This document shows positions 1-64,000 of a stretch of 64,000 nucleotides of DNA, piece by piece. Location of the stretch: positions 376 to 64,375 of the forward strand of contig SVIH01000011.1 of NCBI GenBank assembly GCA_015069575.1, written 5' to 3'. A model generated the notes under the pieces. That model was given only the letters and a program-made list of their open reading frames with translations, had not been told where the DNA came from and did not search any database. Every line of letters starts with the position of its first letter. The stretch's first letter is position 1. The stretch comes from Clostridiales bacterium (GTDB lineage Bacteria > Bacillota > Clostridia > Christensenellales > QALW01). The translations under genes and the position numbers were made by a program.

Positions 1-372
1 AACAAAATACCTAATAAGTCCACAAAGAACCATTATTAATAAGACAAGGAAATAAGCCTGTAACCAAACAAAGCAGGTTTTAATGTTTATTCTTGATACG
101 AACAGCCATATTAAAAAATTTAAAACAATAGCCGTTATTGAGAAAATCAAGGCACTTGTGGGTGTGGCATAATTATTAAAAGTAATGCAAAAACCAAACG
201 TATAAAAAAGTGTTGCAAAAACAGAAAAAACACCTTTAATAGTACGGTCTTTAAAATTATGTATGCTAACAATAAGCGCAATCAATCCCAATGCAAAAGT
301 AAGATAGTGACCAAAATTAAGATTTCCTTGCAAAATAAGTTTTGTTTGAGCGATTAGTTCGTTAAAAAACAT
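1..372 (-). CDS. hypothetical multi-pass membrane protein (partial, 3' end outside window)
   Basis: Not in the supplied track because no stop lies in the window. Reverse-strand ATG at 372 with GGGAGG 7 nt upstream. Open to position 1 (MFFNELIAQTKLILQGNLNFGHYLTFALGLIALIVSIH...) and hydrophobic. TTGACT-17-TACAAT boxes lie upstream. Confidence 0.5.
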   Translation of the reverse strand, partial: MFFNELIAQTKLILQGNLNFGHYLTFALGLIALIVSIHNFKDRTIKGVFSVFATLFYTFGFCITFNNYATPTSALIFSITAIVLNFLIWLFVSRINIKTCFVWLQAYFLVLLIMVLCGLIRYFV

Positions 373-450
373 ATTTAATCCTCCCGCAAAGGATTTTTGT
401 TTATTGTATCATTTTTTATTTAAAAAGTCAATATTGATGTAAATATAGTA

Positions 451-480
451 TAAAAACCCATCTTTTCAGATGGGTTTTTG
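451..480 (-). terminator. rho-independent terminator after dnaJ
   Basis: Stem ACCCATCT / AGATGGGT with a TTTC loop, flanked by A/T runs, directly after the dnaJ stop. Confidence 0.7.
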
Positions 481-482
481 TT

Positions 483-1592
483 TTAAAAAATACCTTTTTT
501 CTTTTTCTTTTCTTCGTGGCCGTTAAGCTCGTCGCCAAAGGCGCGTAAAAGGTCTTTTTGTTTATTTGTAAGTTTTTTAGGAACCGCAATATTAACAGTA
601 ACATACATATCGCCTTTTGACTGTGTGTTGATATATACGATACCCTGATTTTTAATGCGGAACCTTGAACCCGGCTGTGTACCTTCGGGTATTTTCAACG
701 AAACAGTACCGTTAAGGGTAGGTATCTGAACTTCGCCACCTAACACTGCTTTAGGATAGTCAATTTCAAGATCAAGGAGAATATCACTACCCCTGCGCAC
801 AAATTGCGGATGCGGTGCAATAGTAATGCGAACATAAAGATCGCCCGGACTTCCGCCCCTTTTACCCTGTTCACCTTCGCCATGAAGGTTAATTGCCTGA
901 CCTTCATTTATACCTGCAGGAATGGTAACTTTTATTTTACGCTTACGGCGAATTCTGCCCTTTCCATTACAGCGTGAGCAAGGCTCTTTAATAATTTTGC
1001 CTGTGCCGCGGCATCTATCACAAGGGCGCGTTGAAGCAAATGAGCCAAAGATGGTGTTCTGCTGGGTGCGAACCTGACCTGAACCGTTACAGATAGGGCA
1101 GGTTTCGGGGCTTGTGCCTTCCTTTGCGCCCGAGCCGTGACAAACATCACATTCTTCTTCCCTTAAAACTTCTATCTCCTTTTTACAGCCGAAAGCGGCT
1201 TCTTCAAAGGAAATCCTTAAATCAACCCTTAAATCGTTGCCCCTTTGGGGTGCGTTGGGGTTGCGACTTTGCCTTGATGCACCGCCACCAAAAAAAGTAT
1301 CAAATATATCACCAAATCCTGAAAATCCGTCAAATCCGTCCTGGTATGTACCACCGCCAAAGCCCTGCGGTCCGTCAAAACCGAACTGGTCATAGTTAGC
1401 GCGTTTTTGCGGGTCGGAAAGCACATCATAAGCTTCGTTGATTTCCTTGAATTTTGCTTCAGCGTCTTTATCACCCGGATGAATGTCCGGGTGATATTGT
1501 TTAGCCATTTTTCTGAACGCTTTTTTTAATTCGTCATCTGAGGCGCCTTTTTGAACGCCAAGCACCTCATAATAATCTCGTTTATTGGCCAT
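483..1592 (-). CDS. dnaJ: molecular chaperone DnaJ
   Basis: J domain with HPD (YHPDIHPGD), a G/F-rich region, four CxxCxGxG zinc-finger repeats, and position downstream of dnaK. Confidence 0.97.
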
Positions 1593-1597
1593 AAAGA

Positions 1598-3466
<1,869 letters not shown>

Positions 3467-3477
3467 TTATTAAATGG

Positions 3478-3755
3478 TTAACCAAACCATTATAACTTGA
3501 ATCAGTTGTAAAATGTAAAATTTACGTTTTAATTGTGTCAAAGCCCTTGATAATATTTCCTATATTGTCTGCGGGCTTTTCCTTGTTAAAACAAAAATTT
3601 TATCATTTTTCAATCTGCGACCTTAAACTGCTCAATTTTGAGCAGATTTAGGTGCGAAGGACGCGTTAAGACAGGTCGCCTTAAAAGGACGCCAAACCGA
3701 AATATGCCTAAATTCAGCCGTTTAAGGCTGGTTCAAGCTATCATGGTTTGGTTAC
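3478..3755 (-). mobile_element. MITE-like palindromic element, copy A (full length, inverted relative to copy C)
   Basis: TTAA-CCAAACCATTATAACTTGAATCAG ... CTGGTTCAAGCTATCATGGTTTGG-TTAC. About a dozen substitutions and no indels versus copy C in my manual alignment. Lies between grpE and dnaK. Confidence 0.8.
3512..3541 (-). promoter_or_regulatory. promoter-like boxes inside element copy A, directed at dnaK
   Basis: Reverse strand reads TTGACA (3541-3536), an 18-nt spacer, then TACATT (3517-3512). A TATAAT also lies in the terminal repeat (3494-3489). Confidence 0.35.
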
Positions 3756-4280
3756 TTGAACCATTGAATAGCGAATTATTTTGTCACCCATTTTGTAGCC
3801 TTTTTCAAATACGGTGGCTACAACGCCTTTTTCCTGTCCTTCTTGCGCAGGAATTTGCATCATCGCGTTATGGCAGGTAGGGTCAAAAGGCTTATTTAAT
3901 GCTTCAATTTCCTGAACGCCTAAATCGCTTAAAGATTTAAGCATCTGTTTAAGTACGATTTCAAGGCCTTCCATTAAAGAACCTGTTGTACCGTTTTTGC
4001 GTTCAGTTTCCAACGCGCGTTCAAGGTTATCTAAAACAGGTAAAAAAGCTTTTACTGCTTCAACCTTACCGTCGCTTAATGCATCTGCCCTTAATGTAAC
4101 ATTTCTTTTTCGATAGTTATCAAAATCTGCTTGTATTCTTTGGGCAAGCGCAAGATATTCTTCTTCTTTAGAAATAGGCTGTTCTTCTTTAACTTCTTCA
4201 ACTGACTGATAATCGTCATTTGCGTTGGTTTCTTCAACTGTCTCTTTTATTTCTTCTTCTTTTTTCTTACTCATCGTCAT
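3741..4280 (-). CDS. grpE: nucleotide exchange factor GrpE
   Basis: GrpE C-terminal signature (GYKMGDKIIRYSMVQV) and operon position. The last codons ACC AAA CCA TGA lie inside element copy A. Confidence 0.95.
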   Translation of the reverse strand: MTMSKKKEEEIKETVEETNANDDYQSVEEVKEEQPISKEEEYLALAQRIQADFDNYRKRNVTLRADALSDGKVEAVKAFLPVLDNLERALETERKNGTTGSLMEGLEIVLKQMLKSLSDLGVQEIEALNKPFDPTCHNAMMQIPAQEGQEKGVVATVFEKGYKMGDKIIRYSMVQVTKP

Positions 4281-5301
4281 TCTCCTTTAAGCCCGCAGGC
4301 TCTGTAAATATATCAGAAAGTGTTTTGCCAACCTGATCTAAAACAGAAAGCACTTTATCATATTGCATTCGTGTAGGTCCTATAACACCAATTTTACCAA
4401 GGTCTTTGCCATGGGCAGAATAAGTTGCAGTAACAACACTGACATCGCCAAGGCCTGTTTCATGACCAATGCGAACGCTTATTCCGTTTTCGTCGTTATT
4501 AACAAGTTCGCCAATTTTTTGATTTTCTTCTAAAAGTTGCAAAAAACCGCGGGCTTTATTTACATCGGTAAACTCCTGATGGGAAAGCATTTTACTTGCC
4601 CCTTCAATAACAAGTTTCTCCTGTTTTTGTTTTAATCGTGCGCAAAGCACTGTACATATAGCATCAAAAATCTGTTTTTGGTCAGCGATTTCATTTTCTA
4701 CAATATATTGGGCGCCGGGATGAATTTCGTCAACACTTTTTCCTGCAAACATTCTGTTTAAAAGTTGACTCATACTGTTAAGTTCATCAACAGAAACACT
4801 TCTTGGTAATGTTATGGGCGTGTTCTGAATCATTCCTGTATCGGTTAAAAGCACAACCATTGCTGTCATAGAATTTACCGGCATAAGCTGTATGCTTGAA
4901 ACATTAACATTTTTTGTTTTAGGCGGTGTTACTATTGAAACGTATTGTGTAAGGTCACTTATAACCTTTGCGGCATCTGTAAGCACTTCACCTGTCTGAC
5001 CAATTCGTTTATCATAATAGGTTTTTATGTATTCTATTTCCGGTAAAGAAAGGGTCGAAAGTTTTAAAAGGTTATCAACATAAAATCTGTAAGCCTTTTC
5101 GCTTGGCACTCTGCCTGCAGAAGTGTGAGGTTGCTCAAGATAACCAAGATCTTCAAGATCGCTCATCTCGTTACGGATTGTTGCTGAAGAAAGAGCAAAG
5201 TTTTTTGAAATAGTTCTGGATCCAACAGGCATTGCGTTTGAAATATAATCTTCAATTATAGCCTGCAATATTTCCCGTTGCCGCTGACTTAATTCACCCA
5301 T
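4267..5301 (-). CDS. hrcA: heat-inducible transcription repressor HrcA
   Basis: N-terminal wHTH (LSQRQREILQAIIEDYI...PVGSRTISK), first gene of the dnaK operon, with CIRCE upstream. Confidence 0.95.
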   Translation of the reverse strand: MGELSQRQREILQAIIEDYISNAMPVGSRTISKNFALSSATIRNEMSDLEDLGYLEQPHTSAGRVPSEKAYRFYVDNLLKLSTLSLPEIEYIKTYYDKRIGQTGEVLTDAAKVISDLTQYVSIVTPPKTKNVNVSSIQLMPVNSMTAMVVLLTDTGMIQNTPITLPRSVSVDELNSMSQLLNRMFAGKSVDEIHPGAQYIVENEIADQKQIFDAICTVLCARLKQKQEKLVIEGASKMLSHQEFTDVNKARGFLQLLEENQKIGELVNNDENGISVRIGHETGLGDVSVVTATYSAHGKDLGKIGVIGPTRMQYDKVLSVLDQVGKTLSDIFTEPAGLKENDDE

Positions 5302-5330
5302 GTTTTACCCTCCCCTTTTTTTGACTTTTG

Positions 5331-5357
5331 TTAGCACTCGGGTTTGGTGAGTGCTAA
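5331..5357. promoter_or_regulatory. CIRCE operator (HrcA binding site)
   Basis: Exact TTAGCACTC-N9-GAGTGCTAA, 30 nt upstream of the hrcA start. Confidence 0.95.
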
Positions 5358-5562
5358 TTACGATTTTATTATATGCAACTTAAATTAATTTGTCAACTAG
5401 TTTGGTGCAATTTAATTTAATTGTTATCAAATTTTCACAAAATATACAAAAAACACTTATTTCAAGGCTAAAAAATAGCAAAACAAGAAAAATTTTAGGC
5501 AAATTAAAATAATTGAATGAAGGAAAAATAAAAGCGCAATAATATGAAAGGAGCAAAAAACC

Positions 5563-5784
5563 GTGAAACAAATTACGGTAAAAATTTCAAATAAAAATTT
5601 TGAGGCATTAAAAAAAGCATCAAAATTTTCTGATAAAGATAAGGTAGTTAATAAGGCGCTTAAACAATTTTTTGTAAAAAAGCATAAAATGAAAGTAAGA
5701 ACGCTTTTAAAAAGAGGCTACAAAACTTTTGCAAAACTAAATTTAAGGCTTTGCAGAATATTAGAAGAAGATGCCGATTTTTAA
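5563..5784 (+). CDS. mazE: MazE/EndoAI-type antitoxin
   Basis: GTG start with AGGAG upstream. Aligns by eye to Bacillus EndoAI (LLKRGYKTFAKLNLRL vs LMRRGYMEMAKINLNI). Immediately upstream of mazF. Confidence 0.75.
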   Translation: MKQITVKISNKNFEALKKASKFSDKDKVVNKALKQFFVKKHKMKVRTLLKRGYKTFAKLNLRLCRILEEDADF

Positions 5785-5817
5785 AAAGCGGTCTTGTTAT
5801 TGAAAGGGTGAAGCACA

Positions 5818-6165
5818 TTGATAAAAAGGGGCGAAATATATTACGCTGACCTTTCGCCCGTTGTGGGCAGTGAACAAGGCGGAATCCGCCCTGTTCTAAT
5901 ACTGCAAAACGATATAGGCAATAAATACAGCCCCACAATTATCGTTGCGGCAATAACATCAAAAACAGATAAAGCAAAACTGCCCACCCATATAGCCCTT
6001 CAGGGCGAAAGACATGGCTTGCCAAAAAATTCGGTAATACTTTTAGAACAGATACGCACCATCGATAAAAAGCGGCTTAAAGAAAAATTAGGCGGCCTTA
6101 ACAATATAACAATGAACAAAGTAGAAGACGGCTTGCGCGTAAGCCTTGGCTTTACGGAGTTTTAA
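5818..6165 (+). CDS. mazF: MazF/EndoA (PemK family) mRNA interferase toxin
   Basis: [31 protein letters not shown]...[10 protein letters not shown] is the conserved EndoA/MazF core. TTG start. Confidence 0.93.
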
Positions 6166-6200
6166 CAAAAAAGCCAACGGATAATCCGTTGGCTTTATTT
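6166..6200. terminator. bidirectional terminator (mazF / apt)
   Basis: Stem AGCCAACGG / CCGTTGGCT with an ATAAT loop, A-run before and T-run after, between convergent genes. Confidence 0.75.
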
Positions 6201-6723
6201 ATTTTCCATCATACTGAATAACTGATTCAACTTTATAATCCTTTAAAAGTTCGCGGCCGTTTAAGCCTTTTAACTCTAAAAGGAAAAGAATTTTTTCTAC
6301 CGTTCCGCCAAGTTCTTCAACAAGTTCGCAACAGGCTTTAACTGTGCCACCGGTTGCAATTAAATCGTCAATTAAAACAACTTTTTCTCCTTTTTTAATT
6401 GAATCTTTGTGCATTTCAATTTGCGCGGTGCCGTATTCAAGGGCGTATTCTTTTGTAACGGTTTCCCTTGGCAGTTTGCCTTTTTTACGAATTAAAACAA
6501 AGGGTTTGTTTAATAAGTACGCTAAGGGCGCGCCAAATATAAAACCGCGTGATTCTGCGCCGGCGATAACATCGAATTCAACATCTTTTAAAAGTTTTAA
6601 AAATTCATCAATGGCAAGTTTAAAGCCATCTGCATCCTGTAAAACGGTTGTTATATCTCTAAATAAAATTCCTTCTTCGGGAAAATCGGGAATAGTGGTT
6701 ACATAATCTTTAACGGATTTCAT
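6199..6723 (-). CDS. apt: adenine phosphoribosyltransferase
   Basis: PRTase motif VVLIDDLIATGGT. Start moved to the internal ATG (MKSVKDYV...) that has GGAGG upstream. The longer track ORF adds an implausible leader. Confidence 0.93.
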   Translation of the reverse strand: MKSVKDYVTTIPDFPEEGILFRDITTVLQDADGFKLAIDEFLKLLKDVEFDVIAGAESRGFIFGAPLAYLLNKPFVLIRKKGKLPRETVTKEYALEYGTAQIEMHKDSIKKGEKVVLIDDLIATGGTVKACCELVEELGGTVEKILFLLELKGLNGRELLKDYKVESVIQYDGK

Positions 6724-6789
6724 ATTTTTGCCTCCATAAATATAAATACATACTAAATATATCACAAATTTCAAGGATTTTCAATAGTA

Positions 6790-6817
6790 TTGACTAAATT
6801 TTTTTAGATGGTATAAT
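6790..6817 (+). promoter_or_regulatory. sigma-A type promoter reading through element copy B into cca
   Basis: TTGACT (6790-6795), 16-nt spacer, TATAAT (6812-6817). Confidence 0.55.
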
Positions 6818-6821
6818 TAGG

Positions 6822-7014
6822 TTAATCAAACCATTATAGTTTGAACCAGCCTTAAACTGCTGAATTCAGGCATATTTTGGTTTGTCGTCCTTTTAAGGCG
6901 TCCTGCCTTAATGCGTCCTTCGTACCTAAATCTGCTCAAAATTAAGCAGTTTAAGGTCGCAGATTGAAAAATTTTACATTTTACAACTGATTCAAGTTAC
7001 AATGGTTTGGTTAA
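6822..7014 (+). mobile_element. MITE-like element, copy B (short variant, about 85-bp internal module missing)
   Basis: TTAA-TCAAACCATTATAGTTTGAACCAG ... CTGATTCAAGTTACAATGGTTTGG-TTAA. Colinear with copy C except for one internal deletion. Confidence 0.8.
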
Positions 7015-7028
7015 GGCAGGTGAAATAA

Positions 7029-8186
7029 ATGCTTCCTAAAAATGCGGAATACATATTAAATAAGTTAAACGAAAACGGGTTTCAGGCATATCTTGTTGGC
7101 GGATGCGTCCGTGATAAACTGCTTAATAAAGTTCCTGAAGATTACGATATAACCACAAACGCTCTTCCGCAGAAAATTGCAGAAGTATTTAGTGAATTTC
7201 ACCTTAACTTAAAGGGGCTTAAACATGGCACTGTTGGTGTAATAATAAATGGTGAAATGATTGAAATAACCACCTACCGTATTGATGGGGATTATCTGGA
7301 TTCGCGCAGGCCCGAAAACGTAACTTTTACCCCAAATTTAAAGGAAGACCTTGCCCGTAGGGATTTTACCATAAACGCTATGGCGATGGATAAAAATGAA
7401 AATATCATTGATGTTTTTAACGGTAAAAGCGATTTAAAAAACAAAATTATCCGAACGGTAGGAGACCCTGAAAAAAGGTTTAACGAAGACGCTTTAAGGA
7501 TTATGAGGTGTTTGCGTTTTGCTTCTAAAGAGGGCTTTGTTATACAAGAAAACACCTTAAATTCTTTAAATCAATTAGCGCCCAATTTAAAGCATATTGC
7601 TTATGAACGTATTTATACCGAACTTAAAAAAATGCTTTCAGAGGCTAATGCACATAATATAATAAGGAAAACAAAGCCTGTTTTTGAAAACGTTTTTCCT
7701 ACGCTTAACACAGAAAAATGGGATATAATATGTAAACATATAAAGGAATGTGAATGTTCATGGCTTTTATGTTTGGCGGTGCTTTTAATAAATAGCGACA
7801 CAAAAAAAGAACTTGACCGCTTAAAAGTTGAAACCAAAACAAAGTGTTTAGTATTAAACTTAAAAGAATTGCTTAATAAAAAGATTTTAAACGATAAAGC
7901 GTTTTTGCAAAAAATGATGTGTGAACATTCAAAAGAACAAATCCTGTTTTTATGTTCATACTTAACCGTAATAACCAAAGAAGATTATAATAAAAACGCT
8001 ATTTTAGCATCAAAAGGAATAACAAGTGTAAACGAACTTGATATACAAGGGCAAACGCTGAAAAATCTTGGTTTTAAAAGTTATAAAATAAAGGAAGCAT
8101 TAAATGTTTTATTAAATGCGGTTATTGAAAACAAGGTTAAAAACCAAGAAACAGATTTAATTGAATACATAAAAAAACAGGCTTAA
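7029..8186 (+). CDS. cca: CCA-adding tRNA nucleotidyltransferase (PolyA polymerase family)
   Basis: N-terminal nucleotidyltransferase motif (AYLVGGCVRDKLLNK...DYDITT) and RDFTINA. Confidence 0.85.
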   Translation: MLPKNAEYILNKLNENGFQAYLVGGCVRDKLLNKVPEDYDITTNALPQKIAEVFSEFHLNLKGLKHGTVGVIINGEMIEITTYRIDGDYLDSRRPENVTFTPNLKEDLARRDFTINAMAMDKNENIIDVFNGKSDLKNKIIRTVGDPEKRFNEDALRIMRCLRFASKEGFVIQENTLNSLNQLAPNLKHIAYERIYTELKKMLSEANAHNIIRKTKPVFENVFPTLNTEKWDIICKHIKECECSWLLCLAVLLINSDTKKELDRLKVETKTKCLVLNLKELLNKKILNDKAFLQKMMCEHSKEQILFLCSYLTVITKEDYNKNAILASKGITSVNELDIQGQTLKNLGFKSYKIKEALNVLLNAVIENKVKNQETDLIEYIKKQA

Positions 8187-8205
8187 TTTAAGCCTGTTTT
8201 AATTT
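8172..8205. terminator. bidirectional terminator (cca, and the ancestral prfA end)
   Basis: Stem ACAGGCTT / AAGCCTGT flanked by A- and T-runs. Confidence 0.75.
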
Positions 8206-8240
8206 TTATTCTTCGTTATTTAATTCTCCTGTACTGCCTG

Positions 8241-8518
8241 CTAACCAAACCATTATAAATTGAACCAGCCTTAAACGGCTGAATTTAGGCATATTTCGGT
8301 TTGTCGTCCTTTTAAGGCGACCTGCCTTAACGCGTCCTTCGCACCTAAATCTCACCAAAATTGAGCAGTTTAAGGTCGCAGATTGAAAAATGATAAAATT
8401 TTTGTTTTAACAAGGAAAAGCCCGCAGACAATATAGGAAATATTATCAAGGGCTTTGACACAATTAAAACGCAAATTTTACATTTTACAACTGGTTCAAG
8501 CTATACTGGTTTGGTTAA
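8241..8518 (+). mobile_element. MITE-like element, copy C (full length, reference orientation)
   Basis: CTAA-CCAAACCATTATAAATTGAACCAG ... CTGGTTCAAGCTATACTGGTTTGG-TTAA. The right end overlaps the 3' end of prfA. Confidence 0.8.
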
Positions 8519-9544
8519 AATCAATGCGGAAACAATTTCGTCCATAGCGCCTTCTAAAAATGCGTCTAATTTATAAAGGGTAACGCCAACGCGGTGGTCG
8601 GTAACACGGCCCTGTGGAAAATTATAAGTGCGGATTCTTTCACTTCTGTCACCTGAACCAACCTGACTTTTTCTCGCCTCAGAGTATTCGTTGTCAGCGA
8701 TGGTTTTATAGTAATCGTAAACGCGTGATTTTAAAACTTTCATGGCTTTTTCGCGGTTTTTAATCTGCGAACGCTCGTCCTGGCAGTCAACCTCAATGCC
8801 TGTTGGCAAATGTATCATTCTAACGGCAGATTCAGTTTTATTAACGTGCTGACCGCCTGCGCCTGAAGAACGGTGTGTTTCAATTAATAAATCTTCAGCG
8901 TTTATAGTAATATCAATATCGTCAGCTTCAGGCAACACTGCAACGGTTGCGGCAGAAGTATGAATTCTGCCGCCTGATTCCGTAACGGGCACGCGTTGCA
9001 CGCGGTGAGCACCGCTTTCGTATTTCATATGGCGGAAAACTTCTTTGCCTGAAACTAAGCATACGGCTTCCTTAATACCGCCGATTTCCGTTTCGGAAAG
9101 GCTTGTTATTTCAAAGTTCCAACCTTTTTTTTCGGCATATTTCATATACATTCTTAAAAGGTCAGCACCAAAAAGAGCTGCTTCTTCACCGCCTGTACCT
9201 GCGCGGATTTCCAGAACAACGTTTTTATCGTCATCAGGGTCACGGGGTGCAAGCAATTCCTTTAATTCCTGCTCTAAAATTTCTTCCTTTGGCTTTAACT
9301 CACTTAATTCAATTTCGGCAAGTTCATTCATTTCTTCATCGCCTGATTCAATTAATTCGTTTGCATCGTCAATGCCTTTTAATACAGCAGTATATTCTTC
9401 ATATTTTTCCTGTATCTCTGATAAAACAGCGTGCTCCTTTGCAAGCTCCTGCCAAAGTTTTCTATCATTTATAACGTCAGGCTCGCTTAATTTCTGATTA
9501 AGCTCCTGAAAGCGTATTGACATTTCTTCAAGTTTTTCTAACAT
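8501..9544 (-). CDS. prfA: peptide chain release factor 1
   Basis: GGQ motif ([16 protein letters not shown]) and a PxT-type region (RVPVTES). The last five codons including the stop (TTA ACC AAA CCA GTA TAG region) are element sequence. Confidence 0.96.
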
Positions 9545-9547
9545 AAA

Positions 9548-10396
9548 TTATCCCTCGTAAAAAGTGTAAACTATGCGGTCTAACCTGGAATAGTCCTTTA
9601 AAACCACACTATCGGTAAATCCGCTTTTTGAAAGCAAAGTCTTTACTGCGTCTCCTTGGTCAAAGCCGATTTCAAACATCAAAAGCCCGTTTTTGTTTAA
9701 ATGCTCTTTCGCCTGGCAAATTATATCCCTGTAAAAATCAAGCCCGTCACTACCGCCATCAAGAGCGTTCTTTGGCTCGAACGAAAGTTCTTTTTCTAAC
9801 TTTTCCATATCTTTTGTGGGAATATAAGGGGGGTTTGATAAAATGCAATCAAACTTGCGGTTTTGCAGATTTTCAAAAAGGTCACTTTTTATAAATTCAA
9901 TTTCGGTTTCGTTTTCTTTTGCGTTTTCTTTTGCTAAAGAAATAGCCTTTTCGCTGATATCAACTGCAGTAACGCAAGTTTCTGGTGCATTCTTTTTAAC
10001 TGAAATTGCAATGGCACCTGAGCCTGTACCAATATCAAGAATCGTTTTATAGTTGTTTTTTTGTATAAAATCAAGCGCCTGTTCAACTAAAAGGGCAGTT
10101 TCGTCTCGCGGTATCAGCGCGCGGTTATCTGTGTTTAAAATAATGTTATAAAAGGGAACAAAACCTAAAATGTATTGCAGTGGTTCCCGTGTTTTACGTC
10201 TTTGTAAAATTGCGTTAAGACTAACAATCTGTTTTTCAGTTAATTCCTTGTCTTTTTCAAAGTGCAGGGAATTTCTTTTTATTCCTGTAACAGCACAAAC
10301 TATCCATACAGCATCAACGTCCCTGTCAGGTACATTATTAAGGGTTTGTTTTGCCAAAACCAACGCATTATTGACTGTCATTTTCATTACTCTCAT
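9548..10396 (-). CDS. prmC: release factor glutamine N5-methyltransferase PrmC/HemK
   Basis: SAM motif DIGTGSG and NPPY. Adjacent to prfA. The exact start is uncertain because of several N-terminal Met codons. Confidence 0.92.
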   Translation of the reverse strand: MRVMKMTVNNALVLAKQTLNNVPDRDVDAVWIVCAVTGIKRNSLHFEKDKELTEKQIVSLNAILQRRKTREPLQYILGFVPFYNIILNTDNRALIPRDETALLVEQALDFIQKNNYKTILDIGTGSGAIAISVKKNAPETCVTAVDISEKAISLAKENAKENETEIEFIKSDLFENLQNRKFDCILSNPPYIPTKDMEKLEKELSFEPKNALDGGSDGLDFYRDIICQAKEHLNKNGLLMFEIGFDQGDAVKTLLSKSGFTDSVVLKDYSRLDRIVYTFYEG

Positions 10397-11399
10397 TTAA
10401 TTCATCAACAGTTTTTACTTCTTCTTCCATTAATCCATCCATAACCAAAACAGTTTTAAAACTCACAAGAGAAACTTCAAGCATGCTATCGTCAGGCTCT
10501 CTTGTTGATAGTTTTTGCAATAACATTCCCGGAGCCCTTAAAATGCGGAAAAAGATATTATCGCTTTTTGCTAAAAGTTTTAAAATTTCATAGGAAGTGC
10601 CTGCAACAACAGGAAGCAAAAGAATCTTTGCTAATAAACGAACAATTGATGCGCCCATAGTTAATGTGTTAAAACCAAACAAATTATCTATAATTGAGGC
10701 TATCAATATACCAACAACCATTATAATGAACATAAACGACGTTCCGCAACGCGGGTGGCTTGTGGAATACTTTCTTGCGTTTTCCACGGTAAGTTCATCG
10801 CCGTGTTCATAACAAGAAATAACCTTATGTTCTGCGCCGTGATACATAAAAAGGCGTTTAATATCCTTCATAAAACCAATGGCAAAAAGGTATCCTAAAA
10901 AAATTAAAATTTTAGTAAAACCTTCGGCAATATTCAAAAGAAGTTTCGTTAAGGGGGTAGCGGTTTCAACGGTAATTCCAAATATTTTAGAAATCAAAGT
11001 TGAAACAAGGGAAGGCAAAAACATAAAAAGCACAAAAGATAAGCCTAATCCAAGCACAATGCCCAAAACGATGGCAACGGTTTCTAATTTTATTTTAAAT
11101 GTTTTTGAAAGCCATTTTTCAAACTTTGTTGGTTCTTCACCTTCTAAAAGGTCCTCACCATACATTTGTGCCGACTGGCTTGTTAAATTCATACCTGAAA
11201 TTAAAGAATCAACAAAGGCAACAACACCGCGCACAACGGGAATTTTGTTTACAGCTTTGCGCCAGGATTTCATAGTCAGTTTTTGTTTTTCAACAACTAT
11301 CGTGCCATCTGCGCGGCGAACAGACATAGCAAGTGATGAAGCAGACTTCATCATAACACCTTCCATAACTGCCTGACCGCCAATAGAAACATATTTCAT
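10368..11399 (-). CDS. DUF1385 (YqhQ-like) membrane protein
   Basis: IGGQAVMEGVMMK N-terminus and HGAEHK motif. Conserved neighbour of prmC-prfA in Firmicutes. Start set to the ATG that has AGGTGA upstream. Confidence 0.85.
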   Translation of the reverse strand: MKYVSIGGQAVMEGVMMKSASSLAMSVRRADGTIVVEKQKLTMKSWRKAVNKIPVVRGVVAFVDSLISGMNLTSQSAQMYGEDLLEGEEPTKFEKWLSKTFKIKLETVAIVLGIVLGLGLSFVLFMFLPSLVSTLISKIFGITVETATPLTKLLLNIAEGFTKILIFLGYLFAIGFMKDIKRLFMYHGAEHKVISCYEHGDELTVENARKYSTSHPRCGTSFMFIIMVVGILIASIIDNLFGFNTLTMGASIVRLLAKILLLPVVAGTSYEILKLLAKSDNIFFRILRAPGMLLQKLSTREPDDSMLEVSLVSFKTVLVMDGLMEEEVKTVDELNESNENDSQ

Positions 11400-11566
11400 T
11401 AAAATCACCTACTGATATATGATGTACTAAATATATAATAGTATAATATATTTCACATTTATTTGCAAGTGAAGAAAATGTGTAATAAAGTATAAAAATA
11501 TTTAACTTGCCAACAATCATAATAAAGGCTATAATTATATTAAATAATGATTTGGAGGAAATGAAA

Positions 11567-11878
11567 ATGGAAGATTTATTATACTTTCAGGATGATGCAG
11601 GCAACGAAATTGCTTTAATGATGATTGATAATTTTGAGTTTGACGGTAAAAACTACGCTCTTTTAGCAACCCCACAGGATGCTGAAGATGGCGGCATATA
11701 TGTTATGCGAATGGAAGATAAAGACGGCGAACTTGCATTCCATATGCCCGATGATGACGAGATGGAAAAACTTACACCTTTCTTAATGGAAATGTTTGAA
11801 CATCAGGGCGGCGGATGCAGCGGTGATTGTTGCTCTTGCCACGGTTGCCACACAGACGAAGATTTTGATGAAGAATAA
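11567..11878 (+). CDS. DUF1292 family protein with Cys/His-rich tail
   Basis: FQDDAGNEI...FEFDGKNYALL pattern. GGAGGA lies 7 nt upstream of this ATG. C-terminus is GGGCSGDCCSCHGCH. Confidence 0.7.
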   Translation: MEDLLYFQDDAGNEIALMMIDNFEFDGKNYALLATPQDAEDGGIYVMRMEDKDGELAFHMPDDDEMEKLTPFLMEMFEHQGGGCSGDCCSCHGCHTDEDFDEE

Positions 11879-11883
11879 AAAAA

Positions 11884-11918
11884 CAAACGGTCAGATTTAA
11901 TCTGACCGTTTTTTTTAT
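11884..11918. terminator. bidirectional terminator
   Basis: Stem ACGGTCAGA / TCTGACCGT followed by a T8 run, between convergent genes. Confidence 0.8.
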
Positions 11919-12418
11919 CCATTAAATTCGTCTTTTAAAATACTATACCAACAAAGATTACAAAGTTCGCCGTTTACAACGATATGATTACGGAACTCCC
12001 CTTCGAATTTAAAACCCATTTTTTTGTAAAAACCGTTTGCTCTTTGATTTTGAGGAATAACATTAAGGTAAACGCGTTCAAGGTTAAGAACGTTAAAAGC
12101 GTATTTTAAAATCTCTTCTGTTGCGAATTTTGAAGCACCTGTGCCTTGTGCATCATAGCAAAAACTAATGGCATACTCAGCATTTTTTGCAATTGGATCA
12201 ATGTTTTTAAGGCTTACTGTACCTAAATATTTGTCTTGGTCATCTACACAAACAAAATTCACATTATTAGGATCGTTGCTAGCGTTTTTGATAAAGTTTT
12301 CAACTTTTTCATCAGTAAAACTTGCAAAATCAGTGGCAAAAATTGTTTTTGTGCGAGGATCTTTCATCCAACCAAGCATTCTTTCTTTATCTTTTAATTC
12401 CGGGTTTCTTAATCGCAT
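11915..12418 (-). CDS. GNAT family N-acetyltransferase
   Basis: 167 aa with the RimJ/RimL-like GNAT pattern (NQRANGFYKKMGF). Last gene of the amino-sugar cluster. Confidence 0.8.
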   Translation of the reverse strand: MRLRNPELKDKERMLGWMKDPRTKTIFATDFASFTDEKVENFIKNASNDPNNVNFVCVDDQDKYLGTVSLKNIDPIAKNAEYAISFCYDAQGTGASKFATEEILKYAFNVLNLERVYLNVIPQNQRANGFYKKMGFKFEGEFRNHIVVNGELCNLCWYSILKDEFNG

Positions 12419-12427
12419 AATATCACC

Positions 12428-13516
12428 TTAAAAATTATTGATAGCATCAATAACATAATCAATTTCTTCGTCAGTCATACCAACAAACAGTGGCAAAGAT
12501 AATTCTGTTGCTGCAATTTCAGATGCAAGCGGCATGTGCGGTAAATTAAGGGAGGCATATGCTTTTTGATCAGGAATTGCTATAGGATAGTGTTTTGCAA
12601 CACCAATGCCTTTATCAAGCAAATATTTTTCAAGTTCGTCACGGCAGGATGTCATAATTGCAAATATGTGCCAGATATGTGTTCTGTCTTTTCCGATAAC
12701 AGGAAGTTTGATTTTTGAATTTTTGATACCTTCAAGATATCTGTTGGCAATACGGTTACGATCAGCATTGTATTCATCAAGATGCTGAAGTTTTATTCTT
12801 AAAAGACCTGCCTGAACTTCATCAAGACGGCTGTTTGTACCCATATAAACATGGTTATATTTTTCTTTTGAACCATAATTGGCAATGGTGCGTACTTTTT
12901 GCGCAATTTCATCTGAATTTGATACAACAGCGCCACCATCACCTAAAGCGCCAAGATTTTTGCCAGGATAAAAACTAAAACAGCCAGCAACGCCAAAGGT
13001 ACCTACCTTTTTGCCCTTATATAAAGCTCCGTGGGCTTGGGCGCAATCTTCAACAACAAACAGGTTGTGCTTGTTTGCAAAATCCATAATTTCATCCATT
13101 TCGGCAGCCTGACCGTAAAGATGAACGGGAATAATTGCTTTGGTTTTATCTGTTAAAGCTTCGCTAAGCCCTTTTGAACACATATTATATGTAATTTCAT
13201 CAGGATCAACAAGTACGGGGGTTGCGCCGGTATATGAAACAGCAAGGGCTGTAGCAATAAATGTGTTAGATGGAATAATAACTTCATCGCCTCTGCCAAT
13301 ACCTAAAGCAAGAAGAACAAGGTAGATTGCATCAAGACCGTTGCCAACACCAATACAATGTTTTGCATCACAATATGTTGCAAATTCTTTTTCAAAGCTT
13401 TCATATTCACTGCCCTGAATAAACCATCCACGGTCGCACATTTTAGTAAATTTATCAAGCATCTCAGTGCGGATGTCCGCATGCATTCTGTCAAATGTAG
13501 AAAAAGGTATATTCAT
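12428..13516 (-). CDS. DegT/DnrJ/EryC1/StrS sugar aminotransferase (FdtB/QdtB-like)
   Basis: Family hallmarks include [16 protein letters not shown] carrying the PLP lysine. Confidence 0.9.
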
Positions 13517-13517
13517 A

Positions 13518-13943
13518 TTATTTAACCTCGCTTTTTAAAAAATCAGTAGCGATTTTTTCATATTCTTTATAATCTCTTATGTAATCGTTAACATTATAAT
13601 GTTCGCTTGCAAGCACCAGCAATACTGAACCGGGGGTAAAATCATACATTTCACGCCAAACCATAGGGCCGATGTAAAGACCTTTATCGGGGCTTGAAAG
13701 CTCAGTTATTTCTTCTTCATAAGGGGTCTTTGTAAGTATTTTTACACTGCCGTGAACACATATAAGCATTTGGTGCAGGTCTTTATGGGAATGAAATCCC
13801 CTGCGCGTACCATCCGGAACCTCATAAATATAATAAACACGTTTAACACCAAAAGGAAAACTTTGTTCGGCTTCCAGTGCAGTCAGACTTCCGTAGGTGG
13901 CATCAAAAAACCTTCCAAATTTGTAATGTGAAACATTAAACAT
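13518..13943 (-). CDS. FdtA/WxcM-like sugar 3,4-ketoisomerase (cupin)
   Basis: [12 protein letters not shown]...RRGFHSHK...[14 protein letters not shown] matches the FdtA-type pattern. Confidence 0.85.
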
Positions 13944-13946
13944 AAA

Positions 13947-15110
13947 TTATCTCCTTTTTATAAAGTGTTTCAGAGCTTTAAAAAATTTTAACCCAAAGGA
14001 CATAAACAGTACAATCAAAACCACTGCTGTGCTGATTATAAGGCTGTATTCAAGGATATAAAGGAGGAATAACTGGCGATTAAATACTTCCAATGAAGCA
14101 ATAGAATATCCTATATAAATTGCTGATAAATAGGCGGTAAATTTTGTTACTTTTAAAAGGGGAGACCAACTATCTAAAAAAGGAAGCAACATGCAACGAA
14201 TAAAATGGGAAGGAAACATCTTAAAAAGTTTTAGTTTTGATAAAACTTTTTCAGTTCCGCCACCGTTATAATAAGCATGTTTTTCATAGTGATATCTTTG
14301 GAAAATAAGAGTGCGTTCTTTCGATTCAAAATGCTTAAAATAAGGCATAATTTCATTTTCAAAAATATGTATCATGTCAAGCTTATATTGAAGAACATGC
14401 TTTGGCAAAACGCCCGTTGTTTCATAATGGCTGATACCGCCGTCGCGGTGCAAAAGACCGTTAAAATCAACATAGCGGATAAGCCCGCCTGAACGGGTGA
14501 GATGTAAAAAATAAGCCCAGTCTTCTATGAATTTATAGGTTTCGTTGAAATATCCGAATTTTTCAAACATATCGTTGCGCATTGCTGTTGCGCCGATAGC
14601 AAGAAAACAAGTTGAACTAAATACACGGAACTGTTCAAATGCAGTCATTTTATTAAAACTTGCTGCTTGTGTAGGGCGCACAAAAACACTCAACTCGTTT
14701 TTCATCTGCTCGTCCATCATATGACATTGAGATGAAATCATATAAACGTTATCCTCGGCTTTTCTAAATGATTTTTCAAAATTAGCAACAACATTTTCAT
14801 CATATAAAGCATCGTCAGCAGCAAAAAACAAAATATATTTACCTTTTGCAGCTTTTACAGCGCGATTAATAGTTTTTACTGTGCCTTGATTGATTTCGTT
14901 AATGCAATATTCTATATTGGATATGTTATCCTTCTTATTAACATTGATGTAATCTTTTATCATATCAAGATCAATGTCTGTTGAGGCATCATCTGCCAGA
15001 ATGATTTCGATATTATTATAATTTTGTTTTAAAACCGAATCAATGGCGCTTAAAACATATCGCGGTTGGTTATAATGCAACAAAATAACAGTAAAAAGAT
15101 CTTTTGTCAT
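13947..15110 (-). CDS. family 2 glycosyltransferase with C-terminal membrane segment
   Basis: GT2 N-terminus (TVILLHYNQPRYV...DDASTD) and a hydrophobic C-terminal third. Confidence 0.85.
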   Translation of the reverse strand: MTKDLFTVILLHYNQPRYVLSAIDSVLKQNYNNIEIILADDASTDIDLDMIKDYINVNKKDNISNIEYCINEINQGTVKTINRAVKAAKGKYILFFAADDALYDENVVANFEKSFRKAEDNVYMISSQCHMMDEQMKNELSVFVRPTQAASFNKMTAFEQFRVFSSTCFLAIGATAMRNDMFEKFGYFNETYKFIEDWAYFLHLTRSGGLIRYVDFNGLLHRDGGISHYETTGVLPKHVLQYKLDMIHIFENEIMPYFKHFESKERTLIFQRYHYEKHAYYNGGGTEKVLSKLKLFKMFPSHFIRCMLLPFLDSWSPLLKVTKFTAYLSAIYIGYSIASLEVFNRQLFLLYILEYSLIISTAVVLIVLFMSFGLKFFKALKHFIKRR

Positions 15111-16249
15111 TAATGGTTTCTCCTAAAAATATTGCGGAATTTTTTTATTAAACTTGCTAATTTCCATGCTTTTGAAGCGTAGATGCTTTCAAGTTCGTTT
15201 TTTAAAGAAATGTTTTCTTTTTTGTAAATGGGAAAATCTTTATGCATATCTGAATCACAGTTTGCTGCAAAATTGCCTGTAAAAGCATATAGATCGTTTA
15301 AAGAATATCCGTATTCTTTTTTCATGCATTCACGAAAAGTTTTGTTTGAAAGATTCTTCATTAAAAAGTCCAACCCAAGAGTTTTTACGCTTGAGTTCCA
15401 CAGGCCTTTATTCCAGAGAATAAAAAACTTTTCGCATTTTATTTGTTCCGGTGAAGAAGCGCCGCTATTAATGAAAAAATCACCAAAGCCTTTTATAAAA
15501 TCTTCATCAGAAATATGTTCAAACATATTTTCAATAACGAATTTTGCTTCGTTGTAAAGGCGGATATTATTTGTGTCGCTTGCCTGACTTACGTTATTTG
15601 TATTTTCCACAAACCTGTATTTTACAAGATTTTCTTTTATTATGTAGATAGGATGTTTTAATAATATTTTTATCCAGAGGTCAAAATCATGCAACTGACG
15701 TAATTGAGGCAAATATTGACCGATTTGGTTATGAACGGTAGTTCTTATTAACGCACTTGAATGACATAAATGATTACCGCTGACAAAAAAATCACAAAGC
15801 ATTTTTTCGCGGGGGAAATTATCATATTGAAAAATTGATAACGGAAAAACATCACTTGCGCTGATTTTTTCAGAATTTTTATCGATTATTTGTGCGTAAG
15901 TAAAACAAGCCGCAAGGGATGCATCGTTTTCAAGTATTTGCAGTTGCTTTTCTAATTTATCTTTTTCCCAAATATCATCTGAACCTAAAACTGCAATATA
16001 TTCACCTTGCGCCATGCCTAACAGATGATTTAAAGAAATTACTGTGCCTTGATTTTCTTCAAAAAAAACAGCTTTTATGCGCGCATCATCATAGCTTTTA
16101 ATAACTTCTTTTGTGTTATCGCAAGAACAGTCATCACCAATCAGAAGTTCAAAATTGGAAAAAGTTTGGTTAAGCACGCTTTCAATAGTAAGACCTACGT
16201 AATTTCCATGATTATAAGCAGGAATAAGGACACTGACCCTTGGCTGCAT
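15110..16249 (-). CDS. family 2 glycosyltransferase
   Basis: VSVLIPAYNHGNYV...GDDCSCD plus a DDxW motif. Confidence 0.88.
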   Translation of the reverse strand: MQPRVSVLIPAYNHGNYVGLTIESVLNQTFSNFELLIGDDCSCDNTKEVIKSYDDARIKAVFFEENQGTVISLNHLLGMAQGEYIAVLGSDDIWEKDKLEKQLQILENDASLAACFTYAQIIDKNSEKISASDVFPLSIFQYDNFPREKMLCDFFVSGNHLCHSSALIRTTVHNQIGQYLPQLRQLHDFDLWIKILLKHPIYIIKENLVKYRFVENTNNVSQASDTNNIRLYNEAKFVIENMFEHISDEDFIKGFGDFFINSGASSPEQIKCEKFFILWNKGLWNSSVKTLGLDFLMKNLSNKTFRECMKKEYGYSLNDLYAFTGNFAANCDSDMHKDFPIYKKENISLKNELESIYASKAWKLASLIKKFRNIFRRNH

Positions 16250-16405
16250 TTTTAACTCCTTTTATATTGCACAATTATGCATTATAATATTTTACTAAAT
16301 TATACAACTTAGCAAATGCATTGTCAACTTATAAATATTTCAATGTCCTTGACGAATGTGTAAGACGGGTATATAATTATAAAAAATTCAAGATAGGGGA
16401 AAGAT

Positions 16406-17830
16406 ATGAAAAAATTATTAAAAGTTTTAAAACAAGTGATTAGCTCAAAAGCATTCATTTTTTCTTTGGCGGCGCTTATAATGTTTTTGATAACTTATTC
16501 TGTTGATTTGTTATCATTGTCCGGTGATGCCCAGGAAACATGGAAGGTTGCTCAAACATTTTTTAGTCAAGACAAGTACTACTCTTATGTAATGTATAAA
16601 GGTGTATATGCATTTTTGCCTTGTGTGTTGGATATATTTATAGCAGGGATTTTAAATATTCCCCAATACATAATATTTAAACTGTTCAATGCTTTGTGTT
16701 TTGGATATGTGGCAGCATATGGCATTCCAAATCTTGTAGGGCATATTCATAAAAACGAAAAAGTGTCTGTTTTACAAAGATATCTTCTTGTAGCGCTTTT
16801 AATCATTTTTGAAAGCAACATTAATTTTATAGTCAGTGTTGATATGATGAGTTGCGCAATGTTTTTTGCTCTTTGTAACAGCGCTATGAATATAGTAAAA
16901 AATGAAGATAAAAAAGTCATTAAGTTTGTTTGGTTTGGAATATGGTTTGGCTTAAATATGTGCTTAAGCGGACAGTTTGCGATTTCTACAGTAATTGTTG
17001 CAATTGCACTAATTATCAATACCATTTATAAGCATTTTAAAAAGCATGGATTTAAACAAATTAAGAGTTATGGTTCATTGGCACTTTCTTTGTTAGTTGT
17101 TTTTTGTTGTTACTATATCGCAAAGCTTCCTAACCAATTTTACATGAACAATGTTGTTGAACCGGCAAGGGCAGCGGGGCAATGGATACCTACCGGGCAA
17201 GCGTGGATAATAAATGGGTTATCACAAAATCTTTTACATATTACATATCCTTCGCAAGTGCCTGATAATTTAAGCATGGGCTTTTTAACTCCGGAACAGC
17301 TTGAGCAAGTTAACGCAGGCGGTGCAATATTAAATTATGGTGATTATATACAACTTATTATACAGCACCCTGTAAGATTTCTTGTGCGTTGGAGCGAACG
17401 TCTTTTCCTGGGTATAATGAATGACCCTCAGAATTTAATTGCTAAAACAGTAAATTATCCTTCGGTAATGTTAGTAAGTATGGCAGTAATTGTGTATTCG
17501 CTCTATGATAGATTTAAAGCGCGCTTTACAAATTATAAAGATATAATTTCAGTAGATATGGCAATCTATCTGGCGCTGTTGTTTTCTGCACTTGTTCCAT
17601 CGTTTGGACATGTTGAAAACAGATATTTCTTTACGGCAAGATGTTTTATTTTTGGCGTGTTTGCAATATCGCCTTATCTTAATCAAACTTTTGAAAGTAT
17701 AAAGAATAAAATTAAAGAAAAGACGCTGGAACCGATTTCCTGGCGATTTTGGGGATGCGCAGTGTTTGTGTTACTTTCACTTATAATATATTATGCAATA
17801 TATCAGAGTGCAGGAATAATGAAAATGTAA
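16406..17830 (+). CDS. polytopic membrane protein, possible glycan polymerase or GT-C-like enzyme
   Basis: 474 aa with at least 10 hydrophobic helices. Divergent from the GT2 genes. TTGACG-17-TATAAT lies upstream. The functional call rests on context only. Confidence 0.55.
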   Translation: MKKLLKVLKQVISSKAFIFSLAALIMFLITYSVDLLSLSGDAQETWKVAQTFFSQDKYYSYVMYKGVYAFLPCVLDIFIAGILNIPQYIIFKLFNALCFGYVAAYGIPNLVGHIHKNEKVSVLQRYLLVALLIIFESNINFIVSVDMMSCAMFFALCNSAMNIVKNEDKKVIKFVWFGIWFGLNMCLSGQFAISTVIVAIALIINTIYKHFKKHGFKQIKSYGSLALSLLVVFCCYYIAKLPNQFYMNNVVEPARAAGQWIPTGQAWIINGLSQNLLHITYPSQVPDNLSMGFLTPEQLEQVNAGGAILNYGDYIQLIIQHPVRFLVRWSERLFLGIMNDPQNLIAKTVNYPSVMLVSMAVIVYSLYDRFKARFTNYKDIISVDMAIYLALLFSALVPSFGHVENRYFFTARCFIFGVFAISPYLNQTFESIKNKIKEKTLEPISWRFWGCAVFVLLSLIIYYAIYQSAGIMKM

Positions 17831-17832
17831 TA

Positions 17833-17868
17833 AAAAAAGATGCTTTAAATCTAAAGCATCTTTTTTAA
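17833..17868. terminator. bidirectional terminator
   Basis: Stem AGATGCTTTA / TAAAGCATCT with flanking A/T runs. Confidence 0.8.
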
Positions 17869-17871
17869 TTT

Positions 17872-18735
17872 TTAAGCCTTGTTAATTGAACCAAAGAGTT
17901 CCATTTTTTCTTTAACAGTTACCTTTATTGCTTCAAAGCCGGGGGCAAGAAGTTTTCTTGGGTCAAAACCTTTACCTTCAAGATCCTTGCCTGCTTCGAT
18001 ATATTTTCTTGTAGCTTCCTGAAAAGCAAGCTGACATTCAGTATTAACATTAATCTTTGAAACACCTAAGGAAATTGCTTTTTTAATCATGTCAGCAGGA
18101 ATTCCTGTTCCACCGTGAAGAACAAGGGGCATATCACCTGTTAACTTCTGAATTGCATCTAAAGTTTCAAAACTTAAGCCTGCCCAGTTTGCAGGATATT
18201 TGCCATGAATGTTACCAATACCTGCTGCAAGCATTGAAACGCCAAGATCAGCGATCATCTTACATTCGTTTGGATCTGCAACTTCGCCTGACCCAACAAC
18301 ACCGTCTTCTTCGCCGCCAATAGCGCCAACTTCAGCTTCAACTGAAATGCCTTTTGAAGTTGCATCTTTAATAATTTGTTTTGTTTTTTCAATATTTTCT
18401 TCAATTGGGTAGTGTGAACCGTCAAACATAACTGAAGAAAAACCTGCTTCCATTGCCTTATAAGCGCCGTCATAGCTGCCGTGATCAAGGTGAATTGCAA
18501 CAGGAACGGTGATGTTTAAAGTTTCAATCATACCTTTAACCATGTTTACAACGGTATTAAAACCGCACATATACTTTGCTGCGCCTTCAGAAACACCTAA
18601 AATAACAGGTGAATTATTCTCCTGTGCAGTTAAAAGAATAGCCTTTGTCCATTCAAGATTGTTGATGTTAAACTGGCCAACTGCATATTTGCCTGCTTTA
18701 GCCTTTTGTAACATCTCTTTTGCAGAAACTAACAT
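17872..18735 (-). CDS. fba: class II fructose-1,6-bisphosphate aldolase
   Basis: LDHG, LVLHGGTG and overall FbaA-type sequence. Length 287 aa. Confidence 0.95.
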   Translation of the reverse strand: MLVSAKEMLQKAKAGKYAVGQFNINNLEWTKAILLTAQENNSPVILGVSEGAAKYMCGFNTVVNMVKGMIETLNITVPVAIHLDHGSYDGAYKAMEAGFSSVMFDGSHYPIEENIEKTKQIIKDATSKGISVEAEVGAIGGEEDGVVGSGEVADPNECKMIADLGVSMLAAGIGNIHGKYPANWAGLSFETLDAIQKLTGDMPLVLHGGTGIPADMIKKAISLGVSKINVNTECQLAFQEATRKYIEAGKDLEGKGFDPRKLLAPGFEAIKVTVKEKMELFGSINKA

Positions 18736-18771
18736 ATATTTATACCTCCAAAGATTTATTTTCTAAATAAT

Positions 18772-18800
18772 ATTATAAGATAAGTTTGCAATAATTGCAA
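18772..18800 (-). promoter_or_regulatory. fba promoter with overlapping 15-bp perfect palindrome
   Basis: Reverse strand reads TTGCAA-17-TATAAT. The palindrome TTGCAATAATTGCAA (18786-18800) covers the -35 box and part of the spacer. Confidence 0.45.
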
Positions 18801-18825
18801 CTTAATTCGATTGTTTTTTAAAAAA

Positions 18826-19803
18826 TTAACCTTTGATTAAATCGTATAAAGTAGGAATAGTTATCTGATGATCACCGTTAAAGTGCCAGCCTTTGCCACC
18901 TTGTGAGGTTGGGCGGTTTACGATGTTTTTTCTTGGGCGGTAGTAGTAATTGGGGTCATCGTAACCAATTTTTGAGCGGTAATTACCTAAATTAATAAGG
19001 TCAAAGTTAGCGGTAGTAATATTAAAGGTGGGGTAGCCTAAATTACGGGCAATAGAAAGTGCCTTTAAAAACACTTCTGCACCGATAACTGCCGAGCCAA
19101 AGTTTAAGAACACACCACCGTCAAGTTGAGCAACGGAAGCGCACATTTTTTTAAAATCAATACCGGAGCATTTTCCGATTATGGACATATCACAGGTTGG
19201 GTGCTGATGGATAATATCTGTGCCAAGGGCGATATGATATGAACAGGGAATATTGTTTATATAGCACTGATAAAGCACACAATCTTCGCGGTAGGGGAAT
19301 TTTTTGGGATTTTCTGCAATATATTTACCCAAAGCTTCACCATAGCCTAAATTTTCTTTTGCACCTAATTTTAATGCTTCATTCATCCAAGCGCCTGTTT
19401 GCTCCCACATACCAAATGAGCCATCTTCAATGGCAGTAGGAACATCTTCACTCGTTCCGCCTAAATAAGCAAGTTCAAAATCGTGAATACTGCCTGCGCC
19501 GTTAGATGCAATGTGAGTAATAATGCCCATTTTAATAAGTTGGATTATATACCTGGAAAGCCTGTTTTTTATAACGTGGGCACCCATTGACCATATTACA
19601 GGGCGTCCGTTTTTGCGTGCTTGCTTAATTCTTTCAACAAGCTCTAAAAAATCAGGGTCTTCAAAATTTTCGTGGGGTGTTTTACCCGGAATCATAAGAT
19701 TTTCAATGGTAACTAAATTGTGCCTGTTATGTGAATCGTAGGTTTTAATGTTTTTAAAATCAAGGGTCATGCTCTTTCCTGAACCGATAAAATTGTTATC
19801 CAT
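18826..19803 (-). CDS. deoxyhypusine synthase-like family protein (function unknown)
   Basis: GAHVIKNRLSRYIIQLIKMGIITHIASNGAGSIHDFE and GGVFLNFGSAVIG resemble the DHS-fold pattern by eye. GGAGGA RBS present. Confidence 0.45.
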   Translation of the reverse strand: MDNNFIGSGKSMTLDFKNIKTYDSHNRHNLVTIENLMIPGKTPHENFEDPDFLELVERIKQARKNGRPVIWSMGAHVIKNRLSRYIIQLIKMGIITHIASNGAGSIHDFELAYLGGTSEDVPTAIEDGSFGMWEQTGAWMNEALKLGAKENLGYGEALGKYIAENPKKFPYREDCVLYQCYINNIPCSYHIALGTDIIHQHPTCDMSIIGKCSGIDFKKMCASVAQLDGGVFLNFGSAVIGAEVFLKALSIARNLGYPTFNITTANFDLINLGNYRSKIGYDDPNYYYRPRKNIVNRPTSQGGKGWHFNGDHQITIPTLYDLIKG

Positions 19804-19806
19804 TTT

Positions 19807-20568
19807 TTATTCCTCCATCCAATTTAAAATTTCGTCAATGTTTTCAAAACTGTCAATTAAAACGTGGGCTTTAGCGTTAGTTAAACGCTTTATCTTTGCT
19901 TCATCAAAGCCTTGTAAATTTTTTTCGTTAGCGCAAATACCTAAAGTAAGGGCTCCTGCTTCTTTGCCTAAACGGATTTCAACGGGACCGTCACCTACAA
20001 CAAGTAAGTTTTCGCCTTTATATTGTTCCATTAAGGATTTTAAAGTGGCTTCCTTTGAGCAGTCTGTTGAAAAGGGCATAGCGCCTTTTATCTGGTCAAA
20101 ATATTTATCTAATCCTAAAACAGCGGATTCTTTTAAAACATCAGCATCGTCAGTTCCGCTTGCTGCGTAAAGTTTAATACCTTTTTCCTTTAAAGCCTTT
20201 AAAAAGTTTTCGCAGTTTTTAATTAAGTAGTTTTCTTTATTATCCTTTGCAAGCTCTTTTTTTGTTTCAACGCTTTGCATCAGGCGGCGGTTGTATTCAG
20301 CTTTATAATCCCAAACATCCATAGGCTCGTCACCTTGCTTAATAACCTGATCTTTAAGCCACTGCATCTGCATAACGGTCTGAATACCTGTTGAAGCATC
20401 AATAAATTCTGCAACAAGTTCTTTAACATTTGGTGTTTTATTAAGATATTCTTCAAACAATGGCGCCATAACGTCTTCCCAACCACATCTTAAAGTTGAA
20501 AGAGTACCATCAAAATCAAAAATAGCGGCTTTTATATTATGTTTTTCATGTGCTTCTAATATTTTCAT
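19807..20568 (-). CDS. HAD superfamily hydrolase/phosphatase
   Basis: DxD motif in AAIFDFDGTLS and C-terminal VVGDG. Confidence 0.85.
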   Translation of the reverse strand: MKILEAHEKHNIKAAIFDFDGTLSTLRCGWEDVMAPLFEEYLNKTPNVKELVAEFIDASTGIQTVMQMQWLKDQVIKQGDEPMDVWDYKAEYNRRLMQSVETKKELAKDNKENYLIKNCENFLKALKEKGIKLYAASGTDDADVLKESAVLGLDKYFDQIKGAMPFSTDCSKEATLKSLMEQYKGENLLVVGDGPVEIRLGKEAGALTLGICANEKNLQGFDEAKIKRLTNAKAHVLIDSFENIDEILNWMEE

Positions 20569-20574
20569 AAAAAT

Positions 20575-21693
20575 CTACCTCGCTAAATAATTTTCAATAA
20601 CTAAATTTGCACAAGCCTTTGCTCTTGCATCTTCCTTTAGTGAAGAAACGCAAACATCAATCTTTCGCGTTGCACGGGACAAGGCCTGTTTTTCTATTGT
20701 TTCTTTAATTTTTGGCACTAAAATAAAACTGCCGTTTATTAAATCTCCGCCTAAAATAATACCTTCGGGCTCAAAAAGATTTATAAAGGAAACAAGAGTT
20801 AACCCAAGCATTTCGCCTTGATAATTCAATGCGGAAATTGCTTTTTTATCGCCATTTAATGCATTAAAACAAAGAGTGTTATAATCTTTTTGCCCGCCGG
20901 TTTTTGCAATGCGCGGGTTAGCGGTGTATAATTCCGCACAACCTTTGTTTCCACAAAAACAAGTTTCACCGAAAATGTTTAATGAGATATGCCCGATTTC
21001 ACAACCAAATCCGGAAGCGCCCTGAAAAAGAGAACCATTTTTTATATACGCTGAACCAAGCCCGCTATCAGCAAGCAAATATAAAAAGTTATCCCTGTTG
21101 CCTGTAACCTTTTCCGCTAATGCTAATGCGTTGGTATCCTTTTTAAAGCAAATATTATCTATTCCCGTTGCATCTTTAATTGCTTTAACGATATTAAAAT
21201 TATTAAACAGTTTTAAATCAGGGGGATTAAGAATAACGCCGTTTTCCTGGTCAACCGGACCCGGTGCAATTATGCCCACACCTAAAATGTTTTTATATTC
21301 TTTTTTTAATTGGTTTATATTTTTACTAATCGCATTAACCGTATCAGATTCAGTTTTTTTAAACTCTTCAGAAAAATTTTTAATAATGTTGCCAGAAAAA
21401 TCCGTTAAAACTACTAACCAACCTTGTCTTGAAATATCAATACCAATGATATAAAAAGCAGATGGGTTAAGGTGTAAAAGTGTTGGATGCCTTCCGTTTA
21501 AAGATTTTACAGCATCACCTTCGATAACAAGATTTTCTTTTAATAAATTATCAACAATCAGTGAAACTGCCGCCCTTGTTAAGCCTGTTTTACGGGCAAT
21601 TTCTGCGCGGGATACAGGCTCGGTACGAATTAAATTTAAAATGTTTATTCTGTTTTGCGCCTTCATTAAAGAAGAGTTGTTAGGCTTATTCAT
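20575..21693 (-). CDS. ROK family transcriptional regulator
   Basis: N-terminal wHTH (NRINILNLIRTEPVSRAEIARKTGLTRAAVS) plus a ROK sugar-kinase-like body with a Cys-rich motif (CFCGNKGC). Confidence 0.88.
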   Translation of the reverse strand: MNKPNNSSLMKAQNRINILNLIRTEPVSRAEIARKTGLTRAAVSLIVDNLLKENLVIEGDAVKSLNGRHPTLLHLNPSAFYIIGIDISRQGWLVVLTDFSGNIIKNFSEEFKKTESDTVNAISKNINQLKKEYKNILGVGIIAPGPVDQENGVILNPPDLKLFNNFNIVKAIKDATGIDNICFKKDTNALALAEKVTGNRDNFLYLLADSGLGSAYIKNGSLFQGASGFGCEIGHISLNIFGETCFCGNKGCAELYTANPRIAKTGGQKDYNTLCFNALNGDKKAISALNYQGEMLGLTLVSFINLFEPEGIILGGDLINGSFILVPKIKETIEKQALSRATRKIDVCVSSLKEDARAKACANLVIENYLAR

Positions 21694-22723
21694 CTTTTGC
21701 CTCTTTATTAAAAAGATTCAAAATTTCCTGTCGTGAAGCACTGCCTGTTGTGTTTATTTTCTTAATGGAAATTGCAGAAGCAAGGTTGCCTATTGTTGAA
21801 GCGTGAATGATTTCAGATTTAACCGCCAAAGAAAGTGAGAAGGCTGATAAAAAGCAATCCCCTGCACCACAGGTATCAATGGGGTCTTCAACCTTTAAGC
21901 CGATACAAGAATAAATTTTATCATCCTTTAAAACACGAACGCCTTTTTTGCCTAAGGTAAGGCAGATGTTGGAGTTTGTTTGATTATATAATTCCTTTAA
22001 AGTGCGTTCAGTTTCAATTTCGTCAGCCTTTGTAAGATGGTCGTCATTTAAATTAAGGGTGCGTGCGCACTCAATTTCGTTAGGCTTTAAAAATGCATTT
22101 TTATATTCTGAAATTCTGCTTCTGCTATCTACTACAACAAGCATATTTTTTGCAATTTCGTTAATTGCCTGGCGAACCTTTTTTGTAATGCAACCGTTTT
22201 CAAACTGGTCGCTTACACATAAAACATCAGCGCCTTTTGTGGCGGAATAAAGGTTTTTAATAATTTTGTCTTCCGTTTCTTCATCTATTGAAGAATAACT
22301 TTCAAAATCTAATCTTGGGTCTTCAACCTCAAAACCTAAAAAGCCTTTACGCATAGGCTTACAGTAAGCGTTTGTAATTCTGTCTTTAACTGTAACGATA
22401 TATTCATCGTTTATACCTGAATTTTTTAAACAGTTTTTAAGGCAAACGCCACGCCAATCAGAACCAATAACACTTACAACACTTACATTTTTGCATAAGG
22501 TTGCCATATTGTTTGCCGCATTTCCGCCTGCACCTAAGGACATTCTTTCTTCCACAACAGGTAAAGGAAAATGGGGCGTTTCTCTTGAAAGCACGCTCTT
22601 TGTCATATCTGCAACCCAATAAACATCAAGGCAGATATCACCAATTAAAACTGCTTTAATATTTTCAATTTTATCTAAAGTTTCATTTAATATCTTTTCA
22701 TTCAGTCCGTTTAACTGCTTCAT
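21686..22723 (-). CDS. PfkB-family carbohydrate kinase, HldE/RfaE kinase-domain-like
   Basis: LIGDICLDVYW...PLPVVEERMSLGAGGNAANN resembles the heptose-7-P kinase N-terminus, with C-terminal GAGD. Start set to the internal ATG downstream of the consensus promoter. Confidence 0.78.
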   Translation of the reverse strand: MKQLNGLNEKILNETLDKIENIKAVLIGDICLDVYWVADMTKSVLSRETPHFPLPVVEERMSLGAGGNAANNMATLCKNVSVVSVIGSDWRGVCLKNCLKNSGINDEYIVTVKDRITNAYCKPMRKGFLGFEVEDPRLDFESYSSIDEETEDKIIKNLYSATKGADVLCVSDQFENGCITKKVRQAINEIAKNMLVVVDSRSRISEYKNAFLKPNEIECARTLNLNDDHLTKADEIETERTLKELYNQTNSNICLTLGKKGVRVLKDDKIYSCIGLKVEDPIDTCGAGDCFLSAFSLSLAVKSEIIHASTIGNLASAISIKKINTTGSASRQEILNLFNKEAKDE

Positions 22724-22751
22724 AAATAAAAAAACCTCACTTTCAGTAAAA

Positions 22752-22780
22752 ATTATACGCCTTGAAAAATAGTTTGTCAA
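22752..22780 (-). promoter_or_regulatory. consensus sigma-A promoter of the kinase-ROK-HAD operon
   Basis: Reverse strand reads TTGACA-17-TATAAT (exact consensus). Confidence 0.65.
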
Positions 22781-22811
22781 GTCATTTAACAAAATAAAAT
22801 TGTTAATTTGA

Positions 22812-22841
22812 TTGACAGATTTATGTTCTTTCAAGTATAAT
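22812..22841 (+). promoter_or_regulatory. asnS promoter
   Basis: TTGACA-18-TATAAT, 45 nt upstream of the asnS ATG. Confidence 0.6.
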
Positions 22842-22885
22842 ACAAATATTATTATATAAGAATATGCTAAGGGGGTATATTTTTT

Positions 22886-24268
22886 ATGAAAACAGATCTT
22901 GTAAAAGATATATATGCGTCCAATGAAGCAAAGCGCGTTACCGTTGCAGGTTGGGTGCGCACCATAAGGGCGTCAAAGGATTTTGGGTTTATTGAACTTA
23001 ATGACGGCACAACACAAAAGAATATTCAGATTGTGTTTGACCGCAATATAGATAACTTTGATATTGTTGAAAAGCAGAATGTTTCAGCTTGTTTAATTGT
23101 TGAAGGCGATGTTGTTCTTACACCTGAGGCTCGTCAGCCACTGGAAATTCACGCAACAAAAATTGATATTCACGGTACAAGTGAGCCTGATTTCCCAATT
23201 CAGAAGAAAAAGCATTCTTTTGAATATTTAAGAACAGTTGCTCATTTAAGGCCAAGAACAAACACATTTACCGCAGTATTCCGTGTTCGTTCAGTTTTAA
23301 CCTTTGCAATTCACAAGTTCTTACAGGATAATGGCTTTGTATATGTTGCAACACCTTGCGTAACTGCAAGTGACTGCGAAGGCGCAGGCGAAGTTTTCCG
23401 TATTTCTACAATGGATGTTGATAATCCACCAAGAACAGAAGATGGCAAGGTTGATTGGTCAAAAGATTTCTTTGGCAAAGAAGCATTTATGACTGTTTCA
23501 GGTCAGTTGAATGTTGAGCCTTTCTGTTGGGGCTTCAGAAATGTTTATACCTTTGGCCCTTGCTTCAGGGCAGAAAACAGCAATACACCCCGCCACGCAG
23601 CAGAATTCTGGCAGGTTGAACCTGAAATGGCTTTTGCAGATATTAACGATTTAATGGATACCATTGAAGCACTTTCAAAATATGTTATTAAGTATGTGCT
23701 TGAACATTGTCCTGATGAAATCAATTTCTTTGATAAATTTATGGAAAAAGGCTTAATTGAAAAGCTTAACAATACCGTTAACAGCGATTTTGCCCGCGTA
23801 TCTTATCGCGATGCATTAAAGATTTTAAATGAATCAGGTATTAAATTTGATATTCCTGCAACCTGGGGCACAGGTATTCAGACCGAGCACGAAAAATACC
23901 TTGCTGATGTTGTATTTAAGCGTCCTGTTTTCGTTACCGATTATCCCAAGGAATGCAAGAGCTTCTATATGCGCCTGAACGATGATAACAAAACTGTTGC
24001 TGCAACCGATCTTCTTTTCCCAGGATTAGGTGAAATCGTTGGTTCATCACAGCGTGAAGAACGTTACGATGTTTTAATGAAGCGTATTGATGAATTAGGT
24101 CTTAACCCCGAAGATTATTCCTGGTATATGGATCTTCGTAAATACGGATCCTGTCAGCACTCCGGTTTTGGTATGGGCGTTGAAAGAATGATGCGCTATA
24201 TTACCGGTATGGAAAATATTAGGGATGTTATTCCTTATCCTCGTACACCCAACTCCGCAGAGTTTTAA
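22886..24268 (+). CDS. asnS: asparagine--tRNA ligase
   Basis: Class IIb synthetase with an OB-fold N-terminus, [16 protein letters not shown], and C-terminal GFGMGVERM. Confidence 0.96.
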
Positions 24269-24294
24269 TGCGAGAACGAGAAATCTTCACAAAC

Positions 24295-24326
24295 AAGCCC
24301 CTGCAATTTTGCAGGGGCTTTTTTTC
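24295..24326 (+). terminator. asnS rho-independent terminator
   Basis: Stem AAGCCCCTGC / GCAGGGGCTT followed by a T7 run. Confidence 0.88.
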
Positions 24327-24355
24327 TTCCATAAAAGCAGGAATTTGCAAAAATC

Positions 24356-24384
24356 TTGACGGATATAAATATAGCAGTTATAAT
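24356..24384 (+). promoter_or_regulatory. sigma-A promoter embedded in a transposase remnant
   Basis: TTGACG-17-TATAAT, 60 nt upstream of the 24444 ORF (RBS GGAGGA). Confidence 0.5.
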
Positions 24385-24408
24385 GAATATGTAAACAATG
24401 CGACATTT
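24361..24408 (+). pseudogene. remnant 1 of a RayT/IS200-like (Y1) transposase
   Basis: Translates to GYKYSSYNEYVNNATF. It matches my memory of the conserved YKWSSYNEY segment of clostridial REP-associated Y1 transposases. No N-terminal part is present. Confidence 0.45.
24377..24407 (+). repeat. 31-bp direct repeat, copy 1
   Basis: GTTATAATGAATATGTAAACAATGCGACATT. The second copy at 24878-24908 differs at one base. Confidence 0.9.
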
Positions 24409-24443
24409 GTGGAAGGAATAAAAGGTGCTTTCGGAGGATAAAA

Positions 24444-24884
24444 ATGAAGAAGAAAATATGTAGTATCTTGATGTATCTTTTTTGTGTTACCAAAATTATT
24501 TGCACTTTTATATTTTTTTCTAAAGGTGGATTAGACATAGCATCATATTTTTCAATAGTGTCAATTCCTACATTGCTTGCAATGGCATATTATGAGAAAT
24601 TATTTTTTCTTTGCTTTATAATGCTTTTTTGTGTGTTTAATGTTTGGATATTGATAGTTGTTTTATCACTTGTTGGTATATTTATAAGAAAGATCAAAAA
24701 AATAACCAATATACTAATTATAATAGCTGGGGTATTTGATTTTTTTTCAATATTTATCACAAGTACTGTGTGGTGGTATAAACTGCTTTGTACAATTATT
24801 TCAATCTGTTTTATTTCGATAGCTTTAAGTGCTTTGTTAGTCGACGACCAATCGAACACAGGGGACGGTTCTCCTGTGTTGTAA
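24444..24884 (+). CDS. hypothetical small membrane protein (about 4 TM)
   Basis: GGAGGA RBS with a promoter upstream, and hydrophobic. The C-terminus (TGDGSPVL) is encoded by REP-like hairpin 1. No recognisable family. Confidence 0.5.
   Translation: MKKKICSILMYLFCVTKIICTFIFFSKGGLDIASYFSIVSIPTLLAMAYYEKLFFLCFIMLFCVFNVWILIVVLSLVGIFIRKIKKITNILIIIAGVFDFFSIFITSTVWWYKLLCTIISICFISIALSALLVDDQSNTGDGSPVL
24855..24880 (+). repeat. REP-like GC-rich hairpin 1
   Basis: AACACAGG-GGACGGTTCT-CCTGTGTT. Confidence 0.85.
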
Positions 24885-24908
24885 TGAATATGTAAACAAT
24901 GCGACATT
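24878..24908 (+). repeat. 31-bp direct repeat, copy 2
   Basis: GTTGTAATGAATATGTAAACAATGCGACATT, 501 bp downstream of copy 1. Confidence 0.9.
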
Positions 24909-25029
24909 AGTTGAATTAGATATCAATAAAAGGGATAAATTTATAACGCAATTGAAAGAAAAAGGTCTTTCAATACGTCAGATATGCAGATTAACAGGGG
25001 TTGGTTTTAGTGTTATTAGGAAATTATAA
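24883..25029 (+). pseudogene. remnant 2 of a RayT/IS200-like transposase (C-terminal HTH part, internally deleted)
   Basis: Translates to NEYVNNATLVELDINKRDKFITQLKEKGLSIRQICRLTGVGFSVIRKL*. The ...LKEKGLSIRQI.RLTG... tail is typical of these transposases, from memory. Confidence 0.55.
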
Positions 25030-25030
25030 A

Positions 25031-25056
25031 AACACAAGAGACCGTCCCTTTGTGTT
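25031..25056 (-). repeat. REP-like hairpin 2 (inverted)
   Basis: AACACAAGAGACCGTCCCTTTGTGTT. Its reverse complement matches hairpins 1 and 3. It is followed by a 13-bp direct repeat, CCTTTGTGTTTCC, at 25047 and 25065. Confidence 0.8.
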
Positions 25057-25092
25057 TCCCCGTACCTTTGTGTTTCCTGATTGGGTGATTTT

Positions 25093-25512
25093 ATGAGAGA
25101 AAAACGATATTTTTATTTTGCTGATTCTCATTCTTTTGAATATCCTTATTGTGTTAAATTTGTTTTCAAATACAAGGATGGACAGATTATACATCGCAAG
25201 GAACGTAAAAAATGGAAAGAAGTTAGAGATTATTCGTATTATGGCGAACCAGTTAAATGCATCATTCCAGAAGATTTAATGGATTATGAGTTTGTTTTTG
25301 AAATGTTAAATTCAAAACATAGTGATAATATTTTTGGAGCTATCAATTATTTGCTGTATAATTACAAAGATAAATTTTTACGTGATGTGAACTCTAATAA
25401 AATTGAAAAAATTAATACCGAAATATTGTATCGTTATTTTGGAGAAATTGAAGAATTAAGGACACAAGGGGACGGTTCTCCTGTGTTGTCCCCGAATAAT
25501 AATCTATTGTGA
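25093..25512 (+). CDS. hypothetical protein (about 139 aa)
   Basis: ORF MREKRYFYFADSHSFEYPY... with no family recognised. The tail QGDGSPVLSPNNNLL is read from REP-like hairpin 3. Confidence 0.45.
   Translation: MREKRYFYFADSHSFEYPYCVKFVFKYKDGQIIHRKERKKWKEVRDYSYYGEPVKCIIPEDLMDYEFVFEMLNSKHSDNIFGAINYLLYNYKDKFLRDVNSNKIEKINTEILYRYFGEIEELRTQGDGSPVLSPNNNLL
25461..25490 (+). repeat. REP-like hairpin 3
   Basis: GACACAAGGGGACGGTTCTCCTGTGTTGTC. Confidence 0.85.
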
Positions 25513-25535
25513 ATTTTCTCGCACTCTATGAGTAT

Positions 25536-25566
25536 AAAAAGACCGACTTTTGTCGGTCTTTTTTCT
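25536..25566. terminator. bidirectional terminator
   Basis: Stem AGACCGAC / GTCGGTCT with A5 before and T6 after. Confidence 0.8.
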
Positions 25567-26748
25567 TTATTGATTTATTTTACATTTATATATAATAGCG
25601 CCTAAAATTATGCCTATTGGAAAAATTATTCCAAACAAAATTCCAATTTGCAAGTTTTGCCCGAATATTTCTGAAAAAAATCCGGCAATACCGGGACCTA
25701 AACTGCAACCTAAATCTCCGCCTAAAGCAAGCAAGGCAAACATAGCAGTTCCACCGCCGTAAATTGATTTTGCTGAAAGGGTTAGTGTTCCGGGCCAAAG
25801 TAAAGCCGATGCAATTCCCGATAAGGCGCAACCCGTTAAAGAAATAAAGGGAACAGGTGAAAGTGCAATCATCAGGTAGCCGATAACACCGATAATTCCG
25901 CTTAATAAAAGGGCGTTCTCGATTTTTAATTTATCGGTAAACTTGCCGTAAAAAGCACGAACAAGCCCCATTAAAAGTGCAAAAATGCAAGGCCCTGTAA
26001 GGTCACCTACAGTTTTTGATACATTAAGATTTTTTTCTGCTAAGGCAGAAGCCCATTGGCTTACGGTTAATTCTGTTGCTCCTGCGCAAACCATAATAAA
26101 TATAAAAAGCCAGAACAATTTGTTTTTTAATAAACTTTTAATGGGTAAAGGTTTAGCCTTTTCGTTTAAAGAGCGTATGGGAATAAAAAAACAGTAAATA
26201 CTGTTTGATAATGGCAAGCACGCCCATAAAAACGACATTATGCGCCAGTTTTCAATACCACAAACAATAAAAAACAAAGTAGAAACAAGCACTGTTAAAA
26301 GCTGACCCCAACAGTAAAAGGAATGCAAAATGCTCATAGCGCCTTTATGCTTTTTGTCTTTGGGTATTGCTTCAACTATGGGGGAAACGGTAACTTCAAT
26401 TAACCCGCCGCCTAAGGCAGTAAAAAGTGTTGAAATAATTATGGCATAAAATGGGTCAATAATATCGGGCAGAAAACCAAGCAGAATAAAACCAAAGGAA
26501 GCGCTTAACTGGGCGCATATCATTGATGTTCTGTATCCGATTTTATCTAAAAATCTTGCAGCAATAAAATCAATAAACAACTGAAACAAAAAGTTTATTG
26601 TAACTAAAAACCCTATTTTATCAAGGCTGATACCGTAATTAAAAGAAAATGTAACAAATAAAAGGGGCGTAAAATTATTTACAAGCGCCTGTACGGTATA
26701 TGCAATATATGAAGCTGTAATAGTGTGGTTGTAACCTAATTTTTTCAT
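25567..26748 (-). CDS. MFS transporter
   Basis: 393 aa with about 12 TM helices and MFS-like loop motifs. Confidence 0.82.
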   Translation of the reverse strand: MKKLGYNHTITASYIAYTVQALVNNFTPLLFVTFSFNYGISLDKIGFLVTINFLFQLFIDFIAARFLDKIGYRTSMICAQLSASFGFILLGFLPDIIDPFYAIIISTLFTALGGGLIEVTVSPIVEAIPKDKKHKGAMSILHSFYCWGQLLTVLVSTLFFIVCGIENWRIMSFLWACLPLSNSIYCFFIPIRSLNEKAKPLPIKSLLKNKLFWLFIFIMVCAGATELTVSQWASALAEKNLNVSKTVGDLTGPCIFALLMGLVRAFYGKFTDKLKIENALLLSGIIGVIGYLMIALSPVPFISLTGCALSGIASALLWPGTLTLSAKSIYGGGTAMFALLALGGDLGCSLGPGIAGFFSEIFGQNLQIGILFGIIFPIGIILGAIIYKCKINQ

Positions 26749-26810
26749 TATTCACCCAAGTAAAAAAATGTTTAAAAATATTATACGCTCTAAAAACAAA
26801 AGGCGCAACA

Positions 26811-26849
26811 AAAAAGACCTGTTTTTAATTACTTAAATAAAACAGGTCA
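26811..26849 (-). terminator. terminator after the glycosyltransferase gene
   Basis: Stem GACCTGTTTT / AAAACAGGTC with a T-run on the reverse strand. Confidence 0.7.
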
Positions 26850-26854
26850 ACAAT

Positions 26855-27961
26855 TTACATAAAGTAATCAAAAATCACTTGTTGCGGGTCCATTGAAAAT
26901 TCTTTTTCCATAATGTCCCGCTGTTTTTTTAAGGCGGGTTCGTTTATCAGCCTTTTAATTATAAGTTCAGGCAGCTTGCTTTGATCGTTAGATGCAATAG
27001 CCATACCTCGCGTTAAAAAGAAATAACGGTTATAACTTTCACACCCTGAAACTGCGTCAATAAATGCTAAAGGCAAACGCTTCATAGCCGCTTCAGTAGT
27101 AGATAATCCGCCGGGCTTTGTAACATAAAGGTCGGCACTGTCCATTAAAAGTGAAACATTATTGGCATAGCCAAGAACGGTGATGTTTTCTGCTGCATGT
27201 TTTTCAATTTTTTTCTTTAATTTTGTGTTTGTGCCGCAAACAACAGTTAAATGTGCATCGCAAGGCATAATTTCTTTGATTTTTTCGGTCATATTTTCCA
27301 TTGGACCGCAACCCATACTACCGCACATCATTAAAATATGCGGTTGATTACTATTTAAACCAAGAGTCTCTTTTGCTTTTGATTTATCGCCTTTTTCATA
27401 AAATGTTCTTTTTACAGGTATGCCTGAAGCAATAATTTTTTCCTCAGGAACGCCACAGGCAACAAATTCACCAATAAGATTTTCGTGGGGAATAAAGTAT
27501 GCATCCATATTACTTTCCTGCACCCCGGGGTGACAGGTGTAATCTGTTGAAACAAAGGCTGTTTTTATATTTAATCTTGAATTCTTTTTAAGTTCGGTAA
27601 CCATAAGGGCGCAGAACATATGTACAGAAATTATTCCCGTAAATTTATTTTCTTCAACAAAACTTTCAAGTTTTTTTACACCAAGGCAGAAAAAATTATA
27701 TGCAACTGAATCATTTGCAAAAACAGAAGGGTGCTTTTCGGCAAGTTCATACCCAAGATCAAAGATAACAGGGGCATATTTATATAATTTTGCGTGAGTG
27801 TTGCAAATGAAATCGGACATCTTTGGAGAAACAAAACTTAAAGCATCGGCGATTTCGCACGCCACACCTTCGTTTATAAATTTTTCTTTTATGGAATCTG
27901 CAGTAGAATTATGACCTTGTCCTGTATTGCAAGTAAGTATAAGTATTTTCAAAAAAATCAC
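26855..27961 (-). CDS. MGDG-synthase-type (GT28) diacylglycerol glycosyltransferase
   Basis: ILILTCNTGQGHNS N-terminus and KPGGLSTTEA near the C-terminus. The start may be the TTG three codons in. Confidence 0.85.
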   Translation of the reverse strand: MIFLKILILTCNTGQGHNSTADSIKEKFINEGVACEIADALSFVSPKMSDFICNTHAKLYKYAPVIFDLGYELAEKHPSVFANDSVAYNFFCLGVKKLESFVEENKFTGIISVHMFCALMVTELKKNSRLNIKTAFVSTDYTCHPGVQESNMDAYFIPHENLIGEFVACGVPEEKIIASGIPVKRTFYEKGDKSKAKETLGLNSNQPHILMMCGSMGCGPMENMTEKIKEIMPCDAHLTVVCGTNTKLKKKIEKHAAENITVLGYANNVSLLMDSADLYVTKPGGLSTTEAAMKRLPLAFIDAVSGCESYNRYFFLTRGMAIASNDQSKLPELIIKRLINEPALKKQRDIMEKEFSMDPQQVIFDYFM

Positions 27962-28131
27962 ATCCTTTAAATATATTATAAACTTTAAAAAGTATATGTC
28001 AATAATAAAAGAATGATAAAATAACCTATTTTATGCGCAAATATTCTGATTTAAATTTAACAAAGTTGTTATGCCTTGACTTTATAATGTTTTTTGGGAT
28101 ATAATAAAAAAACAAAAAAGGAGGTAGCACA

Positions 28132-29208
28132 TTGGAACAAAAAGATGATTTCGTACAATTGTTTTTTAAAACTTTAGCAATAATTTTGTGTGTTGCTACC
28201 ATTGTTGTTGGCGGCGGCTATTGCTTGTGGCTATACTTAACAAAGGATATTACAGGGGAAGTTTTTACCCCAAACATAAGTGTTGATATTAAAAGTGAGT
28301 TCATTTACGATAAAAGTACCGTTAAAGATTATTCTGTTAATGAATTGAATACAAACATTCTTTCATGGCGTGAAAACGGCGCTCCCGCAAAAGAAGAAAA
28401 TGTAACAAATATTCTTTTGTTGGGCATTGATACTGATTCGGAAAATATGAATCTTAATTCTCGTGCTGATGCGATGGTTATAGTTTCCATAAACCATAAC
28501 ACTAGAAAAATCACACTGGCATCAATTTTAAGGGATCAGTATGCATATGTTGAAACAAACAAGAATAAAGGGTTTGAAAAATTTCATCATGCCAACAGTT
28601 ATCAAGGACCCAGCGCACAAATAAAAATGATAGAGCAGTATTATAAAGTTTCCATTGATAATTATGCCCTTGTTAATTTTTACTCGTTGCCAAAAATAAT
28701 TGATAAATTAGGCGGTGTTTCCATAAACATAACAAAAACAGAAAAAGAATATATGAACACAAGCTGGGGCACAAAAGTAAAGGAAGGGCTGAATACAATA
28801 AACGGCGAAACAGCCCTGATTTATATGCGTATCCGCCATCAGACAGGTGGCGATGAAGCCCGTGTTACAAGGCAAAAACAAGTAATTAAGGCGATAATCA
28901 ACAAACTTAAAACAAAAAATGCGACAGCGGTTGCTTCTTTGATAACAGAAATCAATGGCTATGTGCGGACAGGGTACACTTCACAAGAATTACTTGATTT
29001 AGCAATTAATGCTGTTTCAGGCGGTTGGCTTAACTATGAAATTGCTGAATTCAGTATGCCTGACAGGGAATGTGCAGGCGAAATAACTGTAAACGGTATC
29101 TGGTACTGGAAAGTGGATTATCCAAGGGCAGCCCAAAAATTACAACTTGCATTGTATGATAAAACCAATATACTTTTTTATCCTGACAGAAAAGCGTGGA
29201 TAAAATAA
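28132..29208 (+). CDS. LCP (LytR-CpsA-Psr) family protein
   Basis: N-terminal TM segment, LLLGIDTD...RADAMVIVSIN...LASILRD core. TTG start with AAGGAGG upstream. Confidence 0.9.
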   Translation: MEQKDDFVQLFFKTLAIILCVATIVVGGGYCLWLYLTKDITGEVFTPNISVDIKSEFIYDKSTVKDYSVNELNTNILSWRENGAPAKEENVTNILLLGIDTDSENMNLNSRADAMVIVSINHNTRKITLASILRDQYAYVETNKNKGFEKFHHANSYQGPSAQIKMIEQYYKVSIDNYALVNFYSLPKIIDKLGGVSINITKTEKEYMNTSWGTKVKEGLNTINGETALIYMRIRHQTGGDEARVTRQKQVIKAIINKLKTKNATAVASLITEINGYVRTGYTSQELLDLAINAVSGGWLNYEIAEFSMPDRECAGEITVNGIWYWKVDYPRAAQKLQLALYDKTNILFYPDRKAWIK

Positions 29209-29214
29209 AGCGAC

Positions 29215-30114
29215 CTATTCGGTCGCTTTTTTTATTAAATATCCTTCAAGTGAATCGCGGTCACTTACTACAATATTATCAAAATTATAATACTCCATAA
29301 AGGAGGAAAGTATACATCCGCCAAAGACGATTATATCGGCTCTTTCCTTAAAATCACCAGAAAACTCTCTGCGTTTATCCTTTGTTAAAGAAGCAAGGCG
29401 ATACAAAATATCGTCAAGATCCTTTTTTAAAAAAATACCATTTTGTATTTTTGAAGGCGAATATTCTTTCAGCCCAAGAGAAAGGGATAAAAGAGTTGTG
29501 GGCGTTCCGCTAACGCCAATAAGTGTCTTTGCATTTTTTATATCAGTAGAATCCATGTATTGCGGAATATAATTTTTTAATAAAAACTCTTTTATAGGTG
29601 CTATATCAATGATTCCTGAGGGTGTTTCAAACTGCTCTTTAAGGCGAACACCGCCTGTTTTAAGGGATAATGCTGATAAAACACCATTTGTTTTGGTAAC
29701 AACTTCAGTTGAGCCACCACCTATATCAATTACTGCAGGATTTTCAAATCCGCTTGCAGAACCTAAAAAAGCAATCTCACCCTCTGTTTGCCCTGAAATA
29801 ATATCTAATTCAATACCTGTTTTATCAAGTATCATCTTTTTAAAAACATCTTTATTTTTTGCTTCGCGAACAACCGCGGTAGCATAAACATATATTTCTT
29901 GCGCGCCTTGTTCTTTTGCAATTAAAACAAATTCTTTTACCTTATCACTTGTTCGTTCCATTGCTTTTTCAAGCATAAACGGTGAAGATAAAATGCCTTC
30001 ACCAAGCCTTGTGGTAGAAAGCATTTTTAATATAGTATTTAATTTATTTTCCTTTATCTTTGCAACAAAAAGCCTTGTGGAATTTGTGCCGATATCAATA
30101 ACTGCTTTTATCAT
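29215..30114 (-). CDS. Ppx/GppA family phosphatase
   Basis: AVIDIGTNSTRL and DIGGGSTE actin-fold motifs. Confidence 0.88.
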   Translation of the reverse strand: MIKAVIDIGTNSTRLFVAKIKENKLNTILKMLSTTRLGEGILSSPFMLEKAMERTSDKVKEFVLIAKEQGAQEIYVYATAVVREAKNKDVFKKMILDKTGIELDIISGQTEGEIAFLGSASGFENPAVIDIGGGSTEVVTKTNGVLSALSLKTGGVRLKEQFETPSGIIDIAPIKEFLLKNYIPQYMDSTDIKNAKTLIGVSGTPTTLLSLSLGLKEYSPSKIQNGIFLKKDLDDILYRLASLTKDKRREFSGDFKERADIIVFGGCILSSFMEYYNFDNIVVSDRDSLEGYLIKKATE

Positions 30115-30404
30115 TATTCTTCTACAATGTCAACGCGGATTTCGCCATCTTTAACCATGCCAAAATGACTGCGCATATATTTATCAATATATTCTAAAGT
30201 GCTTTTGTTCTGAACTTCATCAAGCATTTTTTGATATTCTTCTTCAAGGCGGGCGTTTTCCTGAGTCATACGGTCAATTTGCTCGTTCTGCCTTTGAAGA
30301 ACAATACCTTGATTTATATACATATAGCAAAAATATCCTAAAAGGCAAACAAGCACCAAAGTGCCAAGCATTCTAAGAAATGAAGATTTTTTCTTCCTTG
30401 CCAT
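30114..30404 (-). CDS. divIC: septum formation initiator (FtsB/DivIC family)
   Basis: Small protein with one TM segment plus a coiled coil, downstream of yabPQ as in Bacillus. Confidence 0.8.
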   Translation of the reverse strand: MARKKKSSFLRMLGTLVLVCLLGYFCYMYINQGIVLQRQNEQIDRMTQENARLEEEYQKMLDEVQNKSTLEYIDKYMRSHFGMVKDGEIRVDIVEE

Positions 30405-30423
30405 AAATAAACCCCTTTTTTAC

Positions 30424-30789
30424 CTACTTTGAAAGCATTTTTAAATATTTTGAAATATTCAAACGTCTATATAAATTATATAAGATTTTTGCAAAAAAGT
30501 CTATAAAAATTTTAATAAAATTTCCTAAAGTAATTCTTTCTGCAATAAAACCTAAAATTAGTGCTAAAAATATAAACCAATACATATTTCCATTGTTGAA
30601 TTTTTCAATAAAATGTAAAGTTAAAACGAAAAATATGCCTGAAAAAAGTATATCGGAAACCGCCATTAAAACAGGTCTTCTTTTATATCTGAACACATAA
30701 AAAATATCGTATACTATTCCTAAAATTATTCCTAAAATTATAAATAAAGCAAACAAAGGCGCTTGCTTTGATGATTCAAATAACTTCAT
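30424..30789 (-). CDS. yabQ: spore cortex biosynthesis protein YabQ
   Basis: Small 4-TM protein directly after, and overlapping, yabP. Confidence 0.75.
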   Translation of the reverse strand: MKLFESSKQAPLFALFIILGIILGIVYDIFYVFRYKRRPVLMAVSDILFSGIFFVLTLHFIEKFNNGNMYWFIFLALILGFIAERITLGNFIKIFIDFFAKILYNLYRRLNISKYLKMLSK

Positions 30790-31073
30790 TTGAATAACCT
30801 TGATAAAATGCCTTGGTGTGCCTGTAAATCAGAATATTCTACACCCGTAATAAACCCGTCAACAACTAAAATGCCGTTATCAAGGTCAAGGCGGGAAATA
30901 TGTAATCCTTGCCCGTAAACCGAAACGGCACAATTTTCAAGGTGGGCACTAATTTCACTTTCATCAAAACTATCTACCTGTTTTATACCGGTAATACTTA
31001 TCTTTTCACGATTTTCAATAGTAACAAGACTTCTTGAGGGTAACCGTGCAGGCTGATTCATAAGTTCATTCAT
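30786..31073 (-). CDS. yabP: sporulation protein YabP
   Basis: LVTIENREKISITGIKQVDSFDE...L.I.G..L.I matches the YabP pattern. Confidence 0.88.
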   Translation of the reverse strand: MNELMNQPARLPSRSLVTIENREKISITGIKQVDSFDESEISAHLENCAVSVYGQGLHISRLDLDNGILVVDGFITGVEYSDLQAHQGILSRLFK

Positions 31074-31182
31074 TTTTTTATCACTCCTTCTTTATAAAAC
31101 ATATGTTTTAACAAGGAAAAATATTACTGTAAAAAGCGTTTTTTCTTGCATAATATAGAAATATATTATATAATATGTAATT

Positions 31183-31623
31183 ATGAGATACTGTTTTAAT
31201 ATTACAAGCCCTGCTGAAACTGAAGCCTTGGGCGAAAAATTAGTTAAAAAAATAAATATCGGCGCATTTATTGCTTTAACAGGCGATCTTGGTGCAGGTA
31301 AAACTGTGTTTGTAAAAGGTCTTGCAAAAGGGCTTAATGTTAAAGAAAGGGTGGTAAGCCCAACCTACACCATTATGTGCCAATACTTTGGCGATAAAAT
31401 GCTTTGCCATTTTGATCTTTACCGCATTACGCAGGACGATTGCTATAATATGGGTTTTGATGATTTCTTTTTTGACGAAAACATCATTTGTGCTGTTGAA
31501 TGGAGTGAAAGGTTAAATGAATTTCCGCCAAATGTAATACAGGTGGATGTTGAAAAAACAGGCGAATTTTCAAGAAAAATTACTGTTATAGATAATAACG
31601 CCATTATAAAAGGTGAACTTTAA
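31183..31623 (+). CDS. tsaE: tRNA t6A biosynthesis ATPase TsaE
   Basis: GDLGAGKT P-loop and SPTYTI motif. Confidence 0.9.
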   Translation: MRYCFNITSPAETEALGEKLVKKINIGAFIALTGDLGAGKTVFVKGLAKGLNVKERVVSPTYTIMCQYFGDKMLCHFDLYRITQDDCYNMGFDDFFFDENIICAVEWSERLNEFPPNVIQVDVEKTGEFSRKITVIDNNAIIKGEL

Positions 31624-32309
31624 TGAATATTTTATGTATTGATACTTCAAGTGTATATGCTTCATGTGCACTTTTAAAAGATGAACAGATTATTTCAGAA
31701 AAAACAGTTTTAAGCGGTCTTGTTCATTCAAAATCCATTATGCCTCTTGTTGAACAGGTGCTTGAAAGCGCCAATGTTGATATTGAAGAAATTGATATTT
31801 TTTCATGTGTTGCAGGACCCGGCTCATTCACAGGCGTTCGCATTGGTGTTTGCGCAACAAAAGGTCTTGCACAAGCAATGAATAAACCCTGTTATGCAGT
31901 TAAAACTCTTGATTGTTTAAAAGAAAATGTTCCGTATTTTAAAACTGTGTGTCCCATTCTTGATGCAAGGCGTTCACAGGTATATTCAGCAGTTTATGAA
32001 AATGGCGAACTTATCAGGGAATATGATGTTTGCCCTTTAGAAGAAGTGCTTGAGTTTTTAAAAAACAAAAAAACTTTATTTTTAGGTGATGGGGTAAAAC
32101 CATTTAAAGAAAAAATAAGTTCAATTTTAGGTGAAAATGCAATTTTTGCACCTTTACAACATAATTTTATAAGGGCAGCAAGCGGCGCGTATTTAACACT
32201 AAAAGCGTATAATGAAAACAAACTTATAACCTATAATGAACTTGACGCAATATATTTAAGAAAGCCACAGGCAGAGCGTGAGTATGAAAACAGAAATTCA
32301 CTTACTTGA
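31623..32309 (+). CDS. tsaB: tRNA t6A biosynthesis protein TsaB
   Basis: ILCIDTSS, GPGSFTGVRIG. Confidence 0.9.
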   Translation: MNILCIDTSSVYASCALLKDEQIISEKTVLSGLVHSKSIMPLVEQVLESANVDIEEIDIFSCVAGPGSFTGVRIGVCATKGLAQAMNKPCYAVKTLDCLKENVPYFKTVCPILDARRSQVYSAVYENGELIREYDVCPLEEVLEFLKNKKTLFLGDGVKPFKEKISSILGENAIFAPLQHNFIRAASGAYLTLKAYNENKLITYNELDAIYLRKPQAEREYENRNSLT

Positions 32310-32724
32310 AAAACGGTTTTTAGATGAAATTGACCTTATCGAAAAAGACAGTTTTAAAGAGCCTTGGTCAAAAGATGCGTACGAAAAGGAAATAAATAAT
32401 CCTCTTTCTACTATCTGCGTAATAACAGTAAACGATGAAGTTGTTGCTTACGGCGGGTTTTGGAAAATATTAGATGAAGGGGATATTAATAATATTGCCG
32501 TTAAAAAAGAATACAGGGGCAAAGGGTTTGGTAAAATGCTAATGAACGCCTTAACAGAAGAGGCCAAAGAGCAAAACATCAAGGCTATGACATTAGAGGT
32601 AAGGGTTTCAAACAAAAGCGCAATAGAACTTTATAAAAAATTCGGGTTTGTTGAAGCAGGTGTAAGAAAAAAATATTATTCTGATTCTGAAGATGCTTTG
32701 ATTATGTGGTTGGAGGAACTTTAA
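32278..32724 (+). CDS. rimI: ribosomal-protein-alanine N-acetyltransferase RimI
   Basis: GNAT motif (YRGKGFGKMLM). Conserved tsaE-tsaB-rimI order. Confidence 0.88.
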   Translation: MSMKTEIHLLEKRFLDEIDLIEKDSFKEPWSKDAYEKEINNPLSTICVITVNDEVVAYGGFWKILDEGDINNIAVKKEYRGKGFGKMLMNALTEEAKEQNIKAMTLEVRVSNKSAIELYKKFGFVEAGVRKKYYSDSEDALIMWLEEL

Positions 32725-33471
32725 TTGATAGTTGAAGTTGATAACTATAAAATTAATTATGAAACTGAAGGCGTTGGCGAAGATTTAGTAATTCTTCATG
32801 GTTGGGGTTATGACATAACTTTGCTTAATAACCTTAAAAATGCTTTAAAAGATAGTTACAGGGTAACATTAATTGACCTTTCAGGTCACGGCAAATCACC
32901 TGAACCTACAACACCTATCACTGTTTATGATTATGCAGATATAGTTGAAAAAACACTAGATAAATTAAACATAAACAGCGCATATTTTTTAGGCCATTCA
33001 TTTGGTTGCAGATTAAGTATTATTATTGCTTCCCGTAATCCTGGAAGGGTTAAAAAAATGGTGCTTTGCGGTGCTGCGGGCATAAAAGATAAACGCGGTT
33101 TTGATTACTATTTAAAAGTTTATTCTTATAAAATTGCAAAGTCTTTCTTAAAAACATTTGCGCCTAGAAAATTTGAAAAATGGAAAAACTCAAAAGGTTC
33201 AGAAGATTATAAAAAGTTATCAGATGTTATGAAAGCAACTTTTTCTAACATTGTAAACGAAGATTTATCTTATTTATTATCAAAAATTCAGGCACCCACG
33301 TTTTTAATCTGGGGCGAAAATGATACCGCCACCCCCTTATATATGGCGGATATTATGGAAAAGGAAATTCCGGATTGCGCAAAAGTAGTTTATATGGGCA
33401 GAACTCATTATGCCTTTTTAGAAGAACTTCCGCGCACAGAAGCAATAGTGAAAACATTTTTTAAGGAGTAA
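32725..33471 (+). CDS. alpha/beta hydrolase
   Basis: HGWG and nucleophile elbow GHSFG. TTG start with GGAGGA upstream. Confidence 0.8.
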   Translation: MIVEVDNYKINYETEGVGEDLVILHGWGYDITLLNNLKNALKDSYRVTLIDLSGHGKSPEPTTPITVYDYADIVEKTLDKLNINSAYFLGHSFGCRLSIIIASRNPGRVKKMVLCGAAGIKDKRGFDYYLKVYSYKIAKSFLKTFAPRKFEKWKNSKGSEDYKKLSDVMKATFSNIVNEDLSYLLSKIQAPTFLIWGENDTATPLYMADIMEKEIPDCAKVVYMGRTHYAFLEELPRTEAIVKTFFKE

Positions 33472-33473
33472 AA

Positions 33474-34946
33474 ATGAATATAGTTAAACTTGTGTTAGTG
33501 CTGTCCTCAACTGCGCTTACACTTATGGCATCAAGATATTACATACATATGCTTCAATTAGAAGGTTATTTCATAACCCAGTATGTTCATCATCTTTTTG
33601 CCCGTATAAGAAAACCAAAACTGTTTTTTAATAAGCAAAAAGCAAAAAAACCTCTTGTTTATACTGCAAGAATAAAGCGTTTGTTTTTTGCGCTTTTCTT
33701 GATCACTCTTATATATAATTTCTTGTTGGGATATGTTTTTAATGAAAAGATAAGCGAAACATTATCTTTTAACGCAAGTGTGTTTTGCATTATTCCTATA
33801 ATACTTGTTTCCCTTTTTGTTTTGCTTGCATCATTAATTATGATGCCTGTTGAAAAATTAATTGCAAAATGGTATGTTTTTGATGCAAAACGAATTTTAC
33901 AGGGAAGACCTGATTTAAAAATAGTTGCCATAACAGGTTCTTATGGAAAAACAAGCACAAAATTTATACTTTCAACTATTCTTAGTGAAAAGTACGCATG
34001 CCTTACACCGCCTTCAAGTTATAATACCACCATGGGCGTTGTGCGTGTTATAAGGGAAAGGCTTCAGCCTGATGATCAGGTGTTTATTTGCGAAATGGGT
34101 TCACGCCATATTGGCGATATTAAAGAAATCTGCGATTTTGTGCATCCTCATAACGCAATAATAACATCAATAGGACCTCAGCATCTTGATACTTTTGGAT
34201 CTATTGAAGGTGTTAAAAAAGGTAAATTTGAACTTATTGAAGCATTACAAAAAACGGGCATCGCTGTGTTTGCATCAAGTAACGAGCATATTTTGGAACT
34301 TTACAATAAGGCTCAATGCGAAAAATACACTGCGGGTTTTACGCCAGATGATGATTTAATTGCACAAAATATTTCTGTTGGATGCTTTGGCAGTGCTTTT
34401 ACCTTAATTGATAAACAGGGAAACAAACAGGAATGTACCACAAAACTTTTAGGTAAGCATAATATTTCAAACATATTGGTTGCAGCTTTGATGGCATATA
34501 AAATAGGGCTTACTTTAGAAGAAATCGCAAGGGGAATCAGTAAAATTCAGCCTGTTGAACACAGATTACAGATAGTAAGTCAAAAACCGGTAACAATTAT
34601 TGATGATGCGTTTAATTCAAGCCCTAACGGTGCTTCTGCGGCGTTAGATGTTTTAGGCAGGTTTGTTTCAAGGCGGATAATAGTAACGCCGGGATTTGTT
34701 GAACTTGGTAAAGATCAGGATAAATATCATTTTCAGTTAGGTGAAAAAATAAAAGATAATGCTGATATTGCCATATTAGTTGGTAAAAAGCGTACTGAAA
34801 AGATAGTAGAAGGCTTAAATGGATTTAAAGGTGAAATATATCAGGTTTCTTCTTTAAATGAAGCAACACAGGTTTTACAAAAAATCACTATTCCAGGTGA
34901 TGTAGTATTGTTTGAAAACGATTTACCGGATAACTTTAATGAATAA
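33474..34946 (+). CDS. Mur ligase family protein, MurF-like, with N-terminal transmembrane region
   Basis: ITGSYGKTSTK P-loop, Mur middle and C-terminal domains (DDAFNSSP). The first roughly 130 aa are hydrophobic helices instead of the MurF N-domain. Adjacent to ddl. Confidence 0.78.
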   Translation: MNIVKLVLVLSSTALTLMASRYYIHMLQLEGYFITQYVHHLFARIRKPKLFFNKQKAKKPLVYTARIKRLFFALFLITLIYNFLLGYVFNEKISETLSFNASVFCIIPIILVSLFVLLASLIMMPVEKLIAKWYVFDAKRILQGRPDLKIVAITGSYGKTSTKFILSTILSEKYACLTPPSSYNTTMGVVRVIRERLQPDDQVFICEMGSRHIGDIKEICDFVHPHNAIITSIGPQHLDTFGSIEGVKKGKFELIEALQKTGIAVFASSNEHILELYNKAQCEKYTAGFTPDDDLIAQNISVGCFGSAFTLIDKQGNKQECTTKLLGKHNISNILVAALMAYKIGLTLEEIARGISKIQPVEHRLQIVSQKPVTIIDDAFNSSPNGASAALDVLGRFVSRRIIVTPGFVELGKDQDKYHFQLGEKIKDNADIAILVGKKRTEKIVEGLNGFKGEIYQVSSLNEATQVLQKITIPGDVVLFENDLPDNFNE

Positions 34947-34959
34947 GGAGATAATCAAA

Positions 34960-36171
34960 ATGTTAAATGTTGCAGTTTTCTTTGGCGGAAAAACAGTTGA
35001 GCATGATGTTTCTATTGTAACGGCGCAACAACTTATACAGAATATGGATAAAACCAAATACAACCCTGTTCCTGTATATATTACAAGGGATGGTGATTGG
35101 TTTACCGGCGAAAAACTTGTCAGCATTGAGGCTTTTAAAAGTTTTGATAAAGGTGCAAAAGATGTAAAAAGGGTATACCTTCCTGCTAACACACGCATTA
35201 AGCAATTATATCTTTTTAAACCTGAAAAACAGGGCGTATTCAAAAAAGAAAATAATGTTTATATGACCATTGACTGTGCTATTATTGCGATGCACGGGTT
35301 AAATGGTGAGGACGGAACTTTACAAGGGTTGTTGGAACTTGCAGACATTCCGTATGCTTCAAGCGGTGTTTTGGGATCTTCATCAGGCATGGATAAAATT
35401 TTAATGAAAGCAGTTTTTCAAGGTGCGGGATTTCCAACATTGCCCTACACATTTTTTGATAGAGGCGATTTTGATAAAGAACCTGAAAAGGTGCTTGATA
35501 AGTGCGAAAGCATTTTAACTTATCCTATGTTTGTTAAGCCTTCCAATTTAGGTTCAAGTATTGGTATTACAAAGGCACATAACAGGGAAGAATTAAATAG
35601 TGCGATTTTAGTTGCAAGGGAATATGATAGGCGTATTTTAGTTGAACAGGGTATTGATAGCCCAAAGGAAATAAATTGCTCGGCTTTGGGATTTGCCTCA
35701 GAAGTTAAAGCATCTGTTTGCGAAATGCCATATAACAGTGATGAGTTTTTAACATTTTCAGATAAATATCTTAACGGCAACAAAAATCAGGCAGGTATGG
35801 AAGCCCTTTCAAGAAGAATACCTGCGCCTATTTCAAAAGAACTTACCAAGAAAATTGAGAATATGACCGTTCAGGCATTCAAACTTATGGACTGCAAAGG
35901 CGTTGTTCGTATTGACTATATGCTTGATAAAGACGATAATCTTTACATTAACGAAATTAATACTATTCCCGGCTCATTTGCATTTTATCTTTGGGAGCCA
36001 ATGGGTATAAATTACACCCGTTTAATTGATGAACTTATTGATATAGCATTTAAAGCCAACAAGGATAAAAAGCAGAACAATTTTGCTTTTGATTCTGAAA
36101 TTATTGCAGGGTTTGCCCGCAACAGCCAAAAAGCAGGTAAATTCGGTGGCGGAAAGTTTGGCAAAATATGA
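34960..36171 (+). CDS. ddl: D-alanine--D-alanine ligase
   Basis: VAVFFGGKTVEHDVS, ATP-grasp motifs and EINTIPG. Start set to the ATG with AAGGAG upstream. Confidence 0.92.
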   Translation: MLNVAVFFGGKTVEHDVSIVTAQQLIQNMDKTKYNPVPVYITRDGDWFTGEKLVSIEAFKSFDKGAKDVKRVYLPANTRIKQLYLFKPEKQGVFKKENNVYMTIDCAIIAMHGLNGEDGTLQGLLELADIPYASSGVLGSSSGMDKILMKAVFQGAGFPTLPYTFFDRGDFDKEPEKVLDKCESILTYPMFVKPSNLGSSIGITKAHNREELNSAILVAREYDRRILVEQGIDSPKEINCSALGFASEVKASVCEMPYNSDEFLTFSDKYLNGNKNQAGMEALSRRIPAPISKELTKKIENMTVQAFKLMDCKGVVRIDYMLDKDDNLYINEINTIPGSFAFYLWEPMGINYTRLIDELIDIAFKANKDKKQNNFAFDSEIIAGFARNSQKAGKFGGGKFGKI

Positions 36172-36743
36172 AAAAAGTAATAGCATTATTATTTGTTTTA
36201 GTGCTTTTGTTTACCGGTTGTGTTTCAGGCAGTGATAAAAAAACAGTAAATAGCGTGCTTGACCAATATTTTTCCTGTTTAAAATCAAGGGAATACGAAA
36301 AAGCCAATCAGCTGGTTGTTCAGGCTGATGAAAACATAATTTTTTCAATTGAAGCAAGCGCAGTAAACGATCTTATTTTTAAAGATATCAAGTATGAAAT
36401 ATGGAAAATTTATTCTAAGGATAAATATCTTGTGGCAGAAACAGTTGTTACACAGATAAGCCTTAAATCAGCGTACATTGATACTGTTAAAGAATATGCT
36501 GAATATGTTGAAGAAGCGAAAAATCAGAACAAAATTTTCACAGAACAAGCATTAAAAGAAAAGTGGGACGAAATCTTTTATAAGCATGTGGCTTCGGTAA
36601 AAGAAAAGTCTGTGTTTAAATGCGATATTTATATAAATGTTGAAGATAAAAATTCCCCCCAAATACTTATGACTGCAGATTTCAGGAATTGTTTGTTTGG
36701 TGGCGAATTAGATGCAATAAACATGTTAAATCAAATGAAATAA
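36168..36743 (+). CDS. hypothetical lipoprotein
   Basis: Signal peptide with a lipobox (LLFTGC). Confidence 0.6.
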   Translation: MKKVIALLFVLVLLFTGCVSGSDKKTVNSVLDQYFSCLKSREYEKANQLVVQADENIIFSIEASAVNDLIFKDIKYEIWKIYSKDKYLVAETVVTQISLKSAYIDTVKEYAEYVEEAKNQNKIFTEQALKEKWDEIFYKHVASVKEKSVFKCDIYINVEDKNSPQILMTADFRNCLFGGELDAINMLNQMK

Positions 36744-36757
36744 AGGTAGGAAAACAT

Positions 36758-37249
36758 ATGAACGAATTTAAATTAAAATTAATTGAACTTCTTCATAACG
36801 ATGCTTTTTTAACAAATGCACAACTTGCAGTTATGCTTGATAAAAGTGAAGATGAAGTTAAACAGGCAAAAAACGAACTTGAAAACGAAGGCATTATTAT
36901 GGGATACGGCGCTATAATCAATGCTGAAAAAACTAACGATAATAAGGTTTCTGCTTTGATTGAAGTAAAAATAACACCTCAAAGGGATATGGGTTTTGAT
37001 GCTATTGCACAAAACATATATTCTTTTCCTGAAGTTAAAGCCTGTTATCTTATGAGCGGCGCCTATGACCTTATGGTTATTGTTGAAGGTGATGATATCC
37101 GTCAGGTTGCAGGATTTGTTTCAAAACGCCTTTCAGTGCTCGATAATGTTTTAAGTTGCGCAACTCACTTTATTCTTAAAAGATATAAACAAGATGGAAA
37201 TGTTTTTGAAGAAAACAACCAGGATAAACGTCAGGCGGTGTCACCGTAA
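36758..37249 (+). CDS. Lrp/AsnC family transcriptional regulator
   Basis: HTH N-terminus plus an RAM-like C-terminus. Start at the internal ATG (MNEFKLKLIELL). Confidence 0.85.
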   Translation: MNEFKLKLIELLHNDAFLTNAQLAVMLDKSEDEVKQAKNELENEGIIMGYGAIINAEKTNDNKVSALIEVKITPQRDMGFDAIAQNIYSFPEVKACYLMSGAYDLMVIVEGDDIRQVAGFVSKRLSVLDNVLSCATHFILKRYKQDGNVFEENNQDKRQAVSP

Positions 37250-37251
37250 CA

Positions 37252-38433
37252 ATGAATTGGCAGGATAAATTATCTAATACAGTTATAAATATTAAGCCTT
37301 CGGGAATCCGCAAATTTTTTGATATTGTTCAAACTATGCCTGATGCTATTTCGTTAGGCGTAGGTGAGCCTGATTTTATTACCCCTTGGCATATTCGCCA
37401 GGCGGCTATGGATTCTATAAGAAATGGTGAAACCGCATATACTTCAAACGCAGGCGATCCAAAGTTGCGCAAAGCAATTTCAAGATATATTGAAGAAAGA
37501 TTTTCTCTTTCCTATGATCCAATGGGCGAAATTATTGTTACCGTTGGCGCATCAGAAGCCATCGACCTTGCAATGCGTGCGCTTATTAACCCAGGGGATG
37601 AAGTTATTATTCCTGATCCAAGCTATGTTTCGTATGTGCCTAATGTTTTGATGGTGCACGGTGTTCCTGTGCCTGTTAAAACTAAAGCGGAAAATGATTT
37701 CAGGATTACTCCAAATGAAATTGAAGCAGCAATAACAGATAAAACTAAGGCAATTATTTTACCTTATCCCAATAACCCCACAGGCGCTGTTATGGAAAAA
37801 CATCACCTTGAAGAAATTGCAAAGGTAATAAAAAAGCACGATTTAATTGTTATTTCTGATGAAATTTATGCTGAATTATCTTACGGCATTAACCACATTT
37901 CCATCGCAAGTATTGATGGAATGAAAGAGCGAACAATTCTAATTAACGGTTTTTCAAAGGCTTTTGCGATGACAGGCTGGCGCGTAGGCTTTGTTTGTGC
38001 GCCCAAAGACGTTCTTTCAATGATGTTAAAGGTGCATCAGTATGTAATTATGTGCGCTTCAACAATGTCACAGGCGGCGGCTTTAGACGCATTAGAACGC
38101 GCTTTTGTTGATGGCTTTAAGGATGTAAAGCATATGCAGGAAGATTACGATATGCGTAGGCGCGTTATCTATAAAGCACTTAATGAAATGGGCTTAAGCT
38201 CCTTTGAACCAAAGGGCGCATTTTATATCTTTCCCTGTATTAAGTCAACCAACAGGACAAGCGAACAGTTTGCAACGGATTTATTAAAGAGTCAGCATGT
38301 TGCAGTTGTGCCCGGCACTGCATTTGGTGAAAGTGGCGAAGGCTACGTTCGTTGTTCTTATGCTTCAAGCCTTAAAAATATAAATGAGGCTATGGATAGA
38401 ATTAAAAAGTTCCTGGAGAGTATAAATGCTTAA
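37252..38433 (+). CDS. class I/II PLP-dependent (aspartate-type) aminotransferase
   Basis: NPTG and SKAFAMTGWRVG (PLP lysine) motifs. Confidence 0.92.
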   Translation: MNWQDKLSNTVINIKPSGIRKFFDIVQTMPDAISLGVGEPDFITPWHIRQAAMDSIRNGETAYTSNAGDPKLRKAISRYIEERFSLSYDPMGEIIVTVGASEAIDLAMRALINPGDEVIIPDPSYVSYVPNVLMVHGVPVPVKTKAENDFRITPNEIEAAITDKTKAIILPYPNNPTGAVMEKHHLEEIAKVIKKHDLIVISDEIYAELSYGINHISIASIDGMKERTILINGFSKAFAMTGWRVGFVCAPKDVLSMMLKVHQYVIMCASTMSQAAALDALERAFVDGFKDVKHMQEDYDMRRRVIYKALNEMGLSSFEPKGAFYIFPCIKSTNRTSEQFATDLLKSQHVAVVPGTAFGESGEGYVRCSYASSLKNINEAMDRIKKFLESINA

Positions 38434-38923
38434 TATAGTTTTGGTTGAACCTGAAATTCCATATAATGCAGGTAATATCGCCCGTACTTGCGCAGCAACG
38501 GGAACGGCTTTACATATGGTTCGCCCCTTTGGCTTTTCTTTAGATGATAAAAATTTAAAAAGGGCAGGCCTTGATTATTGGAACTTGCTTGATATACACT
38601 ATTACGATAGTTTTTTAGAAGTTCGGGAAAAGTTTAAGGATAGTCAGTTCTTTTATGCCACCACAAAGGGTGGTAATATCTACAGCGAAGTTCAAATTCC
38701 CGATAACAGTTTTATTGTCTTTGGCAAAGAAACAAAAGGCTTGCCTGAAGAACTTTTAAAGGAAAATTTAGATTCCTGCATCCGTATTCCTATGGTTGAA
38801 GGTGCAAGAAGCCTTAACCTTTGTAACAGCGTTGCTATCGTGTTATTTGAAGGTTTAAGGCAGAACGAATTTTCAAATATGCAACTCTTTGGCAAATTAA
38901 AAGAACATATTGATAAAATTTAG
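38426..38923 (+). CDS. trmL: tRNA (cytidine/uridine-2'-O-)-methyltransferase TrmL
   Basis: SpoU/TrmL pattern: IVLVEPEIPYNAGNIARTC ... SLNL. Confidence 0.88.
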   Translation: MLNIVLVEPEIPYNAGNIARTCAATGTALHMVRPFGFSLDDKNLKRAGLDYWNLLDIHYYDSFLEVREKFKDSQFFYATTKGGNIYSEVQIPDNSFIVFGKETKGLPEELLKENLDSCIRIPMVEGARSLNLCNSVAIVLFEGLRQNEFSNMQLFGKLKEHIDKI

Positions 38924-38931
38924 GTGTAAAA

Positions 38932-39525
38932 ATGAATTTTCAACAAGAACAGGATAATATTATAAAAGGTTTAACCTTTAAACCAAGATTACTGTTACAT
39001 TCTTGTTGCGGACCGTGTAGCAGTTATTGTATTGAAGCGTTAATAAAACACTTTGATGTTACTGTTTTATGGTATAACCCTAATATTCAGCCTAAAAGTG
39101 AATATGACCTTCGTTTAACCAATCAAATAAAACTAATTAAAGAGTTTGAAAAGCAAGGTAAATTAACGCTGATTGAAATCCCCTATGATGAACAGGAGTT
39201 CTTTTCTTATGTTTTAGGATTAGAGCAAGAAAAAGAGGGGGGCAAGCGTTGCACGGAATGTTTTAAATTAAGGTTAAACCAAACCGCGAAAATAGCAAAG
39301 GAACAAAACTTTGATTATTTTACAACTACGTTAACGGTTTCACCCCACAAAAATGCTCCTTTAATAAATGAAATAGGATATTCTTTGGCAGAAAAATATT
39401 CAACAAAGTTCTTGCCTTGCGATTTTAAAAAGAAAAACGGATACAAACGCTCTATTGAACTTTCAAAGCAATTAAATATTTACCGCCAAAACTATTGCGG
39501 TTGCATTTTTTCATTAAACGAATAA
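38932..39525 (+). CDS. queH: epoxyqueuosine reductase QueH (DUF208)
   Basis: LLLHSCCGPCSSY and YCGC motifs. Confidence 0.85.
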   Translation: MNFQQEQDNIIKGLTFKPRLLLHSCCGPCSSYCIEALIKHFDVTVLWYNPNIQPKSEYDLRLTNQIKLIKEFEKQGKLTLIEIPYDEQEFFSYVLGLEQEKEGGKRCTECFKLRLNQTAKIAKEQNFDYFTTTLTVSPHKNAPLINEIGYSLAEKYSTKFLPCDFKKKNGYKRSIELSKQLNIYRQNYCGCIFSLNE

Positions 39526-39554
39526 AAACAGGCTCTTGCGAGCCTGTTTTTTTG
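39524..39554. terminator. bidirectional terminator
   Basis: Stem ACAGGCTC / GAGCCTGT followed by a T7 run. Confidence 0.85.
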
Positions 39555-39563
39555 TAAATTATA

Positions 39564-40955
39564 TTAAATAAAATCTTCGATATTGCCTAAAATTCCATAA
39601 TCTGCATAATCAAAAATAGGCGCGTCTTTATCGGGGTTGATTGCAATAACAGTTCCTGCCCGTTGCATACCAACAATGTGGTGAACTGCCCCTGAAACGC
39701 CAATGGCTATATAAACCGGCGGGCTTACTGTTTTGCCTGTTAATCCAACTTGCAGACTGTAAGGAAGAATATCATTATCAACTGCTTTTCTTGTGGTGGA
39801 AATATCTGCATTAATGGTAGAAGCAAATTCTTTTAATTTTTCAATATGGTCTTTTGCACCGTAACCAAGAGCGATTATTATATCACTATCTGTTTTTGCA
39901 GTTCTTACCGTTGCCATTGCGGGCATAGTAAGGCTTTCTATTTTAGCGATAATACTGCCTGAAAGGGCAGGACGGTACATAATCAGTTTATTACCATCAG
40001 TTTCAAGTGTTGTGCAATCGGCACAAAGCCCAAGGTTAAGCATTGCGCTTACTTTTGCAGAAGTTTCTTTGCTCCAGGCGTCGCTTGCCCATAAAACAGC
40101 GTTGGGCTTTTGCTCTTTTATAATTTCAGCAATAGTTTCAGCGTCAGTTTTATCAACAATAGTAATATCGTCACTTACAGTTTGCGCAAAACTTAACGGA
40201 TCCTCTCCTACAATAAATACTTTATTTAATTTTGTATTGTTATTCATTAAAACATCAGTTTTAGAACTGTTTTTACTTAACCCTGCATCTATTGCTGATT
40301 GCAATTGGGTAAAGGGAATAAACTGGCACTTTCTTTTGCCTGATTGATTTTCAAAGGTTTTAAGCACCCTTGTAGGCGAGCCTGTAAGACCGCATTTTTT
40401 TATATCAGCGCCAATATCTTGTGCTGACCATATTTCAACTGTTCCCATTTTAGATAATATACTGGGAAGCCTTAGATTGTTAATGCGTTCAACAGTAATT
40501 AATGCAGGAAGTAATACCTTTTGAACACCCATTTCACGAGTGGTGCATGTAATGGTATCGTTGATATCATTAATTTCCATAACATTGGTTATAAGGTTTA
40601 AGTTTGCATAAACAGATAACATTGGTCCTGTTTGCGCAGTATCACCAACCAAGGTTTGCCTGCCACAGAAAACAAGGTCAGGGGACAGTTTTTTTACTGC
40701 TAAAGAAAGAGCGTATGCAGTTGCTAAAGTATCAGCGCCGGCAAAGGCTTTATCTGATAAAAGTATAGCCCTTTTTGCACCAAGCCGTGTAAGGCGTAAA
40801 AGAAAATCTTTTGTTGTTAAGGGCCCCATACTTATTATAGTAACCTCTGCCCCGGGAATGCTTAAGGCAGCCTCATAAGCGCAAGCGTCGAATGGGTTGA
40901 TTTCACCGTCAAGCCCTTGACGGATACAAACAAGTATCTTCATATTATCTCTCAT
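39564..40955 (-). CDS. fused electron transfer flavoprotein (EtfB-like N-half, EtfA-like C-half)
   Basis: N-terminal KILVCIRQ...NPFDACAYEAAL is EtfB-type. C-terminal YIAIGVSGAVHHIVGMQRAGTVIAINPDKDAPIF is the EtfA FAD domain. One continuous ORF. The start may be the ATG at 40943. Confidence 0.8.
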   Translation of the reverse strand: MRDNMKILVCIRQGLDGEINPFDACAYEAALSIPGAEVTIISMGPLTTKDFLLRLTRLGAKRAILLSDKAFAGADTLATAYALSLAVKKLSPDLVFCGRQTLVGDTAQTGPMLSVYANLNLITNVMEINDINDTITCTTREMGVQKVLLPALITVERINNLRLPSILSKMGTVEIWSAQDIGADIKKCGLTGSPTRVLKTFENQSGKRKCQFIPFTQLQSAIDAGLSKNSSKTDVLMNNNTKLNKVFIVGEDPLSFAQTVSDDITIVDKTDAETIAEIIKEQKPNAVLWASDAWSKETSAKVSAMLNLGLCADCTTLETDGNKLIMYRPALSGSIIAKIESLTMPAMATVRTAKTDSDIIIALGYGAKDHIEKLKEFASTINADISTTRKAVDNDILPYSLQVGLTGKTVSPPVYIAIGVSGAVHHIVGMQRAGTVIAINPDKDAPIFDYADYGILGNIEDFI

Positions 40956-42414
40956 TATAAATAGGTGCTAATGCATCATGTATTTTTTTATAAGATTCAA
41001 AAACTTTGCGGTACTTAAGAGTGTTTTCAGTGTTAGGATAAGTAATATCAGATTCTTTAACACACTTTTCAACTGCATCAAGGGGGTCTTTAAAAACGCC
41101 AACCGCAATACCTGCAAGCATTGCTGAACCTAAAGAGGAATCACTGCTTTGTGTGGTTTTAAGCGCTATTCCAAGTGCGTCTGAAATCATCTGGCGCCAC
41201 AGTTTTCCTTTTGTACCGCCGCCTATTGCGGTGGCAACTGAATTATAGGGAATATTTAAAGAATCAAGATACAATTTGCTATCAAGTAATGAATATGCAA
41301 CGCCTTCTAATACTGCGCGGGTGAAGTGTGCTTTTGTGTGTGTGGCGCGAACACCTGTAAAACTACCGCAAAGCATAGGATCAGCATAGGGGGTTAATTC
41401 ACCGTTAAGATAGGGGTGGAAAATTAGTCCATCACAACCAATGGCTATGTCTTTTGCGCCATCGTCAAGTTCTTTGTATTCGCCGCCGAATGTATCTCTG
41501 TACCAACGGTAAGATGCTGCGCATGATTTTGTTGCAGTGCCTGGATACCAAAGGCCTTCTGAAATGTGTGAATAGTTTACAAGGTGCTTATCAGGGTAAG
41601 GTTTATCGGTAATAACACAAATTCTGCCTGCTGTTGCAAGTTTAACGGTTACATCACCTTTTTTAACTGCACCGCTTGCAAAAACTTCCATAACAGTATC
41701 TGTTGTTCCGCAAATAACGGGAATTCCTTGCTTAAGTCCTGTTAACTGTGAAGCCTCAGAAGTAACACTTCCGATAATGTCGGTAGGTTTAACTATAGGC
41801 GGAAGCATTTGGGTAGTTATACCTGCTAATAAGCAAAGGTCATTATCCCATTGCATTTTGTTGCAGTCAAAAAGCATACTTCCCTGTGCTTCAATATAAT
41901 CGGTGCAGAAAACGCCTGTTAAGAAATAGCGCACATAATCTTTTTCGAAAAATATATATTTTGATTTTTCGAAGTTTTCAGGTTCGTTATCTTTAAGCCA
42001 TATAAGTTGTGGAAGCGTCCATATAGTATTTGGCTTATGAAAGGTTTTTTTAAAAATTTCGTCACCTAAAGAATCAAGCAAAATATCTGCCTGTTTTCTT
42101 GAACGGGTATCAGTCCAATGAATTGCGTTGCGAACAGGGTTAAAATTTTCATCGCAAACAAGAAAAGAATGGGTTGCTGAATCTATTGCTATTGCCAAAA
42201 TATCAGCACTATCAATACCGCTTTTTGCAAGTATTGATTTACTGTTTTTTAAAAGGGCATTAATCCAATCTTCAGGATCTTGTTCGCAAGCGCCTGCTTG
42301 TGGATATAATGTAGGGTATTCAACTGTATTTTCGGCAATTATATTGCCATTTGTATCAATAAGCGTTGCTTTTGAAGCGCCGCCGCCAAAATCTATACCT
42401 AAAAGATATTTCAT
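40945..42414 (-). CDS. FGGY family carbohydrate kinase (xylulokinase-like)
   Basis: LLGIDFGGGASKATL N-terminus, GGG(T/A)K near the C-terminus. Length 489 aa. Confidence 0.9.
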   Translation of the reverse strand: MKYLLGIDFGGGASKATLIDTNGNIIAENTVEYPTLYPQAGACEQDPEDWINALLKNSKSILAKSGIDSADILAIAIDSATHSFLVCDENFNPVRNAIHWTDTRSRKQADILLDSLGDEIFKKTFHKPNTIWTLPQLIWLKDNEPENFEKSKYIFFEKDYVRYFLTGVFCTDYIEAQGSMLFDCNKMQWDNDLCLLAGITTQMLPPIVKPTDIIGSVTSEASQLTGLKQGIPVICGTTDTVMEVFASGAVKKGDVTVKLATAGRICVITDKPYPDKHLVNYSHISEGLWYPGTATKSCAASYRWYRDTFGGEYKELDDGAKDIAIGCDGLIFHPYLNGELTPYADPMLCGSFTGVRATHTKAHFTRAVLEGVAYSLLDSKLYLDSLNIPYNSVATAIGGGTKGKLWRQMISDALGIALKTTQSSDSSLGSAMLAGIAVGVFKDPLDAVEKCVKESDITYPNTENTLKYRKVFESYKKIHDALAPIYNER

Positions 42415-42429
42415 GCTTTTTACATTCCT

Positions 42430-43089
42430 TTAATATTTAATCTGGAAATTTGTTCCTGTAATGCCTGCAACAACGCCTTTATTGATTAATGATTTGTTGT
42501 CAACATGTGCGATAATCCATTTGTTTTTGCGGAATAATAACGGATTAACTGTTTTTACAGTAAGATCAGTATTAGTGTCTTTAGGTAAGCCAACAATACA
42601 ACCAAAGCCGTCATCACTTACCTGGCAGGGACAGTAGTGTAATGAAGTTGCATAAACTTCAACAGCGGTGCCTGCCGGCAAATAAAACGCCTTAAATTTA
42701 GAAGAATCAATTTTATTGTTTTCAACATCCCAAAGATGACCTAAAATAAGCACGATAGGGGTGATGGCAATATTAATTTCACTTGAAGTATGCCATTCTG
42801 TAGCATCCATAAAAGAGTTGTAACCCCAACAGTATCCTACCTGTGATCCAAGAGTGCCAAAGAATTCGTTTTTAAGTTCTGTGGCAATATCAAGGTTTTC
42901 AAATTCCTTAACTGAGGGCAAGTATGCTGAACCGCTTTCTGTGTTGGGGATTTTTTTTGCTTCAGAAACAAGTTCTGAAATATCAAGGCCGTTTATAATT
43001 CTGCCAAATGATGAAAATTCTTTATCACTTACATCATAAAATTCAATTTCCGGGTTTAATTTTTTTAATTTTTCTAACATTTTATTCAC
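42430..43089 (-). CDS. uncharacterised protein, DUF4867-like or cupin-like (assignment from memory)
   Basis: 219 aa with no catalytic motif recognised. Sits between the IolB-like gene and the kinase gene. Confidence 0.45.
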   Translation of the reverse strand: MNKMLEKLKKLNPEIEFYDVSDKEFSSFGRIINGLDISELVSEAKKIPNTESGSAYLPSVKEFENLDIATELKNEFFGTLGSQVGYCWGYNSFMDATEWHTSSEINIAITPIVLILGHLWDVENNKIDSSKFKAFYLPAGTAVEVYATSLHYCPCQVSDDGFGCIVGLPKDTNTDLTVKTVNPLLFRKNKWIIAHVDNKSLINKGVVAGITGTNFQIKY

Positions 43090-43168
43090 CTTATTTAAAA
43101 TATATTTAAATTGCTTTATGCAATTCTATGTTCGTTTTTAAAATACTATTTTTTGTTCAAATTAGGAT

Positions 43169-43200
43169 AATAGAGATATACCCGTTGGCATATCTCTATT
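43169..43200 (-). other. intercistronic 11-bp-stem hairpin
   Basis: AATAGAGATAT-N10-ATATCTCTATT directly after the iolB-like stop. There is no clear T-run. Confidence 0.4.
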
Positions 43201-43207
43201 TTAAAAT

Positions 43208-44008
43208 TTATCTTTTTTCTATCCAGGCGTGTTCAGGGTCAGAACTTCTGTTAAAGCCCTGATAATCCCCTGCCATAAGCCAAAGGAAATATGTTTTATA
43301 ACCGGGGGTTGAAACGGTTGTATGGTATCCGTAAGGGAATTCTACAAGCTCGTCATTTTTAACCCTGTATGCTTCGTCAAGTTCGCCGTCAGCAGTATAG
43401 AGGCATTGAACTGCAAAGCCTTGCTTGGGGTCAAACAGGAAGTAATAAATTTCTTCAGCAATACATTCTGTGGGCATATTGTTTTCATCATGCTTGTGTG
43501 GTGGGAATCCTGCCCAGTTACCTTCAGTACAATATGCTTCGCCGATAGTTAAGATTTTGGCATTTGAATTACCGTCAATAATAAAACTTGTTTCTCTCTG
43601 GAAAGGTTGTTCGCCTAAAAGTTTTAAAATGACATGGTCTTCGCGCAAAACCTGAGGCTGTGTTTTTTCCTGAACAGGTGTTGCGCAAACTGCTATCTTA
43701 ATATGGTCAATAGCTTCTATTGAAAGCTCCTGCTCTTTAGGCATATAAAAACTTTCAGCCTTGCGGTTTTCAAAAACAGACATTCTGTTACCAACATTTT
43801 CATAAACTTCATCGTTTACATAAACATTGCAGTGACCTTCAAGCATAATAAAAGCAGTTTCTTTATCTTCTGTATCGAAGAATAACTTCTGACCTGCGTC
43901 AAGTTCAATAATGCCAAACTCAAGTTTTTTAAGGCTACATTCACCAATTTTGCAAATGGGTGTATAACCTATGCTTGATTTATACGCTTTCTTAAAGTTC
44001 ATATTCAT
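43208..44008 (-). CDS. IolB-like 5-deoxy-glucuronate isomerase family cupin
   Basis: Colinear with B. subtilis IolB by eye (GNWAGFPPHKHD..., GYHTTV..., DPEHAWI). Confidence 0.82.
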   Translation of the reverse strand: MNMNFKKAYKSSIGYTPICKIGECSLKKLEFGIIELDAGQKLFFDTEDKETAFIMLEGHCNVYVNDEVYENVGNRMSVFENRKAESFYMPKEQELSIEAIDHIKIAVCATPVQEKTQPQVLREDHVILKLLGEQPFQRETSFIIDGNSNAKILTIGEAYCTEGNWAGFPPHKHDENNMPTECIAEEIYYFLFDPKQGFAVQCLYTADGELDEAYRVKNDELVEFPYGYHTTVSTPGYKTYFLWLMAGDYQGFNRSSDPEHAWIEKR

Positions 44009-44036
44009 TCTCCTTTAAGTTTTGTAGTATCAAAAT

Positions 44037-44096
44037 GGGGAACACATTCCCTTGTGCTTATAAAAATATTAAATATAGAACACAAGGGATCAGTGT
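44037..44096. repeat. inverted pair of degenerate REP-like units (REPIN-like)
   Basis: GGGGAACACATTCCCTTGTG ... GAACACAAGGGATCAGTGTT. Together they form a long imperfect hairpin. The arms resemble the 24.8-25.5 kb hairpins but with shortened loops. Confidence 0.3.
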
Positions 44097-44108
44097 TATT
44101 GATATAAA

Positions 44109-45206
44109 TTATTCACCTAAAATTAAATCTTCAATAGAAATTATTTCAACATCTTCTGCTACTGCTTTTAATGAAACATATTCAGAAACGCAAGCTGTTA
44201 CAATAGCGTTTGCACCGATGCTTGTTGCATTAAAGATTCTGCGTGCAGCAACTTTTTTAATAATTTCAGGCATATATTGTGCCATTAAAATGTTACCTGC
44301 CCAAACAGTTTCAGCACGGTTAAGAAGCATTTCATCTAAAGAAGCGTAAGCGCTTACGATTTCGCGCGCAGGTTCTGTTTCTTCAAGATCTCTTGAAAGC
44401 TGATAAGGATCCTGGAAAACAACTTTTTTGCCGCTATTAACAGCTTTTAACTTACCATCTTTAATAAGATCTGCTACAAAGCTTGTGTATGTAACAACAT
44501 TAGCCTTAACTTCGATGCCGTATTCCTTGTAAAGTTGTTTAATAGCCTTTGAATCATTGGGGTCATAAACAACAACAGTTTTATACTGATCAAGAACTTT
44601 AGCACAAGCAGCCATTTGTTCTTTGGTTTCGTTTGCAGCGCCGATAAGGAAATCAAGTTGAACGCCTGTAGGAACTTCGTTTTCTAAAACTGCAAAATCA
44701 ACACCTGCTTTTTCAAGAACTTTAATTGCCTTTAAAGCCTGCTGGCAAGCCATAAACTTAGCGTCAACACCAAGTAAAAGAAGAGTATCTTTTTTATCGG
44801 CGTGAGCCTTAATTGCTGCTGTTAAAGTATCGCAAGTTGCAGTTTTTCCGTAAGCATTACCTGTTTCGATACAGTTAGAAACAAGTGTCATAATATATTC
44901 GGGAAGTTTGCCTTCTAAAGCAGCCTGTAATCTTGTTTCTTTTGTGAACATTACAGGATCCCAACCTGTGATACAATCATGTACGCAAGCACCGCAGGTG
45001 CAGCATTCATAAATATTATCCATAATTTCGCTAAGGTCAATTGCTCCACGGTTTACAAGAGAAATACCAAGTGCCCTTGCCCTTGCGGTGTTTCTTTCCT
45101 GACCTGTTGCATTACCGATAGGGCAGATGTGATGGCACATCCAGCAAAAACGACAGGAATCAACATGCTGTTTGCATTTTTCTGACATTATCATTGTTAT
45201 TTCCAC
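44109..45206 (-). CDS. (Fe-S)-binding protein, GlcF/GlpC-like with degenerate Cys-rich domains
   Basis: Two CxxCxxCxxxC(P) motifs (CRFCWMCHHICP, CCTCGACVHDC). The C-terminal two thirds lack CCG cysteines. Confidence 0.78.
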   Translation of the reverse strand: MEITMIMSEKCKQHVDSCRFCWMCHHICPIGNATGQERNTARARALGISLVNRGAIDLSEIMDNIYECCTCGACVHDCITGWDPVMFTKETRLQAALEGKLPEYIMTLVSNCIETGNAYGKTATCDTLTAAIKAHADKKDTLLLLGVDAKFMACQQALKAIKVLEKAGVDFAVLENEVPTGVQLDFLIGAANETKEQMAACAKVLDQYKTVVVYDPNDSKAIKQLYKEYGIEVKANVVTYTSFVADLIKDGKLKAVNSGKKVVFQDPYQLSRDLEETEPAREIVSAYASLDEMLLNRAETVWAGNILMAQYMPEIIKKVAARRIFNATSIGANAIVTACVSEYVSLKAVAEDVEIISIEDLILGE

Positions 45207-45214
45207 CCTTTCTA

Positions 45215-46651
45215 TTAAAGACCTAATTTAAACGGATTCATAATTCCGTTGGGGTCAAGTGTTTTCTTAAGTCCTTCAAATACTTGCATTGCAGGACCAT
45301 ACTGTTCTTTCATAAGACGGCCTAATTTAATACCAACACCGTGGTGGTCATTTACAACACCGCCATGTGCCAATGCTGCGCGAACACCACATGTCCAAAC
45401 AGCCTGATGAAGTCTGAGTGCTTCAACGGGATCTTTAGGAACATCTTTACCTTCAATAATAAAGCGGTCATAAACCATTGCGCCCCACTCATACCAGTGT
45501 GAGAAGTGTGCAATAAATTTAGCCTGTGGGAAGTTGGTTTCGATAGCTTCCTTCATTGCCCAATAGATTTCTTCAATCTTGCCATAAGGTGCGATTGTAT
45601 CCATTGTACCAAACATCTGAGGAATATCCATCATGTGACCGGGATAGAAGAATGTAATCTTTTCTTTCCACCATTTTTCACCGTATTCGCTGCCAAGGTC
45701 TTCAGCGCCATACTTTTTAAAGGTTTCAAGAAGAATCTTTTCTTCAACATCAACCATTTCCTTAACGCCTTCATAAGCGATGTTCATGAAAGCACCTTTG
45801 CGTTCAACACCAACGATCTTTTTGATAAGTGAAGCGGTTTCAGCTTCGTCGTACAAACGCATTACGGAAGGTTTAAATTTCTGTAAAAGTTCACGGCTTG
45901 CTTTGAAAGCGCCATTCATATCCTGGAATAAGAAGCCACGGAAGCGTCTTTCTTCAGGCTGATCAAAAATACGGATCTGTGCTTTGGTAATGATACCAAG
46001 TGTTCCTTCTGAACCGATGAAAATCTGGTTAAGGTCAGGACCTGCAGCGTGTTTAGGTGCAGAACATGTATTAATGATATCACCGTTAGGAAGAACAACT
46101 TCCATCTGTAATACCATATCGTCAATTTTGCCGTATTTGGTTGAAACAACACCGATACCACGGTGTGCAAGGAAACCACCAACAGTTGAGCAGGTAAGTG
46201 AAGAAGGATAGTGCATTGTTGCTTTGCCTACTTCGTTTGCAGCCCATTCAATGTGCTTATAAATAGCACCTGTGCCACATTCAATATACATACCTTCGGT
46301 ATTAACTTCGTAAATCTTGTTCATACGCTTGGTATCAAGAATAATACCACCGCAAACAGGAATAGCGCCACCCTGTGTTCCGCCACCTGCACCCCATGTT
46401 GTAACAGGAAGTTTATAGTAGTTAGCAATTTTTACTACTTTTGAAACCTCTTGTGCGTTTTCGGGGCAAACAACAAAGTCAGCCTCAGGCATGCGGCAAC
46501 CACGGTCAGCCCACATACGAGATAACCAATAGTAGTCAACACTGTGTGTTACCTTGTCAATCGCTCTTGTTGAACAATTCTCTTTGCCGACTGCATCTTC
46601 AAGTTCGGTCAAAATCATTGCAAACAAAAATTCATTCATTTGATACTGCAT
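45215..46651 (-). CDS. FAD-binding oxidoreductase (GlcD / alkyl-DHAP-synthase-like, FAD_binding_4)
   Basis: TWGAGGGTQGG, C-terminal HHGVG and LDPNGIMNP motifs. Confidence 0.9.
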   Translation of the reverse strand: MQYQMNEFLFAMILTELEDAVGKENCSTRAIDKVTHSVDYYWLSRMWADRGCRMPEADFVVCPENAQEVSKVVKIANYYKLPVTTWGAGGGTQGGAIPVCGGIILDTKRMNKIYEVNTEGMYIECGTGAIYKHIEWAANEVGKATMHYPSSLTCSTVGGFLAHRGIGVVSTKYGKIDDMVLQMEVVLPNGDIINTCSAPKHAAGPDLNQIFIGSEGTLGIITKAQIRIFDQPEERRFRGFLFQDMNGAFKASRELLQKFKPSVMRLYDEAETASLIKKIVGVERKGAFMNIAYEGVKEMVDVEEKILLETFKKYGAEDLGSEYGEKWWKEKITFFYPGHMMDIPQMFGTMDTIAPYGKIEEIYWAMKEAIETNFPQAKFIAHFSHWYEWGAMVYDRFIIEGKDVPKDPVEALRLHQAVWTCGVRAALAHGGVVNDHHGVGIKLGRLMKEQYGPAMQVFEGLKKTLDPNGIMNPFKLGL

Positions 46652-46803
46652 TTTTTTCTCTCCTTTTAATAAAATATTTGTATCATTTTTTAATTGTAAT
46701 GAGGCGCATAAAGCACCCTTAATTTACAAAATTACCCTATCATCATTAAGGTTCACCAAAGATTATAACAGCAAAGTATAAAAAAATGAATGTTATAATC
46801 ATT

Positions 46804-46823
46804 ACGTTTTTTGTAAAAAACGT
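46804..46823. promoter_or_regulatory. 20-bp palindrome in the divergent araC/operon control region
   Basis: ACGTTTTTT-GT-AAAAAACGT abutting the -35 of the araC promoter (TTCAAT-16-TGCTATAAT at 46824-46851). Confidence 0.35.
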
Positions 46824-46882
46824 TTCAATTTATAAAAATATGTGCTATAATATAAAAAAGAAACCATAAAGGAGATGAAATT

Positions 46883-47719
46883 ATGAAAATTATTCCTTTT
46901 CAAGAACTGTACAGCGCTGAGTTTTTTATAAGCGAACCTTTGGTAAAAGGGCAGAATTGGTATGGTAGAAATAATCTTTATTCTTGTATGGGCAAACCAA
47001 AGCCGTCACACACGTTACTTTGGTTTAAAAACTGCCGCGCAAAAATTACCGATAGCACCGGAAAAGTTATTTTTGCAGAAAAAAATCAGATAGCATATAT
47101 GTCAAAGGGCATTGAATATATGGTGCATTTTTACGATACTGCACCAAACCAAGAAGATAGTATAGCATTTCATTTTCAACTTGTTGACAGATTTGGCGCA
47201 GAAATCACGCCTACATTATCACCGCAAATTTGTATAAAAAATGTTGATACAACAATGGCACTTTCTATTGAAACCGCAGCAGAAGAATTTAATAAAAACA
47301 TCGTTTGCTTACCTGTTATTACTTCTGTTATTTATCAGTTGCTGGGTCTGGCGTGCCAAATTCAACGAAAACGCGTTGTAAATCACAAGTATAAGTACAT
47401 CAGTGAAGGTATCGAACTGATGGAAAATAATTCGGACAAGCCACTTAACGAAATTGCCAAAATCTGTGGCGTAAGCGAAGGTTATTTCAGAAAACTTTTC
47501 AGGGAATATAGTGGGCAGAATCCCATTGATTTTAGACAAAAATACCGGGTAGAAAAGTCAAAACACCTTCTTCTTTTAGATATTTTTTCTATTAGTGAAA
47601 TCGCAGAAGAACTGCATTTTTCTGATGTTTATCACTTTAGTAAAACTTTTAAAAAGTTCACAGGAGTGTCTCCCCAAAAATATATTAAGCAAAATAATGC
47701 CGAAAAAAATCAGTTATAA
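46883..47719 (+). CDS. AraC family transcriptional regulator
   Basis: C-terminal double HTH (IAKICGVSEGYFRKLFREY..., ISEIAEELHFSDVYHFSKTFKKFTGVSP) and a cupin-like N-domain. Confidence 0.9.
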   Translation: MKIIPFQELYSAEFFISEPLVKGQNWYGRNNLYSCMGKPKPSHTLLWFKNCRAKITDSTGKVIFAEKNQIAYMSKGIEYMVHFYDTAPNQEDSIAFHFQLVDRFGAEITPTLSPQICIKNVDTTMALSIETAAEEFNKNIVCLPVITSVIYQLLGLACQIQRKRVVNHKYKYISEGIELMENNSDKPLNEIAKICGVSEGYFRKLFREYSGQNPIDFRQKYRVEKSKHLLLLDIFSISEIAEELHFSDVYHFSKTFKKFTGVSPQKYIKQNNAEKNQL

Positions 47720-47852
47720 TATACTGATGGATCTAAATGTTACAAAAAAATTACAAAAAAGTATTGACTTTTTTTATAAATTCCGATATACTTTGTAATA
47801 GAAAAGTAATAATATGGGAGTTATTTCCTAAAAAAAGAGAGGTGGTAAAGTT

Positions 47853-48731
47853 ATGTTAAAGCATTACATAACGGGATTTATATTAACCGTGCTTTTAATA
47901 ACTGCCATTATCATACCTGCTTCGGCAGAGGAACAACTTGATACCGGAATTAATGATGGGTATTATTATTCAGTTTTACAGTTAAACGATAATAGTACTG
48001 ATGTTGTTAATTTGCAGTCAAGATTAAGGGATCTTGGTTATTATAATTATAAGGTAACCGGTTATTTTGGTTCATTAACAGAATATTCTGTAAAACTTTT
48101 TCAAAAATATAATGGTATTGAGCAGGTTGGATATGTTGACCAGGCAACAAGCATTAAACTTTACAGTAATGATGCTGTAAGAATGCCAATGTCTGCAGTA
48201 GATGCTTCGGCAGATAGGTTTGGCGTTACACCATCACCTACACCAAAGGCAACTGCTAAACCAACTAAAAAGCCATCTTCAAGCACAACAACATCTAATA
48301 ACGCTAATATTTCTTCGCCAGGAAGCGTTAAAACAGGCGAATATATGGATTGGTCACAAGTTAAAAACATATTTAAAAAAGGCACAAAAGCAACAGTATA
48401 TGATTTTAACACAGGTGTTTCATGGACTGTAAAGAGAACAGGCGGCAGCAAACATGCTGATGTTGAACCGGTTTCTGCAACAGATACAGCCCTTTATAAA
48501 AAGGCGCTTGGTAAGTATTATATGAACTGGAAACGCCAACCCTGTGTGATTGTTGTAAGCGGATATCGCATTGCAGGTTCATATCATGGATATCCACATG
48601 GATATGATTCAATTTCAGGCAATAATCTTTCCGGCCACTATTGTATCCACTTTAAAAACAGCCGAACACATTGTTCCAATAAAATTGATGCCGACCATCA
48701 GGCTTGCGTAAGAAAAGCCGCAGGAGTATAA
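47853..48731 (+). CDS. secreted peptidoglycan-binding (PG_binding_1) domain protein
   Basis: Signal peptide, LQSRLRDLGYY...YFGSLTEYSVKLFQ repeat, Pro/Thr/Ser linker, and an uncharacterised C-domain. Confidence 0.75.
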   Translation: MLKHYITGFILTVLLITAIIIPASAEEQLDTGINDGYYYSVLQLNDNSTDVVNLQSRLRDLGYYNYKVTGYFGSLTEYSVKLFQKYNGIEQVGYVDQATSIKLYSNDAVRMPMSAVDASADRFGVTPSPTPKATAKPTKKPSSSTTTSNNANISSPGSVKTGEYMDWSQVKNIFKKGTKATVYDFNTGVSWTVKRTGGSKHADVEPVSATDTALYKKALGKYYMNWKRQPCVIVVSGYRIAGSYHGYPHGYDSISGNNLSGHYCIHFKNSRTHCSNKIDADHQACVRKAAGV

Positions 48732-48733
48732 TT

Positions 48734-48764
48734 AAAGCCCGACATTTTTGTCGGGCTTTTTTAT
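48734..48764 (+). terminator. rho-independent terminator
   Basis: Stem AGCCCGAC / GTCGGGCT followed by a T6 run. Confidence 0.85.
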
Positions 48765-48891
48765 TGTTTTATAAATATTTTTAACGGATTTTTGCTAGCG
48801 GGAATAATAAGTTTTTATTTTAACTTTAAAAGTATTGCCTGTTATTTTATCGGCGTAAATTCCGTTTTTAATATAAAGAACATCGTCTTTA

Positions 48892-49605
48892 TCAGAAAAA
48901 AATATGAACTCCTGCAATACGGGCAATATTTATAAGCATATCGCCATTTAAACAACCAACTGCGCTATAAATACTTGTCCATGTGCCAAAGCGCTTCATA
49001 CCAATAGCAACTTTTTCGGTATTAGGATATATACCTAAAGGCATAACATCATTATCTTCTATAAAAAATCTTGGTTGCGGAAGGTTTTCAAACTTTATTG
49101 TGCCAAAATGGGTATGAACCTCTGTTTCATCACCGATAAGTTTCACAATATTTATTTCAGTTGCGTTTTGTATGCCTGCAAGTTCGTTGTTAACATAATC
49201 AGGTCCGTATATCCATAAAACAGTTTTATCGTTATCTTTTAATTTCTGAATAAAATCCTGAGAAACAATATCAAAAGAATCAAAGAAGATGATAAGTTTA
49301 TAATTATCCAGATTAATATTTTCTGCCTGGCATGAACAGCAAACATCATATGGCGCGCCCATATTCTGCAAACCTTCCCTTTGTGTTAAAAAGAAAGTTT
49401 CGTTGATTTTAGTTTGTTCTTCGTTATAGCTTTTATCAGAAACTATTACAAGCACCTGTGCAATCCTTGTTGCATCTGAATTTTTAAAGGAATCAGCTTG
49501 ATTTTTTAATTTTTCAGAACAAGCATTGCCTGAAAGAGTAATATATTTATAAGCCAATGAATCTTTATTAAGTTTTTCATTTAATGTAAAAAGAATTTTT
49601 TCCAT
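48892..49605 (-). CDS. hypothetical protein (possibly GH42 trimerisation-domain-like), likely 3' frameshifted
   Basis: GAGG RBS present. The ORF stops right after a T7 run. A 32-codon continuation is open in the neighbouring frame (48795-48893). Confidence 0.4.
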   Translation of the reverse strand: MEKILFTLNEKLNKDSLAYKYITLSGNACSEKLKNQADSFKNSDATRIAQVLVIVSDKSYNEEQTKINETFFLTQREGLQNMGAPYDVCCSCQAENINLDNYKLIIFFDSFDIVSQDFIQKLKDNDKTVLWIYGPDYVNNELAGIQNATEINIVKLIGDETEVHTHFGTIKFENLPQPRFFIEDNDVMPLGIYPNTEKVAIGMKRFGTWTSIYSAVGCLNGDMLINIARIAGVHIFF

Positions 49606-49675
49606 AAAAAACCTCGTTTAAAAGTTTTATTTTTAATAATTATACCACAAAACAATATTCATTGCAAGTGAACAA

Positions 49676-49704
49676 AAAACACTTGCAAAATGCAAGTGTT
49701 TTTG
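49676..49704. terminator. terminator after tRNA-Met
   Basis: Stem CACTTGCA / TGCAAGTG with A/T runs on both sides. Confidence 0.75.
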
Positions 49705-49705
49705 T

Positions 49706-49782
49706 TGGTAGCGGCGAGTGGACTCGAACCACCGATCTGTCGGGTATGAACCGAATGCTCTAGCCAACTGAGCCACGCCGCC
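49706..49782 (-). tRNA. tRNA-Met (CAT), elongator type
   Basis: Reverse complement GGCGGCGTGGCTCAGTTGGCTAGAGCATTCGGTTCATACCCGACAGATCGGTGGTTCGAGTCCACTCGCCGCTACCA folds as a cloverleaf. Encoded CCA is present. Close to Bacillus elongator tRNA-Met and lacks the initiator GGG/CCC anticodon stem. Confidence 0.92.
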
Positions 49783-49861
49783 ATATTTAACGAGGTAATT
49801 ATATCAATAGTATTTGATTTTGTCAATCAAAAAAACCAAAATTTATTTATTTTTTATTAAA

Positions 49862-49896
49862 TGTAAAAAAGGCAAGATAAATTCTTGCCTTTTTAT
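49862..49896 (-). terminator. terminator after rubredoxin
   Basis: Stem GGCAAGA / TCTTGCC with a T-run on the reverse strand. Confidence 0.75.
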
Positions 49897-49898
49897 TT

Positions 49899-50054
49899 TT
49901 ATTCTTGAGAGAACATATCTTTTCCAACAGTGCAAACGGGACATTCGAAATCTTCAGGAAGATCTTCGAACTTTGTTCCGGGGGCGATGTTTAAACTTTC
50001 ATCACCTAATGCTTCATCATAAGTCCAACCGCAAGCGTCACAAACATATTTCAT
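49899..50054 (-). CDS. rubredoxin (51 aa, absent from the ORF track)
   Basis: Translates to MKYVCDACGWTYDEALGDESLNIAPGTKFEDLPEDFECPVCTVGKDMFSQE, with two CxxCG/CPxC knuckles and an AAGGAG RBS. Confidence 0.9.
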   Translation of the reverse strand: MKYVCDACGWTYDEALGDESLNIAPGTKFEDLPEDFECPVCTVGKDMFSQE

Positions 50055-50069
50055 AATTAAAGTCTCCTT

Positions 50070-50444
50070 TTAAATATCTTTTTTCCATAAACCGTGAAGA
50101 TTACAGTAAGCAAAAGCCGCAACAGGTTTTTCATCCGTTAAAGCAAAGGTAACGGTAGCGTCACCGTTTAAGCACTTTCTCTGTCCGCCCTTGTCGGTTT
50201 GTAAGTATACCCATAAAATACTGTGTTCTTCAGTCATAGGGTGAATTACTTCACCAACAGTAACGGTAACAAGGTTATTTTCAACCTTAACAACAGGAAT
50301 GTGTTTTTCCTTGCTTGCTTCTTTTACACCTGCCTCAAGTTTGGTCATTTTCTGACCGCAACACATAAGGGGGACACCTGCAGAATGGATCATTCCAACA
50401 ATGTTACCACAATGTTCACAAATAAAAAATTTAGTTTCGCACAT
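50070..50444 (-). CDS. dfx: desulfoferrodoxin (2Fe superoxide reductase)
   Basis: N-terminal desulforedoxin Cys motif (CEHCGN...CCG) plus the SOR domain. Length 124 aa. Confidence 0.92.
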   Translation of the reverse strand: MCETKFFICEHCGNIVGMIHSAGVPLMCCGQKMTKLEAGVKEASKEKHIPVVKVENNLVTVTVGEVIHPMTEEHSILWVYLQTDKGGQRKCLNGDATVTFALTDEKPVAAFAYCNLHGLWKKDI

Positions 50445-50459
50445 AATTAATATCTCCTT

Positions 50460-52238
50460 TTATATAATTTCTTCAAAATCTTCTCTTGGGTGTTTGCATA
50501 ATGGGCAGATATAATCATCAGGAATATCCTCACCCTCATAAACATATCCGCAAATGGTGCAAACATAACCTTTTACGCCTTTTGTTTCAGGCTTTGGCTT
50601 AACGGATGCGTGGTAGTAAGAATAAGTCATTGTTTCTTTATCAGAAACTACCTTTGCCTCTTCAACAGAGCAGATAAACATACCGTGGCTATGAAGGTCA
50701 ACATACTGTTCAACTTTAAGGCTCATATATGAATTAATATAGTGTGGTAAAACCACAAGACCGTTTTCGGAATACTGGGGTGTGCAACCCTCAAACTTAT
50801 CGGTGTTTCTTCCGGATTTAAAACCAAAGTTTTCAAACACGCTAAAGGGTGCCTCGATAGAAAGGCAGTTAACATTCATTTTGCCCGTCTTTTTAATAAT
50901 GTGGTGTGAATAGTTATCTTTATTGATAGTTACTGCAATTCTGTTAGGTGAATTTGTAACCTGCGCAACTGTGTTTACAATTAAACCGTTGTGCTTTTTA
51001 CCGTCAAAACTTGTTACAACATATAATCCGTAGCCAATTTTAAATAATGCAGACAAGTCGTTGGTATCTTGCTTTTTAGTGTATTCGGCGGTTAATTCAT
51101 CACTTAACGCATCAAGTTGCTTTGAACTTTCTTCGTTTAATGCAGAAAGTATCTTTACTGTGTTTTGGGCAAAAGTTAAGTTTTTGCTGTTTTCAAGCAT
51201 ACCTTTCATAACCTTTGTTGCCATTGGTGCCCAGGAGCCGTTTTCAATAAAGGCAACGGTGCGGTTAGAATAATTGCGCTCTGTTAAATGGTCAATAAAC
51301 TGGCGCATAAAGGGGAATATATCAGCGTTATAAGTGGTGGTTGCAAGCACAAGTTTAGAATATCTGAAAGCATCTTCAACGGCTTCAGCCATATCGCACC
51401 TTGCAAGGTCGTTTACAACAACCTTGGGGCAACCCTTGGCTTTTAATTTATCCGCTAACTGATAAACCGCCTTTTTAGTGTTACCGTAAACAGAAGTATA
51501 GCAAATTACAATGCCATCTTCTTCCACTTGATAACTTGACCATATATTATAAAGATTAAGATAGTATTCAAGGTTTTCTGTTAAAACAGGGCCGTGAAGT
51601 GGGCAGATGGTTTTGATATCAAGATTCTGCGCTTTTTTAAGAAGGCTTTGAACCTGTGCACCGTATTTTCCAACAATGCCGATATAATAACGCCTTGCTT
51701 CGCAAGCCCAGTCTTCCTCAATATCAAGTGCGCCAAACTTACCAAACCCGTCGGCAGAAAAAAGCACCTTATCAAAGGAATCATAAGTTACAATAACCTC
51801 AGGCCAATGCACCATAGGCGCAGTAATAAAGGTTAAAACGTGCTTACCTAAATTAAGGGTATCGCCTTCGTTTACAACGATTCTGTTGTCGGCAAAATCG
51901 GTATTAAAGAAATTTTTCATCATATTAAAGGCTTTAAGTGAAGCAACCACTTTTGCATTTGGGTAAACCTTTAAAAAGTTTACGATGTTTGCTGCGTGAT
52001 CAGGCTCCATATGTTGAACGATTAAATAATCGGGCTTTATGCCATTAAAAACTTCTTCTAAATTATCAAGCCATTCGTTTGTAAAATTAATATCAACGGT
52101 GTCCATAACGGCTATTTTTTCATCCATAATAATATATGAATTATAACTTATTCCGTTAGGAATAATGTATTGACCTTCAAAAAGATCGGTAATATGGTCG
52201 TTTACACCAACATATTTAATATCATCTGTTATAAACAT
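50460..52238 (-). CDS. multidomain flavodiiron protein (FDP core + flavin-reductase-like domain + C-terminal rubredoxin)
   Basis: Metallo-beta-lactamase-like diiron N-domain (HMEPDH), a flavodoxin-like domain, a flavin reductase-like segment, and a C-terminal CTICGY...CPLC. Confidence 0.9.
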   Translation of the reverse strand: MFITDDIKYVGVNDHITDLFEGQYIIPNGISYNSYIIMDEKIAVMDTVDINFTNEWLDNLEEVFNGIKPDYLIVQHMEPDHAANIVNFLKVYPNAKVVASLKAFNMMKNFFNTDFADNRIVVNEGDTLNLGKHVLTFITAPMVHWPEVIVTYDSFDKVLFSADGFGKFGALDIEEDWACEARRYYIGIVGKYGAQVQSLLKKAQNLDIKTICPLHGPVLTENLEYYLNLYNIWSSYQVEEDGIVICYTSVYGNTKKAVYQLADKLKAKGCPKVVVNDLARCDMAEAVEDAFRYSKLVLATTTYNADIFPFMRQFIDHLTERNYSNRTVAFIENGSWAPMATKVMKGMLENSKNLTFAQNTVKILSALNEESSKQLDALSDELTAEYTKKQDTNDLSALFKIGYGLYVVTSFDGKKHNGLIVNTVAQVTNSPNRIAVTINKDNYSHHIIKKTGKMNVNCLSIEAPFSVFENFGFKSGRNTDKFEGCTPQYSENGLVVLPHYINSYMSLKVEQYVDLHSHGMFICSVEEAKVVSDKETMTYSYYHASVKPKPETKGVKGYVCTICGYVYEGEDIPDDYICPLCKHPREDFEEII

Positions 52239-52270
52239 AATTTCACCTCAAAATTATTATACCATTAAAC

Positions 52271-52951
52271 TTATAAATTATCAAGAATCTTTCCATCTGT
52301 TGAGATAACAGTTATCTGCCAGGGAATAAATTTTCCGCTGTTATGTAATGCCTTTTTTACTGCGTTTTCAAGCCCCGAACAACAGGGCACTTCCATACGC
52401 ACAACATTTACGCTTTTTATATTATTGTTTTTCAAAATTGCGGTAAGTTTTTCAGCGTAATCACCTTCATCAAGTTTAGGGCAACCTATAAGAGTGATGC
52501 GATTTTTTATAAAATCGTTATGAAAGTTACCGTAAGCGTAGGCGGTGCAATCAGCGGCAATCAACAAGTTTGCATTATCAAAATAAGGGGCGTTTACAGG
52601 CACTAACTTAATTTGACAGGGCCATTGTGGAAGGCGACTGGGAATAAACTCGCTTTGAGCAAAGTTTTCTCTTTTAAGCACCTTTGATTTTGTGCCCGGA
52701 CATCCGCAGGGCAACTTGTTTTTGTTCGAAATTACTGTTTGCTCATTATATTCAAGGGCTTCCTTTTCTATAAAAGAAATTGCGTTCATGGGGCAGGCAG
52801 GTAGGCAATCGCCTAAACCATCACAATAATCTTCCTTTGTTAATTTTGCTTTGCCTTCAACCATTTCAATAGCACCTTCGTGGCAAGCGTTCACACATAA
52901 ACCGCAACCGTTACAGGTTTCTTCATCTATCTGAATTATTTTGCGAACCAT
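52271..52951 (-). CDS. 4Fe-4S dicluster domain protein (FrdX-like ferredoxin-type)
   Basis: CNGCGLCVNAC and CDGLGDCLPACP motifs. Start set to the ATG with AAGGAGG upstream. Confidence 0.8.
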   Translation of the reverse strand: MVRKIIQIDEETCNGCGLCVNACHEGAIEMVEGKAKLTKEDYCDGLGDCLPACPMNAISFIEKEALEYNEQTVISNKNKLPCGCPGTKSKVLKRENFAQSEFIPSRLPQWPCQIKLVPVNAPYFDNANLLIAADCTAYAYGNFHNDFIKNRITLIGCPKLDEGDYAEKLTAILKNNNIKSVNVVRMEVPCCSGLENAVKKALHNSGKFIPWQITVISTDGKILDNL

Positions 52952-53006
52952 TATAAATCCTCCTTGCTTTTGTAACCTTATTATAGTATAATCATCACGT
53001 AAAGTA

Positions 53007-53022
53007 TGTTGAATTTTCAACA
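53007..53022. promoter_or_regulatory. 16-bp perfect palindrome, candidate Crp/Fnr-family operator
   Basis: TGTTGAATTTTCAACA. Its centre is at -41.5 if the reverse-strand TATAAT (52985-52980) is the -10 box. It also lies in the 5' leader of the regulator gene. Confidence 0.5.
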
Positions 53023-53037
53023 AAATGGAGAAAAATT

Positions 53038-53706
53038 ATGGAAAAATATATTAATATTTTAAAAAAATGCCCGCTTTTTTTAGAAATAAGTGATGAAAAC
53101 TTGCTTGTAATGTTAAAGTGTTTAGGGGCAAAAGTGGTAAGTTTTGATAAAAAGTATACTGTGTTTACCAATGGCAAACCGTTAAAGCATATTGGAATTG
53201 TGCTTACAGGAAGTGTTCAGGTGATTCAGGTTGATTATTATGGCAACCGTAATATCGTTTCAAACAATGGTGTTGGCGAAATAATTGGCGAAGCTTTTGC
53301 CTGTGCCCAAGTTGAAAGTTTGCCTGTTTCAGTTATTGCGAACGAAAAAACGGATATTATGCTGATAAAAAGCGATCACATTCTTAAAACTTGTAAAAAT
53401 AACTGCGGATTTCACCAAAAACTTATATACAATCTTATGAAAGATATAGCGTTAAAAGCGGTGTTGTTTCATCAAAAAATTGAAATAATATCTAGGCGTA
53501 CTACAAGGGAAAAGCTAATGGCGTATCTTAATTTGCAAGCAAAAAAAGCGGGGAAAAGTGAATTTACAATCCCTTTTGATCGCCAAGAACTTGCCGATTA
53601 TTTAATTGTAGATAGATCAGGGCTTTCAAACGAAATTAGCAAACTTCGTGAAGAAGGTATAATTGAAAGCCACAAAAATTATTTTGAATTAACCAAACCA
53701 TTATAA
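53038..53706 (+). CDS. Crp/Fnr family transcriptional regulator
   Basis: cNMP-binding-like N-domain and C-terminal HTH (RQELADYLIVDRSGLSNEISKLREEGII). The last codons (TTA ACC AAA CCA TTA TAA) are element sequence. Confidence 0.9.
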   Translation: MEKYINILKKCPLFLEISDENLLVMLKCLGAKVVSFDKKYTVFTNGKPLKHIGIVLTGSVQVIQVDYYGNRNIVSNNGVGEIIGEAFACAQVESLPVSVIANEKTDIMLIKSDHILKTCKNNCGFHQKLIYNLMKDIALKAVLFHQKIEIISRRTTREKLMAYLNLQAKKAGKSEFTIPFDRQELADYLIVDRSGLSNEISKLREEGIIESHKNYFELTKPL

Positions 53707-53756
53707 CTTGAACCATCCTTAAACTGCTGAATTTAGGTATATTTTGGTTTGGTTAA
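53689..53756 (+). mobile_element. MITE-like element, copy D' (68-bp mini derivative)
   Basis: The left roughly 57 bp of the element are joined to the terminal GGTTTGGTTAA. It shares its right TTAA with copy D. Confidence 0.7.
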
Positions 53757-54030
53757 CCAAACCATTGCGACTTGAATCAGCCTTAAATGGCTGAATTTAG
53801 GCATATTTGTGTTTGTCGTCTTTATAAGGCGACCTGCCTTGTTTCATCCTCCGCACCCAAATCTGCTCAAAATTGAGCCGTTTTAGGTCACAGATTTTAA
53901 AATGATAAAATTTTTGTTTTAACAAGGAAAAGTCCGCAGGTAATATAGGTAATATTATCAAGGGCTTTGACACAGTAAAAACGCAAATTTTACATTTTAA
54001 AACTGATTCAAGTTACAATGCTTTGGTTAA
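53753..54030 (+). mobile_element. MITE-like element, copy D (full length, most diverged)
   Basis: TTAA-CCAAACCATTGCGACTTGAATCAG ... CTGATTCAAGTTACAATGCTTTGG-TTAA. Colinear with copy C including the internal module. Confidence 0.78.
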
Positions 54031-54782
54031 CCTAAAAGCACATCAAATATAAGCATTAAACAAAAACCAATTAAAAGCGCGTATGTTGCGCCCCTTTGGC
54101 TTCCGTGTCCGTGAGTTTCAGAAAGCATTTCATCAGAAATAACATAAAGCATCGTACCGCCTGCAAAACTTAATGCAAAAGGCAAGATAGCATTAGAAAG
54201 GCTTACTGCAAAGTAACCGATAAATGTGCCAACAACTTCAATAAATCCTGTAAATGAAGCAATCAGCAAAGTTTTTTTAGGCTTTATTCCTGCTGCAAGC
54301 ATCGGCGCGATAATAACCATGCCTTCAGGAATGTTTTGTAGTGCAATACCTATTGCTATCATAATGGCGTGGGAAATGTTCCCTGAACCAAAGCCAACGC
54401 CGGAAGCAATACCTTCAGGCAGATTGTGAATTGCAATAGCGGTAACAAACAAAATTACTTTGTTAATATTTTTGTTGTTGTGTTTTTCCTGATCGTGCCC
54501 TGCAAGGTTGTGAAGATGGGGAACAATTTTATCAATAATGTTTAAACATATAGCGCCTGTAAAAATACCTGCCACTACTAAAAATACGCCCCATTTTTCT
54601 TTAAAAATTTCTATTGAAGGCAGAATCAATCCTATAATTGCTGCTGCAAGCATAACGCCACAGGCAAAAGAAAGAATAATATCAGATAGATTATGGGATA
54701 GCTTTTTAAATAAAAAGCCAATTATTGCGCCTAATACGGTGGCGCCGCCTACACCAAGTGCGGTAATTAAAACAAGTTCCAT
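54027..54782 (-). CDS. ZIP family metal (zinc) transporter
   Basis: 8-TM ZupT-like protein with HNLPEG and QNIPEG motifs. Its stop codon is the element-flanking TTAA. Confidence 0.9.
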   Translation of the reverse strand: MELVLITALGVGGATVLGAIIGFLFKKLSHNLSDIILSFACGVMLAAAIIGLILPSIEIFKEKWGVFLVVAGIFTGAICLNIIDKIVPHLHNLAGHDQEKHNNKNINKVILFVTAIAIHNLPEGIASGVGFGSGNISHAIMIAIGIALQNIPEGMVIIAPMLAAGIKPKKTLLIASFTGFIEVVGTFIGYFAVSLSNAILPFALSFAGGTMLYVISDEMLSETHGHGSQRGATYALLIGFCLMLIFDVLLG

Positions 54783-54849
54783 TTCTTTAGTTCTCCATTA
54801 AATATATTGTTATATATTTATTATACAATAAAATTATAAAAAATAAAAG

Positions 54850-54880
54850 AAAAAGTAAGCCCGAAGGCTTACTTTTTTTG
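54850..54880. terminator. bidirectional terminator
   Basis: Stem AGTAAGCC / GGCTTACT followed by a T7 run. Confidence 0.8.
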
Positions 54881-54881
54881 A

Positions 54882-57800
54882 TTATTCAGCATCTCTTTTC
54901 TTTTTAACAACGGTTGTAATAACAAAGCCTGTTGTAAGGGAAATAAGAGCTAACATTAAAATACTGTTAAAGCTATCGCCGGTTGAAACGGGATCTGAAA
55001 GAGCAATGTTGTTAAATGTTATAGTTTCAACAGGGGCGCTTGCTTTTTTAAGTGTTGTTTGTGCACTTAATTTGCCAAGGTTGTTATCAGCAACAACTAT
55101 TGTAACAGTGTAAACTGTTTCGTCGTAAGCAGTTTTTACATCATCACCCTTAACTTCACTAACTGTAAAGGTGTAGGTGCCTTCTTCGGTAAAGATAAGT
55201 TCATTAAACTTAATAACGCCGTCCTTATCGTTTGTAAGGGTCATAACCGTTTTACCGCTTTCATCTTTAACAATAAAGGTGAATTCCTTATCTTTAAGGT
55301 CGCGGCCTTTAAGAACCTTTTTACCATCAGTTAAAACAACCTTTATGCCGTTAGGATCAATGGTATACAAATTACTGAAAGTAAGTTCATCGCTTTGTGA
55401 AACAACTATTGATGCTTCAAGTTTGCCTAAAGTAACATTATCGGTAACTTCAACTGTAACATAAAGTTCGCTTTCATCATAGGTAACACCGGGGATAGTG
55501 CCTTTTGTTTCGGTAACCTTAAACTTATAGGTACCTGCCTTCTTAAAGGTTATATCACCAAAGAATGCGTTATCCTTGTTTAAGTTTGTAAGCGTTACTG
55601 ATGTGTTGGTAAAGGCTATATCACCGTTTGCAATAGCAGTTAAGGTGTTGTTATCAGCGCCTGCAAGATTAAAGGTGAAATTATCAGTTTCTAACCAAGC
55701 GTTATTTTTGCGGCCTGTAAAGTCTTTTTCAACTTTAAGGTTTGCGCTGCCTGAAAGAACAACCTCTTCAGCCTTATAAGTGTTTTTAAATACTATTGCT
55801 TCAGCGCTTTTTGAATCCTTTGTGATCGTAACTGTGGCTTTAAGTTTAGCTTCTGCACTGTCATCTTTTACCTCAATTGTTACTTCGTAAACGCTTTGGT
55901 CATAATCAACACCGTTAATATTGCCTTTTGTTTCGGTAATCTTAAACTTATAGGTGCCAATCTTATTAAAGGTAACAGGAACGGTAGCTTTTGCGCCTTT
56001 TGTTGCAATAACTGTTGTTACAGTATCTTCGGAGTTTACATCAAGCTGAATTTCAACAATACCATCTTTAATAGCCTGTTTTGTTGCTTCGTCTGCTTGA
56101 ACCTTAAAGGTAAATTCGTCACTGTTAAGCCAATCTCTGCCTTCAAGGTCTTTACTGATTTCAATGTTAACAGGATCGGTTTTTTCTGCAGTATAGCCGT
56201 TTACAATTACTGTGTTGTTAAGTGTTGTAAGAATGGCAGTAAGGTTGCCGATACGGTCATCAACAACGCGATAAGTTAATAGGTGTTGTTCAGTACTATA
56301 AGTAATACCGGGGATTTTGTCAGCATCATCAGGAATAACTTCAGAAATAATGATCGTGTAAGTACCTGCTTTTGTAAAGGTAATGCCATCAAAGGTAATA
56401 TGTCCGCTTGCATCGTTTAATGCGTATGGATTTGCTGGTAAGGTGATGCCATCAGGTGTGTTAGGTGCAAGGCTTACCATAAACTTAAATTCGCCTGCCT
56501 CTAATCCGATAGCTCTGTCACCGTCAATAACCTTACGGCCAACAGGAATATCTACGGTAATGGGTGTAGGTTTGTAGGTGTTTGTAAACACGATTTCGTT
56601 TACAGGTTCGGGAGAAGAATTTTCATTTGCTTTATAAAGTTCTGTTGATTTAACTTTAAGATTGCCTTGGTTATCGTCTTCAATTTCTACATAGAAAAGA
56701 TATTGCGCAGTATCATATTCAGTATTTGGAACCATATTGTTTGATTCTGTAATATAGAATCGATATGTTCCTGCCATATCAAAGGTCATATTTTCAAGGA
56801 ATTTGATTGTACCGCTGTAAACACCGTCAGCATCAGCTTGAATGTCTTCGGTATGAGTAACGTAAGAACGCATAATCTCTGTTCCGTCAGGTTTAAAGCC
56901 TACAATCTCAAAGTAGAACTCGCCTGCTAAGAGAGTTTTACCCGTAAGCTTCTTTGTGCCTGTTAAACTTACAGGGGTATCTGTAAAGGTTGAGGTATAG
57001 GTGTTTACAAAATCTGCTGAATCTAAACCGTTACTATAAGTTTTTGAAGCAACTTCAAGCACACCGTTATTATCTTCAACAACGATAGTAATTGTGATTA
57101 CGCTTTCATCGTAAGTAACGCCCTTATAGGTGCCCTTTTTTTCAACAACCTTAAATTTATATGTACCAGGTTTTTTAAACCGAAGGTTACTAAAACTAAA
57201 GGAATATTTGTGGCCGTCCATAAGATTTTCAAGGGTTATCGGGCCGGGCACATCAATTGAATCAACAATAGCATCTAAAGTAATTTCATCAGCGCCTGTT
57301 AAGATGAATTCAAAACGTTCGCCCTGTAACGTATCTCTGCCATTAAAGATTTTTGTTCCGTTAATATCGGTTTTAACAGGATCAGGTGAATAGGTGTTAT
57401 TAAAGGTTGCAATATGTACATTGTTGGGATAGATAGCATTTACAATCAGTGTTGAACTGTTGGGATCAATGGAAACTTCAACTGCAATATCAAACTTGGT
57501 ATCATCATAGATCATACCGTTAAGCTTGTTATTAACTGCGCTGTGCGGAATCACTTCACTCATTTGATAGTAGAAGGTTACCTTGCTGTTAGCGCTTAAA
57601 GAAGTGAGGGTTGATTGTGTAAATTCAACAGGAAGGAATGCAATGTTATGACCTTCGTTTGTTGTGGTGCTGATTCCGTTAACTGCATCAGCAGGCATTG
57701 GAACCTTTGAAATATCATTAACAATGTTGCCATCATCAACCTTGTAACCAATTGCCTGAAGCTTAAAGTTAAACATACCTGAAACAAGAGGCTTTTTGCC

Positions 57801-60800
57801 TGAAAGATCGGTGTATTCCTTTAATGCAACGGGAACGCGTGTAACAGAAGAAACACTGTATTCATTAATAAATACGATATCGTCCTGTGCTTCCTGATCT
57901 GAATCCATTACGATTTCGCCATTAACGAAAGTAAAATTGGGGTTTGCATTATCATCTAAAAGTTGCTGAATATCCTGGGAAGCAATAATAAGCGAACCAT
58001 TACCGTTATCAATAACTTCAACAACTAACCTGTATAATGCCCTTGAATATGACATACCGGGTAAATATTCATTGTTTGCAGGTTCATCTTCATAAATGGT
58101 GTAACGGTAAGTGCCGGGGGCAGTAAAGGTAATGGAGCCAAAGTCAAATTCGGCAGCATTAAAACCATCAACAGTTGTGTTAGGCTGTGTAACGGTTATG
58201 CCGTTTACAGCATCATAGCCTGCAGGAAGGGGTGCGTTGTTATAGGGTGAAAGGAAGAATGTAAATGAATCAGTTACACCGTCTGAGTTATCAGTATCCC
58301 AAGTGCGACCAACAAGAACCTTTGTTGCTTTAAGGCTTGTGCCTGATGGGAATGTAACAGGGGTTACGCTATAAGTGTTAAGGAAAACGGCTTCACTTGT
58401 TTCGTTTGCCTGAATTCTGCCTGTAGTGCCCTGGCTTACTGTTGTAAAGCCTGCAAGTGCTGTTTCAGTTACCTCGTATTCGGTTTCAGGGGGAAGTGAT
58501 AAGATGGTAGCACTTTGACCGTCTTTAAGTGTAAAGGTGTTGTTATTTTGTGAAAGTGTACCGGTTCTTACCTGGTTGCCGCTTGCATCTGTAACAATGT
58601 AGTTAAGTACAAGTGAACTTACCTGATCACCGTTAAGGTTAAGTGTAAAGGTGAAATCCTTATCGGGTGCGGTAACACCTTCACTTGTTTCAACTTTCTT
58701 TCTAACTTTAAGGTTTCCGCCACCAAGCATTTGAATAACACCGTTGTTACCAAGGTAAACCTTAAAACTGCCTTCATATGGATCGTTGCTTCCGTCAGCG
58801 TGAACGAATGTTGCGCCGTAGAAGTCCTCAGCAGTGTTTGTAGCATTTAAGGTTTTTGTGCCTTCAAAACGTAAAATACGGTTTAAGCGGGGTGAGCCTG
58901 GCTTACGGTAAAGATAACCGCCAATAGTAACAAAAGCATCGCTTTCAGAACCAAAGCTGTTTGCAAGGTTTAAAAGCTGTCTGCCTGTACGGGCAATAGC
59001 AGCTGTTTCAACGCTTGTGCCGTGGTAGTAGGTATCGTTATAGTAATAAGTTGTATTTTCGTCAATGCCTTCGGAAGCAGGTAATTGCTGGGTAAGATCC
59101 GCATCCTTATAAATAGGCATATTTTCTAAAATGTAATAGAAGGGGTTGGTGTGTGAAGGCTCAAACTCAACAAATGCGTTACCTGCTTTGTTGCCGTTAA
59201 CTTCATTTTCACCTGTATAGAGGTTTGAATAGAAGTTGATAGTGCCATCAGCATTTATGTTGTTTTTAACATAATCTGCCGAAACTTTTGTAAGGTCAAC
59301 ATAAGCTTCGCCGCGATCAACCTTTTTAAGTCCGTCTTTCATAGCAACGGAATAAATAACTCTTGCAGGGTATGCACCGTTATTTGTGTGGGTTTTAACT
59401 GAACCATCAGCATTTAATGTAACGGTATTAACGCGCAGGGGAATAACACCTGCAGGAATCTTAACTGTAAGGGTTTCGTTATCGTTTGCATCCTTTGTAA
59501 CGGTGATAACGATGTTTTCAATATCCTGATGTCCGTAAACAGCACTTTCAACAGTACCTTCGAAAATATAGGTAGTGGTGTTGCCATTTTTAGTGCTTGT
59601 TTTTTGTGTAAATGTTGCACCTGCATAAATGATAGCCTTAATGTCTTTAACTACCATATATTCGCCAATGGGGTCTGTATATGTAATAAAGCCGGTATTC
59701 ATAAAGTCATCAGTACGAAGTTCAGTGGGAACTTCAGGCGCGCTGATGGTAATGCTTGAAACGATAGAATCAAAAACGCTTGCTACTGATGAGGCATTAT
59801 CTGCAGGATAATATCCGTTAACAAGATTTTTAAGGGCATCTTTATAGGTTGTAGTATAAATATCCTGTAAGGGAGATCTTGGATGCCTTACCGTATAATT
59901 TTCATTACTGCCTGTTTGTACGGTGATGGTGCTGTTGCTACCGGGCGTCTGGTTAGTGTAGCGGGTCCAGGCGTTTCTTATATTTTCAGCCATATCGTTA
60001 TCACTGTTCCAGTTGCCACCGGGGTTAAGGGTCATATAAGCAAGATCCTGCTCACCGGTATATGATTGATAAAACCAGGAATTTTCGTAGTTATCAAGAT
60101 CAGTAATACCCATACCAACGGTGTAAAGTGTAGCTTGCATATTTGTGCCTGTTACACCGTAATTTTCATTTATGGCATTTTTCATATAAGCACCGGTCAT
60201 TAAAGCTTTAAAGCCGTTGCCATAGTATGAACTGCTACCGGGGCCGTCATTATCATTATTTAAAGGTTCCCACCAGTTGCTTGTATTGTAATTTGTATCA
60301 CCTGAAGAATATGTAGGTGCACCATCAGAAAGTAAAATTACAGAGGGTACACGCTTAACACTTGAACCGTTGATGTCAGCAGTGGTATCTTGGGCAGAAG
60401 CGAGAATGTTCATACCTTCATAAAGACCTGCCTGTATGTTTGTTCCGCCTGAAACATCGATTTCCCTGTTGATATTACCTTCTTCCTGACCTGTTGCGCG
60501 CACGGTAAGTTCAACATTACCGCCTGCGTACTGAGTGTTAAGGGTAAGATAATCATAAGTTGTGTTACCACTGGTGTGCTTTACATAATGATCCAAAGGC
60601 AACAAAGTGGTTGCAGTATCAGAGAATACAACAACTGCAACGCGGGTATAATCGTTCATAGACATCAATTTATCAATAGATGTATTTACCGCAGTTACCG
60701 TATTTGCAATACGGCTTAAACCGTTATCCATTCTACTGTCGCTATTGCTCATTGAACCTGAAATATCAATAATCAATACAACATCAACAGGGGCGTGGGT

Positions 60801-61151
60801 TTCGCCTGAAACTGCTTTTGAAGTACCTAATGCAGAATATGCGATTAAAAAGTCTTCATCATCATTTTTATTGATGGTTGAATTTCCGCCACCAAATGTT
60901 ACAAAAGTAACATCGTTAGAATAAACTGATTTATCTGTCCAAAGTCTTCCTGAATACTCAGTTGATGCGTTATCGCCTAAGGATTCAGTATGTTTTGCGG
61001 ATGTATCAAGATCCACTATTGCGTTTACTGTGCCTGCAACGGCTGTAATTGCCTTTACAGTTGAAAACATTCCTGTTTCAACAACACCAAAAATCATAAC
61101 CAAAGCTAAAAGTGTTGCAACAACAGATTTAAGCAAACTCTTTCTTGTCAT
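54882..61151 (-). CDS. giant cell-surface adhesin: signal peptide, vWA domain, Cna-B/SpaA-type domain, 8 pilin-isopeptide-type repeats, LPXTG-like anchor
   Basis: 2089 aa. MIDAS motif DISGSMS. Eight repeats of F..(A/K)GTY.F.(V/I).E.KG...GV.YD.S.Y.V.V.V.D. C-terminal PVSTG, then a hydrophobic helix, then KKKRDAE. Confidence 0.9.
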   Translation of the reverse strand: MTRKSLLKSVVATLLALVMIFGVVETGMFSTVKAITAVAGTVNAIVDLDTSAKHTESLGDNASTEYSGRLWTDKSVYSNDVTFVTFGGGNSTINKNDDEDFLIAYSALGTSKAVSGETHAPVDVVLIIDISGSMSNSDSRMDNGLSRIANTVTAVNTSIDKLMSMNDYTRVAVVVFSDTATTLLPLDHYVKHTSGNTTYDYLTLNTQYAGGNVELTVRATGQEEGNINREIDVSGGTNIQAGLYEGMNILASAQDTTADINGSSVKRVPSVILLSDGAPTYSSGDTNYNTSNWWEPLNNDNDGPGSSSYYGNGFKALMTGAYMKNAINENYGVTGTNMQATLYTVGMGITDLDNYENSWFYQSYTGEQDLAYMTLNPGGNWNSDNDMAENIRNAWTRYTNQTPGSNSTITVQTGSNENYTVRHPRSPLQDIYTTTYKDALKNLVNGYYPADNASSVASVFDSIVSSITISAPEVPTELRTDDFMNTGFITYTDPIGEYMVVKDIKAIIYAGATFTQKTSTKNGNTTTYIFEGTVESAVYGHQDIENIVITVTKDANDNETLTVKIPAGVIPLRVNTVTLNADGSVKTHTNNGAYPARVIYSVAMKDGLKKVDRGEAYVDLTKVSADYVKNNINADGTINFYSNLYTGENEVNGNKAGNAFVEFEPSHTNPFYYILENMPIYKDADLTQQLPASEGIDENTTYYYNDTYYHGTSVETAAIARTGRQLLNLANSFGSESDAFVTIGGYLYRKPGSPRLNRILRFEGTKTLNATNTAEDFYGATFVHADGSNDPYEGSFKVYLGNNGVIQMLGGGNLKVRKKVETSEGVTAPDKDFTFTLNLNGDQVSSLVLNYIVTDASGNQVRTGTLSQNNNTFTLKDGQSATILSLPPETEYEVTETALAGFTTVSQGTTGRIQANETSEAVFLNTYSVTPVTFPSGTSLKATKVLVGRTWDTDNSDGVTDSFTFFLSPYNNAPLPAGYDAVNGITVTQPNTTVDGFNAAEFDFGSITFTAPGTYRYTIYEDEPANNEYLPGMSYSRALYRLVVEVIDNGNGSLIIASQDIQQLLDDNANPNFTFVNGEIVMDSDQEAQDDIVFINEYSVSSVTRVPVALKEYTDLSGKKPLVSGMFNFKLQAIGYKVDDGNIVNDISKVPMPADAVNGISTTTNEGHNIAFLPVEFTQSTLTSLSANSKVTFYYQMSEVIPHSAVNNKLNGMIYDDTKFDIAVEVSIDPNSSTLIVNAIYPNNVHIATFNNTYSPDPVKTDINGTKIFNGRDTLQGERFEFILTGADEITLDAIVDSIDVPGPITLENLMDGHKYSFSFSNLRFKKPGTYKFKVVEKKGTYKGVTYDESVITITIVVEDNNGVLEVASKTYSNGLDSADFVNTYTSTFTDTPVSLTGTKKLTGKTLLAGEFYFEIVGFKPDGTEIMRSYVTHTEDIQADADGVYSGTIKFLENMTFDMAGTYRFYITESNNMVPNTEYDTAQYLFYVEIEDDNQGNLKVKSTELYKANENSSPEPVNEIVFTNTYKPTPITVDIPVGRKVIDGDRAIGLEAGEFKFMVSLAPNTPDGITLPANPYALNDASGHITFDGITFTKAGTYTIIISEVIPDDADKIPGITYSTEQHLLTYRVVDDRIGNLTAILTTLNNTVIVNGYTAEKTDPVNIEISKDLEGRDWLNSDEFTFKVQADEATKQAIKDGIVEIQLDVNSEDTVTTVIATKGAKATVPVTFNKIGTYKFKITETKGNINGVDYDQSVYEVTIEVKDDSAEAKLKATVTITKDSKSAEAIVFKNTYKAEEVVLSGSANLKVEKDFTGRKNNAWLETDNFTFNLAGADNNTLTAIANGDIAFTNTSVTLTNLNKDNAFFGDITFKKAGTYKFKVTETKGTIPGVTYDESELYVTVEVTDNVTLGKLEASIVVSQSDELTFSNLYTIDPNGIKVVLTDGKKVLKGRDLKDKEFTFIVKDESGKTVMTLTNDKDGVIKFNELIFTEEGTYTFTVSEVKGDDVKTAYDETVYTVTIVVADNNLGKLSAQTTLKKASAPVETITFNNIALSDPVSTGDSFNSILMLALISLTTGFVITTVVKKKRDAE

Positions 61152-61315
61152 AAAAGTGCCTCCCTTTAAAAGTGAAAGTATATATTATATAAAAATTATA
61201 TCATACCGATTTTTATATGTAAATATTTTTTTATATATAATAAATATTTTTTTGTGTTGATTTTTGTGAAATTTTTGAATATAATAGTTACGTTGATTTA
61301 ACTAGGAGATTAAAA

Positions 61316-62209
61316 ATGAAAACCGAAAAAAACATTTTAATAGCATTTTTATTAAATTTAAGCTTTTCCGTTTTTGAATTTTTTGGCGGAATTTTTACAG
61401 GAAGCGTTGCTATTATATCTGATGCTCTGCACGATTTAGGAGATGCAATAAGCATCGGTATTTCCTGGTATTTTGAGCGTTTAAGCAAAAAACAGCCTGA
61501 TAAAAAATATACCTACGGCTATAAAAGATACTCTGTTGTAGGTGGGCTTATTACAACAACGGTGCTTATTCTAGGATCGCTGGTGGTTATAATAAACGCA
61601 GTTTTAAGAATATTTAACCCTGTAAGCATTAACTATAACGGAATGATAATTCTTGCGGTAATTGGCACAGGCATTAATCTTTGCGCAGCGTTTTTTACAA
61701 AAGACGGGGATTCTTTAAACCAAAAAGCAGTTAATCTTCATATGATTGAAGACGTTCTTGGTTGGCTTGTGGTTTTGGTAGGCGCCATTATAATGCGCTT
61801 TACCGATATAAAAATAATTGACCCGCTTTTATCCTTGGGCGTAGCGATTTTTATTTTAATAAATTCCGTTAAAAATTTAAAACAAATAACAGGCGTTTTT
61901 CTTGAAAAAACACCTGAAAGCTTAAATGTTGATAAAATAAAAGAACATCTTTTACAAATTAACGGCGTTAAAGATGTTCATCATATTCACCTTTGGAGTG
62001 TTGACGGCGAAAGCAACTATATTACAATGCATATAGTTTGTGATAATGATTTTGCAAAAATAAAAGCAGAAGTTAAGGAAGAATTAACCCATCTTGGCAT
62101 CAGCCATTCAACGCTAGAGATGGAAAACGAGGAAGAAGCCTGTGGGGAAAAAGAATGTATCGTAAAAGAAACTCATTGTGGGCATCACCACCATCACCAT
62201 CATCATTAA
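61316..62209 (+). CDS. cation diffusion facilitator (CzcD/ZitB-like) transporter with poly-His tail
   Basis: CDF signature (SDALHDLGD), 6 TM helices, and C-terminal HCGHHHHHHHH. Confidence 0.93.
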   Translation: MKTEKNILIAFLLNLSFSVFEFFGGIFTGSVAIISDALHDLGDAISIGISWYFERLSKKQPDKKYTYGYKRYSVVGGLITTTVLILGSLVVIINAVLRIFNPVSINYNGMIILAVIGTGINLCAAFFTKDGDSLNQKAVNLHMIEDVLGWLVVLVGAIIMRFTDIKIIDPLLSLGVAIFILINSVKNLKQITGVFLEKTPESLNVDKIKEHLLQINGVKDVHHIHLWSVDGESNYITMHIVCDNDFAKIKAEVKEELTHLGISHSTLEMENEEEACGEKECIVKETHCGHHHHHHHH

Positions 62210-62212
62210 AAC

Positions 62213-62242
62213 AAAAAAGCACCCTGACGGGTGCTTTTTTCA
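62213..62242. terminator. bidirectional terminator
   Basis: Stem AGCACCC / GGGTGCT followed by a T6 run. Confidence 0.85.
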
Positions 62243-62244
62243 AT

Positions 62245-63093
62245 CTATTCAAAAACAATTGATTTTGCCCATGTTTTTATTTCGTCTTTTAAGTCATCAT
62301 AATTTTCATTGGGCGAAGCGATATTTACAATCCAATAAGCGTCTGTAGTTTTAAATATATAGGCATTGTAATGGTAAACAATATTTTCTGCATCATTAAG
62401 CCACACATATTCAAAATAGCATAACCCGTCTTCGTTCTTTAATTGTTGTTCAGGGGCACTGCTGTCAAGCACTAATTCGGCGTAAGAATCCAAAGGGTAA
62501 CTTTTTAAGTCGGGGTATTCTTCAAAAGATTCTTTTATTACAAAAACGGCGGCAATGTTGCTGTCATAACATGCAAAAAAGTTTTCTTCTTCAATTTCGC
62601 TAAATTGTTCTGTAAGTGTAATTGAAAAATTTTCTTTTGCAAAAACTTTTTCTTTGTAAGAATCGGTATTTACACCCCATAAACCTATTAAAAAACCAAT
62701 AATGGCAGAGCAGGCAATAACTATCAGTCCGATTTTTTTGCCTTTTTTACGGTTGGCGTTGCTTTGCGGATTGTCATTGTTATCAAAAACAAAACTGTTA
62801 CCAAATGAAAGATTGTATCTATTTTTGCCTGTTAAAGCAATATCTTCATTTGATTGGGGCAACTGATAAAAGTCATTACACCAATCTTTTGAGATAATAT
62901 CTGATATAGCATAAATCTTAACCGCATCTTCTGTGATTTCAAAAGTCTTTTCTTCGCCGTTTTTTAATGTGCCAAGCATACGGCAAAGGCAATCACCAAT
63001 ATATACATCACCTGCAGGATCTTCGATATATAATTTTGTTTTAACAAGTGTTGCAACAAAACTTTTAGTTCTTTTAACAGTTAAATTTCGCAT
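62245..63093 (-). CDS. hypothetical single-pass membrane protein
   Basis: 282-aa ORF with a central TM segment (IGLIVIACSAIIGFLIGLWGV). No family recognised. Confidence 0.5.
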   Translation of the reverse strand: MRNLTVKRTKSFVATLVKTKLYIEDPAGDVYIGDCLCRMLGTLKNGEEKTFEITEDAVKIYAISDIISKDWCNDFYQLPQSNEDIALTGKNRYNLSFGNSFVFDNNDNPQSNANRKKGKKIGLIVIACSAIIGFLIGLWGVNTDSYKEKVFAKENFSITLTEQFSEIEEENFFACYDSNIAAVFVIKESFEEYPDLKSYPLDSYAELVLDSSAPEQQLKNEDGLCYFEYVWLNDAENIVYHYNAYIFKTTDAYWIVNIASPNENYDDLKDEIKTWAKSIVFE

Positions 63094-63164
63094 AATAAAT
63101 ACCTCTTAAATAAATGCAAAAAATATTTTTTATTTTTTAAATAATAATGCTTGTAAATATACAG

Positions 63165-64000
63165 TTAATATCCAAACAAATCGTAGTTCAACCAAAGTAC
63201 TGTGTATCGGTCCTTTAATTCTTTTGAATAAAGGATAGCGTTTTCAATTTGCTTATTGGTATATATTTCGTAAAATTCCTGCATATTTAAGTCAACTTTT
63301 TCAAGCATTTTTATAATTTCTTCAGGCGTAGGACACTCGTTTAAAATATCCTTAATTTCCTGCTCTTTTTCTAAATAAATGCTTAATTTGTCGTTATAGT
63401 TGCCGATTCTTTCCTGTAACTTAATACAGCCGTCTGCACAGGAAGAATAGATGTTTTGAATTAGGGTTTCATAATCTTCTTTATTCAATCTGAACAGTTT
63501 ATCGGGGAATGTTTTATTAACAATTTCCTGCCTTATTTTTGCAGTTATAACGGTTGAATAAGCAACATCAATTCCGTGCGCAAGATAGGGGGTGTTATTT
63601 AATATTCCCGTGATTTCAAAAAAGTGTGAAAAATGATGCTCGCTTCCTGAAGCGGGGCGGGAAGAACCTGCAAAACTCATTAAAATACCTACAATAACAA
63701 GGGCTTCCATTAAAGCTTTAATGCTTTCTTCATCTCTTTGTTTAATACCGTCAGCAAGGCTTAAAGTTTTTTGAATCTGTTCAAAAGTTAAATCGTAAAT
63801 ATACTGGCAAAAATACTCATTATTTACGCAGGCGCTTAATTTCCAATCGTTTAAAGCGGAAAATTTACCGATAATATCACCGTAACCTGATTTAATCATT
63901 TCCATAGGCGCATCTTTTAAAATTAAAGTGTCGGCAACAATTAATCTTGGTAAGCCTGATTTAACGGTTTCCTTCATTCCTTTTAAAATCATAGCGGCAC
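63165..64000 (-). CDS. sn-glycerol-1-phosphate dehydrogenase / AraM-like iron-dependent ADH family (partial, 5' end outside window)
   Basis: GSEHHFSHFFE metal-site motif. The frame stays open upstream of the first Met to the window edge. Confidence 0.72.
   Translation of the reverse strand, partial: AAMILKGMKETVKSGLPRLIVADTLILKDAPMEMIKSGYGDIIGKFSALNDWKLSACVNNEYFCQYIYDLTFEQIQKTLSLADGIKQRDEESIKALMEALVIVGILMSFAGSSRPASGSEHHFSHFFEITGILNNTPYLAHGIDVAYSTVITAKIRQEIVNKTFPDKLFRLNKEDYETLIQNIYSSCADGCIKLQERIGNYNDKLSIYLEKEQEIKDILNECPTPEEIIKMLEKVDLNMQEFYEIYTNKQIENAILYSKELKDRYTVLWLNYDLFGY

Follow-up and report, generated by a model that had tools for sequence, protein, structure and literature searches.

A 272-bp hairpin-forming repeat in uncultured gut Clostridia, probably a family of non-autonomous DNA transposons duplicating TA

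The window, meaning the whole 64,000-nt stretch of DNA analysed here, contains five pieces of a 272-bp non-coding element at four insertion sites: copies A, B and C, and a tandem of D′ and D. Copy A sits in an hrcA-grpE-dnaK-dnaJ gene run. Copy B lies between a promoter-like site of cca and the cca ribosome-binding site and ATG (7029). Copy C interrupts prfA, and D′/D are placed in the overlapping 3′ ends of a crp-like and a ZIP transporter gene. The first-pass annotation had placed five pieces at the same positions, and the repeat itself proved to be real. An nhmmer profile search of the window revealed no copies beyond these five pieces. Coordinates are collected in Table 1.

Table 1. Pieces of the 272-bp element and associated features in the window
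Feature	Position	Strand	Remarks
Copy A, full length (272 bp)	3481..3752	-	TA at 3479-3480 and 3753-3754; between grpE and dnaK
Putative outward promoter-like site in copy A	3541-3512	-	facing dnaK
Host promoter-like site of cca, TTGACT-16-TATAAT with TG	6790..6817	+	5 nt upstream of the TA duplication of copy B
Copy B, internal-deletion derivative (187 bp), without 86 nt of the second hairpin	6825..7011	+	TA at 6823-6824 and 7012-7013
Orphaned prfA end, last 11 codons and stop (AGSTGELNNEE*)	8206..8241	-	severed by copy C
Copy C, full length	8244..8515	+	TA at 8242-8243 and 8516-8517; within the 3′ end of prfA (RF1, minus strand)
Putative outward promoter-like site in copy C, TTGACA-18-TACATT	8455..8484	+	faces out via the right end; consensus scan 10/12 matches
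Copy D′, 62-bp remnant	53692..53753	+	TA at 53690-53691 and 53754-53755
Copy D, full length, diverged subfamily	53756..54027	+	TA at 54028-54029; TA at 53754-53755 common to D′ and D

The element proper is 5′-ACCAAACC…GGTTTGGT-3′, with a 2-bp TA on each side. The size of 278 bp given initially does include the element, but also counts the TA plus one extra flanking base per side. The ends are imperfect terminal inverted repeats (TIRs) of ~25 bp (5′-ACCAAACCATTRTARCTTGAAYCAG…), and two more long inverted repeats make up the interior. A degenerate 24-nt TIR pattern matched nine termini in the window versus 0.06 expected from dinucleotide shuffles, none of which reached nine. A repeat search paired A with C (277 nt, 96% complementarity) and A with D (86%). 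Alignment of A with C gave 95.6% identity over 274 columns, with 12 substitutions and no indel, in agreement with the first-pass count of about a dozen substitutions without indels. D was more diverged, as claimed there, being 86-87% identical to A and C. Copies inside one genome differ by 4-14%.

Internal deletion produced shorter derivatives, namely B, D′ and, in another MAG, a mini copy of 80 bp. In B, alignment columns 151-236 are missing (86 nt, where ~85 had been estimated), and its junction lies at an AAAT microhomology, as expected from the proposal that the length variants are microhomology deletions. D′ comprises the left TIR, ~35 nt and the terminal GGTTTGGT, that is, the left 60 nt joined to GGTTTGGT, which is how it had been described. 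No reading frame is conserved across the copies, again as first reported; the longest stop-free stretch changes frame and strand from copy to copy.

Syntenic relatives, 78-87% identical in DNA across the region, lack the element at each of the four window sites. At site A, the grpE-dnaK gap is 36 nt in L042, L043 and L044 versus 307 nt in the window, and the empty site reads CAGG-TA-ACCATT. The intergenic region cca-PRT (site B) is without the element in L042/L043, and site C is empty in the same two relatives (GATTT-TA-GCAGG). At site D, a JAZSPY locus (L051) has no element, and its crp and ZIP genes share a 9-nt overlap. The empty sites of L042/L043/L044 contain one TA, whereas copies A and C have one on either side, indicating a 2-bp target-site duplication. 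TA was present on both sides in 11 of 12 insertions, the remaining one (L028) having CA on one side. The first-pass annotation had considered that a lack of empty sites would argue against mobility; empty alleles were found at all four. Closely related species differ in which sites are occupied, so that the element has been moving within a genus-level clade. These comparisons show that the 272-bp element is mobile, with recent transposon activity in an uncultured gut Clostridia clade.

Four other Clostridia MAG species carry related copies at other loci, with 85-96% identity. These amount to ~11 further loci, non-homologous to those of the window, although such counts come from MAG assemblies, which break at repeats; several MAG contigs end inside the element. 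The copies form two subfamilies, which are shared between species. Elsewhere in the collections searched (185,579 species representatives, the JGI metagenome set, IMG/VR, PLSDB and INPHARED), no related copies were found. Neither these collections nor the literature searched yielded a described counterpart, in line with the initial failure to match the element to any named repeat family. At one of the additional loci (L008/L033), the filled allele is 99.3% identical between two species with flanks only 82-87% identical, and closer relatives of one of the two lack the insertion, bringing to five the sites shown empty in relatives. Simple neutral change after an ancient insertion does not account for an allele so much better conserved than the sequence around it. 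In L033, the host sequence agrees with that of its sister L050, which has an empty site, up to ~25 nt from the element, pointing to recent arrival rather than old conservation. Exchange of the element across species within this clade is probable.

Within seven codons of either end, the element has stops in all three frames. A gene that receives it in its last codons therefore has no more than a short tail exchanged, giving protein tails of the type …TKP(L/V). The tails reported initially (GrpE …VTKP*, RF1 …LTKPV*, Crp …LTKPL*) are indeed encoded by the element, yet their common tripeptide is a by-product of these all-frame stops and not a specific feature. Through copy C, RF1 loses 11 residues and gains TKPV; copy A changes the GrpE end from …TI to …TKP; and D′ supplies a TKPL* tail, by which the Crp/Fnr-like protein gains KPL. 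The last T of copy D together with the adjoining TA forms the stop codon of the ZIP gene (minus strand). In-silico excision of copy C predicted an RF1 of 354 aa ending …ALILAGSTGELNNEE, which was exactly matched by the RF1 homologues P0001 and P0002. Similarly, Crp homologues were mostly of 219 aa, as predicted by excision. Element-derived tails were also observed in other MAGs (…AKPL*, …NQTIVT*).

As judged from gene layout, the transcribed position of all copies is plausible. The promoter-like sequence of cca is also found in the empty-site relatives L042/L043 and, as it lies just upstream of B, this copy would be transcribed as a 5′ leader. A putative outward promoter-like site inside the element has TTGACA or TTGACG as its first hexamer in 11/11 full-length copies, and could drive the gene adjoining the right end. 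When co-transcribed with host genes, either strand of the element would fold into a very stable branched hairpin, which could influence how the mRNA is processed or how stable it is.

The predicted fold is a three-way junction, composed of the TIR stem and two internal hairpins, and thus branched rather than the ‘long rod’ proposed at first. It is stable on both strands (z ~ -9). Seven pairs show compensatory changes versus 0-2 in slid controls, and the covariation score was 0.088 versus 0.060 in shuffles (0/500 reached 0.088). The TIR helix is 97.6% paired across 12 copies. The three-way-junction fold is therefore kept by compensatory changes. No copy matched Rfam 15 at the gathering threshold, the best permissive matches being far below it (E ≥ 0.36); the absence of a matching Rfam family noted at first thus stands.

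Taken together, these results suggest, with a probability that we put at about 0.8, that the repeat is a family of non-autonomous DNA transposons (a bacterial MITE). It would be mobilised in trans by a DDE transposase of IS630/Tc1-mariner type recognising the terminal repeats, whose gene may lie elsewhere or no longer be present in these genomes. IS630/Tc1-mariner is the classic TA-duplicating transposase group, and it is solely the 2-bp TA duplication that points to this type of enzyme here. The duplication had first been read as a 4-bp TTAA (YTAR-like) target, as for piggyBac-like or some IS5-group elements. Most copies indeed show TTAA or NTAA at both ends, and D′ and D have one TTAA in common. 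However, the empty C site (GATTTTAGCAGG) contains no TTAA, that of A is CAGG-TA-ACC, and the mini copy L035 ends TA-AT…AT-TA. The outer T and A are ordinary flank, varying among G, T, C and A on the left and A, C and G on the right. The inner A and T are element bases: they covary from A·T to G·C between TIR partners (alignment columns 2/275), so that the terminal pair is part of the element and not of the duplication. A TTAA duplication is thus very improbable, being contradicted by the empty sites; the duplication is TA, and TTAA is merely a mildly preferred context (T-TA-A). Some ends carry TTAC or TTAA tetranucleotides, and the element has extensive hairpin potential, which could recall a palindrome-associated IS200/IS605-type element, mobilised as ssDNA beside such a tetranucleotide without TIRs or duplication. 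The two ends are nevertheless true inverted repeats over ~25 bp and symmetrical, both orientations occur, and the TA found on both sides is single in empty sites, as in a duplication, making this origin extremely improbable. An enzyme outside IS630/Tc1-mariner is a possibility, if an unlikely one. Some IS5-family subgroups generate 2-4-bp duplications around TA, and an undescribed enzyme can also be envisaged, the IS630 assignment being based on the length and sequence of the duplication alone. Furthermore, no cognate IS was found in the collections searched: only MITE-sized copies matched the TIR pattern in the 185,579 species representatives, and nothing real did in the JGI metagenome set, IMG/VR, PLSDB or INPHARED. 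The absence of an autonomous copy is weak evidence, since MAG assemblies break at repeats and tend to lose IS copies. No observation points to another family, and IS630/Tc1-mariner elements, together with MITEs assigned to them such as RUP, are recognised by precisely this combination of TIRs and an exact 2-bp TA duplication (PMC2229807).

The very stable, compensated fold, the placement of every copy where co-transcription is expected and the orthologous 99.3% allele could alternatively indicate that the repeat, rather than being a mobile element, is first of all a conserved structured RNA (gene or cis-regulatory module), maintained at its loci by selection after an ancient spread. Against this, close relatives lack the element at the four window sites and at L008/L033, where its arrival in L033 seems recent. 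The copies lie in unrelated contexts and in both orientations relative to adjoining genes. The fold energy is without consistent strand preference, deletion derivatives persist, copies differ within one genome to the extent given above, and Rfam offers no match. We consider this reading improbable. Somewhat less so, but still unlikely, is that the element goes beyond a passive MITE and is a horizontally spreading, structure-constrained cassette reused by host genomes as a regulatory module. The compensated junction, the all-frame stops and the putative outward promoter are kept in view for such a cassette, as are the 99.3% allele and the lack of a cognate transposase in the species representatives. 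Together these observations leave room for individual filled alleles passing between species, or for a mobilising enzyme so far unconnected with TA-duplicating MITEs. Host reuse might consist in the uncoupling of dnaK from the HrcA-controlled promoter or in the placement between a leader terminator and its gene.

Read as a MITE, the element is of a well-known kind. RUP of Streptococcus pneumoniae, attributed to IS630-Spn1 on TA insertion and TIR similarity, is likewise a non-coding, multicopy Firmicutes element with TIRs and insertion at TA, thought to be moved in trans (PMC2229807). Compared by description only, RUP is 107 bp long, and an IS sharing its TIRs is known as a candidate parent; the present element, of 272 bp, has two additional internal hairpins, and no parent turned up in the collections searched. 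The Correia/NEMIS elements of Neisseria are also TA-flanked MITEs with TIRs of ~26 bp, often co-transcribed with adjoining genes; their mRNA hairpins can be cleaved by RNase III, and they carry promoter-like sequences and reading frames fused to host genes (PMC2229807). For Correia, experiments back an IHF site, RNase III cleavage and promoter activity, in contrast to the present element, known from its sequence. Correia elements are ~105-155 bp long, belong to Proteobacteria and have a different TIR sequence. ERIC/IRU are 127-bp enterobacterial imperfect palindromes of transcribed intergenic regions, some overlapping gene ends, and are conserved across species more than expected. They resemble the present element in palindromic structure, transcribed placement and overlap with gene ends, and differ in host range, size and sequence; moreover, ERIC mobility is largely inferred, whereas here empty and filled sites are directly compared. 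Stowaway-type MITEs of eukaryotes (Tc1/mariner superfamily) combine TA duplication, TIRs and foldback with no coding capacity, but their sequence is unrelated and the analogy is mechanistic only. Host range and length set the 272-bp family, itself previously undescribed, apart from Correia/NEMIS, RUP and ERIC.

The element does not reveal a new kind of system. For annotation, it is a repeat at which MAG assemblies break and which shifts the ends called for housekeeping genes (RF1, GrpE, a Crp/Fnr regulator and others); recognising it avoids wrongly annotated C-termini and spurious small ORFs. For biology, it indicates that a MITE with stops in every frame is tolerable inside the last codons of essential genes, and it offers testable cases in the large hairpin within the grpE-dnaK operon and in another within a 5′ leader.

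The five pieces of a repeated element that the first-pass annotation had located by eye were borne out at their coordinates by inspection of the window sequence. A repeat search matched A, in inverted orientation, to C (277 nt, 96%) and to D (86%), and also picked up B and D' as partial matches. Alignment of A with C counted 12 substitutions and no indels, as the manual estimate of about a dozen had suggested. Nine termini in the window match a degenerate 24-nt terminal-repeat pattern, for which shuffled sequences give an expectation of 0.06. An nhmmer profile built from 12 copies retrieved all copies and fragments, and no further copy in the window. The two short pieces are deletion derivatives of the kind proposed: B lacks an internal module of 86 nt (about 85 bp had been claimed), with an AAAT microhomology at the junction, and D' joins the internal GGTTTG to the terminal GGTTTGGT.

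Positions of the element copies and of other features in the window and in retrieved contigs (numbered L)
Feature	Sequence	Position	Strand	Setting or content
Copy A	window	3481..3752	-	grpE-dnaK intergenic
Copy B	window	6825..7011	+	5 nt 3' of strong promoter-like site (TTGACT-16-TATAAT with TG), 15 nt 5' of cca ATG
Copy C	window	8244..8515	+	overlaps final codons of prfA
Copy D'	window	53692..53753	+	meeting point of converging crp-like and ZIP genes
Copy D	window	53756..54027	+	meeting point of converging crp-like and ZIP genes
PemK-family toxin gene and 73-aa partner	window	~5380-6165		between phosphoribosyltransferase gene and hrcA
PemK-family toxin gene and 73-aa partner	L001	3269-3871
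prfA-cca gap	window	8187-8500		no gene
prfA-cca gap	L042	11066-14704		same set as L043, plus ~2.3 kb
prfA-cca gap	L043	2849-4071		HAD_SAK_2, YAcAr and HTH genes
prfA-cca gap	L044	11069-11922		TMEM164-like gene
tRNA gene	window	49709-49782	-
Surface protein gene (2089 aa)	window	54882-61151
137-nt direct repeats	window	55414-57182		within surface protein gene
Large serine recombinase gene	L002	3968-5542		just past dnaJ and a 179-aa gene
Leader of TM1266-like gene	L008	1160-1310
Leader of TM1266-like gene	L046	4180-4335
Leader of TM1266-like gene	L047	4175-4335
RNase P RNA gene	L028	1173-1502	-	77 nt 5' of same-strand element copy
Right TIR with next ~80 nt, present twice	L025	1-300

The window (36% G+C) belongs to an uncultured Clostridia/Clostridiales MAG lineage and is identical to the JGI metagenome contig Ga0224413_10005902, the same strain having been reached through a DnaK match. 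Pfam identified HrcA, GrpE, DnaK, a phosphoribosyltransferase, CCA-adding enzyme, RF1 and PrmC among the neighbours of the copies, and D'/D are flanked by a Crp/Fnr-like regulator and a ZIP transporter. What lies between prfA and cca varies among relatives, and the PemK-family toxin gene with its partner is kept in them. A contig of the same strain from one sample (L002, Ga0187908_10066241) carries a large serine recombinase gene with Resolvase and Recombinase domains, at a position that falls outside the left edge of the window. The 137-nt direct repeats (61–72% identical) are internal domain repeats of a surface protein, whose versions in other samples have Pfam VWA, DUF7601 and FctA domains; they bear no relation to the element.

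Mobility of the element is apparent from empty sites. Excision of copy C in silico, with one TA retained, predicts an RF1 ending in ...ALIL-AGSTGELNNEE*, of 354 aa and not 347, and the nearest RF1 homologues (96–97% identical) are 354 aa long with exactly this C-terminus. The window has three syntenic counterparts among the contigs, L042 from MAG JAZSTX (87% DNA identity), L043 (85.5%) and L044 from JAZQII (78.5%); A, B and C are absent from all of them and the alignment breaks coincide with the element ends. At site A, the empty sequence CAGG-TA-ACCATTTAA corresponds to the filled CAAG-TA-[ACC…GGT]-TA-ACCATTTAA, and at site C, GATTT-TA-GCAGG to GATTT-TA-[…]-TA-GCAGG. Site D is empty in JAZSPY (L051), where crp and the ZIP gene overlap by 9 nt, and Crp homologues are mostly 219 aa long, matching in-silico excision of the D site.

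Comparison of empty and filled sites thus shows that the duplicated unit is TA, and the TTAA duplication put forward in the first-pass annotation was rejected. The element base adjoining the TA covaries with its partner (A·T in 8 copies, G·C in 3) and therefore belongs to the inverted repeat. Next to the TA on its outer side, T is found in 6 of 12 flanks on the left and A in 9 of 12 on the right, a mild T-TA-A preference that accounts for the TTAA that had been seen.

A MITE is defined by terminal inverted repeats (TIRs), TA duplication, presence or absence between relatives, deletion derivatives and lack of coding capacity, and the element displays all of these. It would be mobilised in trans by a DDE transposase of the IS630/Tc1-mariner type, as the exact TA duplication suggests; RUP was assigned to IS630-Spn1 by the same argument (PMC2229807). 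No partner IS was found in the scanned collections, and the element is therefore placed in no named family. Assignment to the IS200/IS605-type palindromic elements was rejected. So was assignment to an Rfam family: in agreement with the earlier failure to match any RNA family, neither gathering nor permissive thresholds gave anything credible for the element, the tRNA gene being the sole Rfam match in the window at the gathering threshold. A literature search for a described counterpart turned up only general MITE reviews.

The predicted folding energy of copy C is −94 kcal/mol for the plus strand; the minus strand reaches −98 kcal/mol, and either value corresponds to a z of about −9. Instead of the long rod previously envisaged, the predicted structure is a three-way junction composed of the TIR stem and two internal hairpins. 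Pairing is kept in 97.7% of cells over 12 copies, both-sided changes occur in 7 pairs (0–2 in slid controls), and the covariation score lies above all 500 shuffles. A strand preference of the fold was rejected, as the mean strand difference is 3.9 kcal/mol with inconsistent sign, neither strand being steadily more stable; nothing therefore speaks for a strand-specific RNA. Since neither strand is favoured, the constraint acts on palindromy as such, as would be expected if the requirement lies in the DNA itself or in an RNA hairpin formed from either strand, and not if the element were a strand-specific RNA gene.

Read inward from either end, the element presents a stop within 7 codons in every frame (*, LTKP(L/V)* and NQT(I/S)I(N/A)*). 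This explains the shared TKP tails of GrpE, RF1 and the Crp/Fnr-like protein (VTKP*, LTKPV* and LTKPL*, as had been read from the sequence), and predicts …AKPL* and …NQTIVT* tails, both seen in other MAGs. An exact-protein look-up of the GrpE with its element-encoded tail gave no match. A promoter-like TTGACA-18-TACATT, whose first hexamer is conserved, points out of the right end. Gene starts adjoin the right end at 4–5 loci (A, B, L008/L033, L028) and the left end at 2–3 (including L015 and L016); on these numbers an orientation bias relative to neighbouring genes was judged unconvincing, so that the outward promoter is still hypothetical. By likeness to Correia elements (PMC2229807), the element may also affect host expression.

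A TIR-pattern scan of genome contigs from 185,579 species representatives returned 37 loci, among which the only element carriers are four 'Clostridia bacterium' MAGs (JAZSMS, JAZRTX, JAZSPY and CAAGID/HGM11321). About 24 of the loci were rejected as chance occurrences of a lone TIR; they come from unrelated phyla and show no other similarity. No match to the window was seen in the flanks of the copies from the four MAGs. JAZSPY belongs to the same genus as the window organism; its crp locus is syntenic and its Crp 88% identical. Two subfamilies are each found in more than one species, the A/C type being 93–96% identical across species and the D type 89–93% identical to D. JAZSMS also has an 80-bp mini copy consisting of two TIRs and ~30 nt. 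Because the repeat fragments short-read assemblies, MAG copy numbers are lower bounds, contigs L034, L037, L021 and L013 beginning or ending inside the element. L034 and L037 (JAZSMS contigs 109 and 156) were rejected as two insertions, their ends overlapping by ~157 nt across a single one. Copy C gave no blastn match in PLSDB or INPHARED, and no match was found in IMG/VR. A TAA-anchored TIR pattern gave only two chance matches in metagenome contigs, a collection that evidently does not include the window's JGI contig and hence says little about rarity.

Two side observations concern these MAGs. In L025 (JAZSMS010000143.1), the right TIR is followed by CCATGG in place of TA, and the TIR with its next ~80 nt is present twice, 181 nt apart, which is either an assembly artefact at the repeat or a tandem duplication. 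In JAZRTX (L028), a copy lies 77 nt from an RNase P RNA gene (RF00010, 270 bits).

One filled allele is common to two species. In L008 (JAZSPY) and L033 (JAZRTX), the element occupies the same site, with the leader terminator of a TM1266-like gene on one side and that gene's ribosome-binding site on the other. The copies are mismatched at 2 positions out of 274 (99.3% identity), while their flanks share 81–87%. An assembly-consensus artefact was rejected, given that the two have copy-specific variants in common and that other JAZRTX copies are only 94–95% identical to them. L050 and L046 are nearer to L033 (89–94% identity) than L008 is, and the site is empty in both, as it is in L047 from the window's own metagenome. 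Further than ~25 nt from the element in either direction, L033 agrees with L050 and not with L008.

Three histories could account for the 99.3% identity. Possibly the filled allele moved laterally on a short tract, or one source copy inserted repeatedly into the same TA; both would fit a recently active, species-crossing element. It is also possible that the insertion is old, which would entail several precise losses together with extreme conservation. Upstream of the TM1266-like small gene lies a conserved ~150-nt leader, which closes with a terminator hairpin and T-run and has no credible Rfam match (best E ~0.5); possibly it represents an attenuator or riboswitch that has not been described.

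Taken together, these results give good support for a MITE family that is real and new, carried by an uncultured clade of gut Clostridia. Its missing transposase, the cross-species allele and the insertions in the grpE-dnaK operon and the coding end of prfA are worth following.

Follow-up and report, generated by a model that had tools for sequence, protein, structure and literature searches.

The prfA locus

The window, by which we mean the whole 64,000-nucleotide stretch of Clostridiales DNA analysed here, carries prfA on its minus strand (8501-9544). In its present form the gene encodes a 347-aa RF1 that ends ...SALILTKPV at a TAG stop (8501-8503). We found the RF1 domains PCRF (Pfam PF03462, E = 2.5e-73) and RF-1 (PF00472, E = 3.2e-43) in this protein, together with the motifs PVT and SGAGGQH (GGQ), and its best match among solved structures is RF1 1zbt (E = 1e-122). 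Directly upstream of prfA lies prmC, both in the window and in those related loci that reach that far. The convergent neighbour is cca (7029-8186, plus), a gene of the CCA-adding enzyme / poly(A) polymerase family. A bidirectional intrinsic-terminator hairpin with T-runs on both strands is common to cca and the original end of prfA; a preliminary description of this DNA, which had placed it at 8177-8197, was right about its bidirectional nature, but the true span is 8174-8200.

On the minus strand the 3' end of prfA reads ...GCA TTG ATT TTA ACC AAA CCA GTA TAG, the same letters that had been reported before, with the stop at 8503-8501. Downstream of the Leu343 codon the prfA reading frame consists of the inverted repeat at one end of a MITE of 272 bp (copy C, 8244-8515, plus), which has no coding capacity and folds into a stem of its terminal inverted repeats and, in its interior, two long hairpins. 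The gene runs into the terminal inverted repeat at 8491-8515 (minus, ACCAAACCAGTATAGCTTGAACCAG), which supplies the codons ACC AAA CCA GTA TAG, or T-K-P-V-stop (8515-8501); the distal repeat lies at 8244-8268 (plus, ACCAAACCATTATAAATTGAACCAG). A target TA stands on either side of the element, the distal copy at 8242-8243 and the prfA-proximal one at 8516-8517, where it makes up the second and third bases of the Leu343 codon TTA (8518-8516). Beyond the element the far flank reads TA GCA GGC AGT ACA GGA GAA TTA AAT AAC GAA GAA TAA, with its last base at 8206, so that the orphaned original 3' end of prfA (8206-8241, minus), consisting of 11 codons (AGSTGELNNEE) and a TAA, is now untranslated.

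These boundaries differ somewhat from those in the preliminary description, which had started the element at the TTAA and assumed a duplicated tetranucleotide. The sequence past Leu343 does belong to the element, but the element proper is 8244-8515 with the TA outside it, and the actual duplicate is the TA (8242-8243 and 8516-8517), TTAA and TTAG being different. The reconstructed prfA is identical under both kinds of duplication.

The insertion also altered the gene's own stop: a TAA, in whose place some relatives have TGA, became a TAG with C as the next base. Read-through of this TAG would give 50 extra residues up to the next in-frame TAG. Termination at UAG depends on RF1 only.

Reconstruction of the uninterrupted gene

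Deletion of 8244-8517, that is, the element and one TA, yields a 354-aa RF1 ORF ending ILAGSTGELNNEE*. The reconstructed junction is ATT T(TA) GCA GGC AGT ACA GGA GAA TTA AAT AAC GAA GAA TAA, with the remaining TA in brackets, and the reconstructed stop (8206-8208) falls 5 bases from the terminator hairpin. The longer in-frame RF1 (354 against 347 aa) and the 11 further open codons closing at a TAA near the terminator, both proposed in the preliminary description, were confirmed by this reconstruction, and the length was confirmed by the homologues as well.

An open frame of 11 codons is by itself not rare by chance in DNA of 36% GC. What decides against a chance continuation is the comparison with the nearest homologues, whose tails agree with the reconstructed one at every residue, and on this ground we rejected that reading. 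In a search of 5.8 billion protein clusters the nearest RF1s were 354 aa long at 95-97% identity. Four of the five top matches carried exactly ILAGSTGELNNEE at the C-terminus, the following ones were one residue different, and LAGSTG was present in 47 of 116 full-length relatives. It had been considered beforehand that element-free RF1s might stop at ...LIL; the nearest relatives turned out the opposite way, at 354 aa.

Empty prfA sites were also recovered as DNA. Five contigs that encode the nearest RF1s (L006-L010) contain an uninterrupted prfA ending ATT TTA GCA GGA AGT ACG GGA GAG TTA AAT AAC GAA GAA TAA, which differs from the orphaned tail in the window by three nucleotides, all synonymous. 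Filled and empty sites were compared directly at the junction, as MAFFT pairwise alignment put the gap in the wrong place. The terminator follows directly after the empty site in all five contigs, the same as in the window, and a convergent cca stands beside it in L006-L008 and L010, L009 being too short to reach that gene. Together, homologue tails and empty-site DNA bear out the earlier proposal of an insertion into coding sequence. The exact reconstructed 354-aa protein was absent from a collection of 15 billion proteins, and hence no empty allele of the window lineage was seen there.

Other arrangements of the region were met in two related lineages. The prfA genes of L001 (7065-10705) and L005 (2991-4215) have TGA as their stop, and 4 nt beyond it, ahead of cca, extra genes begin that code for proteins of the HAD_SAK_2 and YAcAr types and for a small HTH protein. 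This indicates that the prfA-cca junction is a variable spot in this clade. P0126, from an ENA contig of 1268 bp, is a 355-aa RF1 that is one residue off the window protein over the first ~308 residues and quite different in its C-terminal 45 residues; the contig is recombinant or chimeric.

A MITE family in uncultured Clostridia

The 26-mer at the prfA junction has six matches in the window with at most three mismatches, against none expected, and the inverted-repeat matches pair as element ends at 3481-3752, 6825-7011, 8244-8515 and 53692-54027. The terminal inverted repeats measure 25-27 bp and both arms pair in the consensus fold. Among 185,579 GTDB species genomes the inverted repeat was found only in three 'Clostridia bacterium' MAGs, at four MITE-sized loci, and with the four window loci these make up the eight elements compared below. 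TA stands at 16 of the 16 ends of these elements, whose flanks are otherwise unrelated. Full copies are 272 bp each and split into two subfamilies; over 276 aligned positions they show 12-40 differences, an identity of about 86-96%. The RNA fold comprises the terminal stem and two long hairpins (-95 kcal/mol, z = -8.3), and four of its base pairs are preserved through double changes between the subfamilies. Empty sites among relatives were recovered as DNA for prfA, and are deduced for grpE from homologue C-termini and for the region upstream of cca from L001. The element is therefore a bacterial MITE by every structural measure, namely size, inverted repeats, TA duplication and dispersed copies, and the family is undescribed.

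A further property of the family concerns translation. Each of the 16 element ends presents stops in all three entering frames, as TA/A, as xTA ACC AAA CCA nTA TAR, or as xxT AAC CAA ACC AnT ATA nCT TGA, and an invaded ORF consequently gains six residues at most.

IS200/IS605-type elements are without terminal inverted repeats or target duplication and insert 3' of a fixed tetra- or pentanucleotide. A palindrome-associated element of this type, inserting by a TTAN tetranucleotide without duplication, would fit the resemblance of the flanks TTAA and TTAG to such targets as well as the hairpin-rich nature of the element, and the tetranucleotide named in the preliminary description would point to it. 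Long terminal inverted repeats are nevertheless present here, and TA is the one feature that the unrelated flanks share at every end; with both inverted repeats and TA duplication in place we rejected this assignment as extremely unlikely.

Searches of RNA and mobile-element collections returned nothing for the MITE. Rfam at the gathering threshold gave tRNA only across the whole window, the permissive threshold gave no match for the MITE in 8100-8650, and BLASTN of the MITE against plasmid and phage collections gave zero matches. An intron was rejected, there being no Rfam match.

Within the element we noted signals that might act on transcription. A promoter-like site (TTGACA, 18-nt spacer, TACATT) at 8455-8484 on the plus strand lies close to the element end and faces outward, where it would give antisense transcription into the 3' end of prfA; its equivalent in copy A faces dnaK. 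In prfA-sense orientation, an internal GCCC...GGGC hairpin followed by UUUUCC is terminator-like.

Other genes ended or flanked by MITE copies

The remaining window copies also sit at gene borders. Copy A (3481-3752, minus, with TA at 3479-3480 and 3753-3754) lies between grpE and dnaK. The grpE gene (3741-4280, minus) ends QVTKP* inside this copy and would end QVTI* with the element removed, an ending shared by more than 60 grpE homologues. Copy A sits in the hrcA-grpE-dnaK-dnaJ operon, and transcription of dnaK must therefore either pass through the element or start in it.

Copy B (6825-7011, plus) is 187 bp long owing to an 85-bp internal deletion and lies upstream of cca, whose start codon is at 7029. 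It is preceded at 6790-6817 by a promoter-like site of near-consensus sequence (TTGACT, 16-nt spacer, TATAAT), and since the copy lies between this site and the cca start codon it is probably part of the cca 5' UTR. The related contig L001 has no MITE upstream of cca, as judged from the intergenic gap and an nhmmer scan.

Locus D (53692-54027, plus) consists of a 62-bp mini copy (53692-53753), a TA and a full copy (53756-54027), an arrangement suggesting that one copy inserted into, or beside, another that was already there. A Crp-like gene (53038-53706, plus) ends ELTKPL* inside it; without the element it would end ELT*, giving 219 aa, the modal length of the family, with T as its last residue, where L is usual. 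The TAA stop of the ZIP transporter gene on the other side (54027-54782, minus) is composed of the target TA and the first element base. Locus D (53689-54029) thereby parts convergent Crp-like and ZIP genes whose ends originally overlapped.

Outside the window, a D-2-hydroxyacid dehydrogenase gene (L015:269-1285, minus) ends NQTIVT* inside a MITE copy, by way of the third entering frame. In all, long ORFs are closed by 5 of the 16 element ends, and all three frames are used. TA dinucleotides occur at about 81 per kb in the window. The bias towards gene ends is likely to reflect survivorship, because a compact and TA-rich genome leaves as tolerated targets the DNA between genes and the final few codons of a gene.

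Proposed mechanism

We put the probability at roughly 0.93 that a MITE landed at the TA of the prfA Leu343 codon and swapped the last 11 residues of RF1 for four that the element encodes. The junctions, homologues and empty sites establish the insertion itself, its boundaries, the ancestral sequence and the persistence of the filled allele under purifying selection. In this course of events, a non-autonomous 272-bp transposon inserted at the TA of the Leu343 codon and duplicated it. Translation would then read four codons into the element (TA/ACC AAA CCA GTA TAG) and stop, and the original 11 codons, the TAA and the terminator were pushed 274 bp downstream, leaving those codons untranslated. 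RF1 thus went from 354 to 347 aa and its end from ...ILAGSTGELNNEE to ...ILTKPV. The prfA transcript may now end at the element-internal hairpin and U-tract or at the old terminator, and RF1 function was presumably retained.

Mobilisation would have been in trans, and the TA duplication points to a DDE transposase of the IS630/Tc1-mariner type. No transposase turned up among 20 window ORFs compared with Pfam, and no full-length IS with matching ends emerged from the inverted-repeat scan of GTDB species genomes, which gave only the four MITE-sized loci. The JGI metagenome collection gave zero hits both to the inverted repeat and to a conserved internal motif, and is evidently without these organisms.

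Persistence of the filled allele

The filled allele is not confined to one assembly. About seven contigs encode exactly the 347-aa RF1; their sources are at least three JGI samples and one NCBI MAG, and another JGI sample yielded a variant with an identical junction and one residue changed. The window-lineage copies, five in number (the window, L002-L004 and L013), are all filled. A second lineage, represented by L012 from Logan run SRR6958884, has the same prfA insertion in the same orientation, although about 10% of its prfA positions differ from the window, and it has the same unusual repeat variant, CAGTATAG.

These copies bear on whether the junction might be an assembly artefact, a repeat-induced metagenome chimera laid over a gene that is really uninterrupted. 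MITEs do break assemblies, and the Logan contigs L012 and L018 both terminate inside the element. However, both junctions and the TA duplications are identical in four JGI samples (L002, L003, L004 and L013), the exact protein is also in the NCBI MAG record, and in the divergent lineage the identical left junction is joined to flank variants specific to that lineage over a span no longer than one k-mer. We regard an artefact as scarcely credible.

L018, which is from the same run as L012, shares two further insertions with the window, in grpE and upstream of cca. In a neighbour-joining tree of about 2.9 kb the L012 lineage is sister to the window lineage with 62% bootstrap. The three shared insertion sites and this tree favour a reading in which the prfA insertion shared with L012 goes back to one ancestral event. 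The very low divergence of the element, on the other hand, argues for a recent insertion.

The L012 copy (L012:3401-3453) has G as its first element base, GCC in place of ACC, so that its RF1 ends ...ILAKPV and Ala344 is kept. The G variant of the repeat end also occurs in an unrelated copy, L016, and a compensatory change in L012 is indistinguishable from a pre-existing variant.

Between the two filled prfA alleles, window and L012, dN/dS is 0.054 at a dS of 0.50, which is not distinguishable from pairs of intact alleles (0.014-0.092). This low value indicates that prfA is still constrained, and from comparisons of this kind the 347-aa gene looks functional. Six of 58 window ORFs, prfA included, end in TAG. 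The tolerance claimed in the preliminary description accordingly stands in an indirect form, suggested by the roughly seven filled contigs, the dN/dS of 0.054 and the six of 58 ORFs that need UAG to be read.

A different explanation is that the prfA with the insertion is in decay or has been weakened, with UAG handled by a paralogue or the need for RF1 relaxed; the element would then have been tolerated in a gene that had ceased to matter. The lost tail does contain clade-conserved residues, the protein is the shortest of 116 relatives, and the visible genome amounts to 64 kb, which leaves room for a second prfA elsewhere. Set against this are an intact ORF with all domains and motifs, a dN/dS within the range of intact alleles, the conserved synteny with prmC, and the finding that about 10% of window ORFs end in TAG. 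We consider decay very unlikely, and a functional prfA that took up a MITE in its last codons remains our preferred reading.

Why RF1 may tolerate the change

The position of the insertion within the protein offers a probable reason for this tolerance. When the window RF1 is aligned to E. coli RF1 structures, the alignment reaches no further than residue 343, where the insertion lies. In the AlphaFold model of an intact homologue (P0001) the last helix spans residues 335-347, and pLDDT is 74 for residues 341-350 and 38 for 351-354. Judged from this model, the event would cost RF1 roughly one turn of helix and an acidic tail with little order. Thus the insertion was probably tolerated as it sits where the universally alignable RF1 core ends, with the catalytic and decoding parts upstream, and adds no long extension, because the inverted repeat stops every entering frame.

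Some fitness cost is possible. Ala344 is at least 90% conserved, LAGSTG is common in the clade, and the C-terminal region is the shortest on record in our comparison, with 26 residues after the TLY motif in the window RF1 against 28-39 in 116 full-length relatives.

Likeness of copies at the same site

Copies that occupy the same site in different lineages can be far more alike than the DNA around them. L014:1312-1587 and L017:1021-1296, from two GTDB species, show two differences in 276 positions (99.3% element identity), whereas their flanks are 82-87% identical and the adjacent ORF has a dS of 0.68 and a third-position distance of 0.31. The grpE copies of the window and L018 differ at one of 95 positions, and the prfA copies of the window and L012 at two of 52, both with flanks about 10% divergent. 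Copy B, with five differences in 68 positions between the window and L018, is without excess conservation. Copies at different sites are 4-14% divergent, within and between genomes alike. A literature search found no precedents for MITEs conserved beyond their flanks.

The possible causes of this likeness include selection on the element, movement of filled alleles, turnover in place, and sampling. That the copies are not inert, but are selected RNA modules, or lie on filled alleles crossing species, or undergo excision and re-insertion, we consider doubtful on present comparisons. If they were RNA modules, the copies would have been co-opted as structured 3'-end or intercistronic RNAs under strong selection; if alleles are transferred, filled alleles would pass between species independently of their flanks; and if elements are excised and re-inserted, the split end of prfA would stay in use.

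The state of the orphaned prfA tail (8206-8241) touches on the last of these. The tail has zero unique nucleotide or amino-acid changes relative to empty-site relatives, and it is intact although the insertion appears common to a lineage at a prfA dS of 0.50. One could therefore suppose that the insertion is reversible or maintained, with precise excision or recombination with empty alleles restoring prfA and with selection acting on the orphaned tail. The unchanged 36 nt, the sharing of the filled state across that distance, and the TA repeats that bracket the element, whose exact loss would restore the frame, are all in keeping with this. Yet a window-lineage empty allele was not found, the reconstructed protein being absent from the 15-billion-sequence collection as described above; every one of the five window-lineage copies is filled; and 36 bases are a small sample. 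A reversible state is on balance improbable.

Implications and comparison with known systems

The locus amounts to an unusually clean natural experiment, in which a core translation factor can be read to the base both as it was before the event and as it is afterwards. It shows that an RF1 deprived of the final turn of the C-terminal helix and of the acidic tail can persist in wild populations under strong purifying selection. The three-frame stops at the element ends help to explain how MITEs settle in the last codons of housekeeping genes such as prfA and grpE in compact genomes. For the annotation of MAGs from this clade, short C-termini of the form ...TKP[VL] or ...NQTI[IV]T, or with an altered stop, should be read as transposon scars and not as lineage-specific features.

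The type of event is already known and no new mechanism is involved; what is new is the undescribed family in Clostridia and the prfA target with its ancestral state recovered exactly. According to a review, repeats generally avoid essential genes (PMC3184786). MITEs fused to ORFs have nonetheless been described for Correia, ERIC and YPAL elements and for the RPEs of Rickettsia (PMC2229807). As far as they are described in the latter source, which cites Ogata et al. 2000, RPEs are mobile palindromes inside conserved, functional coding genes; their insertions keep the reading frame and are translated into an additional peptide segment, whereas the window MITE stops translation within 0-6 codons.

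The Correia or NEMIS elements of Neisseria have inverted repeats of roughly 24 bp, TA termini and strongly folding transcripts; they are co-transcribed with neighbouring genes and can affect their expression, and some copies are fused to ORFs (PMC2229807). The window MITE resembles them in its inverted repeats, TA ends, strong folding and ORF fusions. Correia elements are, however, 107-155 bp long and proteobacterial, and have an IHF site in their long form. The RUP of Streptococcus pneumoniae is thought to be mobilised in trans by IS630-Spn1 (PMC2229807), and mobilisation in trans by an IS630-family transposase is proposed for both RUP and the window MITE. RUP differs in being 107 bp long, mostly intergenic and without recognisable sequence similarity to the window MITE, for which no IS with matching ends was found.

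A parallel in position comes from Coxiella burnetii, in which QMITE1 and QMITE2 overlap the 3' ends of functional genes including ubiB, mutT, recN, ruvB and others (PMC5896051). These insertions alter C-terminal residues with little change in protein size, which led the authors to regard C-termini as tolerant (PMC5896051). The window MITE shares with the QMITEs both the 3'-end overlaps and the same survivorship-type pattern and explanation (PMC5896051). The host belongs to another phylum, the sequences are unrelated, and QMITE2 has direct repeats of 7-9 bp in place of TA. Compared with the QMITEs, the prfA case stands out in that the ancestral tail could be recovered exactly from empty sites and in that the gene concerned encodes a translation factor.

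Follow-up and report, generated by a model that had tools for sequence, protein, structure and literature searches.

The nearest cultured analogue of the locus described here is the ygc cluster of E. coli K-12 (ygcN-O-P-Q-R-S-U-W, yqcE and ygcE), itself an orphan. It likewise holds an FAD dehydrogenase resembling alkyl-DHAP synthase (AGPS), an FGGY kinase (YgcE) and the alpha and beta subunits of an ETF (YgcQ/R) in one sugar-type locus with transporters, together with FixC/FixX-like proteins (YgcN/O) and a GlpP-like antiterminator. Since its function is likewise unassigned, it offers no annotation to transfer. LctBCD (Ldh-EtfAB) of Acetobacterium woodii also joins a VAO/PCMH-fold FAD dehydrogenase with an FAD-oxidase_C domain to a bifurcating-type ETF, the same way of oxidising, in the absence of quinones, a donor of relatively high potential. 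The order of steps that we propose below is that of the Brucella erythritol pathway (EryA kinase, EryB FAD dehydrogenase, EryC, EryH and EryI isomerases) and of GlpK/GlpD-GlpABC, namely an FGGY kinase, a flavin dehydrogenase for the polyol phosphate, and isomerases leading to a pentose-phosphate intermediate. The Ery route needs no aldolase, as in the gene set described here. However, EryB and GlpD are DAO-family quinone donors that are not homologous to an AGPS-like oxidase, and the Ery isomerases are of the TIM and RpiB types, not cupins. Finally, the Firmicutes sulfoquinovose pathways (sulfo-SFT, sulfo-EMP2) share with the full clusters presented below an SftI-like isomerase, a mutarotase, a kinase and an F_bP-type aldolase (PMC11968277).

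In an uncultured gut Clostridium, we found a real six-gene operon that encodes a sugar kinase, two cupins, a flavin dehydrogenase, an Fe-S protein and a one-chain ETF. It lies in a stretch of 64,000 nucleotides, the whole of which is called the window below. The locus is very probably an uncharacterised ETF-coupled sugar/polyol catabolic operon. Our literature search found no paper describing this gene set, nor a characterised pathway that matches it. The cluster differs from the ygc locus, which has an SDR (YgcW) and lacks IolB, DUF4867, aldolase and PfkB genes. Unlike LctBCD, it is linked to cupins and a sugar kinase and has neither lactate permease nor racemase, and it includes an extra protein with two [4Fe-4S] clusters. 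As for sulfoglycolysis, the sulfoquinovosidase, sulfolactaldehyde reductase or dehydrogenase and transaldolase are missing from our cluster, and the core of FGGY kinase, oxidase, Fe-S protein and ETF is not known from those pathways.

Gene content and limits of the operon

The six operon genes and a divergent AraC gene were all recovered where the initial annotation had placed them, and Pfam and NCBIfam models returned the same domains (Table 1). Four start codons were shifted slightly, after homologues and metagenome gene calls, and the ETF gene now starts 1 nt past the kinase stop. At its 3' end, the operon is closed by a terminator situated where the ETF and queH genes converge.

Table 1. 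Features of the operon and its surroundings (positions in the window)
Feature	Position	Strand	Length	Domains or evidence
AraC-family regulator, divergent	46883..47719	+	278 aa	HTH_18 + HTH_AraC
Divergent control region	46652..46882			Sequence; inverted repeat I5
FAD dehydrogenase, AGPS/YgcU type	45215..46651	-	478 aa	FAD_binding_4 + FAD-oxidase_C
Fe-S protein	44109..45194 (first listed to 45206)	-	361 aa	Fer4_8 + Fer4_17
IolB/KduI-family cupin	43208..44002 (first listed to 44008)	-	264 aa	PF04962
DUF4867 cupin metalloprotein, SftX/SqvD family	42430..43080 (first listed to 43089)	-	216 aa	PF16161
FGGY carbohydrate kinase, XylB-like	40945..42414	-	489 aa	FGGY_N + FGGY_C
Compact single-chain EtfB-EtfA fusion	39564..40943 (first listed to 40955)	-	459 aa	ETF x2 + ETF_alpha
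Intrinsic terminator	39524..39551	-		12-bp stem, 5 G-C pairs

The control region carries two back-to-back extended -10 boxes, TGTTATAAT, at 46758-46770 on the minus strand and 46791-46803 on the plus strand, which may serve as promoters. No good -35 was found anywhere in this region. A consensus scan returned a single weak 9/12 site (46817-46790), with site counts near chance. Upstream of the oxidase ATG there is a strong RBS, AAAGGAGAG. A weak -35 had been noted at the outset and taken as typical of activator dependence; the present result fits this, but it proves nothing on activator dependence.

The three-protein dehydrogenase system

The oxidase had been described as GlcD/LctD-like, and this description did not hold for the active site. 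Its score against the GlcD model TIGR00387 was far below the cutoff (195 versus 568), and its best solved relatives were AGPS/ADPS structures (2uuu, 147 bits; 4bby, 138 bits), followed by LDHD (129) and LctD (104), with matches to LctD and GlcD lying at 101-104 bits. The AGPS alignment runs end to end over the FAD and cap domains but begins at AGPS residue 137 or 206, the N-terminal domain of AGPS being absent from the oxidase. R265, Y394, H436 and H437 align to AGPS R419, Y578, H616 and H617, among which are the sites of the 4bc7 (R419H) and 4bca (Y578F) mutations, along with two histidines of the HHH loop; the third, AGPS His615, is replaced by Asp. These four residues are invariant across 15 orthologues, themselves 82-96 % identical. 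D-lactate dehydrogenases have a Glu metal ligand (LDHD/LctD 'GEHGIG'; Glu422 in LctD, whose ligands were taken from PMC9232219) that the oxidase lacks, a His standing in its place. The R, Y and HHHGIG motifs are also shared with E. coli YgcU, which is 30 % identical over the full length (184 bits). Judged from these alignments, the active site is of the alkyl-DHAP-synthase/YgcU type, despite the generic GlcD-like annotation. The analogy with LctBCD is consequently weaker for the chemistry, while it remains good for the electron path. AGPS itself is no net dehydrogenase. The context of the oxidase differs, with sugar catabolism in place of lipid genes, and its Fe-S and ETF partners imply net redox turnover, not acyl/alkyl exchange.

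In every locus that has both genes, the Fe-S gene lies directly downstream of the oxidase gene. Its product has two [4Fe-4S] motifs at the N-terminus (C18/21/24/28 and C68/71/74/78), which did not vary among 17 orthologues, whereas no further cysteine is conserved. The C-terminal part of about 280 aa is homologous to CCG proteins of the HdrD/GlpC/GlcF type but lacks their conserved cysteines, so that the degenerate CCG domains reported initially were borne out. Matches to TfrB (residues 13-340), GlpC, LdhH and DsrK ran over the full length but were weak, and the GlpC model scored 35 for a cutoff of 278.

The ETF is a fusion of EtfB and EtfA, and more than 100 clusters of 454-468 aa (71-100 % identity) make up a conserved family of about 460 aa; at 50 % identity, compact ETF fusions form about 30 clusters. 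Such a family is real and not the product of a frameshift, an artefact that the initial annotation had considered. The best PDB matches were all bifurcating ETFs (LctB/C, CarD/E, 4kpu, 5ol2, 7koe): the EtfB half scored 99-117 bits against these, the highest value being that of LctB, versus 28-42 bits against non-bifurcating EtfB. The protein carries the b-FAD motif VGDTAQTGP, the SPT motif, both conserved with LctB, and an invariant R328 (motif definitions from PMC9232219). Its AF2 model (pLDDT 92.1, pTM 0.89) superposes on LctB with a TM score of 0.75 (Foldseek). By its sequence signatures and structural relatives, the fused ETF is of the bifurcating type. Unlike that of LctBCD, it is a single truncated chain, with EtfA domain I shortened to about 105 aa and no ferredoxin domain. 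The Arg of the NAD+-site motif RXFXG is Lys or variable in the compact family, and coupling to NAD is for this reason not assured. The ygc ETF has two separate subunits, only about 28 % identical to the fused ETF in short stretches, and its electrons probably exit via YgcN/O to quinone and not via a GlcF-like Fe-S protein.

Kinase, cupins and conservation of the cluster

The kinase scored just above the cutoff of the XylB model TIGR01312 (387.9 versus 380), but far below those of the E. coli XylB model NF011601 (200 versus 912) and of the GlpK model (155 versus 590). In the PDB, it was matched best by xylulokinase and gluconate kinase (about 180 bits), and it is only 23 % identical to YgcE. 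Xylitol and D-arabitol are further substrates of E. coli XylB. The first cupin is a member of the IolB/KduI family (PF04962, E = 1.6e-69; TIGR04378, 218.5 for a cutoff of 205) and a putative aldose-ketose isomerase, its best PDB match being the uncharacterised IolB-like protein 2qjv. The second cupin (PF16161, E = 6.6e-70) matched the crystal structure 9GYY, the DUF4867 protein (SqvB/SqvD) of B. megaterium sulfo-SFT, with 194 bits. The metal ligands of 9GYY, E-x-H-x3-E...H (PMC11968277), appear conserved in the alignment. Members of this family of cupin metalloproteins often adjoin FGGY kinases or are fused with them, and isomerase activity has not been demonstrated for them (PMC11968277). The initial annotation had counted both cupins as isomerases, which needs correction for the DUF4867 protein.

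The cluster is known from at least 25 species of uncultured gut or rumen Clostridia, and its synteny was repeated in 26 independent genome loci, whereas none of 54 ordinary ETF loci, used as controls, had any of these genes as neighbours. This indicated that the grouping is not due to chance. The constant core consists of a XylB-like FGGY kinase and the three-protein dehydrogenase system, i.e. the AGPS/YgcU-type FAD enzyme, the Fe-S protein and the compact ETF. In 21 of the 26 compact-ETF loci, the gene of the fused ETF immediately follows the kinase gene, and one locus (L029) has a stand-alone four-gene unit, RpiR / ETF-oxidase-FeS-FGGY, among housekeeping genes. Full forms add an SftI/FucI-like isomerase, which is not in the window (100 against SftI, cutoff 700), a class II ketose-phosphate aldolase, a PfkB kinase, a mutarotase and an AEC transporter, the last two only in some loci. 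The initial annotation had noted that the cluster encodes no transporter or aldolase. Neither is indeed present in the window, but 14 of the 15 related loci with oxidase and ETF also encode the class II aldolase, the PfkB kinase and IolB, the genes overlapping in the order aldolase-PfkB-IolB in full clusters, so that the window holds a trimmed variant. IolB occurs in 20 of 27 related loci, as two sequence types (75-90 % or 36-40 % identity).

The link to an AraC regulator is conserved without being universal. In L014, L016 and L024, an orthologue with 55-56 % identity likewise lies divergent from the operon; L088, too, carries an AraC-family gene in divergent orientation. In other lineages, five in number, a divergent RpiR (SIS-domain) regulator takes its place, which would fit a phosphosugar effector. 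Accessory genes (GH2, GH20, NagA-like, AGE, MurQ-like, DUF89) vary between lineages and thus give no consistent hint of the substrate.

A possible route and its alternatives

As a whole, the best explanation, to which we give a probability of roughly 45 %, is a catabolic operon that is functional and under AraC control and that represents, in reduced form, a cluster of about 8-11 genes, with the following mechanism. Kinase and flavoenzyme would work on successive intermediates derived from a single sugar alcohol or ketose, for which our guess is a pentitol, tetritol, hexitol or related rare sugar. We tentatively place the kinase first, as the likeliest order although its probability is well below one half, the flavoenzyme then oxidising a phosphorylated polyol or ketol, as in the GlpK/GlpD and EryA/EryB logic; the linking of kinase, FAD dehydrogenase and ETF proposed at the outset holds. 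Electrons at the flavin level could not reduce NAD+ directly and quinones are, we assume, probably absent from the hosts, so that electrons would pass via the Fe-S protein to the ETF. The latter would pass them on to NAD+ and probably oxidise reduced ferredoxin at the same time, by confurcation as in LctBCD. The IolB-like cupin, possibly aided by the DUF4867 protein, would turn the carbonyl product, by isomerisation, into a sugar phosphate of glycolysis or of the pentose-phosphate pathway. In full clusters, an IolB-PfkB-class II aldolase branch would convert an aldose-type intermediate to a ketose phosphate, then to DHAP and an aldehyde or GAP; there, the mutarotase and SftI-like isomerase genes point to free aldoses, not polyols. 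This counts against our reading, as do the variable NAD+-site Arg, the fact that AGPS is no net dehydrogenase, and the absence of a transporter gene from the window.

The dehydrogenase could also come first, oxidising a free pentitol (xylitol, D-arabitol) or other polyol to D-xylulose. The FGGY enzyme would then be a true xylulokinase, the DUF4867 protein would present the ketose, and the IolB-like and SftI-like isomerases would feed aldoses into the same ketose pool. Because the kinase passes the XylB equivalog cutoff, it fits this order equally well; in the minimal L029 unit two steps would suffice to reach a central metabolite, and DUF4867 proteins, found beside FGGY kinases, have been proposed to act on ketoses (PMC11968277). 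Yet the score is marginal and far from that of the E. coli XylB model, the PfkB kinase and aldolase of nearly all full loci are left without a role, and a site of the AGPS type may hint at a phosphorylated ligand similar to DHAP. We consider this order unlikely.

We give little credence to a 2-hydroxy-acid dehydrogenase of the LctBCD/GlcDF type, acting on D-lactate, glycolate or D-glycerate as a by-product of sugar cleavage, derived from lactaldehyde or glycolaldehyde or from a MurNAc-6-P etherase. The Pfam architecture and bit scores shared with LctD and GlcD, the GlcF/GlpC-like Fe-S partner, the bifurcating-type ETF and a MurQ-like etherase in L011 and L017 speak for it. Against it stand the low GlcD score, the replaced Glu ligand with invariant AGPS-type R, Y and HH residues, the lack in the cluster of an aldehyde dehydrogenase to make the acid and of a lactate permease or racemase, and the tight coupling to an FGGY kinase, which it does not explain. 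A reductive, energy-conserving direction seems very improbable. NADH would be bifurcated at the ETF, reducing ferredoxin and, via the Fe-S protein and flavoenzyme, a high-potential sugar-derived acceptor such as a diketo- or enone-sugar phosphate or a 1-O-substituted DHAP, the pathway being an electron sink. The reductive direction is that of most bifurcating ETF complexes characterised so far (Bcd-Etf, CarCDE), and in AGPS catalysis the flavin forms an N5 adduct with C1 of a DHAP derivative. But the cluster has no dehydratase or other acceptor-making enzyme, and the E. coli ETF is paired with FixCX-like proteins that usually feed quinone, hence an oxidative direction. Hardly credible is a variant of lower myo-inositol catabolism (IolB, IolC, then IolJ, on 5-deoxy-glucuronate or a related uronate), the window copy being a decaying remnant. 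It would account for the IolB score, the aldolase-PfkB-IolB order and the AEC-type (anion) transporters and GH2 enzymes near some loci. However, the PfkB kinase scored 98 against an IolC cutoff of 300, IolG, IolE, IolD and IolA were found in no locus of the set, the invariant core has no place in an inositol pathway, and all six ORFs of the window are intact and identical in three metagenomes.

The locus would most likely serve to oxidise a kinase-linked polyol or ketose (phosphate) through an ETF and without quinones, cupin isomerisation then leading to central sugar phosphates.

Operon layout and its longer version in related genomes

The initial annotation had described six reverse-strand genes and a divergent AraC regulator. 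All its coordinates were reproduced by ORF listing, and the seven ORFs were recovered with Pfam and NCBIfam (see the table of features). The contig recurs with identical proteins in three metagenomes (L004-L006). According to the metagenome gene calls and homologue alignments, the true starts lie slightly inside four of the ORFs; that of the ETF is the ATG at 40943, 1 nt past the kinase stop. The operon is closed by a terminator with a 12-bp stem (39551-39524), and two extended -10 boxes in inverted orientation (TGTTATAAT), both lacking a good -35 hexamer, lie within the 231-bp divergent region. Both flanks are of the housekeeping type, with queH, SpoU methylase, aminotransferase, ddl, and murF to one side and a PG-binding protein to the other. 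Elsewhere in the window lies an oxygen-detoxification neighbourhood, within which a small rubredoxin ORF was also called in one metagenomic copy of the contig (L004).

Features of the window and of the E. coli ygc cluster
Feature	Position	Strand	Remarks
Conserved ORF, 191 aa	36168-36743	+	no Pfam or NCBIfam match
Fused ETF	39564-40955	-	one ORF: two ETF-domain stretches + ETF_alpha
FGGY kinase	40945-42414	-	XylB models: TIGR01312 387.9 vs cutoff 380.25 (marginal), NF011601 200.6 vs 912
DUF4867 protein	42430-43089	-	Pfam/NCBIfam
IolB-like cupin	43208-44008	-	KduI/IolB; IolB equivalog model TIGR04378 218.5 vs cutoff 205 (marginal)
Fe-S protein	44109-45206	-	4Fe-4S dicluster N-terminus; weak full-length similarity to TfrB, GlpC, LdhH, DsrK
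Oxidase	45215-46651	-	FAD_binding_4 + FAD-oxidase_C (Pfam/NCBIfam)
AraC regulator	46883-47719	+	Pfam/NCBIfam
Conserved ORF, 237 aa	48892-49605	-	no Pfam or NCBIfam match
Oxygen-detoxification neighbourhood	50070-53706		
Desulfoferrodoxin	50070-50444		
592-aa fusion	50460-52238		ODP/metallo-beta-lactamase domain, flavodoxin, flavin reductase, rubredoxin
4Fe-4S dicluster protein	52271-53023		
Crp-family regulator	53038-53706		
2089-aa ORF, probable giant surface protein of pilin or adhesin type	54882-61151	-	eight FctA/Spy0128-like isopeptide domains + VWA domain + DUF7601
E. coli K-12 ygc cluster (L087)	NC_000913.3, 2892657-2903374		annotated merely as "putative"

A genome scan with the compact-ETF alignment yielded 26 loci (L007-L032), all from uncultured gut or rumen MAGs (Acutalibacteraceae, Oscillospiraceae, Lachnospiraceae, Faecalimonas, Faecousia, Ructibacterium, Lachnoanaerobaculum, and one Thermoguttaceae). 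More annotated contexts were taken from contigs encoding close homologues, with gene order mapped by BLAST. The recurring order was [AraC or RpiR, divergent] - SftI/FucI-like isomerase (467 aa) - oxidase - Fe-S - class II ketose-phosphate aldolase - PfkB kinase - IolB - (mutarotase) - (DUF4867) - (AEC transporter) - FGGY - fused ETF. The oxidase and Fe-S genes invariably adjoined one another, the FGGY gene lay immediately upstream of the ETF in 21/26 loci, and aldolase, PfkB, and IolB were all present in 14 of the 15 loci having both oxidase and ETF. The window copy is a reduced form of this larger conserved cluster, devoid of isomerase, aldolase, PfkB, mutarotase, and transporter. Thus, the earlier remark that no transporter or aldolase is encoded holds for the window operon, but not for the wider cluster. 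The only aldolase homologue found by tblastn in the window is 30% identical, lies far from the operon (17887-18735), and is presumably a housekeeping enzyme.

The smallest version, in locus L029, consisted of RpiR and, next to it, ETF-oxidase-FeS-FGGY, surrounded by serA/serC-like genes, DNA polymerase III delta, and comEC. Among 54 control loci with ordinary two-gene ETFs, not one contained any cluster partner. The recurrent linkage, the L029 minimal unit, and this control together indicate that the kinase plus the oxidase/Fe-S/ETF system is the constant core. Around it, accessory genes varied by lineage, including glycosidases (GH2, GH20C, GH29, GH4, and GH16), a NagA-like deacetylase, an AGE epimerase, a MurQ-like SIS protein, a PMI-like cupin, a DUF89 phosphatase, and a GDSL esterase. 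Transporters and hydrolases around 30 loci were lineage-specific accessories alone, and therefore give no consistent hint to the substrate.

Several peculiarities were noticed in individual loci. A DUF89/ARMT1-like damage-control phosphatase is found inside or appended to the cluster in two lineages (L012:5923-6795 and L090:11383-12255), a hint that the pathway produces a reactive or toxic sugar phosphate. In the latter locus, an unassigned PFL2-family glycyl-radical enzyme directly adjoins the full cluster (L090:12330-17670, reverse strand), with 255 bits to its subfamily model and ~178 to the HpfG/HpsG sulfopropanediol dehydratase models, all below cutoff. It is accompanied by a radical-SAM activase, a second, shorter FGGY kinase, and a PMI-like cupin whose family also occurs within the clusters of L011, L017, and L023. 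Compact fused ETFs also occur in other settings (L013:1503-5015 and L031:10007-11422): a Lachnospiraceae contig carries, in this order, a PF12831 FAD-dependent oxidoreductase, a compact ETF, and IolB with no FGGY gene between, and in the Thermoguttaceae MAG the compact ETF stands alone, with no cluster partner inside the 10-kb flanks.

Active site of the oxidase and nature of the fused ETF

The oxidase had been called GlcD-like, a label that its scores did not sustain. Indeed, it fell far below the cutoffs of the GlcD models (TIGR00387, 195 vs 568; NF008408, 107 vs 897). Its best solved relatives were alkyl-DHAP synthases (AGPS; 147 and 138 bits), and LDHD (129 bits), LctD (104 bits), and glycolate oxidase (101 bits) were weaker matches. 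We take the catalytic residues of AGPS to be Arg419, Tyr578, and the HHH loop 615-617, using also the PDB entries of mutants. By residue alignment, R265 of the oxidase corresponds to R419 (position changed in 4bc7), Y394 to Y578 (changed in 4bca), and D435-H436-H437 to H615-H616-H617 of the HHH loop, H615 being replaced by D435. R265, Y394, H436, and H437 were invariant in 15/15 orthologues, in an alignment with 62% invariant positions, and the AGPS catalytic residues are kept in this sense. The metal site of LctD is made of His377, His384, and Glu422, the Glu being a metal ligand, with His423 of the EHG motif as the catalytic residue (PMC9232219). In the window oxidase, D435-H436-H437-G replaces the G-E-H-G of LDHD, leaving no LctD-type metal site, and an AGPS-like AHFSHWY..G...Y replaces the H.GDGN.H region. 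Model scores and active-site residues together rule out a GlcD or LctD identity, and the oxidase carries an active site of the AGPS/YgcU type. AGPS has, in addition, an N-terminal domain, a lipid tunnel, and acyl/alkyl exchange activity. The N-terminal domain is absent from the oxidase: the alignment begins at AGPS residue 137 (2uuu) or 206 (4bby), with just ~55 oxidase residues ahead of it. The oxidase also appears to be under very strong constraint. Across bacterial families, its identity was 82-96% in the related loci L001-L030, and the values were 43-78% for the ETF, 48-89% for the Fe-S protein, and 56-84% for the kinase.

In the orthologue alignment, the Fe-S protein showed exactly two invariant CX2CX2CX3C motifs and no conserved cysteine in the remaining ~280 C-terminal residues, which still align weakly to CCG-domain proteins. 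This agrees with the two 4Fe-4S motifs and degenerate CCG domains noted initially, and the protein is predicted to hold two ferredoxin-type clusters.

We then turn to the ETF. When clustered at 90%, its relatives numbered >100, with lengths of 454-468 aa and identities of 71-100%. An exhaustive homology search covering 1.8 billion representatives gave ~30 clusters of compact fusions (450-500 aa), reaching down to ~33% identity, and matches past these were EtfB-EtfA fusions of normal length (560-640 aa). Because both length and sequence are conserved in >100 clusters, a frameshift artefact, raised at the outset as a way to dismiss the single polypeptide, is ruled out: the EtfB-EtfA fusion is genuine and forms a family of its own.

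Both halves best matched bifurcating ETF structures (LctB/C, CarD/E, 4kpu, 5ol2, and 7koe), the EtfB half scoring 99-117 bits against these and 28-42 bits against non-bifurcating EtfB. The motif by which bifurcating (group 2) EtfB recognizes b-FAD is DGDTAQVGP (PMC9232219); its counterpart in the window ETF is VGDTAQTGP (residues 103-111), in which T106 and Q108 are invariant and G104 nearly so among 28 compact fusions. Other marks of bifurcating ETFs are the EtfB NAD+ motif RXFXG, SPT, and an EtfA Arg touching the N5 of b-FAD (PMC9232219). SPT is conserved at residues 193-195, and R328-P329, the equivalent of this Arg, is invariant in compact fusions. RXFXG reads KAFAG, its first position being Lys or variable within the family. 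Based on its best structure matches and the b-FAD motif, the window ETF is likely of the bifurcating type. Group 2 EtfAB consists of two separate subunits with full domains I, II, and III, whereas the window ETF is one 459-aa chain. Three features of two-subunit ETFs are gone: ~60 N-terminal residues of EtfA domain I (shortened to about 105 aa), the linker between domains I and II, and the EtfB C-terminal arm past LctB residue 243. The segment matching 5ol2 EtfA residues 161-207 is absent from the chain. An AlphaFold model built on an alignment of 28 family members was confident (pLDDT 92, pTM 0.89) and superposed on LctB with a TM of 0.75.

As for the cupins, a second IolB type in related loci scored 200.2 with TIGR04378, under the cutoff. 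The two types occupy one cluster position, with 75-90% versus 36-40% identity to the window IolB (for example, L001:5869-6657 versus L002:7456-8256), and no obvious correlation was seen with other gene content of the related loci. The DUF4867 protein matched the B. megaterium crystal structure 9GYY with 194 bits, and the metal ligands reported for that structure appear kept in the alignment. The initial annotation had counted it as an isomerase. This is not proven, as the 9GYY study detected no activity and arrived at no functional assignment (PMC11968277). FGGY kinases frequently adjoin DUF4867 genes, with occasional fusions (PMC11968277).

Comparison with known systems

Since at least one defining feature of each was tested and found wanting, the locus does not belong to the GlcDEF, LctBCD, GlpK/GlpABC, myo-inositol, sulfoglycolysis, or AGPS families. 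LctBCD relies on a ferredoxin relay at the N-terminus of EtfA; the window instead encodes a separate 2 x [4Fe-4S] protein, and domain search and alignments revealed no Fer4 domain and no cysteine motif in the fused ETF. GlcDEF combines a GlcD equivalog with a GlcF bearing CCG cysteines, neither of which is found in the locus, nor is a GlcE gene. The parallel drawn initially with GlpK and GlpABC does not extend to membership, as scores were below cutoff for GlpK (155 vs 590) and GlpC (35 vs 278), and neither GlpA nor GlpB genes were detected in the operon by Pfam/NCBIfam. The lower myo-inositol pathway requires IolC, IolJ, IolG, IolE, and IolD, a set that the locus lacks: the PfkB kinase of related loci reached 98 against the IolC cutoff of 300, and no IolG, IolE, or IolD domain occurred in any locus.

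Three sugar routes were considered and discarded. The sulfoquinovose pathway was prompted by DUF4867 and the SftI-like isomerase; DUF4867 alone is common to the window and sulfo-SFT/sulfo-EMP2, the isomerase of related loci scored 100.5 against an SftI cutoff of 700, and no locus contained a GH31 enzyme (sulfoquinovosidase), sulfolactaldehyde reductase or other sulfonate enzyme, or transaldolase. A tagatose-6-P pathway, with PfkB as LacC and the aldolase as GatY, is at odds with the subfamily scores of PfkB (117 bits for ribokinase, 98 for IolC, and 48 for 1-PFK/LacC), and would leave the invariant core without a role. A glucuronate/uronate route, suggested by GH2 and AEC transporters nearby, needs no oxidizing step, and the accessory genes do not form a consistent set.

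We found no description of this gene set in the searched literature, where its sole trace was a fragmentary singleton in the supplement of a DUF4867 survey, undiscussed there. Collectively, the enzyme families are known, but their combination (AGPS-like dehydrogenase, cysteine-less CCG-type Fe-S protein, compact ETF, FGGY kinase, and cupins) is unprecedented, and the initial view of an uncharacterized pathway stands.

The closest analogue from a cultured organism is the E. coli ygc cluster. It encodes YgcU (putative FAD-containing dehydrogenase), YgcE (FGGY kinase), YgcQ/YgcR (ETF alpha/beta), FixC/FixX-like YgcN/YgcO, a GlpP-like antiterminator, an SDR, and two MFS transporters. Aligned over its full length, YgcU shared 30% identity with the window oxidase (184 bits), a better match than AGPS, and the RLYD, Y, and HHHGIG motifs are common to both. 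Identity between YgcE and the window kinase was 23%, and the match of the ETF parts was weak. Judged by these similarities, the kinase, AGPS-like flavoprotein, and ETF logic exists in E. coli too, probably with FixCX-like proteins in place of the Fe-S route. No paper assigning a function to the ygc cluster was found in the searched literature.

A proposed route and what it would mean

We propose that, in this locus, a sugar-kinase/isomerase pathway has been joined to an ETF-coupled dehydrogenase module, the flavoenzyme oxidizing an intermediate next to the kinase step. A phosphorylated polyol or ketol is favoured as this intermediate because AGPS binds a DHAP derivative, because the minimal unit comprises kinase and dehydrogenase, and because RpiR and GlpP-type regulators usually sense phosphorylated effectors. 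The reverse order, wherein a free pentitol would be oxidized to D-xylulose and then phosphorylated to Xu5P, is a serious alternative, since the kinase marginally passes the XylB cutoff. Electrons would flow from the oxidase via the Fe-S protein and the ETF to NAD+, with probable ferredoxin confurcation as in LctBCD, on the assumption that these Clostridia are quinone-less. The carbonyl product, if of the aldose type, would then be turned into a ketose phosphate by the IolB-like cupin. For the window version, this would go straight to the pentose-phosphate pathway, and therefore no aldolase would be needed. This would mirror the erythritol route of Brucella, in which EryA and EryB are followed by isomerases leading into the pentose-phosphate pathway. 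Full clusters would instead yield DHAP and a second fragment through the joint action of IolB, PfkB, and the class II aldolase.

A more precise reading, to which we give a rough probability of only 0.15, is that the AGPS-type flavoenzyme has become a genuine dehydrogenase whose substrate is a DHAP-like sugar or polyol phosphate, using carbanion/flavin-N5 chemistry and connected, through the cysteine-less CCG-type Fe-S protein, with a bifurcating ETF reduced to a minimal single chain. One possible form of it is the oxidation of the glycerol-phosphate moiety in kinase-phosphorylated glyceryl glycosides from plant galacto- or sulfolipids, by which the sugar would be freed without a glycosidase. 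Were this dehydrogenase reading true, gut Clostridia would possess a new type of catabolic route that works without quinones, and the widespread YgcU family, the E. coli ygc cluster included, would cease to be an orphan.

The orphan system is conserved and well defined, with no cultured host evident among the loci. It offers a handle on the E. coli ygc genes and on the DUF4867 family, for which crystallography yielded no function, and its naturally minimized single-chain bifurcating ETF could serve mechanistic work. Should the proposal for the core hold, the system would be the first in which an AGPS/YgcU-type flavoenzyme drives the catabolism of a sugar or polyol, would add an electron-confurcating ETF system beyond lactate oxidation, and would show how quinone-less gut fermenters oxidize carbohydrate-derived alcohols "too positive" for NAD+. 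Many uncultured Acutalibacteraceae, Oscillospiraceae, and Lachnospiraceae from the guts of humans and herbivores share the cluster, which may therefore mark an unrecognized nutrient niche, for example a sugar alcohol from the diet or a rare sugar of plant or host origin.
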